A DNA stretch of 48,618 nucleotides, filler included, from Basidiobolus ranarum (taxonomy: Eukaryota): the NCBI GenBank assembly GCA_040143965.1. It is 2 parts of 2 records of this genome, joined end to end, with 100 filler letters (N's around TTAATTAATTAA, not from the genome) between each part and the next. Parts side by side here need not be neighbours in the genome. Positions count along the whole stretch, not along the records: positions 24,384 to 48,618 come from JASJQH010000157.1; 1 more part is not named here. One strand, given 5' to 3'. The translations under genes and the position numbers were made by a program. Positions 1 through 48,618 of this stretch are shown here, piece by piece. Each line of letters begins with the position of its first letter. Position 1 is the stretch's first letter. Under the pieces are notes generated by a model. That model searched no databases and had not been told where the DNA came from. It worked only from the letters and a program-made list of their open reading frames with translations.

Positions 1-531
1 CCTCGTGGAGTTCCCCAAATTGAGGTAACTTTTGATGTTGACGCCAACGGTATCTTGAATGTATCTGCATTGGATAAAACTACTGGTCGTTCCAATAAGA
101 TCACCATTACCAACGATAAAGGCCGTCTTTCTAAAGAGGATATTGAACGTATGGTCTCCGAAGCTGAAAAATATAAGGCTGAAGATGAAGAGGCTGCTTC
201 TCGTATATCCGCTAAAAATGGACTTGAATCCTATACCTACTCACTTCGTAATACCCTTCAAGATGAAAAGGTTTCTGGTCAATTAGATGTGAATGATAAG
301 AAGAAACTTGAAGAAGCTATCAACAGTACTATCAGCTGGTTGGACGCAAGTCAAGAAGCTTCTAAGGAAGAGTACGAAGAGAAGCAAAAAGAGTTGGAAG
401 GTGTTGCTAATCCTATTATGACCAAGATGTACCAGGCTACTGGTGAAGCTCCTGGCGGCTTCCCAGGAGCTGCTCAAGGAGGATTCCCAGGTAGTGACAA
501 CAGTGAGCCAACTGTTGAAGAATTGGATTAA
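1..531 (+). CDS. HSP70: Cytosolic Hsp70 (SSA-type), C-terminal part; 5' end lies outside the window
   Basis: Frame open from base 1: [23 protein letters not shown]...[21 protein letters not shown]...[14 protein letters not shown] repeats, C-terminus PTVEELD* (EEVD-type tail). Confidence 0.97.
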
Positions 532-1201
532 GCTTAATTTGAAATTCAAGATTTATTCCATATGTAGTTAACCATGTAAAATATTTACAAAAGAACACCC
601 GATTCTATATAATACCAAGCATATCTTGAATATCAATAATAAATATTACGTTTCAACCTAATCAAGAAACTTTTCCTAACGTGACGGCCTATTTATATAA
701 AATAGATCACTTTTGATTGAGAGAACAAGATCACATTTAAATCAAAAAATAGATTTTGATTAACTTAGGAAGTATTGACGAAAATATCACCAAATTATCA
801 TGAATTGTTATATTATTGCTACAAGTTCACATGTCCTGTAAGCTAAAAGATATTTCAAAAAGTCACTGCATTTCATTCCAACTCTTACAGAGGAGTTGAC
901 CTTGATTTTAACAATACCATACTTTTTTATTTCAGGCAACTATTCAAATCCATTAACCCTAACCCTTCCCAATCACGTAAGCAGGATTAATAAATTATCG
1001 TACATTTATAAATATCGGTCATGTTGAACATTGCTCAAAAACCATTCTAGCCCATCTATACTCTGTCCAAGACTTCAATCGCTATATGTGATTCCCAATA
1101 CTAATCCTCTGTACCACTTTTCCAACCATTCTCCACCAATACCGACATTAATTATCTTAAATGCTATAATATTGAAAATGTGATGTATTGAACAAAAATG
1201 A

Positions 1202-1273
1202 GGGCTCAACCGGGAATTGAACCCGGGACCTCCACGACCCGAACGAGGAATCATACGACTAGACCATTGAGCC
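1202..1273 (-). tRNA. tRNA-Pro, anticodon CGG, intronless
   Basis: Minus strand reads GGCTCAA TG GTCT AGTCGTA TGAT T CCTCG TTCGGGT CGTGG AGGTC CCGGG TTCAATT CCCGG TTGAGCC C. Perfect 7-bp acceptor stem, T-arm with TTC, anticodon loop TT-CGG-GT, and a T5 Pol III terminator at 1194-1198. Confidence 0.92.
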
Positions 1274-2335
1274 CTGGTTGCTAGATAAATACATTGAAAA
1301 TGAATATTATTCTCATGAGATCTAGTAAACTTTTATAGTTATCGAGATATAAGTGAGTATTCAATTATAATGATATACAAATCATTAAGTGATCTTATGC
1401 TTCTAAGCCGTGTTTCTGTCATATGCTTGATCATCTACCATATACCAGATCAGCGGTACCAAGATGGTAGAAACTTCTAAGGTACTCTTGTCTAGGATTT
1501 GATTGACTTTAGGTAGTGGTTTGCCGAGATAGGCCAGATGATGCTATAAAAACTCACTTTATACTATGGGCTTTCACTGAACAAGCTTTGTTGTTATCCA
1601 AGTTTAAGGTTCATTATCCATTACTGTAATTATTCAACACAACACTGGCAAATTAGACATCTCTTTGTCAATAAATACCAACAGATTACTTTGGTAAAAT
1701 TTGGATTGTCTCAAATGCAACTCTAGAAGGCAATTAATTCTATTATCACAAAAGTAAAAGCCTACTCTAAATTGTATATTTGATATAGTCCGCACCAGTA
1801 TGCTCATATCTTTGATCATATAGATTACATGAAGGACTTTGCTTAGCTGAATGAAGAGTTCTTTATGCTTTGCTTGACACAGAATATTCACTTAATAAAA
1901 AATTGAAAATTTTAAAAAAGTTTTACAAAGTGATTGGTAGCTGAGAATGATAGCTTTGTACCAAGATAACTTCAAAAAGCAAACCTATGTTCATAGCTTA
2001 TGCCAGTTACTCTGATCCTCCAACCACAGAGTGTTGGTGAGGAGCTGCATGAACTCGCTTTCAATATTACTTGTCAAATAGTTGCATTGTATTTTGGTAA
2101 TAATCATCAAACATTTCTGAGGCTCTTGAGTAACTATATACCTTGTATTCACTCATCTGATTTCAGTGCTTATACATATGTTGAGCTGATACAGAGCGAG
2201 AACTGTAGAGTATTTCAAAGGATGTATATATATATGTTACCATATACTCTGATATTTTTATGAATGTTTAATAAAACAATTTATTAAGTTGATTTGAATT
2301 ATGTCTAATATTAATGTAGACCAATAACTAACTAA

Positions 2336-4947
2336 TTAGGCACGTTTGACAACGAATGGAGCGGAAGTCCAAGTATCAACATCAGCTGCCTTCTTCTTGT
2401 CACCGAAAGCTCTAAGGCCCTTGATAACAATGGTGTAGGTACCGGATGGAGCTTGTACTTCCTTGGCTTCACCATTGACGACAACGGTGATTTCACCATC
2501 AAATTTGATGCTAGTGGTGGTACCTGGGTAGTTGCGATTAATTCCGCCCTCGCTCAAAGTGATTGCACCTACTTCCTTACCCTTGGTATCAGCCAAGACA
2601 ACAGATAGGAATTTGGTAGGATGAATCAAGGGGAATTGGATGAGAGGAATATCGTTGCCAACTAGGGTATACTCCTTCTTAGGAACGCGAGTAGTGAAAT
2701 CCACAACTACTGGTGCTTTCTCACCCTTAAGATCGAGTACCTTACGGCTATGATGATCACCAGCGATTCCAGAGTATGGAACACGTACAACATTTCCTTT
2801 GTTGTTCAATGGTTTGAATTGAACGTATCCAGAGTAAACCCAGAAATCTTTTTTGTCGAAACGAGGTGGGGTCAAAGTCACTTTAACCTTTCTGCTTTGT
2901 CCTGGACGAACTGTAACAGTGGATGGAGTGGCCTTAGCAGAAGCTCCAGCTCCGGAGAATACGAAAGCATTTTGAAGAACTGGGTGACCATCGTTATCAT
3001 AACCATTTACTGAGACAGCAGGGTAGTGATCAATGGCATAGGTAACAGATCTCTTACTCTTGTTTTCAACAGTCAAAGTGTGAACACCATTGAAATGAAC
3101 GGTATCATTCAAAGCAAACTTGGATGGGGTAACGAAAGTATCAGTATGAATGGCATCCCAGACGTTGAGTATACCAGCACCCTGCTTAGCAGCCGAGGTG
3201 ATTCCCTTGAAGTTCAACTCTCTAACTGGGTTTGCGGTATTTTGAAGAACAGAGCGGACAGTGAGAGGGGCAATCTTTCCCTTAGCCTTCAAGTAAAGGG
3301 CAACTGATCCTGCGGTATAAGGAGCAGCCATAGAGGTACCACGTAAATGGGCATAAGCACCTTTAGCAACTGGGTAGGTGGAGTAAATGATACCACCTGG
3401 AGCTCCAACATCAGGCTTGAAGTTGAGCTCGAAATCGGTACCCCATGCTGTGAATGAAGAGGGCTTTCCACCATTAGGGTTGTTGTAAAGCTTATGCTCG
3501 GGATCGAAAGAGATGGTGAGCTTCTGATTCTTCTCATAGAGTGCATTTAAGTAAGCAGCATCACTTGCTTGAAGACCCAACAAAGGAATCTTGAGATTAG
3601 GATCCATAGATGTTGGAACGTAAGCACCGAATGTAGTAGAGTAGACGAAAGCAGCAACTGCTCCAGCTTTTTGTGCATTGATTCCCTTCACGACCAAATC
3701 ACATGTCTCAGCCTTGAAATAAAGGACAACCTTACCAGTAAGGTCTTCCTTCAAAGGAGTACAACCACCAGTTTGGGCAATGACGAAGGAGGCATTCTTA
3801 ATGCCCACTGCTTTCAAGCCTTCGTAACCAGCAACAAAATCCTTACCCTTGTCTTCATTGATAGTGAATGCTTGACCAGGATACTGGATGTTATCAAATG
3901 AAGCAATAGAAATGGCCTTGTTAGCGGTAGATGGTCTCCCAACAGTCCAAAGACCGTTCATACCATCATTACCAGCAGAAATGACTGGAACAACGCCAGC
4001 TTCTGCGGCTTTGTTAATAGCTCTGGTGATTGGGTCATTAGGGAATGGAAGAGGACTGCCCAAAGAAAGATTAATAACATCCATCTTATCAACAACAGAC
4101 TTTTCAATGGCCTTAATGATCATATCACTTGGAGCCCCACCAGTGCATCCGAACACTTTGTAAGCACCCAAGGTGACCTTAGGTGCAACACCTACGAAAT
4201 TTTTATCATTGGCACCGATAATACCAGCTACGTGTGTTCCGTGACCAGCACAATCTTTAGGGTCCTCATCACCTTTGAGGGAGCCTAGGGTTCCGTCGTA
4301 TTTATCTCCAACGAAATCGTATCCATATTGAACACGGCAATCTTTGCCCTTGAAGCAGCCACCGAGAGCAGGATGGCTATAATCAATACCAGTATCAATC
4401 ACACCGACTCTGATGCCTTCACCAGTGTTCTTAAGGATATTTTGAACCTTTTCAACACCGGTAATAATGTGAGGGGAGGCAATAAGATTAGGAGGTAAGC
4501 TTCCAGTACCGACGATTTTTTCTTGGTCAGCAGAAATACTCTTTACGTGTTGAGTCTAAGATATATGTAAAGTCAGTATGAATTCAAATTTTGTACCATC
4601 TTAAGATTTATACTTACAATTGGCCAGATTGCCTTGACACCTTCAAAGGAAGCCAAGTAATCAACATATTCAACGCCTACGTTCAATGAGATTCCGTTGA
4701 AGGAATCGGTAAAAGTGGTACGTTCATGGAATTCAATTCCTTCTTTCTTCAAACCAGCGCGAAGTTTCTCTTGAACGTTCTCGCCGCCTTCGTGGAATTC
4801 CACGATGTATGCATGGGGAACAACACTAGTGGAAGTTCCTTCACCAAAGCCAGCGGGGAGAGTTTTTAAAACCCCGTTAGGTCTACCACCAAGGGCACTG
4901 TCGGCCAAGAGAAGAGCGGATAAAAGGAAAAGTTGTTGCAATCTCAT
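2336..4947 (-). CDS. Secreted subtilisin-like S8 serine protease with propeptide, PA insert and C-terminal Fn3-like domain (Vpr/pyrolysin/Pr1C type); exons 4947-4618 and 4555-2336
   Basis: Signal peptide MRLQQLFLLSALLLADSALG. Catalytic motifs VGVIDTGIDY (Asp), GHGTHVAG (His), GTSMAAP (Ser), oxyanion SAGNDG. Intron 4556-4617 (GTAAGT...CTGAC...TAG) joins the two ORFs in frame (IWPI|TQHVK). Confidence 0.95.
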
Positions 4948-6542
4948 TTTCAAAATAAGTTGCGTTATTAGCAAAGAGAAATGGAACTTAATTTCTAGGA
5001 GACAACTTTCGTCGAGCTTTATAGTTGAATCGCCACAACCGCTATCAAGGATTGAAGCAAAAACGGTGTAAGCTTAATTGGAAAATACGAATATCGTAAC
5101 ATCTAGTACTACAATACCGAGTTAGCGAATAACATTTGACTGTCGACTCTCAGAATCGATTTGAACATTATCATGATGTTACATCCTATAAGCAGGACTC
5201 AGTTACAAGGTGATTTTGAGTAACACCTAACGGAATAACTCTGATTCACCATTTGACTTTACTCATGTGTTCAAATCGCATAGATTCTAATGCTGAATAT
5301 GTACATTAGCGCCTACCTTTGTGGGATAGAAATCACGGCAATTGGCAACCGAATGTATTATCAAACAGTATGGCTAACGGTACGGCTTGTAGCACAAAGA
5401 GTTAAGATATGGGTAGGATGTGCATGTAAGATACTACGTGAGAAAAATGGCCTATTGAGACATCCTGAAAACCGGGGAGATAGCATGTTCGGGATGAATA
5501 CAAATCATGCAGTACCTGTGAATTCTTCAGTGTACCACCTGAATTAACTGATTCCGTATTTTCGTTTACGAATCGCGTGATCTTCGCACTAGAGATTTCT
5601 GTATATGTACATTCCTATCCAATGCGCAGTAGTATAATACTTACCTGATGTATAGGTAAGATGTTACTAACAGATATGACGACCACGTTAGAATGTAATA
5701 AACGTATTGTATTGGCAGTGAAGTCAAATATTGCCAGGTTACCACTGATACAGCAAAAGAGCTCGGAATGCCTGTAATGGTTTTAGATGATAGCTGCTTT
5801 TCACACGATTGTCTAAAGCAATGGTGGTGGGAAAAAACCAACATGAGGTGACTTGGCAATCTCGATAGTAACCCCTACAGGTACCATTCAAAGTCAGCAC
5901 AATCCGGTTGAAATCTGCATGACTCTACTGTCCCTGTTCTTTTTTACTTTGCTCTCTTTCTCTCTTGTAAAAATATTATTTTTAAAATCCGGGAAATGCT
6001 TACAAACGAAGTATCTACTGACTCAATAGTGAATTCAAATGCGATTATTCAAAATAACTTGAATGATTAAACAGCGGATCGTTGATCAATTAATCTCTAA
6101 AAGGATTAATCTCAGAGATGGTAACTTTTCGATGGTGATACATTGCTTTCTAAGTATAAACAAGATATTATTAACTCACCGCACCGCATCCGAGTTTACC
6201 CAGATTACATCAATATTTCAAAGCAAGTTACGTAACAAAGTGGCTTCCTATTACTAAACAATCGGCTTAAAGTACCCATAGTTAGTAGTGATCTGGTCAA
6301 TTTTTGATTGAATCCAAACTCAAACCATGAACCTAGATCACTTCTTTTAATGCAAATTCACCACCCCTTTCTTCAAGAAACGAGTCCTAGCTCGAGCGGG
6401 AAATAAGGGGAGTAAAAGAAGAAAGCACCTTGAATCAAACAAACCAACATATCTAAGAAACCCCATTGATACTTTCCCTATAGCCAATAAGAAGGGAAGC
6501 ACCCGAATAAAACCGTAAAAAATTGAGATAACCAACGTGGCC

Positions 6543-8137
6543 ATGACCGAAGCAAAACTTACCAAACGTAAGCGTGAACTTAAAGAGGAGTTGGTGAACG
6601 AACCTACGACCTCTACTTCTAAAACCGACTTTAAGAGTAAGAAATTAGTGGAAAAACGTCTAGATTTTTGGAATGACCGGGTGAAACCGGTCTTTTTGGT
6701 CTTTATTTTCATTTTTATTTCTTGGTTTTATTTCACTAGTAATAGTAAAGTACAAGGTAATAAGCATATATATGGCTCGGTTTTACTTTAGGAAATATTA
6801 AAAGTTTATTTTTGGCTTCTCTCTCTTTATTAAATAGACTGCAAAAGGGAATATGTCTCCGTAGTAGATGCCGGTTCAACTGGCTCCCGAATCCACGTGT
6901 ACACTTTTGAACGTTGTGGGAGTGAAGTGAAACTACTCGACGAACTATTCGAACAGGTAGAACCTGGTCTTTCAGCATATGCAGAGGACCCACTTAAAGC
7001 TGCTGAGAGTTTGGACAGTTTACTTGATCAAGCCCTAGTAAAAGTACCTAAGCATTTACACAAATGTACCCCAATCACCATCAAAGCCACTGCTGGGTTA
7101 AGATTACTCGGTGAAGAGAAGAGTGAGGAAATCCTAAAAGCAGTAGAGAAAAGAATCACCGAAAAATACCCATTTCCACTTACTAAAGAGGAAGGAGTGG
7201 CTGTACTGGATAGCGCAAAAGAAGGTAATGTGAAGACATTAGATCCTATGCTTGAGGGTAACTGAACAAACCTTGTACATATTTTATAGGTGTTTACGCA
7301 TGGGTTACCGTGAATTATCTACTCAAGAATATTGGCCAACAAGAACGTAAGCATACCGTCGCAATCCTTGATCTAGGTGGTGGCTCGACTCAGATTGTGT
7401 TTGAGCCTACTCTCGATGAAAGTCATTATTTTCCAGAAGAGCATCAGTATAAACTCAAATTTGGACCCCATGAGCACCTACTCTACCAACACAGCCATTT
7501 AGGATATGGTTTAATGGAAGCACGCAAACAAGTCAAATCACTTGTTGCCAAGACGGGTGAATCAAGCCAACTGATTGTCCCTCATCCCTGTCTATTCCCT
7601 CGTACGTCCCAGAAATGGGAATTCCCTACAGAGGCGGGTGAACGTACGGTGACGTTGGTGGGCATTGCGACAGGTGTGGACAAATGTCATGAATTAATGG
7701 AGAAGGTACTTGACAAATCAGTTGAATGTAACGCGCTACCATGTTCATTCAACGGGATTTATCAGCCAAAGCTTACGGAAACCTTTGTCAACCAAGATAT
7801 CTATATATTCTCCTACTTCCATGATATCACTCAACGACTCGGCTTCAAACATATCATTGAATTAGCCGAGTTTCAACTAGCAAACAAAAAGATTTGTGAA
7901 AGAAAATTCTACGAGGAGTTATCGGAGAGTGAGGCAACGAAACTCTTCATGCAACCTGATAGATTCCATGATTGTTTAGATACCTCCTATCTGTTCTCTT
8001 TACTACACCATGCCTATGAGATCCCATTAGATACCCAGTTGAAGGTGGCTAAGAAGATTGACGACATCGAGACAAGCTGGTCGTTGGGAGCTGCTCTAAC
8101 TTTACTCGATGAATATTCCTCCTGTAAAGAGATCTAG
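6543..8137 (+). CDS. GDA1: GDA1/CD39-family nucleoside diphosphatase (Golgi GDPase-like, type II membrane protein); exons 6543-6756, 6838-7224, 7290-8137
   Basis: N-terminal TM segment VFLVFIFIFISWFYF. After splicing all apyrase conserved regions appear: DAGSTGSR, ATAGLR, EGVYAWVTVNY, DLGGGSTQ, SWSLG. Both introns are GT-AG and keep frame. Confidence 0.9.
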
Positions 8138-8615
8138 TCTCCATTGAAGCAAGCATTACGTAGCATTCTCATCTCGCTAAAACTTATGCTAAACATAGGA
8201 ATGAATTGTAAGCAATTGTAAGCACTGAATATTGATTTCCTGTTGTTTATTATTAAATAAAAAGAAAGTGTTCTTTTGTTCAAGAAAATGAAGAATTCCA
8301 GAAATAAAAGAATATCGCTACAAGAAACACATCATTGGTGTATAGAAAAAAAACGTAAGGGAAATAAATGAAGACGGTGCGTTGACAAATGAAATATGAC
8401 AAGAAAGAAATCGAGAATTGAAGAGACCTATACACTACAAGTGTCATTCACACAATCTTGGAAGAGATACTCCCCATGAAAGAAGGTTAATATTTTTTTT
8501 GCTTGGCTTTTATAGTTCCTAACATATTATAGCTTTAAATGTTTTCAAAATACAAGATTTAAATCACACAAAGTAGTATGAACATACATAAGTACTAGTC
8601 ACATTACGTTCCTTC

Positions 8616-9686
8616 CTAGTATTGAGCACCTTGGTTGGGGTTATCATAACCAGCGGGTTGGTTGAATTCACCATTGTAAGGTTGTTGTTGTTGTTGTTGC
8701 TGTTGGCCGTAGGATTGTCCATAGCCTCCTGGTCCGTGACTGAAGGATTGGTTACCATAACCGTAGCCGGCTCCACCGAAGCCACCTTGGTTACCGAAGT
8801 TTTGTTGACCTCCATATGATTGTGGGTATTGACCGTAACCGGCTTGACCACCGTATCCAGAGGGTTGGTATTGACCATAGCCACCTTGGGCCATATGACC
8901 ATATCCAGCTAATAAACGAATTGGATCAACATTGGAAGACTGTACATAGAGAATATCATTATAGTATACATACCTGGTGTACCGTAACCAGCAAACTTGT
9001 TGTAGCCACTGAGAATAGTAGATTATTAACTGAATGGCTCATAAATTGCGATCAAATGTTCAACACTAACCCTGCGAAACCACCCTTGGAGAAGTTAGGA
9101 GCACCACGAACAGAGCCACCGTTGGGGCCTGAAACGTTAGCAGCTTGCATACCCTTAGGTCCTTGAACTAAATCATATTCGACTTCTTCACCCTGATGTG
9201 TGCTGTCAGCAAATATTGATATTGAAGTAGAGAAGCAAAGAAGAAAATACCTCGCCGAGACTCTTAAAACCACCGTCGTTATGAATAGCGCTATGGTGTA
9301 CGAAAACTACAATAAAACAACTGATCAGTCACAAGAAACTTGAATTGTATGGTGTGGTGTGAGAGTAAGCTAAGAAGTGTTGTTTGGTACTACTCTTTCG
9401 TCCATCATAGGTCGTTAAAATATAGTAACAAACTCACGACTTGTTGAGTTGTATGTCTTTCTGTTTCTCAACTTCACAAAAGCATCTGGTGTGTTTACAT
9501 CAGGGGCTTCCAAACAACAGATGCTTCGCGAATAGAACATAACAACCATACTGTAGGGGGTGGGATAAGTAAAATATACGTACTTTCGGTAGTTCCGGTT
9601 TCAGCAGCATCATCAGGGATGATGAAACCATAACCCTTTTGACAGTTGAAGAACTTGACGCGACCAGTTTTACGATCAGAGGACAT
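8616..9686 (-). CDS. Cold-shock-domain RNA-binding protein with G/Y/Q-rich low-complexity tail; exons 9686-9584, 9306-9251, 9192-9071, 9008-8974, 8908-8616
   Basis: Spliced product MSSDRKTGRVKFFNCQKGYGFIIPDD...[42 protein letters not shown] contains RNP1 (KGYGFI) and RNP2 (IFVHH). Four GT-AG introns keep frame into the GGYGQ-rich last exon. Confidence 0.92.
8681..8705. repeat. (GTT)n/(CAA)n microsatellite encoding a poly-Gln tract in the cold-shock protein
   Basis: gttgttgttgttgttgttgctgttg; the minus-strand frame reads QQQQQQQQ. Confidence 0.85.
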
Positions 9687-10650
9687 ATTCTAAATTTTTG
9701 GTTATCCCAGATTGAAAGATCACGGAAAACACACAAGATTCAACAACGTTGTACAGAGCGAAAAAAAAGAGAGCGAGAGACAGAGATGGAGAATAACAAG
9801 TTAATACACAAGATACTACCAAAACAATCACAAATACAAAAAAATATACTGACAAGAAATTGACAAAGTCACCAAAATGGAACTAAATAAAACACAAAAA
9901 ACAAAAAAGAAAAACGGAACGAGGGAATCCAAGGTGAACTTGGAGAATAAATTAAAAAAAAGGAGAAATTCCAACCCTTGTTAAGATTTTTTTCGACAAT
10001 TTGTCACGAAAAAATTTTATTCCCTCTGATGATTTACGATCATAGAATTTAATCATGAGGATGCGTTGTTTAGCTTGGATTTTGTTGATGATCCGCTGAT
10101 CCATTGAGTTTAGCCTCTTGAATCCCATTTATGTAATAACACCCATTCAAACTTGCATGGAAGAAACAGCCAATCATGTTCCGTATTCTGACTCTAGTCG
10201 CATCTCATAATTGGCCAAATAATATAGGAATATCCTGCTTTTTAATCGAACAATTACGTAGTGGCAATCACACTATCACGTAATGCCCAAGTACATAACA
10301 GGTCAGTTAATAGATCCATAGGCGCTAACCCTAACCCTGATTTGTACGCGTCAATCGTTTCTGTCATCCTGACGACGATTAATGAGCACTCATTTGTGTA
10401 CAAACTTATATCAATGTAGATCTAATCTTGATTATACAAGGAAGTGCAGACATATAACATCGATACTTGGTGTTAGCAGCTTAAGAGCAATTTGGATTTA
10501 ATAATTTTTACAGGACAAATGTCTCCAACTTGATTCGAAGTGTCTAGCCTTGAATAAATTCAACGTGCTTCCACAAGAAAACTAAAGTACAGAATAAATA
10601 CTATAGGGTGATTAAAAAGAACAATACTCAGTTCCTGTACATAAGTTAGT

Positions 10651-13600
10651 CTAGTCTATTTCGATAATGGGTTGAGTTTTTCTTTTCTTTAAAGGACTAT
10701 GAGGTGAATGAGTGCGAGATACATCGTTCACAGCAATAAGGGTCCAGAGATAGTGAATATAGACACCGTTGACAGGATCGAGGGCCTTTATACTCGTTAT
10801 CGAGGCTTCAACAGAATCTCGAGAGAAGGTGCCAAAAGGGATTGCTTCAATATCCGCAATGACGGTATTTGTAAGTGTTTTCGTCCAATGTTCAATAGTC
10901 TGTTGAACTGAGGTGATAATCACTTTTGGGTAATAATACACAGATGACAGGCTACATAATTGTTGCATAAAACTCAAGTAAGACTGAACGATATTGTCAA
11001 AGAAAAACTGGGCGACATATTTCAGCTTAATTTGTCCAAAGTCTTTCTCTAACTTAGATAGTAGAATTAGTGTGAGCTGTAAGTATAGGTTTCGACTAAG
11101 GCCTGCGGGTAAGGATATTTTGGAGTGAAGAGAGTGGTTAGAATACCATTCCAGTGAAAGAGTTCTTAAGACTTTTGGCTGTGAGGTGAGGAGACCTAAT
11201 GCGAGTTCTTTGTAAAAAGTAAGTTTGAATGTTGTTAAATCCGAGAAAGTGGTATCTCCGAATACAAGTGAGGCAAAGGTTATTCCAAGGTTGAAAAGAT
11301 CCCCGGAGAGAAGTCGAATCATTTTTCGTATGCATATTTCATAGAACATACAAACAAATACTTCGTTTGAGCCACTCTCTGGATAAACAAGTAGATTGCA
11401 ATCATTTAACCTAAAATATGAAAGAAGCCCGGACAAGCCCTTTACAATCCTTGTTGCCTGATCGTCGTCATCCGAGATTGCTGAGTTTAAAAGATCTTCA
11501 ATATAGCAATGAACAGTACATGCAAGCATGTAAGGGTCTTTGCAAATCAGAATCGAAGTGTTAGGAGGTTGTTCACTTTATGATACAGTTAGATTCAATT
11601 GAAATGTTAGAGAGGTCAATTTGTGAGAAAAGGTCAATCGCATACCATGTGTAGTTGTCAACTATCGATGCTGCGAACTTCTGAAGTTGACTATTGACGG
11701 AATTGATACTGAGATTATGCACTCGACAACAAATTGACTCTCCCAGTTGACCATCATACGAGTGAGCGTGTAATGTCATGAAGAAGGTAGGGCAAAATCT
11801 ATAAAATTGCTACAAACACAAAGGGTTAATGATATCCTTGTAAAAGTTCCATAAATGCAAACCAACTTCAAAACAACAAGAGTTTTCATCTAAATGTGCA
11901 AGAAATTGTTTTAAATCCAGCTGAACGAATTCTACCCATGCAGGATCATTCATTAGGTCGCTTATGGAGAAACAGAGTTCTATCCATGTGGCGATATCTT
12001 GCATTTGATGTCTAGTTGCGGTACAATTGATAAGCCCACCAGAGATGATATCGTTGTAAGAAAGATCAAGGAGGCGCTTTAAGGTTTGGAAGTATACGCT
12101 CATAAATTGAGTGTTCTAAAAATAGGTTCAGATATTCAGAAGTCAGTATGTAGAATCAATAAAGGAAAGACTTACCATATCAATGGTAATATGATTTCCA
12201 AAGAAATTACTTCCCATATCGATAGCTTGTAGCTCTCGAATCAAACATCTCCGGGCCCAATCTGCTGGTTTGGAGGGTACGTGATATCCATTTTGGGAGT
12301 CCTGTGGCTTATCCAGGTAAGATGTCGACAGTTTTCTTAGTATTGGTACAATATGATTGAAATTTAATGGATGGCCCTCCATAGGTATTTCAATGACACG
12401 TTGTATTAATGACTTAGTTTCGCATTGTTGTAAATCGAGAAGATAGACCATTTCTTTGCGAAGAATATATGACAGAATATCGGAACCTAGGCGTTGAGCA
12501 GCTGATATCAAGTGGTCACCTGTAGTACTCTCAAGTTTACCGTATTGATCATAGTATTTACACAGAATCATATTGTCGACGTGCTCTAATAGACGGATTA
12601 ATTCGATACGAGCAAAAGAGTATTTGTGAATTTCACTTCTAATTGGTATTTACCTATAATTGTTTGGCTATTGGAGGATCTTATCAACTCCCAAGTCATC
12701 CACGAGAATAGATCTGGTTGGCGGTATACTATAGGGAGGTCGGCAATCAATGCTCGTATTTTTGAGTCAACCCATTTATCACGCACAGATTCAGCTTTTG
12801 GAAAAGATTGTTTGTTTTCAAGTTCATAAGCAACTTTCCATACGAACTCTCTGGGTATGAGGTCTACAAGAATATCAATTAACTTCACGAGGGTAGGGTT
12901 ACTAATAATGTTGGAAGTTACTTGAATCCTGGGGACAAAGTTGCTCACTGTACGCGACTACTTGTTGATTTTCTGGCTGTTTTAAAAAGGTATCAGACTC
13001 GAGCGACAAAATCAAAAGTTCAAGATTCTTTTGCGGCTGATTGCTAAAAATTTCAAAACCAACAGCAATAACGTAACAAAGTATTGTCAAAAGTGGGTCT
13101 GTATTTAGCTTTCTGGGAAATTGGCCGTGAACATATATCCCGAAGAGCGCCTTCAAAGGTGTTAAAGTGTTGAGAGTGTTGCAGGACGGTGTTTTGGAGC
13201 CGACAGAAGCAATGTGTATGTCAAGACATGATATGTTGATGAATCCAGAGGTTGTAGGATCGCAACTGTTGGGTTTCCAAACCTCCAAGATTATGCATAC
13301 TAGGGCTACAATCAAACAATCATCATTTGAAAGGACAGTTGAGCTGGAATAGATTGATTGATATAGATTCAAATAAATGAACGGGTGGAGAAACTTAAAA
13401 TGTCTCAAGATATCCAAAAAGGCAATTAAATATTTAGCTGTGACGTTCTTTGCCTTTTTTGTCAATATGTTCTGAAGAAGTAATTGGATCACATTCATCA
13501 ACAAAGTCGTCAAGGAATTTGGAATTTTACTACGGCTCAGTGGTTTACACGCGTTTTCATAAAGTTCATGGGATCTAGGGTCATAAATTAATGAATCGGT

Positions 13601-16359
13601 AACATGCATGGATGCGCTATTGTTATTAGTATGATGATTTTGCTCTTCAGATGGGAGATCCAAAAGCACAGCTATAGCCGTTTTGATTTCGTCGATTTTT
13701 TCATTCAGTTTCAAATTATCCAAGTTGAAATCTGTGCAATCTTCGATGTTGTTTAACAGTGTTCCAACTAAACGCTCAAGATTCTTAAAAACCATTTCCT
13801 TGGATATTTCTGGTTGTGTGATTACCAGGGTTTTCACAGGTGATTCATCGGATGAGGCAAGGTCTATAGTGACTGGTGACTTGTCATTTTGAGGTTGCTT
13901 AGTGCTTTCATTCTTCACAGTTTGGGCGAGCTCTAATTTTTTCTGCCGTTTTCTTTCCAAATAACCATCATATATTTTCTTGGCTATTTTCCCGTTTTTA
14001 TACAAGTTTTCTACAAACGATGCTCGAATAGTTGGTGATATAGTCCCAGATACTTCTTCTTCAAGAGGCTCACCATACATCAGATCTGGGAGAAAAGTAT
14101 TTATGTACCAGCGGTTACGAAATACTATGGCCTCCAATAATGCTTGAGGAATACGTGAAGATAACGAGAAAGACACAAGCAGTTTTTCTAGTGATAGTAC
14201 GTGACTGCTTTGCGTGGGTATAGATTGCGGTAGAGTATTTTTGTTCAATTGAATAGATTCCTAAACGCGGTAATGAAGTTGAAGTAGGGGCGTTGCAGTA
14301 GAAATAATGTTAGGAAAACTTACTCCCATATCTAAGAGTCGTGTTTTGAGAAGGGTTATGTAGTCATTGACAATCGACCGCCAACGAGGAAATCCTGAAA
14401 AGGAGTGCAAATTAAGCTAACAGTACATTAGATTTTGGTGAGTGAAAGTCAAAAAAGTACAATATATAATATTCACCTGTAGCATTTTGCTTGATTGGTA
14501 TGGTACCATGTTACTCAAAGTAGAAAATAGAAATTGAGCTTTTCGTTTGGTAGAAAGTATGTTCACATCTTCACGGATGATATTTCGCTTTGATAGAAAA
14601 AAATTAAGGCTATATTGCAAATAAAACGGATACTTCTAGCATCTCTTCTTAAATACCTGTATCCAAATTCGATAGCCGTTTATATGTCTAAATGCCTTTT
14701 CATTCTCTGCTAACCAAGCAAAGGTTAAAACTAGAATCAGCAAATTGGTGTCATATCGTTCTATCGAATTTTCCAAATAATCAGTCAGAGTCTCGAGTAC
14801 TCCACTCTTAGAAAAAGGGTCGAATGAACAAAAGGTGCGGATCAGAGCGAAAACACATGTCAATTCAGAAAATGTCTAGAGAAATCAAGGTCAGAGAAAA
14901 CAAGTTTGGGTAATCTTGACTGTAGCCTACACATACTGATAGATGTCTCCCAATTGAAATAATGCTGTTGATCACTGCGATATTATGATCAGGTACTGGA
15001 ATGCTAGAGTCTCTGTAGGCTTCAAACATTTTCAGAAGAGTAACGAATAGTGGACGGCGATATTCGTATGATGCACTATTATCTTCACAACAAAATATCA
15101 ATGTTATTGGAAATTAAATGGTACGATTGAATGCTATGAATAATATCAACTACCACTATACAACATATTGACCGAGTCTCCACAGACCTTAATATAGTCT
15201 GGCTGGGGCTTTCCATTTAGCTCGTCTAAGGAACATGGCGCTCTGCAGCATATACGCGTAACCTCTCGTATAAAGATATCTTGGACAGCGAGGGAGGTTC
15301 TTATTTCCTCTAAGGCAAATGTATTCTGAATTATGAAATCCAGCGTATATTGATAAACTGAAATTTTCGGAGCATCGATACTTGAATGAAATAAACGTTT
15401 AGAATTGTCAACAGTAAAGTTAGCTGATCGTTAGACCTTTACCTCCAATTCAAGAAGTTGTTGATGTCTTGTTCAAGGATACTGTGAAATATCTGCTCAA
15501 TGAATTTCATGTGCCGAAAGCTGTAACTCTCTCTTTCATTTTCACTTGCGAGAGAGAGATTAATGATTCTTAGGGCACTTTTTAAGAAATCTAGTATATA
15601 CAAGGTAGTATTATGAGAGATTAATATGAAGGAGACCGTGGCTTTTATTCGAGATAAAGACTGACCATCGAAAACTTCGTTCGCTTGTAATTGTCCATCT
15701 GTGGTTAAAACCATTTCTTTCAAATCATGGACAATGAATTGCTCGACTGATATCAATTGCTCAAATATCATTTCCTCTGACATAACGCCAGGAAGTTGTG
15801 TTCTAAGGCAATACAATAAAGAAAGAATACATATCTGAGATGAAAGGTTTTCCTCGGTCCGCCGTTCCCTACCTTGTCCGTACGAATTGAGCAATACGCC
15901 CATAAAGCGTTTCATATCAAATTCTGCTTCTGCGGTGAGCTTCTTTATCACACCACAGATAGTCTCAAACTATATTAAAGAATAGGTTCGTAAATTTCAC
16001 TAACAGGATCTAGAAATTAAATACAAACTATAATGTACCTGATCACTGGTATCGCATTTCAATAGCCAACGAGCCATTTCGCGCGCAACATATCGAGCAA
16101 AAGGTATCCCAAGATATTGGGCTTCTACCTTGAGCTTTACGCTCACTTGTTCAATATTACATGCTTTAAACACCAAAATCAAATTTAAAAATAATCCCTT
16201 CCTATTTATCAAATTTTCTTTAGAAGTACCTTCTATTTTTCCAAGATTTTTTAACAGAAAGATATTTTGTGCAAGGTAATGATTTTCTTCAAAGACTAAA
16301 GATTCAAAGTCTTCGTCATCCTCAAGATCGTTAATGATTTCGTTATATCTCTCTAACAT
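10651..16359 (-). CDS. FANCA: Large multi-exon (about 13 exons) alpha-helical protein, Fanconi anaemia complementation group A-like; start codon and some exon borders approximate
   Basis: Chain of same-strand ORFs; the junctions inspected can be bridged by GT-AG introns. Consecutive exons give GYRIWIQ...STKRKAQFLFSTLSNMVPYQSSKMLQ...WRSIVNDYITLLKTRLLDMG...RIPQALLEAIVFRNRWYINTFLPDLM...IRASFVENLYKNGKIAKKIYDGYLE. This is collinear with vertebrate FANCA as I recall it (SYADWF...[25 protein letters not shown]...YRSLLTDYISLAKTRLADL...[25 protein letters not shown]...RVAFIESLKRADKIP). C-terminal NLS-like PLKKRK. Confidence 0.75.
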
Positions 16360-16435
16360 CAATTGCGGAGTATTGAAACAAACCAACGATCATGGTGAAT
16401 TATATGTTTGAATGTTAGTGTATTTTTATTAATCT

Positions 16436-16446
16436 TTCACGTGACC
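16436..16446. promoter_or_regulatory. Palindromic E-box TCACGTGA(C) in the ~240-bp divergent intergenic region between the FANCA-like gene and ATG12
   Basis: ttcacgtgacc at 16436-16446, about 150 bp upstream of the ATG12 start and about 80 bp upstream of the FANCA-like start. Confidence 0.4.
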
Positions 16447-16596
16447 TTTGTTACTTCCAATTTGATTATTGTTCAGATGAGTTTTAAAAGCCACATTATC
16501 CTACCATGAGCAGCACAAACAATTTTTACAATTCACAAACAGTGGCATTTTAAAGAGTAGTATACCTGGCGAGGATAGCAAAAAGAAGTTATAATT

Positions 16597-17283
16597 ATGA
16601 GCTTTCAAAACACATCATCCGATGTCGAGGCTCCGGTATCACCAACTATTAATAATGACACGGATTCCACTTCCCCTATTAATGCCAACTACCCTACTCA
16701 AAATGTTTCTTTTACGGATCCATTAGCTCAATACAAAAAAAAAGACACAACGAAAGGTAATTATTTTTTACTACTATCTGATAAATATACCACACTCCAA
16801 AAGTTCAAAACTAAAGTTGACTTAATTTTCTCTTGGACTAGTGGTTGTTCGGTTTCGAGCTATAGGAAACGCGCCGATTTTGCGACAAACCTTGTACAAA
16901 ATCACTGCTTCCCATAAATTTCAGACTGTCATTATGTTTCTCCGTAAGGAACTCAAATACAAGGGTACCGAACCTTTGGTAACATTAGTCTTCACATAAT
17001 TCGTATTTCAGTGTATCAATCACTCCAAGATTTAACTGACTTGAATCCTTCCAAATTAAGTTTATGTACATAAATAGTGCTTTCTCACCCGCCCCAGACG
17101 AATTGGTATCTAATTTATACAAGGTAAGCCATTAGAGAGGGCTGTTGAGTCATGTTGAGTTTAAACATACAATTGAATTGAACTCGGTTATTAGCATATT
17201 ACTAAGTATACTTAATTCCATAGTCATTCAGTGTAGATGGCCAACTCATCATCAATTATTGCACTACTGCCGCCTGGGGATAA
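16597..17283 (+). CDS. ATG12: Ubiquitin-like autophagy protein Atg12; exons 16597-16756, 16842-16978, 17061-17123, 17224-17283
   Basis: Only exon 1 appears in the ORF track. Splicing gives ...KKDTTKVVVRFRAIGNAPILRQTLYKITASHKFQTVIMFLRKELKYKGTEPLFMYINSAFSPAPDELVSNLYKSFSVDGQLIINYCTTAAWG*, with the diagnostic AIGNAPIL, YINSAFSPAPD and C-terminal AWG conjugation glycine. Confidence 0.96.
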
Positions 17284-17747
17284 CATTTTTTCGTAACGGC
17301 AAGGATTGTCTATCAAACTCATTTAGTACCTGTAGTCAGACAAATTACGAGCAGAGAATAAAATATATCACTACAAAATCGGATAGGTTAAGTATTTATC
17401 TCATGTATTGTAAATTTGAAATTTTTATTAAGAGCCCGTGATATATGCCTATCTAAATGCCATTTTATGTGAAATTAGCTTGTGTGAACTAAAGAGAAGA
17501 GAGTAAAAGCAGTTCAATACAAGAGATCTCATAATATACAATAACGACGTATTACGTAGACAACGGCATCATTTCATAGTCTATTAGCTACGATATGAAC
17601 GAAGCGAAGCAAGGCTGTTACATGGAATTGTAATAAATAAGTTTTTTTTATAAAATCAATAAATTATTCCGTAACTTAAAGTAACTGTGATGTAAGCTAC
17701 TCGATAGCCGCTCCCCTATCTACGTCTACCACACTCAGGGTAGCACT

Positions 17748-20203
17748 CTAGCGCTTGAGATTCTCCATCATTTCACGAAGCACAGATGTTGCCTTATTAA
17801 TGTTTTTTCCAAGCTTAGCTGATACCGGAATAATTTGATGCTCAACGATCGACTGGAAATGTTCAAAATTTCCTTTGGCTACATTGGAAATGTCAGCTTT
17901 GTTTCCGATAATAAGTGAAGGGCGTTTTGTCAATCCCGGCTTGTAGAGCTCCAATTCGCTACGAAGTAGATTCAAATCATTCCATGGAGCTTCTTTCGAA
18001 AGATCAATCACGTAAACCAATATATTGCTACGCTCAATATGGCGTAGAAAAGAGTTACCAAGGCCCATATTTTGATGGGCCCCCTCAACCAGTCCTGGGA
18101 TATCAGCCATGGTTATCCTGTAGAAGTCAGGATATTGAACAGTTCCAACACAAGGATTCACAGTAGTGAAGGGATATGGGCCAACTTTAGGATAGGCATT
18201 CGAAATTGATCTCAAGAAGGTGGATTTCCCCGCATTAGGAAGACCAACAAGACCGGCGTCAGCAATGGTTTTTAACTCCAATTCCAAACAACGAACTTGA
18301 CCACGAAGTCCTTTGGTCGCAAATTTGGGATGTTTGTTTTCCTTGTTAGCAAAATATGGATTACCAAAACCACCCTGTCCACCGTAACATAATAAATGTT
18401 TCTGGCCATCGACCTCAAAATCTAACTCACGTTTCTCTTGGCGATGAGGAGAGGTAAATGGATACACAATATCCGTGAATTTGTTGTTCAAGTTCTTTTT
18501 TGTCCATCCTGGATAGTGGATAAAGTAGTCGTTTTTAGCCTCTGAAAACTCCTCATTTTCGTTGGGAAGGTCAACTTCACGAACCACAGTACCAACAGGA
18601 ACTCGAATTATAACATCTGCTCCGGATTTTCCTTCTTGTGCTCTAGCTTTTCCATTGAAGCCTCGTCTTCCATGGATTTTCAGACTTACAGAGCTTAACG
18701 AAGCCAGATCTTTAGTGGCCTCAAAATATATCGATCCACCTTGACCACCATCTCCTCCATCAGCCGTTATTTTAAGGCCGTGCTTAGCTTTAAGGAAGCT
18801 GACGCAGCCATCTCCACCATAACCTCCCGCGACCAAGACTTGTTTAAAGTCACAATAGTCTGCTACCTACGAGGAGTTAGATAATCATTAGAAATCAGAG
18901 AGGAATACGACTTCTAGAAGTATATAGTTACCTTGTTATCAGTATATCGAAGCCTTTCTCGTTCAGTTCTTTGCCCAGCTATAGCTTCGGTTTGATTTAC
19001 AACATTGGGTTGAGAGCTAAGGGCAGCAGAGTCATATTCAACATATTTCTTTGGATTTTTCGGACTGTAATCATCGTTCTCAACCTCATAGTTCCTTAAT
19101 GCCTTCCTGGATTTTCGTGATGATTTTTCTGACTCATCTAGATATAATAGCTTTTCATCTACCTCGGCTCGAAATGTTGGCAGATCTGATTTGTTCATAT
19201 TTGAACGTCGCTCTCTAGCCACCCTTTCTAGCTGACTTCTATTTCTTTGCAGTTGATCGACAGTCACATTCTCATCGATATACAAGTCATTCATTAATCG
19301 ATGTGGATTGCTGTTTAGTTTTTGAAGTAACCGACTAAAAGTTCGCTGCTCTACATATTCCAGATCGATATCTTCTAAAATCACTTTCTTGTCAGTGCTA
19401 GAGTTTTGGGCCCATCGTGAATATGTTAAACCCGGAATATAGTCGCCTAGGTCGCCTTTTTTGGTCTCAAACTGGAAATCATACTTATTTACCGGCTTGG
19501 CTGCTACCACATTTTCGAATTCAATCCTTTCGTCGATCTCTGTGATATCATGCTTTAGCTTCTGTAAGTTGGCCGGTTTGATGCTTCTTTTATATTTGAC
19601 ATCATCATCCTCAAAAATCAATCTCTCACCACACTCTAGGCTAGTATCAAGGCCAGTCGAGTCATCAAAGTCAACACTATTCTCCGAAAAATTTTTATCG
19701 AATTCTATACTTTCATTTTCAATATTTGATAATTCGTCTAATGGTACAATATGCTTATCTCTCCCCACTATCTCGTAATCTGATTCATTAGTGTGAATGT
19801 TCATAGTGTCTGATGCATGTTGACGCTGTTCAATTTCGAAACCCAAATCTTTCTCTCGATAATTGTCGCCATATTTTGACCGAGTCTGAATTCGCCTAGG
19901 GCTGCAACTGACAGAATTTGAGGAGTCGGTACAGTCTCGATACATATCATTTGAGTTGAACTCTTCTTCGTAAATATCTGTATCGTTATCCCAACCATTT
20001 ACAAATGCTCTAAGTTCAGCTTTATCGATATCAAACACACTGCGCGGCTTTTTTGTTGGAGATTTCAAAGAAACTTCAGTAGCAAAGGAAGGCTGTGCAG
20101 AAAGCAATCTGCAGAAGACAGTTGAGTTTCTCTTCAACGGGTGAGTTACTTTAGAACACAAGCCCAACCGGTCCAGTTGAATAAAGCGTCTTATTGGAAA
20201 CAT
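17748..20203 (-). CDS. MTG2: Obg/CgtA-family GTPase, mitochondrial MTG2-like, with long N-terminal extension; exons 20203-18932 and 18866-17748
   Basis: Gly-rich Obg fold (GGYGGDGCVSF, GGDGGQGG, GGQGGFGN), LELKTIADAGLVGLPNAGKST (G1), YPFTT (G2), DIPG (G3), NKAD (G4), SAK (G5). Intron 18867-18931 (GTAACT...CTAAC...TAG) fuses the upstream ORF in frame. The Arg/Ser/Leu-rich N-terminus resembles a mitochondrial presequence. Confidence 0.88.
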
Positions 20204-21061
20204 TGATATGCCCAGCTGTAAAGATTGGTGCTTATTTAGTGAACTGGATATCACGTTTAGTAATTTTCTCGATTAATCTTCTTAACTGATGGCCAAAGTA
20301 TATAATATATATAATATAGTCCAGTTGATATCTTTAGCGAGTGTAATGATAAAAATCATATTTATTGCTACACTAGGAAAAATACGCCGATGTAATTCTG
20401 AAGCTGACAGCAAATATTTTCATGATTTATCAATGATCGATACAAATCATTTTATACAGTAATCAATATTTTTGACAAGCGAATGGGACAAAAGACCACA
20501 ACAAAAGCTCAAGCAATAGGCACATGTTGGCTTCAAGCGACTCCAATACCTGTAATGAATATACATACCATGTGATTTCTTTATATTGAGAATTATGCCA
20601 CTGTTGGCCAAAAATTGTCTGCTCTTTTTTCTGCATGTTCTGCGTAAGCTTGAACTCAGAACTCCATGTCAACTCGATTTGATGGAGTCATTACCTTACG
20701 TGGTGTTTTAGTGCCAATCGTGCTAATACCTGGGGAACACACAAATGATGCATAATATAAACGTAATATTGTGCCAAATATCCAAGTTTATATGCGACTT
20801 TCCAAGTGAATTATGTCAATTGGTTGGTCGTTATTCATTGGTCAGAACAACTCTAATAAATTTATTATTACGAGTGGATCATTGAACCCCTTACTTTTTA
20901 TTTGTATTCACTTGTTTCGTTATCTAAATTCATCTATTGCCTTTTTGTTATATTATACATATACATTTACGAGTCTTTACTGGTGTGTTACTGCGAGTTC
21001 ATTTCGTTGACATCTTGACTCAGTAATTTTCCTTTAGACAAATATATTTACACCCTTTTAA

Positions 21062-24000
21062 ATGTCGACTGCCGATAAACGGCTCAATTCCAAAGGCCAG
21101 GTAGATGATGGACCTATCCCATTTTTCGGAAATTCTGGTGGTGATACCGATTTGTTTGGGTCTTTGGTGAGCAGTCAACCATCTACTCAACCTACTCAAC
21201 CTAATGGCTGGCAAAACCCCTCATATAATGATAAAGCCTCTATTCCTCCGCGTAGTAATTCCACCGCTCCGGTTACTCAGTCTGCAGTAAGTCAACCTTT
21301 CTCACCACAGTATCCTACACCCCAACGCCCCAAAACCACCGATCCTTCTGTTGGCCAAGGCTCTGAAAATGTCAGTTCTTTTTTTGACAATTATTCAGCT
21401 ACACAAAACGTGACTGCTGAGCCTTCTAGGCAAAGTCAAGGCTTTTTGAATTCGGCTCAAAATTCTCAGGATGCTTCTTTCTTCGATAATCCCAATTATG
21501 GTCAACAAATTCAGGGTCACGAAGTGCAAGCTCAGAGTCCTTCATCATATAATGCTTATCAGCCACAATCGTATGCAGACTCTAGTACTCAACAATATGA
21601 GGCTGGTTCTAAGGATGCTGACTGGTATACCCAAAATGGTTATCAACAAAATGCAGGGTATCAAGGTGTGGAGGGAGCCTATGCACAGCAGCCTCAATAT
21701 CAAGAAAACTATACTGGATATCAGCAAACAGCTGGACATGATTATGGTGCATACAATGAAAACTATTATGAGGGTTACGATCAACAGTTGGCTAGCCAAC
21801 AAGACCCATCGGCAGCGGGTTATTATAGTCATGGTCAGGAATATTCAGACCCTAACTATGTCGATCCAAATGCTGAATACCAGAACCAAGGATATACCGA
21901 AGGATACGGGTACGATTATACTCAAGGATATGACTATAATTCTTCAGCATACGACCCAGCTTATGCTGATTATTATCAACAACAAGGCTACGAGGGCCAG
22001 TACGCTGAAGGAGGTGAAGGGTATATTCAACCGGTAGGAGAAGCAGTAGCTGCAGTTGATTCATCTAATTCTCATTACCATCAACAATCTACATACACAC
22101 ATCCTACCCAGGTGGCAGAAAGTTCACCAAATTACCAGGGACAAGAAATGGCGGAAACCCAAAACTATACCGATCCAGGTGCCTTTTTTGAATCGTTCCC
22201 AGCAGATCAAAATCAGGCTCATTATGAGCAAGATTATTCCTTACCTGAATCTTCCAATGGTTATCTAGGAGAGGAAGCATACAGCCCGCTATCTTTCCAA
22301 GACCAAACTGTCCCGGATAGCCCTGCTGTTGCGTTGATTAATCCAAGCGAGGAGCCAGAGATTTCTAAACAGCCCAACAAAGGCGCTAATGAGATTCAGC
22401 CTCAAGGTCAGTACATATCTGATTTCACAAAGGGATCAGATGTTTCAAATACCAACGACACTCAAGAACATTCAGTTCCTGATGATGAAGTAAGTATCGT
22501 CAAAGATAACTCGGATATATTCGAGACTGCCGAAGATCCCGTAATCAAGCAAGTAGTCCATGAGGAACCCAAGGGGAATGACAAGAAACCTCCAGTTACA
22601 AAACCATTGGAGCAAGTTGATAATAGTGATCCTTTAGGGCAAACAGAGGACATCGATATCAATGACCCTTCATTGTTTGATACTGCCGCCGATATGTTGA
22701 GTAGTTTTGTCGGAGGAGCCTCATATACAAGTGATAAACCGGAGTCTCCTAAATCACATGATGACCAACGTAGTTCTTTCGAGCAAAGTCATTCCCAATC
22801 TGATAACTTAGATGATTTGGATGATTTGGTATTGGGCTCAACATCAAGCCTTCAGGACACAGGTTCACTTGAAAAGACTAAGGAATTAACATCTGAATCT
22901 CCATATGGATTTGATACCATAATCAGAGGAGAAGCTAGTCCAGATATAGTATCTTTACCGTCTGATCATGGTTCAGATCATGTGTCCATTGAGGGAAATA
23001 GTACACAGCAGACTAGCAATCAGAAAGTCGAGGCTAAATCAGATGTTATCTCCGATATTGAGTCGATAATCAAATCGCCTGAATCTTCCGTTGAACAATC
23101 ACCTCCAGCCTCCACTGAGAGTATTTCACTAAAGGAGACTGATGCTAAAGGTGACGAGCATGTTAAGAAAGAGGAGAGCGTTGAATACAATTCAGAGGCT
23201 GGTAATAACCCACTTGGCCTTAGTAATCTGGATGTTAAGAGTGATGTCTCCTTTAGTCAAGATAAGGATGAATCATCTAAGGAACTTTCTACTGGTCTTG
23301 CTCAACCAAATCATAATGCCCAATTCTTTGATGATATCGTAAGTTCTTCTGCTGAAGACCAACTCAAAGCTGTGGAATTACCATTGGATCAAGATTCCCA
23401 AAGCAATCTCAACTCTCATGAGCAAGATTCTATCAACGATGGTGTACAACTTGGTAATGACCTACACCAGTTGCCGATTGAAACTAGTTCTGACGTTTTG
23501 AAATTACCTCATGACACTCAGGATCTTACTGTTGTTAACCAGGAGAGTTCGGGAATTACAAATGATGCTGGAGATGAGGTTTTGACGGAAGCCAATTACC
23601 AAAATCAGGAAGCAAATGAATCTAAGTATCCTGAACAAGGAGAAATGGCAGAGCCTGAGGTTGAAATTGAGCAGAAGCCTATAGAAAAGGATCCTTTTGA
23701 GTTTGGTGGCGTCGTAGCAGTTGACGAGAGCGCTGCTAATGATGCGCAAGAGTCTTCCCAGAACGAAGAGATGTTCAGTCCCAATCATGATGATGTAGAA
23801 CAGTACCATGTAAATACTGATCTTAAACTTGAGAACGATGCATCTGATGCTATTCCAGAACATGCTTCGGATGCTCAGACCCATTATCATCAGAACTCTT
23901 ACGGAGTAACAGAGTATTATCAAAATAATCAAGCCAATAATCTTAAATCAGAACAGCACGAAGAAACCCCGGAAATGAATACTCAGCAAGCTTCCGAAAA

Positions 24001-24283
24001 TGGTCAGCATCTGGACTCAAATAATGACTTAGCTAAGAATCAGAGCTCATGGGAAGAAGTACACAGTTATCGCCAAGAGTATGACTTCAATGAGGTTCCT
24101 ATTGAGCATGAGGGGCAAATGACATCTCCCTCAAGAGAAGAGCCCATAAATACGGATTCAATGAATACCCAAGCCCCATGGGAAGGTACACCAGATTACT
24201 ATAACGAAGACCAGCATGGTTACAATCAAGAAAATAATACTTCTCACGATTACCAACACCACGGCTCTAGTGATATACATTAT
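21062..24283 (+). CDS. N-terminal ~1074 aa of a large intrinsically disordered Q/Y/S/D/E-rich protein, possibly the COPII scaffold Sec16; truncated by the assembly gap
   Basis: Uninterrupted 3.2-kb ORF, so almost certainly coding. Low complexity, with recurring S/A-FFD motifs, a Tyr/Gln-rich block and LDDLDDLVLG. The Sec16 identity is inferred from composition only; no folded domain is visible before the gap. Confidence 0.5.
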
Positions 24284-24383
24284 NNNNNNNNNNNNNNNNN
24301 NNNNNNNNNNNNNNNNNNNNNNNNNNNTTAATTAATTAANNNNNNNNNNNNNNNNNNNNNNNNNNNNNNNNNNNNNNNNNNNN
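24284..24383. other. Scaffold gap: 100-nt N spacer containing an artificial TTAATTAATTAA six-frame stop linker (24328-24339)
   Basis: 44 N + TTAATTAATTAA + 44 N, symmetric padding typical of an assembly/annotation linker. Confidence 0.95.
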
Positions 24384-25253
24384 AAATCGCTCTTGTGAGC
24401 AACGTCGTGTGCATTGCTTTTATCAGGCTTTTCTGTTTTTTTAACACCAGCCGGGACATCTTGATTATATTCTGTCTCGTATTCAAGCATAATATGCCGC
24501 AGCATCGGAATATAGGGGAAGCAGCAAGCTGTACAGGTGTGACAGGCTTTGGTACTACAATTTGTAGAAGTTCATCACAAACTGCTTCAACAAGCTCCCT
24601 GTGCCCTGCGGATAAGGTATTTTTTTGTTCTGACCAACTATATTCAAGTCCACAAACTTTTTTGTAGCTGTTTCAACACATTCTGGCGAAAGACATTGAC
24701 TGTAGCCATTCACCAGTGAAGCAGTATATAATACATCATGTCCATTACTAAAACTCTCCCAACAGGCCAACAAGTCCTCAGGGGTTGCTTACTTGTTCGT
24801 GTTGGTTTTGCCGATAATGAGTTGGCTTACACTATACCAAAAGTTCTGCGTGAAGACCTTTTTGCTTATTGGTGACGATGCATTCTAGGTTATGCAATAA
24901 TTGACAAATAGTCGAGAGCTAAACATATTGTTCTTGACTTGGCTTGATATTCTTTCAAATTTTGAGGTCAAGACATCTTTATACTCTGACCATAAGATTG
25001 ATTGTAACTTTCTCTTTCTTGTCACAGATATAAAGTCTCCAACCAAGGAAGCCACTTGCTCTTCTTTAGGAATGCTCTTATTTGGACAAAGTGAAGACCT
25101 TGCGCTTGAGTGACCTAGGCCATGACAACTTTTGCATCTGACTTCAGTAAGTGTGTTTGAGTTATCACCAGTACGTGAACTGTTTGTTCTTGCAGTCTTT
25201 TTCATTCTCTTTTCACTTGCTTTTTCTGATTCACTCATACCTTTTCTTTTCAT
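24384..25253 (-). pseudogene. Fanzor1 (eukaryotic TnpB-like RNA-guided nuclease) pseudogene, N-terminal zinc-knuckle/WED/REC part; RuvC half not visible
   Basis: Reading through two in-frame stops (TAG 24885-24887, TAA 24789-24791): CKSCHGLGHSSARSSLCP...FISVTRKRKLQSILWSEYKDVLTSKFERISSQVKNNMFSSRLFVNYCIT*NASSPISKKVFTQNFWYSVSQLIIGK...*...LLACWESF...GYSQCLSPECVETAT. After frameshifts it continues VEAVCDELLQIVVPKPVTPVQLAASP / YIPMLRHIMLEYE. The motif order (CxxC-H-C knuckle, LFVNY, FTQxFWYSxxQL, YSQCL, xxSPxxYIPML) matches Mucorales-type Fanzor1 proteins as I remember them. Confidence 0.72.
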
Positions 25254-25942
25254 GCTAACTGAGAGTTACATTTGTTGAAATTAGCATTGCCTAAACACCT
25301 ATATAGTCATATATAGCTTAGTATTTAGTTATTCCATATTGAACTAAGATGTCACCCACTATTCTCAAGAGGAATTTACTTGGAAGTTCTCAGATATATA
25401 GATTTTTTCCACCAAACCACCAATTTCTCCAGTTCTCCAAGCCACTTCCAATAGGCTTCCTAAATACTTCAACAAATACAGCATGACTGATATACAAACA
25501 TAAAAACTTACCCTCATACTTAGCATTCATTTTAAGATGGATTGATTGTAATATTGTATCTATTTTCTCTTTAATCATGTTGCTGAAAGATAGAATGTAG
25601 TGAGGCATACAGAGTGAATATAAACAAGAAGAAAGATAACGTTGTCAATATATTTATATGAGTACTATTTTGTAATATCCTGTGAATCTAATAATAGAAA
25701 AGTTCTGTTGACTCATTGAAAAGCATACACACATTCTTACTATCATATGCATTGAAGTATCTACCCAAGGGCAAAAGTAAGTACCTCACGCGACTATACC
25801 ACAGTGTTATACATATCAACTTTCTTTGAATAGCATAAAAAAAATTTACTACTTTAACATATACACTAACATAATGATGAACATCTGTCATCTTTTTTCT
25901 GCTCATACCCACTTTATGCCATCAATTTTGTAAGCGCACGTA
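24384..25942 (-). mobile_element. Probable degenerate Tc1/mariner-type DNA transposon carrying the Fanzor gene; candidate terminus at 25940 with TA target site 25941-25942
   Basis: Minus strand reads TA|CGTGCGCTTACAAAATTGATGGC, resembling the TA|CAGT...CAAAA pattern of Tc1-family termini. The partner TIR cannot be seen and would lie in or beyond the gap. Confidence 0.4.
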
Positions 25943-27905
25943 AGTTGAAAGGAGTGTTATTCCTATTCTTGTAATCTGTCATCTCATATTATTTTTAAAG
26001 GTAAAGCACCATCTACTTGTCCTAAAAAAGTAAGCAGAGTGTCTAACTTTAATTCTCAGATCGTCTCTTTTTAGAGTAAAATACTGTATTGCAAACGATA
26101 GGCGCGAAACCAGAAAGTCAGACTCCAATTATGACTTGCCCACTTATTGGCTGATTACAGATCGCGAGAATAATCCAGCGGATGCTCAATAAACTGATCT
26201 CAGCTGCTCACAAATATGGTTTCCTGGGAAAACGACTGGGCCCTCATTGGTGTGGATCATGATGTATGGAAGTCAAGAACCTTATCGATGATTTCATATC
26301 AACCGATATGAATGGAATTAGATTTCATACCTGATTCTGGTTCCCGACGATGTTTGAATCGAAATAACACTATAGCCTGCTAGCTCTATCGTCGATACCA
26401 ATATAGCAAAAACCAGTAAGGCGATCAAGTAGGTGTGAAGAGCAACGCTTGTAAATTTATCTGCGGATGTCGGAAATATAAACTGGATTTTACTTCAACA
26501 ATTGAGGACGCAAAGCAGGATGCATGCCCTAGTTGGCTCTCACATAGTCTAGGTATTCTATCATCAACGCATCTGCAAACCATGACTTGTCCCTTGCGCG
26601 TAACATATCCTTCGGAATACATACCCGATTGGTGATACTTTGAGAGGCTTCTCTTCTTCCCTAGAGTCTTGACCGTTCGTCCTTCGAGAGAAAACCTCGA
26701 CTTGAATTTGAAACTGGACTACGCAGGATCGGTCAATGCATCTGCTTCGTAGTTCGCGCCTAGATGGTGTTTTGGACGGCTCTAAGGACTATAGAAATAG
26801 GAGCTAGTAAATATAAACTAGACCTGAGAGAAGGTTGCTAAGATGGCTCATTTGCATTCCAGGATTGTTTATCCGGTGACTACCATCTTCCACGACACTA
26901 GCCCCTCAATCATCTCATGGCCACAGAAAAGCATGAACAAGTTTACCGATGAGTTCATCATTTTGCTCGAATATGCCTATCAAGTCAATTAGACATTATC
27001 TCCATTGTTTCCTCATAAAGAAGGTATTTCTGTACCATTACCTAATCAAGTAATAGTTTAGGTCATTCTCCTGGGCTATTTTCCCTCCAACGTGTAAACA
27101 TTGATGCATGGCAATTTGCTCATTAAAAAACAAGCCTAAGGTTGAATGAATAGGTGTTTAAGGAAGCCGCATCAGAAAAGCGCATTTTTGGAGCGTGAAT
27201 TATACATTTATATATACATATCTATAGACAAATCCCACTCCAACCATATACATCTTTTCAATATGTTGCTAGCCTGTACACTAACCTCCAATCTGATCAT
27301 ACCGATTCCCGAGAACGATACACAGTCGGAAGATCTCCTCATTGCCAAGCCACACCATTGACATTGTTACCTAATCACCCCATGCGGCTTGTCATTTATG
27401 GGAGAATGATGAAACAGCTGTTGTCGGTAAAATAGATACAGTTCTCTTCTGGGGAATAAAACCAGAAACGCGGATATCCCACCTTATTTTGAAAGCAGAA
27501 GTGTAACTATTTTTATCGGTAGTGGTTGATTCCATGCCATGACGGCAGCCGGGCTTTCCTTTCCGTCAACAAGGAAAAACTTTCCTTTTCGATAAATTAC
27601 TTTTCAACTGCTCAAAGTATGACAAACCTAAAGTTTGCCTCCAAGTTGATTGTTACGAAGGTTAAATCCCACATTCAACCGGCAAAGTCCCTGTTGAGTA
27701 CGTTTTTAATTATAAATACAAAACTATCATTGGATTACTAAGGAATAATCTCATCAGGTACCAAGGTCAAATGGGTCGATTTCTTAGGGTTAGATTTCTT
27801 GAATAAAAGTAATACAGGATTGTCTAAATTCTCTCGAAAATATAAAACCGGGGCATCTTCCAAAGTTTCCTGGATACTTTGAATCGAATATTTTGTGTTG
27901 ACTAT

Positions 27906-28844
27906 ATGGAACCGCAAACAAGTAATCCCACTAATAAAAGACAGTGGACTTTGCCTTCTTTGGTTGGTCTTCCAGTCACTTCCGCTCCTTCCAGCAATAA
28001 TATAGGCTTATCTCTTCAATTTCAGGCTAGCAACGCATTTCCGGATATTGGAAGGTCATTGACACAAAGAACGTACTCTTACTGCATTGTGCCGGAAGGT
28101 TATTGTTCAATATTGGTACCACAGGCTCATTGTAAGAATATGCATCACTTTCTCCTTAACAAACACAACGATAGTACTGTTAAAGCATCCACGTCATCCT
28201 CTTCTACGGAAACCAAGAAACCGGTGACTACACCAGAGAAACGACCACCTCGGCCTTTAAATCCATTTTTGCTGTTTCGTAGAGATAAACAAGCTGAGAT
28301 ATTTAACAAGTATCAGGGTATTTCCAATTCCCAAGTCTCCCAAATACTAGGCCGTATGTGGAAAAGTGCGTCCAATGAAGAGAAGGAAAAGTATCAAAGC
28401 ATGGCTGAAGAATCTCGAAAACTGCATAAGCAAAAATATCCCAATTATAAATATTACGCGGACAATTCCAAACAGAAAAATAAGAAACCAGAGATCGTCA
28501 ATCAGCAACCTCTATCTATTCATGCTAATAGTAGTAAGAACTCTTGCCATTTTCTTCAAACTCAAGCTAGCGAGGATTACATGACTGAAAAGAATCCATT
28601 AGATATGAATACTTGGTTTACATTTGAGCCTCAGATGGATCTGTATCTCGACAATAATCATAGCTCTACTCTTTTACAATCAATAGCTCACTCTGTAACC
28701 GCTCCTAACGATGAACCTACACCATTTTACGAAGATTTGTTTGCAACTGGCATAGATTCCTCAGCTTCAACTACAAACAGTGTACAGGTTCCATACTCTG
28801 ATCTAAGCCATCAAATGGAGCAATTCAATCATAATTATGAATAA
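27906..28844 (+). CDS. Sequence-specific HMG-box transcription factor (MATA_HMG/SOX-TCF type), single exon
   Basis: RPPRPLNPFLLFRRDKQAEIFNKYQGISNSQVSQILGRMWKSASNEEKEKYQSMAEESRKLHKQKYPNYKY. First ATG at 27906; TATAAAA at 27841. Confidence 0.92.
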   Translation: MEPQTSNPTNKRQWTLPSLVGLPVTSAPSSNNIGLSLQFQASNAFPDIGRSLTQRTYSYCIVPEGYCSILVPQAHCKNMHHFLLNKHNDSTVKASTSSSSTETKKPVTTPEKRPPRPLNPFLLFRRDKQAEIFNKYQGISNSQVSQILGRMWKSASNEEKEKYQSMAEESRKLHKQKYPNYKYYADNSKQKNKKPEIVNQQPLSIHANSSKNSCHFLQTQASEDYMTEKNPLDMNTWFTFEPQMDLYLDNNHSSTLLQSIAHSVTAPNDEPTPFYEDLFATGIDSSASTTNSVQVPYSDLSHQMEQFNHNYE

Positions 28845-29230
28845 AAGTATATAACCATCGAGGATTTAATGTTGTTAGTAAAGTATGTTATCCTCGGACT
28901 TTTTACCGAGGGGCAGCCTAAATTACGTGACTAAGTACTCATAATTTCAGTACATTAAATATCTCGGAGTGAAATATATCTCTTTGCAGGCTTCTTTTTA
29001 GATGCGAGATTATCGTAAATGATATACCATTGAACCGGATTATATCAACCAGAATTCACAATAAATCTGAAATTTATTATGGTACTACAAGCTGAACTTA
29101 TTACCAGATGATGTGGTAACACCAAAAGAGCCTCATGAATACTAATAACTATCAACTAGGCAGAGACTAACAACTACACAATTTATAAAGTCAGGATTCT
29201 AGACCACTATGAAACTTAATCCTGTTCATT

Positions 29231-29451
29231 ATGAATAAAATTTTGAATGTGTTCGCCGGGGGTTTACTTACCTGCTTCAACATGTCTTTCACTCTTATCA
29301 ACGTGAATGCACAACAAATACAAGCTGAAACCAACCAAATCGATTCCGTTGACCCATTCAGTCTGCACAAACAGCTTGTGGACATTGAGTCCATATCTGG
29401 CAACGAAGTCAAAGTTGGCGACTCCCTCTCCTCCTATCTGGAAAGTTATGG
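29231..29451 (+). pseudogene. Truncated duplicate of the first exon of the M20 peptidase gene at 34706
   Basis: Direct nucleotide repeat of about 34686-34908. LLTCFNMSFTLINVNAQQIQAETNQIDSVDPFSLHKQLVDIESISGNEVKVGDSLSSYLESYG aligns residue for residue, then similarity ends abruptly before the SHMDT metal ligand. Confidence 0.85.
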
Positions 29452-30379
29452 ATTAACGGAGGCCTTATTTGGTCCATGTCACTACTCGTTCGCAAACTCA
29501 ACATCAGATCCTAACGCAAATTGTTATCGTGGTAAACAACGAGCGATGAAATTCTTAATGAAACAGTGGAAAGTTGTTTAGTCATTTGTGTAAGGCGGGT
29601 TATACTGTTATCCCAAAGTAGAAATTTTGCATTATTTAATTCGATGTCGATTACAAGCTATTACTTGCTATGTGACTGGCTTTGTGATACGGATTCGTAT
29701 GCCACATTTTTAGATAATGAATCTGCTACTATTATGTATCATCTATGTGCAAAGTCGAAAGCTCAGTATGCCTCCTATGTAGAAAGCGTGAGCTTCAGAT
29801 AAACCTGATATTGGAGTTGACTATACCCCCAACAATATCTTGAATCTACGCTTAAGTTTAGCAATATAACTAGGGAGTAGGACTCTTCAAACCAAGACTA
29901 TGGACGATACTTCTTATTCATGGAGATTAAATAATAATCAGATTGTGGTTGGGGGCTAGGGGTAAGTGATGAATGCGAAGCCAAAAATTGGGCTTGATTT
30001 CCTCAGGGAGCTCTAATTCCAAAGCAGCTACAGTGACGAATTGACCAATAATGACAGATGAGCTGTGCCACTTATATTGTGTAACAAGACTGGCTTTCAT
30101 TTACTACAGGATAAGGATATTAAATTCTCCAAAGTATTCTACATCGGGGTCAAATGAAATCACAGCAATTCTTATTTCTTCAGTTTAACTCATCTATGAA
30201 CTCTATAGTAAGTTTCCAAATTCGACAGTTTCTGGCTAAACCAATTATCAAATAGAAGAATTCTCGTGCCAAGTCTTCGTCAAATGATCAAGAGCCCCCG
30301 CAACAACCGTGTGACGCGAGGACTTGATTGTTTAATGTATCAAGATTGTATTGACATCTATCTTCATGGTCAGAGTGTC

Positions 30380-30670
30380 TGAGAGATTAGCTCCATGCTT
30401 CAAATTTATTTGGCGCTCTATGACACCAACCAAGTGGCAATATAGATGCAGGAATATGATGCCATAGTGCAATATTGAGGTTACGTTAACATTGCACAGA
30501 CTTCTCTGCTGAGTTGCCTCGAAAAGGATGGTATCTACTGTTCTCATTAATAACTGTCGTAAAAATCACATGCTGTTTTTGATGGGTTCTTTGTGAATCG
30601 GATCTGCTCGATTGGGCTGGACAGCTCTTCATTATCTAGTCCCATTTCATAAATAGGCACTCTGTTTGTT
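30380..30670 (-). mobile_element. Possible highly decayed Ty1/copia integrase fragment
   Basis: Across a frameshift and stops: VPIYEMGLDNEELSS...ACDFYD / VINENSRYHPFRGNSAEKSVQC*RNLNIALWHHIPASILPLGWCH. This loosely follows the copia pattern IxxxRxDNxxExxS...F...PYxPxxNGxAER...LPxxFWxxA. Confidence 0.3.
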
Positions 30671-31475
30671 TGCTTTAAAACTGGGGCAATACCAGTTGGG
30701 TGTGGTAGATGGCTATACATCAAGAAAATCTTCTCCATACCCACTGACACCTCCAGGTATTTGGGGAAGAGTTATGAAACCAGCTCTTAGCACCTGCCAC
30801 CTTTAAAGGCGTGCAGGAGACAGCTGGCGATACTCAGCAGCTATATCGTTCACTAGGCCTGTCCCCTAGTGAATACTAGATGTGTTTGGGGAAATTTAAA
30901 ATGCAAAATTGGTTGGGGAAATCGTGGAGTGTAAACTGGGTCAGAGTGGGCAAGAAATACTTCACCAATCAATTGCCCAAGGGGATAGTCAGGTTTGGGG
31001 ACTAGGGAGAGCAACAGCGCAAGGTAAACCTTGCAGTGTTCCCCATTTTTTGCCCAAGAATTCGTCGAAACAATTATCGCACCAAGTTCTATTTCCCCAA
31101 GTATTTTGCAGTCCTTTCCTATCTCTCATTGGATCAAATTGGAAATTGTTATATGATAATTTACCGTATTGTAGGGCTGAAATTAACAAATGTTCATCTA
31201 TCAAATGCATCAAATGGCAATATCTTGAGCTCATATGCACTCAGATTCGTGCTTCAATTTGATGTCAACCGAAAAAGGTTACATCCAGAATGTGAGATTG
31301 GGATATTCCCGAGGAACCTGGATTCCCTACAAAATTCAACTATATAAGTTTGAGGTTGGGTTCCCCTACCCAACGTCTGTTCACTCTAATTAATTTCTAC
31401 ATTCTTTTTCCACACTCTATCCTGCTCTCTTCGCTTCACAAAGATAGTATTAGTATTTGCTTGGAATCCATCTTG

Positions 31476-32315
31476 ATGATAGAGTTCGACTTTCTTAACT
31501 ACCCAGTAAAGCGGACCATTTGCTCAGTATCCCAGATGCTGGTGTCCATGATCCAAATTAACGACGCTTACGGCCCTCATATAGCCACCTGTTTCCATTC
31601 ACAAGCCATCCCTAAAACAGATGTACTGAGTTATCTACTTCGTTTACTCAAATACACCCCATTTACCAATGAGACTTTACTAAGCAGCTTGATCTATATA
31701 GACCGAGTTATCCAGGCGACGAGAACGACAGCCATCCCATTTGTCATCAATTCACATACTCTTCACCAACTTCTGATCACCAGCATAGTAGTTGCTTCCA
31801 AATACACATCCGACATCTACTTCACCAACTCAAGATATGCTCAAGTGGCTGGAATTTCTGGAAAGGAATTGAATGAATTAGAAATGGAATTCTTATTCTT
31901 ACTACAATTCGACCTGATGGTTCACCCGCTAGATCTTAAGCAATTTGCCAATCACTTACTAAACTTTCCTGTAGCACCGCTTTCAGGACTGAGAATCATG
32001 ACCCCACCGCCTGAGTCTGTCAACGAGGACTGCGTCGTCGACGAGAACGATTCTTTCTCCAGAGCTGTCGATTCGTGTCACTCGAGGGGAAGTTCAGATA
32101 CGGATGAGAAACAAAAGGACGACCATATTCATTCTGATCTTGCTAGTATTGAACAAATTCAGGTGATTGATCCAGGTCTACTCGAAGCAATATTTAACCC
32201 GCAAAATCAAGTTTCGTGCGAGAAACAGCGTGAATTTCTGGTATTGTTAAGTAGATGTAGTAGAAAGATCTTGTTAGAAAAGGGGAAGAGTGCCATTCTA
32301 AACTTGGTTCACTAA
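31476..32315 (+). CDS. Pho80/Pcl-type cyclin (Pho85 cyclin family), single exon
   Basis: TCFHSQAIPKTDVLSYLLRLLKYTPFTNETLLSSLIYIDRV...LHQLLITSIVVASKYTSDIYFTNSRYAQVAGISGKELNELEMEFLFLLQFDL is the Pho80-like cyclin box. First ATG at 31476. Confidence 0.92.
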   Translation: MIEFDFLNYPVKRTICSVSQMLVSMIQINDAYGPHIATCFHSQAIPKTDVLSYLLRLLKYTPFTNETLLSSLIYIDRVIQATRTTAIPFVINSHTLHQLLITSIVVASKYTSDIYFTNSRYAQVAGISGKELNELEMEFLFLLQFDLMVHPLDLKQFANHLLNFPVAPLSGLRIMTPPPESVNEDCVVDENDSFSRAVDSCHSRGSSDTDEKQKDDHIHSDLASIEQIQVIDPGLLEAIFNPQNQVSCEKQREFLVLLSRCSRKILLEKGKSAILNLVH

Positions 32316-34705
32316 TCCTGGAGCGTTATACTTTGATGTATACTAGCCCTACAGTGTACCACTTTTGCCAGCATGTATTTCAATCTTCGAACCCATGTAC
32401 TATATATTCAGTAATCACTGCTACAAAGTATATACCCTTGACACATTCTCTTCTACCTGATTCCAGAATTACCTGTTCTGAAGCTTTATATATATAGTGA
32501 GCCCTTTAATTAATTGTACATTACTAGGGGAGTTTTGATTCACGTTGTGAGAATAAATGAGTACGATATTGATAACAAGTGTCATGCAGTATGTATTAGT
32601 CACGTTGGCACTATGACCTGTTCACAAGAAATAGGGGTGAGTGGTATGCATAGAGAACCCATGATAAGCAGACGATATTTATGCAATTCGCTGCAACTTC
32701 CAGACGGCACGAACATTAGTAAATGAGCTGAAGCAATCTACAACCCTAATCAGCCCAGCAGCGAATAAATTCATTGCGGATGTGGGTCACGCGAGTCTCG
32801 TGAGCGAGCCTTATTACTATTCACCACTAATTCAAGATTTGATTGATTTGAAACATGAGCCTGCCCTCTGCTTGACCTTGAGAAACCAATCCGTAAGCTA
32901 TACATGGTTTTTGGCGTCACAGAAGTGATACACGCGGAGGTGTTCCCAAATTCATTCAACGAAATCAAACAACTATACTACAAATTTCTTATTTACCACG
33001 AGATTCATTACAGACAAGTATTCAAACAAAGTCGTATAGGGGCTATGTTTATACGGATATACTTATCAGTGGCAAGAATCTAAAGGATACAGCATGCTGA
33101 AATCACAAATCTTCAGTAGAATCGAACCCCTCAACAAAAATGAGCCAAAAATGTTGAGCTATTTGCCGCCCTCTTCTGGTATTGCATATGTACATGTTGG
33201 TCATATCAATCACTACCTATACCACTAATAGTACTAATTCAAAGCATTAGGAAATCTTCTACAAGTACGTAGCTCTATTTGAATGTATTTACTAGAGGAT
33301 ATACAAGAGACATCTAGCACTCATAACTTTTAGACGGGTAATCAAACCGATTTACATTGAAAAATATTTGGAATCATCTGAATTCCTGATCTATATCGCT
33401 CGACCTATTTTCAATCGTTCCGATGTACTTTTACTTTATCTGTAGTAAAAACTAAGGTATTATTTTACTACTAGTTGAAAACTCGAAGTCCAATGCCTTG
33501 ATTATTACTGGAACAGTGAGAGCTTACATCTTTTGGATCAGTAAAGAATTACATGCAGGTTTAATGGTATTGAGAGACACTCTTTCTTGATACCCGGGAA
33601 TACTATTTACAACCCTAAATAACTTCAGGTAAATAGAGCTATCGTTAAGTAGATTTGCCTCGTTAATCCATTATAGAGATTTCTAACCAGCTCTTTAAAT
33701 CCTCAATTTTGTTCGCCTTTAATCCATAAATTCACTCCATATTCACGGTGAGTGTAGGATTTGCAGCAGATTACAATAGCTAATATATGGAACCTGAAAC
33801 TTGAAATTTTATAGATTGTTATTGAGAGAACTACTATTCGGCTTGCCTTCCTTATAGTAGCATTAGATGATTCCTTGGATTCAAGGTATGGTCATAGCTA
33901 CTAATGGTTTCTCTGCCTTGTCCTTGAATGAGAATATATGAATTTTGCTTCTCTTACTGAGAACCTATCTACTGAGTCGGCTCATTAGACACTTTCTTGT
34001 ACTAAATGGTTGTCACGTCAGTGTTTTTTTGTACGATTACCGAGAATGCCTAGCCGGTCTCAAATTTAATAACTCCCATACACATACATTCTCCTAGGTC
34101 CTCTGCCAACCTATCTTTCAACTGTCATTTTACATTTCTACAGCGATACATTTCTTTTTAATTAAATGACGGCAACATTAGTGTATAGAGTTCACAGCAA
34201 CACCCTCCCTTGTGATTGAACTCCCATCGGGAATACAACCTCTCACAACAAATCATTACCATTTAAGATGGTCTTCATATTCCATAAACAAACATGGTGA
34301 GACTACATTTGCTCATTCGCGTATAGTAAACGTACTTGTCTTCACTACTCATGACGAAAATCGATAATTTGGAATGCTGCTATTAAATATGGAGGTTATA
34401 ATAGAAGAATCATAATATTTGATGGAGCGGTTGGTATGGTTTCTTAATTTCTTGTTTTCTATTTCGGGCAGTTTTCTCACATTCATGATACTGATAGTAT
34501 GACTCACTAAGATAATAGTCCATATGGTTAATGATAGATTGAATCACGTCAACAATGAGCTACTCCTTTTATATTATCTAACAGATTACTATAAATTGGA
34601 GTACCTCAATCTATTACTAATTCAAAGTACGTCCGTCCGCTAATTATTCGTCTTTATTGATTCTATACTTTCAGCTTCACGAAGTTGAACAAATAATACT
34701 TGAAT

Positions 34706-36322
34706 ATGTACGCGAAAAGTTTACTTACTTGTTTCGCTTTGTCCTTCACTCTTATCAACGTGAACGCACAACAAATACAAGTTGAAGCCAACCGAACCGA
34801 TGCCGTTGACCTATTCAGTCTGCACAAACAACTTGTGGACATCGAGTCTATATCTGGTAACGAAGTTAAAGTTGGCGACTTCCTCTCCTCATACCTAGAA
34901 AGTTATGGCTGGACTGTAGAGAAGCAGAGGGTCGAAGGGATTAATGGAGGCCCAGCCAGATTCAATCTATTTGCACATACTGGAAACAGAAATCCCAAAG
35001 TGATATTGAATAGTCATATGGATACTGGTACAGTTAGCTAAAGTATTCATCTCAAGTCAAATACTATACTTGCTCAACTAATATACTTTTTTATTTGATC
35101 AACCGACTGGTTAGTTCCTCCATATATTCCCTACAAAATTGAGGGGGATAAAATATCTGGACGAGGCACGAACGATGCCAAAGGTTCTATTGCCTCTCAG
35201 GTCACAGCACTAGCTGAGTTTCGAAAAGAGTCTCCAGAAGAAGCCAAAGAAGTTGGGTAAAGTAGCAGTCACACAAAGCAGTTACGAAAGTATTTGTCGG
35301 GTGCAGTATTCTAAATTTGTGTTGAAAAGGTTGCTGTACGTTGTTGGAGAAGAGAATGATTGCTCTGGAATTACCAAAGCAAACGAGGTGAGTAAAGGCA
35401 TCACTCTCTATTGATAAGCAATTGATTTGCCAACCATTTTACTTATGATGGCCCCTAGTTGCCTCTTACACCAGATGCCTTTATCGTTGGAGAACCCACT
35501 GAGAACAAGTTGGCCTTGGGCCATAAAGGAGTTATGAACTTCAATGTTATCAGTGAAGGTCGGTATATAGAAACATATACGGACTTTTCATATTAGTTGA
35601 CCAGATTGTGTTTGAGTAGGTATCGCTGCTCACTCTGGTTATCCTGAACTTGGAAGATCAGCCATCACGCAGTTGGTCAATGTAGCAACCGCACTAAACA
35701 GCATCGTAAGCCACATTTCAGGGTAAATAGAGTATATGGAAGAGAGCGCATGTTGATGACATTTTATATCTATAATAGGTATTCCCAGGTTCTCACCCAG
35801 TTCTTGGCATCGATACTTTGAATATTGGTATGATCCAGGGTGGTGTAGCGGCAAATGTAGTTCCGGCTTCTGCAAATTTAACAGCGTTTGTAAGAATCGC
35901 CACTAACGCTACGAAGGTTTGGGAAACTATCAAAAATACCGTTGGAAACCCGTTGGGCATTACCTTGAAACTGAACAACGCTAACGATGGTGTTCTTCTT
36001 GATTCTGTTGAAGGTTTTGAAACCATGATAGCTAAATATGGAACAGGTACGGACCTTTATCATACTGTTGAGTTGATAGGTAAAGCTAATTCTCATCTGC
36101 ATAGATTATGACTGCTATAATGGCAAAGCAAAAAAGAAATATCTGATAGGACCAGGTAAGTTAGTCCCATGAGGCTCGGCTAGGAAAGAGATAACTGATC
36201 ACATATTTTTTCTAGGTTCCATCCTGTATGCCCATACCCCCAATGAGCACATTATGAAGGAAGATTTAACTACTGCCGTTAGTCTTTACAAGAAATTGAT
36301 CACTCAATTGTTGAAGCCTTGA
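34706..36322 (+). CDS. Secreted M20-family metallopeptidase (ArgE/DapE-like), about 8 exons
   Basis: Signal peptide. Spliced motifs NSHMDTVPP, GRGTNDAKGS, VVGEEND, IVGEPT, AAHSGYPELG, LNIGMIQGGVAANVVP, GPGSILYAHTPNEHI. Stop TGA 36320-36322. Confidence 0.93.
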
Positions 36323-36932
36323 TTAACGATTGTAAAATGATTCAATATATTCGCATGCACTTGGTTATTATCAAATGGGGAATTCAAAATTTTCCAAATC
36401 GAGATTTTAATTTTGTTGATTTAGACATGTTTAAATTATGACAATCCTCACCAAAATAATAAACTCCATTTGTGACGAACTTTACATTGAGAAACTCGTT
36501 GATGGTAATCTTACCAAGCATGACTCCAAAAATTCCAACTCGATAGTAATCAGTCAGCACTGGGAATGTGACAAAATTACACAACTCCAGCAAATAGGCC
36601 ACGTTTTAGAGCAGCACCAAATATCGTAAATGTTGTAATTACAAACTGGTAGCGCCCATTTAACCATTTCACGACGGACAACCTCCCAAGAGTTGTCAAA
36701 GCTGAATCTTTTGTTTTGCAGGTGAATGGACTACATATTCTTGTACGTACTAAATTCATGCGATCTCTTATCATTATCTTTCGAGCATTAGCTGTTCTGA
36801 GGCAGTTGTAATTCAATTACCACTTGTACAGTGGATGGATGAAAAGAGAATTATTGAAGATTAATTAAATTTCATTTATTAAATCAAATCGAGGTTTCGA
36901 TGTTTTCGATTAGAGTAAAGAAATCAAATTCT

Positions 36933-37364
36933 TTAGACTCTCTTGGCAACTTGAGAGCTAATACGATCAAGATCACGTTGGCCATCAACAGTGAGTTTAC
37001 GACCGCCGGTAGCATTTTGTTCAACGATACCAAGCTTCTCAAGAGATTGAAGAGCCTTACGGTTGACGGAACCAGAGCCATCAGCGTGATGAGAAGGTCT
37101 GGAACCGCGGTTCTTACTACCACCATGGAGGCGTCTCAAGTGACCGACACCAACACTCTTGTGAAGGTAGACGTGACGGGCAATGGAGGCAGCTCTAACG
37201 TAGAACCAGTCCTGGTTGTAGGGACCTAATTCCTTGTAGGTAGCAGTTTTGGCCAAATCAACCCATTTGGGGATTTCAAGCTTACCACTACGCTTTAAAT
37301 GGGCAGCGTAAGCCTTAATGAACTCGTGAGCGTTGACGTCCTTAACGGTGATGCCGCCAGCCAT
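36933..37364 (-). CDS. RPS19: 40S ribosomal protein S19 (eS19)
   Basis: MAGGITVKDVNAHEFIKAYAAHLKRSGKLEIPKWVDLAKTATYKELGP...WFYVRAASIARHVY...GRKLTVDGQRDLDRI. 5'-UTR intron 37365-37498 (GTCAGT...TACTAAC...TAG) ends immediately before the ATG. Confidence 0.98.
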   Translation of the reverse strand: MAGGITVKDVNAHEFIKAYAAHLKRSGKLEIPKWVDLAKTATYKELGPYNQDWFYVRAASIARHVYLHKSVGVGHLRRLHGGSKNRGSRPSHHADGSGSVNRKALQSLEKLGIVEQNATGGRKLTVDGQRDLDRISSQVAKRV

Positions 37365-39782
37365 CTACGTAAGAAAAATGAGGGTTAGTACGGTGCAATC
37401 TTAGATTGTATTTCATGTACGTTGCATTAGCTTCTGGATTGATGAAAATGAACAGAAGTGATATGTCATGCACATGGTAAAAATTATCGGTGACTGACCT
37501 TAATGTAGTCCTAGTAAGGGGAAAGAGAGTGACCTACTCGACAAAATACACTCCTTATACTCGGAATGAAAAATTTCCTTCACTCAGTTTGATTGGTACA
37601 GGAGTCACATGATTTTACAAAATAATAAAATATGGTGGATGTGTTCAGATTTAGATACAATCTAGTAGAGGGTTGAGGTACCAATTTGACATACACGTAC
37701 AGCATCAATCTGCCACTAATTTAGAATTTCCTTTCACAATGCAACCAATATTTTCTTTCAGCTAAATAATAATCAAGGTAATATGACCTGGACTTCCAGC
37801 TAATCTGCGAGAGATGGAAAAGAGAGGCTCTAGCTATCATTAACTCGACAGTTAGAATCATTATAAGATATTAAGATAGCTACAGAGTAATTAGTACTCA
37901 ATTAGAAACACGTAGAACAATAAACTGACAATTAAAGATGGATGGATACAATTTTTAGAATGATATCTTGGCCTATAGCGCTGTTTATTTTTCACTTTTA
38001 TCTCATGGAGCTTCCATCTCGCTCATACTGTACTCGGAAAGATCCAATCCTAACATTCCTCGACGCCAATATTGGTAGGGGAACTTACCTTGTCTGCCTT
38101 GACTATCATTGAAGTTGTTACTACTAGAAAGCCAATGTTGATCAATGAAAAGTTAGAGTATATTGCCATTATCATCCAAAATCCTCTTCAATACAAAATT
38201 CCCTAAGGGCTAGCAGAGGCACATCGTAGATGACAAGTTCACTCAAATACTTGTCAGCAGTCTTGATATCAGGCTCGGTAAAGATTTAGGAACTCCTCAA
38301 GAAGATCCCTGTTCATTGTGACTTTTGTCACTATTGGTATTTGTAAACATATACGGATAGAGCAAGAACTGTTGGTGTCTCCAAGACGAATTAAATTTCT
38401 GGTCATAAAAGTAGAGAAATGAGTATTTTAATTTTGGAAAATTATTCCAAGTAACTTAACTAACATGTAGTCTATTTAGACTAAAAATATTGGACTATAT
38501 TTAAACCTGAGATATATTTCGAATCGAAAGCACGTGGCGGCAGTTTTCTGCGCGAAATGCTCATTTCAGTGCATTTTGCCTCATCGATGAATAAAAAGAA
38601 ATGCATTTTTATGCTCTGTATTACTAAGTAACAAGGCCTCTATTTTTACATTTGATTGGAAGAGTGCAACACCCCCTTATTACAGTCGATCAGTAGATTC
38701 ACCACCATCTTGGCTTCTTACCATTGATTTCTCGAAAACATTGACAATTCAATGCATATCGACTACAGAAGTGCAATCAGGCTCACTACTCTTAGGTGGA
38801 TCACTATAACTTCATCTTAAATACTCCATAAATAAGCCAACGAGCTCTCCAACATGACAAGCTAAAATTTATTCGTCATACCGGAGCTCAAAGTCTCAAC
38901 TAGGTATACCGTTAAGCGACACCATTATTGTGGCTTAGATCTTTCAATATACAGATACCTACCAACATGCTACTGTGCAAAGCCATCTCAAGAGTAATCT
39001 TGATTCAAGTTGGCATATTTAATTCTTTTGTTTCAGAAGACTCCTTAGTAATGTATTTCTTGGTTTGACCAAATCTCACATGGGTGATTAAAGCCTCGTG
39101 TTAATGGTGAAGAATCACCGTTTTCATACACGAAGCACTTCCAATAGGTCTATCTCACCACGTGGACTATCTATCAAGACAAGGGCTGCAAATTGATGTG
39201 TTTAGTCAATAATAATTCAGTATTCTAATAGTCTCGCTATTAGAGTAAATAAGACTCCAGTGGATCTCCGTATAATGTTCAAAGTTTATTTCGAAGTTAT
39301 AAAGATATAATCAATTCAACTCAAACAAAAAGGATTTCCATCGGTAGAAAGCTGTTGAATGCGGAGAGAAAAAGATATGAGTAATGTGTTGCAGAAAATG
39401 AAAAGAAATCCAAGTGGACCATAGTAAGAGCACAAGAGTGATCTAAATACCAAAGAAATACCCAAGAGTTTGAATTATTGGAGAGTAAACAAAGACGAGC
39501 AAAGGAGTTCACATAACGGTTGATGTTGTATAGTTGGGGTGCTGACTTTAGGCGTGAATTCTAGTTTAGCATCAAGGAATCTACTCGAAGAAACTCGAAA
39601 AGAAAGGAAAGACATAAAGTACATGAGGAAACTATGAATACAAAAGACTCTCTAATAGGTGTTTATTAATCGTAGTCTCTTCCTTCCAGAATTCATCTAT
39701 CTGTACTCAAATTCTTCACTAACATCTTAGAGAATCTGGGAGAGCTTAGACCTGCGAAATCATCAATCTCTAAAGCCAATCT

Positions 39783-40673
39783 TTAGAGTCCAATAGAATA
39801 GACTTTCTCCAAATTTTGTTTTTGTATAGCTGCATCACAGAACCTAATGAGATTTAGAATAAGGTTCAAATTTCTTCAAGACGAATGTACTGAGATTCTC
39901 TACACATACTGTTTAAGGCGCTCATTTTCAGCTCCCATATGTTCAAGCTGGGCAATAAGGGCAATTTGAATATTCTTTAAGTGTTGCAGGTATTGAACGG
40001 CTATAATAAAGAAGGAATAGGAATTATTGACCTGAAAAGGCATAACGCGAGGTCATAGATAAACTTACTCTTGTAAAGAATTGCCGCTTTGCTGATTTTC
40101 TTATTGCTACAATTAGGAAGATGACACTTGAGCTCCTCGAACCCGTCCTTAATTTGAGCTCGGCGTTTTTGTTCGGATTGTATGTGGATCTGTCTTCTAA
40201 TCTCTGCATTAGATATGGCAACAGATGAGCTGGATGTAGTAATACAGCTATGAGTTTAAGAGGATTTTAGTAGGAGAAACTGGCTAAAGATCTAGTTTAC
40301 ACCATGCTTACTTGGAATGATCGTTAATCGAGAGATCATCAATTCCCTCCTTCGATTCCTCGGGTTCATTGCGTTTCCTTTTTAGAGGCGGTACTTCAGA
40401 AAGTTGCTCAAACATCTCATGACTGTATTCTGGGAAATCTGATAAAAAGGTTTCAGAAGTGGTAGAGGATTCTGGAGATGCTTCCGGTAAAGATGCATAT
40501 CCCATATCTGCTGGAAAAAACTCTGCTGGTAGGGAGAGTGGATCAAAAGTAAATCCAGGTACCTCAGTTGAATATTGTTCTGTAAAAAGCAATGAATTCA
40601 TCGATTGTTTGGCCTTTGTAATATCATAAGGAAAGAAAAGTAGCTGCTCTTCATCGTAAGTGCGAAGGGACAT
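39783..40673 (-). CDS. bHLH-leucine-zipper transcription factor (Max/Mlx-like); exons 40673-40312, 40247-40069, 40000-39910, 39843-39783
   Basis: Splicing yields NAEIRRQIHIQSEQKRRAQIKDGFEELKCHLPNCSNKKISKAAILYKTVQYLQHLKNIQIALIAQLEHMGAENERLKQFCDAAIQKQNLEKVYSIGL*, with an H-E-R basic region (CACGTG class). Three canonical introns. Confidence 0.92.
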
Positions 40674-43600
40674 GATGATGATGGGAAATTGAGTACTTTG
40701 TATGGGGAATATGGGCTTTCGAAGATATGATAGGAATCAATATTACGACTCTTGGTGAGACAGTGATAGAAGGCGTTTCTAAGTGGATATCAATCTCGCA
40801 AACACTCTTAAATCTGCTGAAGATATTCTGAGAGTAAAAATCACTTAGTGCTGATCTTGTAGTATGGCATTCTAGCTTGGGTATTTATAGCGTACTCCAG
40901 TCTGAATAATGTTTTATGAACGAAGCTCCCACATCCAAATGTTATCAATATTCTGCGACACATTTAAGTGCTCCTGAAATCCCCCTAGTTTACTGCTGCT
41001 AAAGAGGCTAATATCGCATTTTGAGACTTTCTGGTCTTGTGAGTTCATGGACATTGCATATGAGCGTTAGTAGTCTATGCTACATCACGCTTGATACTGT
41101 AAGTGTATCGACACTATGTCTTTATTTCTCGATATTTTCGAGTTGCTTCTTTAAAAAATAGATTTCCAAGGGGTTGTTACAATTTGCGTTCGTAGGACGA
41201 TGGATCCTCAACAATATACAGAGGCAACATTGTTTGAATAATTTCTTGCCAAAGATTCAGAAACCAGACTGGCTAGTTCATTGCTTATCAAAACGGTACG
41301 CTAAGCAAGATCATCTGTAGATCTATAGTTTACCTTTCGATCCAAATCAACCTATCAACAAACCAAACCCGAATCATGCTTTTTGATGGACGATCGGAAC
41401 AATCCAGACTTCTATATTTGAGACCATACTTTGGTTTGAAACCGCCGCTGCAACTCCTATAAGTCGCTAATTGCTCAAGTCCCGACACTTTGCTGATGGT
41501 GTTTAATGGTTACAAGGATATTTGCTAATGCTGACACTCCTGTCATCTGAATCAGTGGACAAAATGTCAACATTGAGAGGCTATTACCAGTTATGTTGCT
41601 TTGACATGGACACTTGATGCGGTCACCAATCTGGAAAGGCCATGGCTAAAACGTAAAACTGCATATCATTTGCACATACGTCTGGTCTATGATATTTGAA
41701 TATTAGATACTTCTAGTGGCGTGCATTACAACACAGACAAGCTAAAGACTCGTTTCGTTAAGCAATTGGCCAATAACTAACTTTTCGCGTGTACCATTGA
41801 TTCAGGAGAGAGGAAAGTCTGGCGATCAGCCAATATAATAACAAACTGCATGCATTACTACTGAAGTTGGCGTCAGCAATTCAACCACATTACAGAAGAA
41901 TTTCCCAACTGTGCTGTTGATTTTACAGAAATTGACGCCCACTCTGAAATAGTCAATATTGGAGTAATGGCAATCTTGCCCCTATCGCTAATATGTTTTA
42001 TTCAAATATTCTTAGAACGCCACCAAGCAGCTTTAACATGCACATAATCTGAGAATAGTTAAATCCAAAACTGCATGATTTAGACAAGTGCTTGGTAAGA
42101 GACCATAATGGTCGCTATTCTCAGCACTCAACCCAAGTTACTAGATGCACGACAATAACAAACATTCCGATCTACGTTATCAACATGAAACAAATGACAC
42201 CATTACAGCCTTTGAACAGCATGTTAAGCTTTTCTACGCAGAGCATTTGATTTCACGCCGATCGATTCTTGAAACCCTCATGCCCCATGATGACCAATAT
42301 CTGTCTATCATTCCATTATTTGGATGGGGATACACATCGTACTTGCAATATACTGATGATCTTACAAATGGCAAATAAATTCGATATGTAACCAATAGTT
42401 CCATTCGATGCATTCCTGGGAGTTACCTCAACATAGCCTGTCCAACAGTCATGGGAATCGAACAGTGCTGATCATACCGAACCTCCGATCAACCGTAACG
42501 TATGGCAAGGCACAACTGATGCGGTAACAAGGAATGACAGACATCGATTATTAATTCGCAGCACGACTGAACATTCCTTTTTGCATTCAGTATCCATCCA
42601 GTGGACTATATGGTCGGCTGCGGATAGCTATAATGATCTACTCACTAAGAAACCCTCTTAATCCATCAACCATTTACAGGTAACCCCATTCTATCAAATG
42701 ATTGAAATACATCAGAGCCAGTGACTATACTTCATGAATACATCTACCGCAATCAGATTGTATTGCACTCAATGTCAACATTTACCCACTTCTATTATAG
42801 TTACTGTAAGGAGGGAGTTTAACAATCTGTAAAGCAACGATACTTGTCGATATCCACGAGCCTGCGCAAACATATCGAAATTTCTAAAGCTCATTTATTC
42901 ACTAGTGTGGAATTGGAGGTCTTAGCCGAGTTGGAAGCTCAGTCTCGATTCTCTGTGGCTTCATAAGTCATATTTGAGGGATTTGGATATATCAATAGGC
43001 AAGGGAGAGTTATAACATACATATTCATTCCTTCTTCAATATGCATTTGTCCAATATCCCAGTACCGATTATACTTTCTACTTTGACATAAAGGCCAACC
43101 CAAACTTCCGTTTCATCACATTGATTGATGAAGCTCATACTGGGTAGGGATCTTGTGCAAATGACTTTTCGATCTACACAGCGATTTATCCGAAGCAATA
43201 TTTACTCGAGAAGCCCCTTTTTCTCCTCAGGAGCAGACCGACCATCCCTGAAAGTTCCCAACTAAACCCAACAATGTCTCCTTTTAGTATTCAAAGAGAA
43301 TACGAGTCCAGACACCTGAGCACCACACTCCTTTGAGAATCCATCATCGTAATATAATGGGTATATATATATTTGGAATACTCGAAATGGCCACGGATAA
43401 ACAATGATTGCTCTTCAATATTCTAAAACACCGATTCCAAACTAGCGGGAGAATCACCATTATTTCACCTAAAAAACGACTGCTGGGGCCGCGGATATAC
43501 GCCTCTTCTGTAATCATACATAGTTCCAATCAACTCTGAGACCCTTGCTTAAATCATCCATTGTCAACATGAGCCGCTTCTAATTCTAGTAATCACTTCT

Positions 43601-44496
43601 ATATATACAAATTAAGCATATCATATTTTGGGGTGATCTGATTTGGGTACGGCATAATTGGATGAATCCCGTTTCCAGAAACCTCGGTAGTGGCCGGCGA
43701 TTTTCATGTACTCTAGTAGCAAATCACGTAAGAGTACCTTCTTAGTATGTTGTACTAGTCTCGATGGAATTACAGTTAGTGTACGTTACAACCATTCAAT
43801 GTTAAGCAAAATATCAAGTTCAGAAACACCCTTGGAGATCTCAATAAAACTCGTTACAGGAAGTCAATTTCCATACTCATCGAGTATATTTCTCAGCTTG
43901 TTGGTTGCAAATTCATCAAAAAACAAGGGTAAATGGCATCCAACATCCGGTCAATATCTAGCAGTCATGGTATCAGACTAAACCCACTGATTAATGGGTT
44001 GCGGAAACTAAATAAAAACGATCGAGACGGATCCTAGCATATTTGGGATGTCTCACTCGGATAGGAACATATCTAACATCCGGCGCGGCATCGAAGCACC
44101 ATCGCCTTCCTAAACCCATCTAAATATCATGAATTGAGTACAATATGGACTAGATCGACATGCTACCCAAACTGGGAAGGAGTTTGCCTAATCTTAGTAG
44201 CTATATCTGCTATAGCATTCATGCACACAGCCTGGTCCAAGAGTAAAAAGTATGTTGACGTTATAGTGTGAACGAATTAATCCGCACTTTATTTTCAAAT
44301 AGGGGAGAAATCCCAGGCGTTTGGAAATGAATAGTTCGCAGGCATGTGATGTAACTCAGTAGCATTTGGGTTATTGGAATTGTACAAAGTGGTATGTTTA
44401 TTATTTACAGGGTTTATGATGAATGTGTTACAAGTATTACGATCTCTCCGTCTAAGAATTGGATAATTTGGAGAATAGCAGTCAACTACACCACGA

Positions 44497-45498
44497 CTAT
44501 AGAATAGGGAGCATGTTTACAACTTCGGAAGAATTCTGTTCATCTGTCTGAGATTCAGGTATGCTTTTTACTTCAGAACCCCAGCCATATCTCGCACGAA
44601 TCTCACGAATAGCGGCTGATACCACTGGATCACACATGAAAGCTATTCCTGCGAAAACTCCTGCCAAAGAACAAACGAAATTTGCAGCCAAATCGCAATG
44701 TCCTAGAACATAGTTGTAGCGATAATCGGTCATAGGGTGGCCAACCACTTGAATCGTTCGGACAGTGAATGTAATCAAACTTGGAGTGAAACTGAGAATA
44801 GGTACAATGGGGTACATGATGATTCGGATGGCAACTCGACTATATTCTCGCCCTTTCTTTCTAGTTCTACGCGCTGAAGTGTCACTATTACTGGTGTCGT
44901 GTAGCAGTACCTTGATTTCTTTTTTCTCCCGATGAATGATACGGAATACAAGTATGACGATCACCAGACAGTAACTTAGCATAATCAACATCCAAAGATC
45001 CGAACTCACCCACCAATATATCATGGTCCATGCCTCGTAGTCGCTCCTAAGCCAGCAAGTTTTAGCAGACAAGGCATACACGAGGCCAGGAATGCTTACA
45101 ACCACTGAGAAGGATATAGACGCCGGTACGTACCAACGGACAATCGTAGCTGATACAGGTGATTTCTTTATAAACACTTTATGCAAGTTGTAGGCGATGC
45201 ATCCAGTTATAAATACTGCAGCTAATTTTGTAACATTTTTGAAATAGTTCGATAAAGCACAAAAGACCGGCGCAGTAGGGTCGGGTTTGAAAAAGCCAAA
45301 CCCTTGATAAAGTAGAATGCAGATTGAACTCCAGAAAGCCAAGTAAAACGAAGTTCGAGAAGTAAGCTCTCGTTTCCAAAGCCAAATCAAAAAAGCGCTT
45401 ATGATTACCACGAACAAAATAGCTATCGAAATGATACGAAAATATGGGGTGATTGCGAGTTCGAAATTTTCCAAATCATTATCTGGGACATTATTCAT
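44497..45498 (-). CDS. Seven-transmembrane GPCR-like protein (cAMP-receptor/Git3-like fungal class), single exon
   Basis: 333 aa with seven hydrophobic segments, Cys at the start of TM3 (FCALSNY) and in ECL2 (TCWL), CIAYNLHKVF, basic third loop, RIIMYPIVPIL in TM6, AFMCDPVV in TM7. Confidence 0.75.
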   Translation of the reverse strand: MNNVPDNDLENFELAITPYFRIISIAILFVVIISAFLIWLWKRELTSRTSFYLAFWSSICILLYQGFGFFKPDPTAPVFCALSNYFKNVTKLAAVFITGCIAYNLHKVFIKKSPVSATIVRWYVPASISFSVVVSIPGLVYALSAKTCWLRSDYEAWTMIYWWVSSDLWMLIMLSYCLVIVILVFRIIHREKKEIKVLLHDTSNSDTSARRTRKKGREYSRVAIRIIMYPIVPILSFTPSLITFTVRTIQVVGHPMTDYRYNYVLGHCDLAANFVCSLAGVFAGIAFMCDPVVSAAIREIRARYGWGSEVKSIPESQTDEQNSSEVVNMLPIL

Positions 45499-46984
45499 TT
45501 CAGTAATAAATTTTCATGAATCGAGAGTGGATAATTATACAAAAGTGATGCCAGGAAAAATGCCACATCGTAGGACAGCAGCAGTCTTTTTAAAGCTCCA
45601 GGAATCTCGGTTTTAATTGGGCCATGCCGGTACGCAAGGTCGAGACCCTCCAGTGCGTCAATGGAACACTCTAATCCGTTTCCGAAGATTCCTTTTTTTA
45701 TTCTGAATAGCGATCCCTGATCACTATCCACTGGATATCAGCCTACGTATCATACTTTTTAGGACTTCATTACTCCAAGTAATAGTCAGCTAACTCTTAT
45801 ATTAGACAAATTGGGACAGCAAAAAGTGAATTCGATTGGCTAAACTATGCATAGAGTCCAGATTTGTGCAATCGCACTTGATGATCAATATAAAATAATC
45901 CATACTAAGGATGATTTTGGGCATCTCATTTAGGTCATAGGACTAGTACGTAAATCCATCTTTGTGGCCAGTAGAGGTTCAGGGCCATAATTGGAAGTCA
46001 TCATCAATGGATAAGGATTGGATGTTGATGATCGATATTATACTATCCAAATTGGGCCTAATTTCTCCAGTTTAGCGTCATATCTTATATAAGCTTACTT
46101 GGTGTTCACCAATTCGGGATGTAGCATTTCCGTCCAAGTTGAAAGCCGGTAGTTTAAAGCTGATGGTTATTTTTAGCCCTGAAATTAATATTACTGGATA
46201 AGAGTTGGACTACTAAAAATTGAGGTGTCTGTCAAATCTAAGGGATTCTTTTGACTATATCCGTGAAATGAGAAACACGCTGGCCAATGATTTGCCCATT
46301 TTATATATATGGAGATTTGAATTGCTTCTTACATAGATATTAGACTTATTGATATCATGCCCAGGTCAAGTGAACTATTGTTTTTTGAATTTGGGGTGAT
46401 AGGGCCGGTGATTTGAAACGTATGCTCTTTTGGCTCGTTTCCACTCGTGAAATACACTCTAAGACAAATAGCCTACCAGAATGATTACCTGATATAGAGA
46501 CGACATGTCGCATTTGTTATTGAGGTTTGGCATTCCTGCTCAAGGTCCTGGGAAAAGTGTAAGGCTATTTATGCAAACGCCAAGGATCATATATTGTTCG
46601 TCAGTTTTAAGTGGAGATCAAGCCAATCGCCACGTTACAAAGTCGTTTGGGTTTGACTGGATTTGCGTTGTTACCATGAGTGTTTCTATCCAAATAAGCC
46701 AAGAAATGGTGTTTTAGAACAGTTGAGCCGCCCAGCCTGTATCTGTGCATCGATATTGTTGTGACAATAGCCTGGACTTTCATATTCCTACCTGCATTAT
46801 CGGCGAGTTAACCAGATCGATAGGGTTGTCTCCAACATCGAATAGCCTTGGAGATGGTAGAGTTAAATTTCAAAGTCTTTTTATTGTATTTGGAACATAC
46901 GAATGAATGAAAAGTCATCGACTAGTGGTTATGCGCACAAACATGAAAATGAATAAAGTGGCTGATTAATGTCTTGCGTATCTT

Positions 46985-48618
46985 TTAATTATCTTCAAAC
47001 CGAGTCCAAGATTTTTCGATTTCTTGTTCTTCGTCCTCGGTCCTTAAAACCACCTTTTCTGGGGATTTGCCTTTATCGTTCTCTGAAGTGGAATTTGGCG
47101 AAATGCTCGAGGTTGTATCTTCTTTTGATTCCTGGTTTCCTATTTCATTCTCTACTTCCTCTAGTATCGATGATTCAATTGGTTGAGCGAGAGAGTTTGG
47201 GGAGTTGGCTTCTTCCATCGTCCTACGAGAAACGTCATCACTAGGGATGATTGCTGGTGTGGGATTCGGATTTGGTTCGTTGACACTACTTGATTGAACA
47301 TTGCCTAAGTTCAGGGAAGATTCCGGTCTTTCTCGAGGGTTCGGTACAAAAGTGGGAGTGGCTGATAACGGAGTAGGGAGTATGGAGAGAGCTTGTGTAA
47401 GTGTAGTGGCGACATCGAACAATCGTCGCTGAGCCTCTTCACATATCCTTAATCGTTCTTGAAGGGCCTGGCGTGTTTCAGTCTCCAGTACACTAAGTTG
47501 TTCATCGCTGAGAGCAAACGATTCAAGGTCATAGGAAAGTGGTTGCTGGGGGAACAAAGGGATGAGGTTGGAGAGTTGACCAAGAGGAATTAAACCTGGA
47601 AGCATTTGAGGTCCATTCGGTGCCTGGTAAGATTGCAAATGAGGTACACCGTTTAAAGGATATTGTCCTTGACGAAGGGTTTCACGTATATGTTCAGAAG
47701 TGATCGAGTTATAAGTGGGGGGCGATGTCTAAGTATGAGAAAATGTACTTTTGATTAGCAAATTGCTGTACACACTTCAAATTCGATACATATATTTACC
47801 TCAGTTGCAGTGCCGTTACTGGTTTGTCCAGTTTCGTTTTGATCCGTTCTTGGGGTTTCGTTTCCGGCTTGATCATTTTTCGTGGGATTCATGCGTTGGT
47901 TCGGTAGTGGCTGTTGATTTGGAATTAACATATGCGGTGCAAACACCGGCCCTTGATTGCCAAATATTCCGGCTGGAGGAACTCTTTGCTGAGGGGCAAG
48001 TGGCTGATTCTGTGGTATAGGATTTGCAGCAGGGGCTGGAGATGTATTATGTGCTATGTTAAACACGAGTTTGAAAAATTATGAGATTCTGTAAATAAAT
48101 AATACTTACGCTCGGGTAAAACCGTGCGACGACTTCAAAGTATACATAAAAGTATATAGATCATGGTTAATATTGAAGTAATATATAATGATAGATATAT
48201 CGCTTACCAAGTGGGACAACTTTGCTGTCTTTCGAGCCAGCTTCTTAAGCAACGGAAATGGAAAATATGGCCACAAGGCAATTTTTTTGGTGTTTCCCCT
48301 AAGGATTGAGCGGTTCTATTTCTAACAGGTCGACCAGCGGCGGCTTCACCATTGGCAGCATTTTCCTGCTGGTCAGCATTTGCTAGTCTAGGTGCTTCCA
48401 TTTCTTCTCTACAAATAATACAAGTACGATCAGACATTCTCTCAAGTTCCTCTCCAGTGGCATCAGGATATCTTTCATTCATATTTCGAGTAGCCTGGCG
48501 GTATCGGATTAAGGCGCGACATTTTTGATCGAACGAGCGAAAAGTGACGTATACATCACGGATGATATGTAAAGGTAAGCCATAGTATACCATAATAATT
48601 GCAAAGAAGACCAAATAT
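46985..48618 (-). CDS. HRD1: ERAD E3 ubiquitin ligase Hrd1, C-terminal part (last TM, RING-H2, Pro-rich tail); 5' end outside the window
   Basis: YYGLPLHIIRDVYVTFRSF...YRQATRNMNERYPDAT..EL...DRTCIICREEM...PKKLPCGHIFHFRCLRSWLERQQSCPT(C|RRTVL after splicing). The conserved C-terminal LSDEQLSVLETETRQALQERLRI helix is in the last exon. Confidence 0.95.

Follow-up and report, generated by a model that had tools for sequence, protein, structure and literature searches.

The question raised by this locus was whether Basidiobolus ranarum carries an intact gene for FANCA, the large α-solenoid scaffold subunit of the Fanconi anaemia core complex. The window (the whole stretch of DNA analysed, 48,618 nucleotides, filler included) was mapped exactly against KAK9766422.1 (K7432_004509; hereafter P0001), a B. 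ranarum protein of 1599 aa with the NCBI label 'hypothetical protein', and a letter-for-letter match was obtained over 15 exons and 14 introns on the minus strand (16359..10651). The borders proposed in the initial annotation, 10651 and 16359, proved to be the stop codon and the ATG of this model, and the fungal origin supposed there agrees with the B. ranarum record. The gene and its exons, placed by P0001 mapping together with any method given in brackets, are as follows.

10651..16359, minus strand: FANCA-like gene, from ATG (16359) to TAG (10653..10651), 4797 coding nt
16230..16359, minus strand: exon 1, 130 nt, encoding the acidic N-terminus (DLEDDEDFE)
16039..16163, minus strand: exon 2, 125 nt, preceded by intron 1
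15666..15969, minus strand: exon 3, 304 nt
15443..15590, minus strand: exon 4, 148 nt, preceded by intron 3
15154..15380, minus strand: exon 5, 227 nt
14937..15082, minus strand: exon 6, 146 nt, with the YRRPLFVTL block, kept in Basidiobolus only (sister-species alignment)
14657..14875, minus strand: exon 7, 219 nt, start of detectable FANCA similarity (Pfam, profile searches)
14477..14587, minus strand: exon 8, 111 nt, with the FLFSTLSNMVPYQSSKMLQ block, aligning with human FANCA 466-491 (phmmer)
14324..14416, minus strand: exon 9, 93 nt, with the VNDYITLLKTRLLD block (phmmer)
12922..14260, minus strand: exon 10, 1339 nt, aa 502-947, with the helical domain, a linker of low conservation and an arcN-like region (Pfam, hhalign)
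12654..12863, minus strand: exon 11, 210 nt
12176..12585, minus strand: exon 12, 410 nt
11867..12115, minus strand: exon 13, 249 nt
11646..11809, minus strand: exon 14, 164 nt
10654..11575, minus strand: exon 15, 922 nt, aa 1292-1599, predicted all-helical (AlphaFold2)

All 14 introns are bounded by GT..AG and measure 57-75 nt each, and 12 of them must be spliced out for an open frame (11 contain an in-frame stop and one shifts the frame). Neither intron 1 (16164..16229, 66 nt) nor intron 3 (15591..15665, 75 nt) shifts the frame or contains an in-frame stop, and both may be retained. With 1599 codons open over 15 exons and canonical splice sites, the gene bears out its earlier description as apparently intact.

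Similarity to FANCA was located by Pfam and by profile-profile alignment (hhalign), each combined with the exon map, in the following regions.

14330..14863, minus strand: Pfam Fanconi_A_N (PF15865), aa 365-499, exons 7-9, introns 7 and 8 included
13955..14191, minus strand: Pfam FANCA_helical (PF24781), aa 525-603
13343..14773, minus strand: profile-profile homology with animal FANCA, aa 395-807

The Fanconi_A_N profile, proposed earlier as a check, scored 33 bits against a cutoff of 27 (E 5.8e-8), the match covering only the last third of the profile (positions 217-351 of 355), and FANCA_helical scored 43.4 bits against a cutoff of 28 (45.3 bits with exon 10 alone). In a phmmer search of the PDB with P0001, six sequences were returned at E ≤ 1, and the sole significant one was human FANCA (7kzp_A; E = 2e-15, residues 446-672 against chain residues 466-691), the others being MstE variants (E 0.064-0.21). 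When a profile built from the two Basidiobolus proteins was used instead, human FANCA (4.6e-12) and Xenopus FANCA (6lhs_B; 1e-11, query 359-644) were matched, and the other three of the five rows were FOXM1 (E 1-1.6). Exon 10 was then the only query in a HMMER search of 1,835,955,588 representatives (E ≤ 1e-3), which gave four matches, namely the B. meristosporus protein and proteins of a horseshoe crab, a snail and a scorpion; FANCA Pfam domains are present in each of these three animal proteins, two of which bear the name of FANCA homologues. The reciprocal searches from P0001, in the PDB as in the 1.84-billion-protein library, thus led significantly to FANCA only, and with the Fanconi_A_N score above its cutoff, neither of the homology outcomes named at the start as refuting was obtained. 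Aligned by hhalign with five animal sequences, the fungal pair gave 98.7% and an E of 4.4e-16 over 344 columns, and the homology ran into the region assigned by Pfam to arcN in the horseshoe-crab protein (522-757), where aa 807 of P0001 is paired with position 652, ~130 residues inside it.

Because of the E-value of 2e-15 to human FANCA and the two families above their curated cutoffs, the similarity of P0001 to FANCA is far beyond chance, and the FANCA-like assignment stands. Judged from the alignments, its centre (aa ~360-810) is specifically homologous to animal FANCA; this part comprises the end of the N-terminal HEAT domain, the helical subdomain and the start of the arc, and its distance from the N-terminus is the same as in human FANCA. 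For aa 1-364, the best four clusters of language-model look-alikes were Fanconi_A_N families (0.83-0.86, against a bar of 0.9), which is a lead only.

The five motif blocks on which the locus had initially been recognised were all recovered on the minus strand, in the claimed order and in stop-free frames inside P0001: YRRPLFVTL at aa 319-327, FLFSTLSNMVPYQSSKMLQ at aa 452-470, VNDYITLLKTRLLD at aa 486-499, IPQALLEAIVFRNRWYINTFLP at aa 538-559 and RASFVENLYKNGKI at aa 580-593. Four of them pair residue by residue with human FANCA in the phmmer alignment; the YRRPLFVTL block, upstream of every stretch in which similarity to animal FANCA was detected, is common to the B. meristosporus protein only.

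The orthologue in the sister species B. meristosporus is ORY08175.1 (K493DRAFT_377823; P0002); the two proteins are 57% identical in the part encoded by exon 10 and 53% identical when the whole aligned length is taken. In the FANCA-like core, identity reaches 72-73%, and in the C-terminal half it is 41-61% (61% at aa 1301-1450); conserved blocks are found along the whole length of P0001. Every motif block within the ORY08175.1 model, as well as its C-terminal ending (...KRK...IEID), is shared with P0001, whereas the model itself is shorter (1255 aa) and has neither the first ~300 aa nor an equivalent of exon 8, the stretch most like human FANCA. The missing parts are probably a gene-model error, and they are the reason why ORY08175.1 falls below the Fanconi_A_N cutoff that P0001 exceeds.

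Barua et al. 2024 (PMC11061109) enter ORY08175.1 as FANCA in their supplement, so that the caution expressed at the outset, that earlier surveys might have reported fungal FANCA, was justified; the B. ranarum gene is a confirmation of known biology, already catalogued in the sister species and in Mucor-like fungi. The FANCA neighbourhood table of that supplement has 23 rows (22 Mucoromycotina and one Basidiobolus), and two Mucor lusitanicus proteins, KAF1798128.1 and KAF1798129.1, are given as FANCA homologues with reported expression (PMC11061109). These Mucoromycotina proteins, like the B. ranarum one, are homologues in an early-diverging fungal lineage; they were not found at E ≤ 1e-3 with exon 10 against the 1.84 billion representatives. 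Many of the Mucoromycotina gene spans in the table are short (for example, 162 bp for Rhizopus delemar and a pair of adjacent pieces for M. lusitanicus; PMC11061109), and, to go by this table, few fungal FANCA models may be as complete as the 1599-aa one of B. ranarum.

For B. meristosporus, the same supplement lists FANCA, FANCE, FANCL, FANCM, FANCJ, FANCD2, UBE2T and MHF2, and has no rows for FANCI, FANCG, FANCC or FANCF; this partner set was obtained by surveying the sister species with BLASTp, not from the B. ranarum genome (PMC11061109). According to the abstract of that paper, all fungi lack FANCG, FANCC and FANCF. The statement that an animal-like Fanconi anaemia core complex has been retained is therefore overstated and is not supported as worded. 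That FANCA predates the split of animals and fungi is a reasonable conclusion, but not a new one, since PMC11061109 had made the point already.

The locus is very probably the B. ranarum orthologue of FANCA. The gene would descend vertically from an ancestor shared by animals and fungi, and its product, by analogy with animals, may serve as a scaffold through which the FANCL/UBE2T ubiquitin ligase is helped to reach stalled forks, where FANCD2 would be monoubiquitinated. Single-strand annealing and DNA binding, which have been ascribed to the arc of FANCA, could possibly be used as well, and the protein would work within a reduced ('minimal') fungal Fanconi set of the kind reported for the sister species.

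This reading must account for the ~70% of P0001 (aa 1-~360 and ~810-1599) in which similarity to animal FANCA was not found by any method used. FANCA_arcN (PF24783) was absent from the Pfam results even at E ≤ 10, as was Fanconi_A (PF03511 in Table 1 of PMC11061109), the family of the C-terminal HEAT repeats (arcC), where FANCG binds; the atlas search gave no usable match for aa 1100-1599, and the Basidiobolus profile matched one central stretch in the PDB, with no C-terminal signal. Two AlphaFold2 models of low confidence (mean pLDDT 45.6 and 46.8) predicted the last ~790 aa to be all-helical; with such a model, Foldseek gave no match at E ≤ 1e-3, and no FANCA chain was among those listed by VIA-align, an uninformative outcome as regards an arc fold. 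In arthropod FANCA proteins, a Pfam match beyond arcN is likewise absent at E ≤ 0.01, and for this reason the missing Pfam signal in the C-terminal half of P0001 says little for or against, and divergence of that half is normal for the FANCA family.

It is improbable that P0001 is instead a repurposed derivative of FANCA standing outside the Fanconi core complex, in which only the central module (the end of the NTD, the helical subdomain and the first arc repeats) was inherited and the C-terminal half is lineage-specific. The end of the similarity at ~aa 807 and a C-terminal half with no Pfam, PDB or atlas signal are what such a derivative would show, and the fungal absence of FANCG, FANCC and FANCF reported in the abstract of PMC11061109 would fit it; yet P0001 matches human FANCA in length and in where its conserved centre lies, and the C-terminal half is under constraint (the 41-61% identity to B. 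meristosporus) and is predicted to be all-helical, as an arc solenoid would be. Arthropod FANCA shows the same Pfam gap, and FANCL, FANCE, FANCM, FANCD2 and UBE2T are listed for B. meristosporus in the supplement (PMC11061109).

The composition and surroundings of the gene bear on whether it is native. On its flanks lie housekeeping genes of an ordinary kind (ATG12, OBG GTPase and GDA1/CD39), GC3 of the FANCA-like gene is 0.372 (neighbours, 0.317-0.450), and its codon frequencies correlate with those of the pooled neighbours at r = 0.77. The upstream border is formed by a short region, read directly from the sequence.

16360..16596, no strand: intergenic region, ~237 bp, between the FANCA-like gene and the divergent ATG12-like gene

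This region is a probable bidirectional promoter, as suggested by its position between divergent genes. It leaves scant space for an extra upstream exon of the FANCA-like gene.

Basidiobolus, which is noted for its foreign genes, inhabits the guts of amphibians and reptiles. Acquisition of the gene horizontally from an animal is nevertheless highly improbable: the best animal match reaches only 26% identity over 266 aa, or 29-32% over ~110 aa, which is so low that a recent transfer is ruled out, and the 14 short introns (57-75 nt), the neighbour-like GC3 and codon usage, the fungal housekeeping genes on its flanks and the orthologue in B. meristosporus (53-57% identity) also speak for a resident gene. 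All three non-Basidiobolus matches of exon 10 in the 1.84-billion-protein library were animal, with Mucoromycotina absent, but the E-value bar is harsh in a library of that size and exon 10 was the sole query. Basidiobolus is the sole non-Mucoromycotina row (1 of 23) in the FANCA table of PMC11061109, a distribution that would suit a transfer, whereas the FANCA reported in Mucoromycotina by the same source speaks against one. Least probable of all is a decaying or unexpressed gene with a merely intact-looking model, as optional introns 1 and 3 and the differing exon borders of the two Basidiobolus models might suggest, since the open codons, the canonical splice sites and the full-length conservation against the sister species oppose it.

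Taking P0001 as an orthologue of FANCA, its nuclear entry can be compared with that in vertebrates, where import of FANCA depends on FANCG and on an N-terminal NLS (residues 19-28) recognised by FANCG (PMC7102982). The N-terminus of P0001 is, by contrast, acidic and has no basic cluster; runs of at least three K/R occur at aa 447, 604 and 1588 only, the last of them being conserved and close to the C-terminus.

10678..10689, minus strand: KKRK, aa 1588-1591, 8 residues before the C-terminus (sequence reading)

As B. meristosporus has KRK at the equivalent position, KKRK is a candidate nuclear localisation signal, and it might, speculatively, provide nuclear import in place of the FANCG/N-terminal NLS route. 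It can be suggested, tentatively and as a rather unlikely proposition, that a near-full-length Basidiobolus FANCA works without a recognisable FANCG or FAAP20, in one of two ways. Either FANCA would be autonomous, entering the nucleus by its own C-terminal KKRK signal, which would represent an ancestral, FANCG-independent state of the FANCA module; or FANCG- and FAAP20-like partners would be present and too diverged for a BLASTp survey, as has a precedent in plant FANCC, found by sensitive methods only (PMC10085685), and the Basidiobolus core complex would be more animal-like than published. With either option, if true, Basidiobolus would offer a useful microbial model of that module in the Fanconi core complex which is understood least.

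Among known FANCA proteins, the nearest relatives found outside Basidiobolus were those of arthropods and a mollusc (Tachypleus XP_076321737.1, Centruroides XP_067121788.1 and Lymnaea CAL1530652.1), with 26% identity over 266 aa, or 29-32% over ~110 aa, between P0001 and the best of them. Their Fanconi_A_N scores are 81 to 195 bits against 33 in the Basidiobolus protein, full-length Tachypleus FANCA covers positions 12-352 of the 355 in that profile, and the two full-length proteins of this group exceed the FANCA_arcN cutoff, whereas the Basidiobolus protein has no arcN match in Pfam. Compared with human and Xenopus FANCA (7KZP chain A and 6LHS chain B), P0001 has no detectable similarity in the first ~360 and last ~790 aa; it is nevertheless of similar length (1599 aa against 1477 and 1437 residues, respectively), has Fanconi_A_N and FANCA_helical above their cutoffs with a remainder predicted to be all-helical, and shares with human FANCA, whose subdomains run NTD, helical, arcN and arcC (PMC7102982), the order of the aligned parts and the placement of the conserved centre (446-672 against 466-691).

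The five motif blocks on which the initial annotation had based a FANCA-like gene were all located in minus-strand stop-to-stop frames between 16389 and 10651, in the order reported. The largest of these frames (12902..14260, 452 aa) was used as a query in a word-indexed search, and a 1599-aa protein, P0001, was retrieved with 100% identity over the frame (KAK9766422.1, deposited as 'hypothetical protein K7432_004509 [Basidiobolus ranarum]'). P0001 was walked along the reverse strand by a script and was matched letter for letter in 15 exons, and with this exact mapping and the five blocks in order, both the observation and its coordinates hold. The elements of the gene referred to below are as follows.

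10651..16359, minus strand, FANCA gene
16359, minus strand, start codon (ATG)
10653..10651, minus strand, stop codon (TAG)
16164..16229, minus strand, intron 1 (66 nt)
15591..15665, minus strand, intron 3 (75 nt)
14477..14587, minus strand, exon 8
12922..14260, minus strand, exon 10 (aa 502-947)

The 14 introns are 57-75 nt long, and every one is bounded by GT..AG. Because 11 of them contain in-frame stops and a twelfth changes the frame, 12 of the 14 must be removed to keep the frame open, and introns 1 and 3 could be retained, since both are in frame and free of stops. An overlooked upstream exon is unlikely, because an in-frame stop lies close before the ATG and a divergent ATG12-like gene lies about 237 bp away.

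Against the full-length P0001, Pfam gave FANCA_helical at 43.4 bits (cutoff 28; aa 525-603) and Fanconi_A_N at 33 bits (cutoff 27; aa 365-499, corresponding to profile positions 217-351 of 355), and no other family at E<=10. A phmmer search of P0001 against all PDB chain sequences returned six sequences at E<=1, of which the best was human FANCA (7kzp_A, E=2e-15, query 446-672 on chain 466-691) and the other five were variants of a single unrelated protein (E 0.064-0.21). Four of the five motif blocks pair residue by residue with human FANCA in this alignment; the remaining block, YRRPLFVTL, lies upstream of all detected FANCA similarity and is common to the Basidiobolus proteins only. When a profile of the two Basidiobolus proteins was searched against PDB, human FANCA (4.6e-12) and Xenopus FANCA (6lhs_B, 1e-11, query 359-644) were obtained, and the three remaining rows were FOXM1 (E 1-1.6). 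Exon 10 was searched by HMMER against 1,835,955,588 representative proteins, and four matches were found at E<=1e-3, namely a B. meristosporus protein and the following three animal proteins.

Tachypleus, 'Fanconi anemia group A protein homolog'
Centruroides, 'Fanconi anemia group A protein homolog'
Lymnaea, unnamed fragment

Fanconi_A_N and FANCA_helical are present in all three, and FANCA_arcN also in both full-length ones. The fungal pair was aligned by hhalign with five animal sequences at 98.7% probability (E 4.4e-16, aa 395-807), and the alignment extends about 130 residues into the arcN of horseshoe-crab FANCA. P0001 is 26% identical to its best animal match over 266 residues. Word-indexed searches with exon 10 (against longer proteins), with aa 360-680 and with a four-sequence alignment gave only the two Basidiobolus proteins among the matches listed. 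With two Pfam FANCA families above cutoff and significant PDB matches to FANCA only, the original identification was right; since Fanconi_A_N exceeded its cutoff and the reciprocal matches were to FANCA only, neither of these homology results speaks against it. Judged from its sequence, the locus holds a genuine FANCA orthologue of Basidiobolus ranarum that looks intact.

The neighbouring genes with ordinary assignments are listed below, and none of the five is related to the Fanconi pathway.

2336..4555, minus strand, subtilase with PA and Fn3-like domains
7262..8137, plus strand, GDA1/CD39 nucleoside phosphatase
17748..18866, minus strand, OBG-family GTPase
27846..28844, plus strand, HMG-box protein
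31296..32315, plus strand, cyclin

The FANCA gene and the ATG12-like gene (16597..~17000, plus strand) are arranged head to head; in the latter, the frame 16826..16999 matches Pfam APG12 at 42.3 bits (cutoff 22.8), and the likely start, MSFQNTSS..., is at 16597, a spacing from the FANCA ATG that suggests a shared bidirectional promoter. A short frame at 9495..9689 (minus strand), beginning MSSDRKTGRVKFFNCQKGYGFI, resembles the start of a cold-shock domain; Pfam CSD scored 24 bits on it, below the cutoff of 27 and over profile positions 2-23 only, and the frame probably represents exon 1 of a gene for a CSD protein that lies immediately downstream of FANCA. Two further frames were observed: an uninterrupted 1089-aa frame at 21062..24331 (plus strand), encoding a large protein of no recognised family (Pfam returned no family at E<=0.01, and the PDB sequences gave no match at E<=1e-3), and a 452-aa open frame at 18914..20272 (minus strand) adjoining the OBG GTPase gene, for which neither Pfam nor the PDB sequences gave a match.

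As to origin, acquisition of the FANCA gene from an animal by an ancient transfer is improbable. The GC3 of its CDS is 0.372, compared with 0.317-0.450 for eight neighbouring frames, and its codon frequencies correlate with those of the pooled neighbours at r=0.77, compared with 0.44-0.72 for each neighbour against the rest, the higher value being due in part to the greater length of this CDS. With this neighbour-like codon usage, 14 short introns, fungal flanks (ATG12, OBG GTPase and GDA1/CD39) and 26% animal identity, the gene cannot have come from an animal host recently. Given the E-values and reciprocal matches to FANCA alone, a chance resemblance among helical-repeat proteins was rejected.

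Within the orthologue, no similarity to animal FANCA was detected in aa 1-~360 and ~810-1599, together about 70% of P0001. For the N-terminal part, the four top-ranked language-model clusters were Fanconi_A_N families (0.83-0.86, below the tool's trust level). For the C-terminal half, no match was obtained by Pfam at E<=10 or by PDB profile search, an atlas search with aa 1100-1599 gave no usable match, and a scan of the two Basidiobolus proteins with an HMM of five animal sequences and filters disabled added nothing past aa 808. A collinear BLASTP match of aa 1237-1271 to residues 996-1031 of horseshoe-crab FANCA was non-significant (E 0.64) and was set aside. The unchanged C-terminal 946 residues of P0001 (aa 654-1599), aligned with four full-length relatives, were folded by AlphaFold2 and gave 44 helices and no strands, with a mean pLDDT of 45.6 and a pTM of 0.32; the last exon (aa 1293-1599) gave a mean pLDDT of 46.8 and a pTM of 0.41. 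Since only the two Basidiobolus proteins were obtained from three homologue searches, the alignments used for folding were limited to five rows; both models are too poor for fold comparison. With the low-confidence model of aa 654-1599, Foldseek found nothing in PDB at E<=1e-3, its top rows being generic solenoids with TM 0.1-0.2; the uppermost, 7kzt_V (TM 0.16), belongs to an entry of the Fanconi core-ID complex and was not counted as evidence. VIA-align wide gave a best Z of 8.5 over a 112-residue helical stretch of the same model, within the tool's common range for helical models, and retrieved no FANCA chain.

Arthropod FANCA proteins likewise have no Pfam match past arcN, so a C-terminal half invisible by sequence is usual in FANCA outside vertebrates; the Fanconi_A domain is scored as a vertebrate acquisition in a 2019 domain survey (PMC6792448). 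The conserved centre of P0001 is as far from the N-terminus as that of human FANCA, and the total length is similar. The C-terminal halves of B. ranarum and B. meristosporus are 41-61% identical, with the peak of 61% in aa 1301-1450, and this half is therefore under constraint. These two indirect points favour a full-length FANCA.

In Fanconi anaemia, mutations affect FANCA more often than any other gene, and FANCA was long regarded as animal-restricted. The origin of Fanconi_A_N was put at the choanoflagellate-animal ancestor in the 2019 survey (PMC6792448). The expression of FANCA in Mucor lusitanicus is reported in a 2024 study (PMC11061109), and a 2026 review repeats the Mucor result (PMC13451438). 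Basidiobolus does not occur in the main text of PMC11061109; the 'neighborhood' sheet of that study holds 23 FANCA rows, 22 from Mucoromycotina and one, the sole row outside them, from B. meristosporus CBS 931.73 (ORY08175.1). This protein, P0002, is an orthologue 53-57% identical to the B. ranarum FANCA, and its UniRef name is 'Fanconi anaemia group A protein helical domain-containing protein'. Its model lacks the first ~300 aa encoded by exons 1-5 of B. ranarum and an equivalent of exon 8, the stretch most like human FANCA, has short insertions at two exon borders and falls below the Fanconi_A_N cutoff, whereas the 1599-aa protein exceeds both Pfam cutoffs; on sequence comparison, the truncation and border differences are probably annotation errors. 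Several fungal 'FANCA' gene spans in the same sheet are very short (e.g., 162 bp in Rhizopus delemar), the Mucor lusitanicus gene is given as two adjacent pieces, and fragmentary or split gene models may be frequent among the Mucoromycotina entries. A full-text search over the main texts of the literature brought up a single unrelated abstract book and no discussion of the B. ranarum gene.

A fungal orthologue places the origin of FANCA as early as the ancestor shared by animals and fungi and offers a microbial system for the role of FANCA without FANCG. That FANCA predates the animal-fungal split was already in print in 2024 for Mucoromycotina, as it was, in a supplementary table, for B. meristosporus (PMC11061109), and the locus is ordinary, being already explained by known biology. 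Its modest additions are a gene model more complete than the truncated one of the sister species and a functional name for the 'hypothetical protein' KAK9766422.1, together with two small leads, one being the acidic N-terminus combined with a KKRK conserved near the C-terminus, the other the head-to-head ATG12. The 'animal-like' core complex proposed in the initial annotation runs against the published survey. The sheet of PMC11061109 lists for B. meristosporus FANCE, FANCL, FANCM, FANCJ, FANCD2, UBE2T, MHF2, FAN1 and others, and no FANCI, FANCG, FANCC or FANCF row.

In Jeong et al. 2020 (PMC7102982) and Singh et al. 2023 (PMC10085685), FANCA is described as an alpha-solenoid composed of an N-terminal HEAT domain, a helical subdomain and an arc (arcN and arcC) that dimerises via its convex face and binds single-stranded nucleic acid, and FANCA, FANCG and FAAP20 form a module that is proposed to direct the ubiquitin ligase of the core to chromatin. 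By homology, Basidiobolus FANCA would be the scaffold subunit of a reduced Fanconi core and would aid FANCL/UBE2T-dependent FANCD2 monoubiquitination at stalled forks. According to the same papers, vertebrate FANCA depends for nuclear import on an N-terminal NLS (residues 19-28) and on being contacted by FANCG at both ends (PMC7102982; PMC10085685). Runs of at least three basic residues occur in P0001 only at aa 447, 604 and 1588. Compared with vertebrate FANCA, the B. ranarum protein has an acidic N-terminus and carries KKRK at aa 1588, eight residues before the end and kept as KRK in B. meristosporus, which is, speculatively, a candidate FANCG-independent import signal.

Follow-up and report, generated by a model that had tools for sequence, protein, structure and literature searches.

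Positions 24384-25253 (minus strand) of the window, by which we mean the whole stretch of 48,618 nucleotides that was analysed, very probably hold the non-functional remnant of the N-terminal part of a transposon-type Fanzor1 gene, and we put the probability of this reading at about 0.9. Fanzor1 proteins are eukaryotic, TnpB-like, omegaRNA-guided DNA endonucleases that are carried by DNA transposons, and in the solved Fanzor1 structures it is the WED/REC region that holds the heteroduplex of guide RNA and target. What survives here is an N-terminal basic stretch, a CCHC zinc knuckle, and a part of the WED/REC region, which together correspond to roughly the first third to 45% of the coding sequence (Table 1).

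Table 1. Features of the probable Fanzor1 remnant and of the joint beside it (positions count along the window; "." = no strand)
Feature	Position	Strand	Details
Probable Fanzor1-family pseudogene remnant, whole	24384..25253	-	about 35-340 of 732 family profile positions; cut by the contig end
Strongly conserved block of the first frame	24663..25238	-	tblastn E 8e-59 to P0003; 155 bits against the family profile (positions 35-218)
CCHC zinc knuckle, CKSCHGLGHSSARSSLCP	25071..25142	-	residues 38-61; Pfam zf-CCHC_6, 22.5 bits (cut-off 22)
In-frame TAG, codon 123	24885..24887	-	within conserved block
In-frame TAA, codon 155	24789..24791	-	within conserved block
TAG closing the first frame, codon 233	24555..24557	-	stop in frame
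Second frame, YKKVCG...VTPVQLAASP	24514..24666	-	profile 260-308; 12.2 bits, 1st of 1620 pieces
Third frame, FPYIPMLRHIMLEYETEYNQ... / FPYIPMLRHIMLEYETEY...	24425..24532	-	profile 303-340; 10.3 bits, 3rd of 1620 pieces
Artificial joint, 44 N + TTAATTAATTAA + 44 N	24284..24383	.	joins two separate contigs

The sequence-only reading had noticed two short minus-strand ORFs (24885-25253 and 24555-24773), and these are indeed pieces of one frame of 233 codons that runs from 25253 to 24555 and opens with an ATG at 25253-25251. Both internal stops of this frame are located within ungapped conserved alignment blocks (LFVNYCIT-X-NASSP...FTQNFWYSVSQL...TNK-X-ATPEDLL, where X marks the stops), and neither can therefore be an intron. 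The frame was read through, with X at the stops, to give the query for the searches (P0001). When nine relatives were compared with the whole window by tblastn, each gave one significant match, all of them within 24627-25241 and in the same frame, and all their other matches in the window had E values of at least 0.18. The conserved block corresponds in alignment to the beginning of the Fanzor1 WED/REC region (TRKxxL, LFVNY, FTQNFWYS, and GYSQCL), and the motifs that had been named from the sequence are all present and fall on conserved columns of the family. The strong homology of the first frame ends at 24663, which corresponds to position 218 of the family profile.

The part of the gene that follows was traced with a sub-profile (residues 225-352 of P0010, a full-length relative) that was searched against the six-frame translation of the whole window, cut into 1620 overlapping pieces. 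Its four top matches (12.2, 12.0, 10.3, and 7.8 bits) are all on the minus strand and confined to 24385-24728; the 12.0-bit match is the same stretch as the 12.2-bit one in an overlapping piece. The best match elsewhere in the window among the 1620 pieces reached 6.2 bits. The two further frames obtained in this way (24666-24514, then 24532-24425) are collinear with the profile. The earlier suggestion that the gene continues after frameshifts up to the gap is thereby borne out, with modest scores of 10-12 bits that are weaker than those of the first frame. Retaining the first frame as the ancestral one down to 24555 was considered and rejected, as it scored 7.8 bits against 12.2 bits for the overlapping second frame; the ancestral frame had probably already shifted before the TAG at codon 233 (24555-24557). 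The second frame opens at the very base at which the first block stops, so that the profile positions between the two, about 41 of them, have been lost. Counted together, the damage amounts to three stops, two or more changes of frame, and the loss of about 41 codons, so that the copy is dead, as had been claimed, and the "limited decay" that had been attributed to it is not borne out. An altered genetic code was rejected as an explanation of the stops, as TAG and TAA both occur in frame and the neighbouring genes read normally.

A more benign reading would be that the gene is intact in the organism and that the apparent damage consists of errors in a poor or collapsed contig end or of unrecognised introns. 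All of the damage lies within 870 bases of the contig end, where some of it could be due to assembly errors, and the missing segment of about 41 positions includes the probable intron site of the family. This site is suggested by 10 short database proteins (P0009, P0011, P0012, P0015, P0017-P0019, and P0021-P0023 in the 26-row alignment A3) that read xV[R/S/V/N] one to two residues past one column, namely the column after P0010 F248, and that end within 34 residues; the pattern probably represents read-through of a conserved GT splice donor, which would also account for the shortness of most listed relatives (132 of 150 below 330 aa). However, the internal stops lie 400-500 bases away from the contig end and in ungapped conserved blocks, so they are not introns, the immediate opening of the second frame leaves no room for an intron, and five separate lesions would have to be accounted for. 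We therefore regard an intact gene as improbable.

An exhaustive HMMER search with P0001 against 1.84 billion representative proteins retrieved 165 relatives at E <= 1e-3, with 72 at <= 1e-10 and 2 at <= 1e-30. The closest of them, P0003, is 51% identical over residues 6-198 (E 4.6e-52). A word-index search had returned no longer relatives; the exhaustive HMMER search then found some. With 132 of 150 below 330 aa (median 213 aa) and 13 of at least 400 aa among the listed relatives, most database proteins of the family are probably first-exon fragments, so the family would be under-annotated. Among the 13 long relatives, the three RuvC patterns (DPG; E[FY]xTSxxC; RDx[NG][AV]) are complete in P0010, P0013, and P0121, and P0076 has two of them. 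PF07282, the Cas12f1-like TNB (the former OrfB zinc ribbon), was above its cut-off in 3 of the 10 long relatives that were scanned (P0010, P0076, and P0121), and P0013 narrowly missed it (23.8 versus 26.3); five of the 10 were without any Pfam family, and P0115 had a sub-threshold YL1 match only. P0010 and P0013 are also matched to the window fragment by tblastn, with E values of 1e-24 to 3e-25.

In the alignment of the full-length relatives, the motifs read DPGRxxxFTA, IDEFKTSKTC..C, and RDxNASxNM, and the arrangement of D, E, zinc ribbon, and RD is the signature of TnpB and Fanzor according to the retrieved part of Bao & Jurka 2013 (PMC3627910). Searched by sequence against solved structures, P0010 alone found the Spizellomyces Fanzor1 only (E 1.8e-4). 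A profile of seven family sequences reached SpuFz1, the Fanzor1 of Spizellomyces punctatus, at E 1.4e-12, compared with about 1e-5 for TnpB (6.3e-6 to 6e-3), LaTranC, and the mimivirus Fanzor2 L79 (8.5e-6). The N-terminal profile gave no match to solved structures at E <= 10, and the P0001 sequence gave a chance-level match only. The profile search that had been proposed as a check has thus been run and leads to relatives with RuvC and TNB and to SpuFz1; the contrary outcome, in which the fragment would resemble a Gag knuckle only and its homologues would be devoid of RuvC, did not occur.

The zinc knuckle is the sole Pfam match in the fragment. Its residues C40, C43, and H48 are invariant in the 26 aligned rows, and C56 is conserved in at least 90% of them. 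It is preceded by a lysine/arginine-rich stretch, and both together form an N-terminal extension, since the alignment of P0010 with SpuFz begins at P0010 residue 99 (SpuFz residue 20) and the basic stretch and knuckle occupy approximately residues 40-80 of P0010. By the same token, what remains of the window fragment represents the beginning of the WED/REC part. No part of the RuvC triad (D...E...D) or of the TNB was detected anywhere in the 48.6 kb by tblastn with the full-length relatives, and PF07282 is absent from the fragment by Pfam; the absence of RuvC is due to the contig end, which lies ahead of the first RuvC aspartate. As RuvC is absent here and present in the full-length relatives, the window piece is regarded as the remnant of a family member and not as a functional member, and, with nothing catalytic in the window, its membership rests on the N-terminal homology.

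Structure models were built for both the full-length relative and the fragment. The AlphaFold2 model of P0010 was obtained from a 46-row alignment (pLDDT 71.3, pTM 0.63), and Foldseek returned seven matches for it at E <= 0.001, all of which are Fanzor1 chains (four SpuFz, two PpFz, and one GtFz; 2.1e-13 to 4.0e-10), followed at rank 8 by Cas12f (5.3e-2). With VIA-align, the same seven-chain picture emerged, with Z scores of 18.4-21.1 to seven Fanzor1 chains over model residues 99-683 and 5.6 for the next chain, and with 4.7 for Fanzor2 and 4.4 for TnpB. The structure prediction that had been suggested as a check therefore shows a strong match of the full-length relative to Fanzor1 chains only, and the assignment of the family to Fanzor1 rather than to Fanzor2 or TnpB is supported by both the profile E values and the fold Z scores. 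The model of the window fragment itself (P0001; 26-row alignment, pLDDT 84.7) had no Foldseek match at E <= 0.001, PpFz being second at E 1.7. The top four VIA-align matches of this model are Fanzor1 chains (Z 9.9, 8.2, 8.2, and 7.4, compared with 4.6 for the next chain; rmsd 3.1-3.4 over 114-122 residues, model residues 80-229), where Z scores below about 13 may reflect an arrangement that is common in helical models, as which the mostly helical P0001 model qualifies. The fold match of the fragment is hence supportive, not decisive.

Given the knuckle, it must be asked whether the fragment could instead derive from a retroelement Gag-type protein or another zinc-knuckle protein that is unrelated to Fanzor. 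Such an origin would agree with zf-CCHC_6 being the only Pfam match and with the nearest atlas cluster, a zf-CCHC_6 "hypothetical protein" (score 0.85, to be taken as a lead only). It is nevertheless highly improbable, as the homology extends far past the knuckle (residues 6-198) and leads to proteins that end with RuvC and TNB, the fold matches are to Fanzor1 only, and the nearby ORFs that were scanned encode no reverse transcriptase, integrase, or protease.

Among characterized systems, SpuFz1 (PDB 8gkh, 9ceu-9cez) is the solved structure closest to the family, in sequence profile and in fold alike (Z 21.1). Its residues 20-633 align with residues 99-682 of P0010, and its residues 27-458 align with residues 82-229 of the window-fragment model (Z 9.9). 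In comparison with SpuFz1, the window copy and its subfamily possess the extra basic stretch and CCHC knuckle ahead of the aligned residues, and for the N-terminal part no similarity to SpuFz was found at the sequence level; the window copy is, moreover, broken and lacks everything from RuvC-I onward. PpFz1 from Parasitella parasitica (PDB 9cf0, 9cf1) has a Mucorales host and the Fanzor1 fold (Z 18.6-18.8 with the P0010 model and 8.2 with the window-fragment model), but it was not found by the family profile at E <= 1 and thus belongs to another Fanzor1 lineage. A RuvC-insertion (FRI) domain has been described for PpFz1 in the retrieved part of PMC11423790. TnpB (ISDra2; PDB 8h1j, 8bf8) and the mimivirus Fanzor2 (PDB 9b0l) share the core of RuvC and TNB with the full-length relatives, with profile E values of 6e-3 and 8.5e-6, respectively. 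Their fold match is far weaker (Z 4.4 and 4.7), and they have neither the N-terminal knuckle nor the large REC region.

The direct relatives of the window copy are uncharacterised "Cas12f1-like TNB domain-containing proteins" of Mucorales (Mucor flavus, M. lusitanicus, Cunninghamella, and Mycotypha), which share with it the knuckle and the motifs LFVNYY, FTQNFWYS, and GYSQCL. Fanzor1 families are known from Mucorales (the MCi, ROr, and PBl elements in the retrieved part of PMC3627910), whereas the host of the window copy is Basidiobolus-like. The sequence-only reading had placed the Fanzor1 of Mucorales in mariner/Tc1-type elements. This does not agree with the retrieved part of Bao & Jurka 2013 (PMC3627910), where the Mucorales elements are given as MuDr-like or unclassified and the mariner-borne Fanzor1 come from other taxa (prefixes PGv, PUl, and HMa).

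The fragment lies at the extreme end of its contig, which is the right-hand one of the two and spans 24384-48618. Proteins encoded to the right of the joint are recorded on a contig of 24,235 bases, which is exactly the length of this part. The joint to its left contains a motif, TTAATTAATTAA, that is a stop in all six frames; it is thus an artificial joint between contigs and not a sequencing gap inside one molecule. The earlier proposal to close the gap is consequently meaningless, and the DNA left of the joint (up to 24283) need not neighbour the Fanzor1 fragment in the genome. Within the window, tblastn finds a single copy of the fragment, and no signs of a transposon (inverted repeat, target duplication, or second copy) were found there, the other end of any element being missing from it. 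The repeats in 24384-30000 are short pairs at chance level, with no inverted-repeat candidate among them. Ten other ORFs on the right-hand contig, among them two upstream of the fragment (26428-26718 and 27741-28007), yielded no transposase in Pfam. No omegaRNA was found in the window, and the 3' part of the gene lies beyond the contig end. When metagenome contigs (two scans) and viral contigs were searched with a five-row alignment (A4), no related loci were confirmed.

From what is known of Fanzor1 and TnpB, the intact ancestor would have cut DNA next to a TAM, under the guidance of an omegaRNA that its own 3' end encoded. The surviving N-terminus is basic and resembles a nuclear localization signal, and the CCHC knuckle is typical of the subfamily. 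The copy is disabled by two premature stops in conserved sequence, by the loss of about 41 codons with a change of frame, and by a further change of frame, and the remnant itself does nothing. Repetition of the element in the genome may be the reason why the assembly broke at this place.

The host appears to be a fungus nearest to Basidiobolus, that is, a zygomycete outside the Mucorales. The eS19 protein encoded on the same contig as the fragment (36936-37364, minus strand) is identical to that of Basidiobolus meristosporus at 136 of 142 positions, and two Basidiobolus proteins share 55% identity with an Obg-type GTPase encoded on the left contig (17748-18866, minus strand), for which full-coverage matches in other fungi reach at most 50%. 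In a quick tree of 43 rows, the Obg protein forms a long branch that groups with the two Basidiobolus rows (SH-aLRT 81); it is placed outside a 20-row clade that contains all Mucoromycota rows and one long-branch Taphrina row (97) and also outside a seven-row Mucorales clade (100). The guess of a zoopagomycete host that had been made from the sequence is in line with both proteins. The 55% identity of Obg on a long branch stands beside the 96% identity of eS19, which may mean either that the host is a distant relative of the Basidiobolus that have been sequenced or that its Obg gene is a diverged paralogue.

It is scarcely credible that the right-hand contig is a Mucorales contamination that says nothing about a Basidiobolus-like host, as one might suppose from every fungal-named relative being from Mucorales and from the window consisting of two concatenated contigs, since the Basidiobolus-like eS19 gene is located on the fragment's own contig and the tetranucleotide correlation across the joint (0.92-0.96) is as good as that within the two sides (0.93 and 0.95).

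Organism labels were looked up for 20 representatives of the 150 listed relatives and were available for 10 of them, eight of which are Mucorales (Mucor flavus, M. lusitanicus, M. hiemalis, Cunninghamella blakesleeana, Mycotypha africana, Spinellus fusiger, Rhizopus microsporus, and Cokeromyces recurvatus), so that among the labelled relatives every fungal name belongs to this order. P0003, the closest relative, is among the 10 that carry no label. A further search for relatives gave 14 matches, all from Mucorales. One member of the fungal family, P0017, bears the label of a Sphingobacterium sp. MAG; it stems from a 2.8-kb contig, which is most likely a misbinned eukaryotic one. Another relative, P0006, is labelled Camellia sinensis, and in this protein of 1434 aa the basic-plus-knuckle stretch was matched 26 times, in an odd tandem array.

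For the N-terminal region, a quick tree of 37 rows was calculated with no outgroup, in which the window copy is the only row known to be from outside Mucorales. The window copy pairs with P0003 (SH-aLRT 89), and both lie within a six-row clade with the Spinellus copy (SH-aLRT 97), which is in turn nested in an 18-row clade with copies from Mucor, Rhizopus, and Cokeromyces (SH-aLRT 99); the copies from Cunninghamella, Apophysomyces, and M. hiemalis branch outside of the latter. Such nesting would be expected for a horizontal transfer and equally for old paralogues. Mucor circinelloides alone harbours 10 Fanzor1 families according to the retrieved part of Bao & Jurka 2013 (PMC3627910). The window copy shares 33-42% identity with the Mucorales copies over about 160-190 residues, and hence nothing points to a recent event. 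It follows from the retrieved part of PMC10432273, where Fanzor1 is described as common in early-diverging fungi, that a Fanzor1 in such a fungus is to be expected. Based on these sequence comparisons, a horizontal transposon transfer of an undescribed knuckle-bearing Fanzor1 subfamily between Mucorales-type fungi and the Basidiobolus lineage would be a tentative and rather unlikely explanation of the window copy.

For genome editing the locus itself offers nothing, as it lacks a nuclease domain, a guide RNA, and ends that could be defined. Its interest points beyond the locus, to a knuckle-bearing Fanzor1 subfamily and to the presence of that subfamily in the Basidiobolus lineage: a Fanzor1 lineage has been present in a Basidiobolus-like genome, and in the subfamily a conserved CCHC knuckle precedes, on the N-terminal side, the part that aligns with the solved Fanzor1. 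For the knuckle, roles in nucleic-acid binding and in nuclear targeting can be guessed. Full-text literature searches found no paper that joins "Fanzor" with "zinc knuckle" and none that joins it with "Basidiobolus".

Some further genes were observed in the window. On the left contig, an ORF of more than 1070 codons that is rich in Ser, Gln, Asn, Asp, and Glu (21062-24283, plus strand) runs off the contig end into the linker. At 2.6 kb from the Fanzor1 fragment, the right-hand contig carries a gene for an HMG-box protein (27906-28841, plus strand; PF00505, E 2.7e-20). A zygomycete sex locus around this gene was considered, but the nearby ORFs that were scanned include neither a triose-phosphate transporter nor an RNA helicase as neighbour. 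Finally, a tRNA-Pro (CGG) at 1200-1274 (minus strand) is the sole RNA-family match in the window by the RNA-family and tRNA scans.
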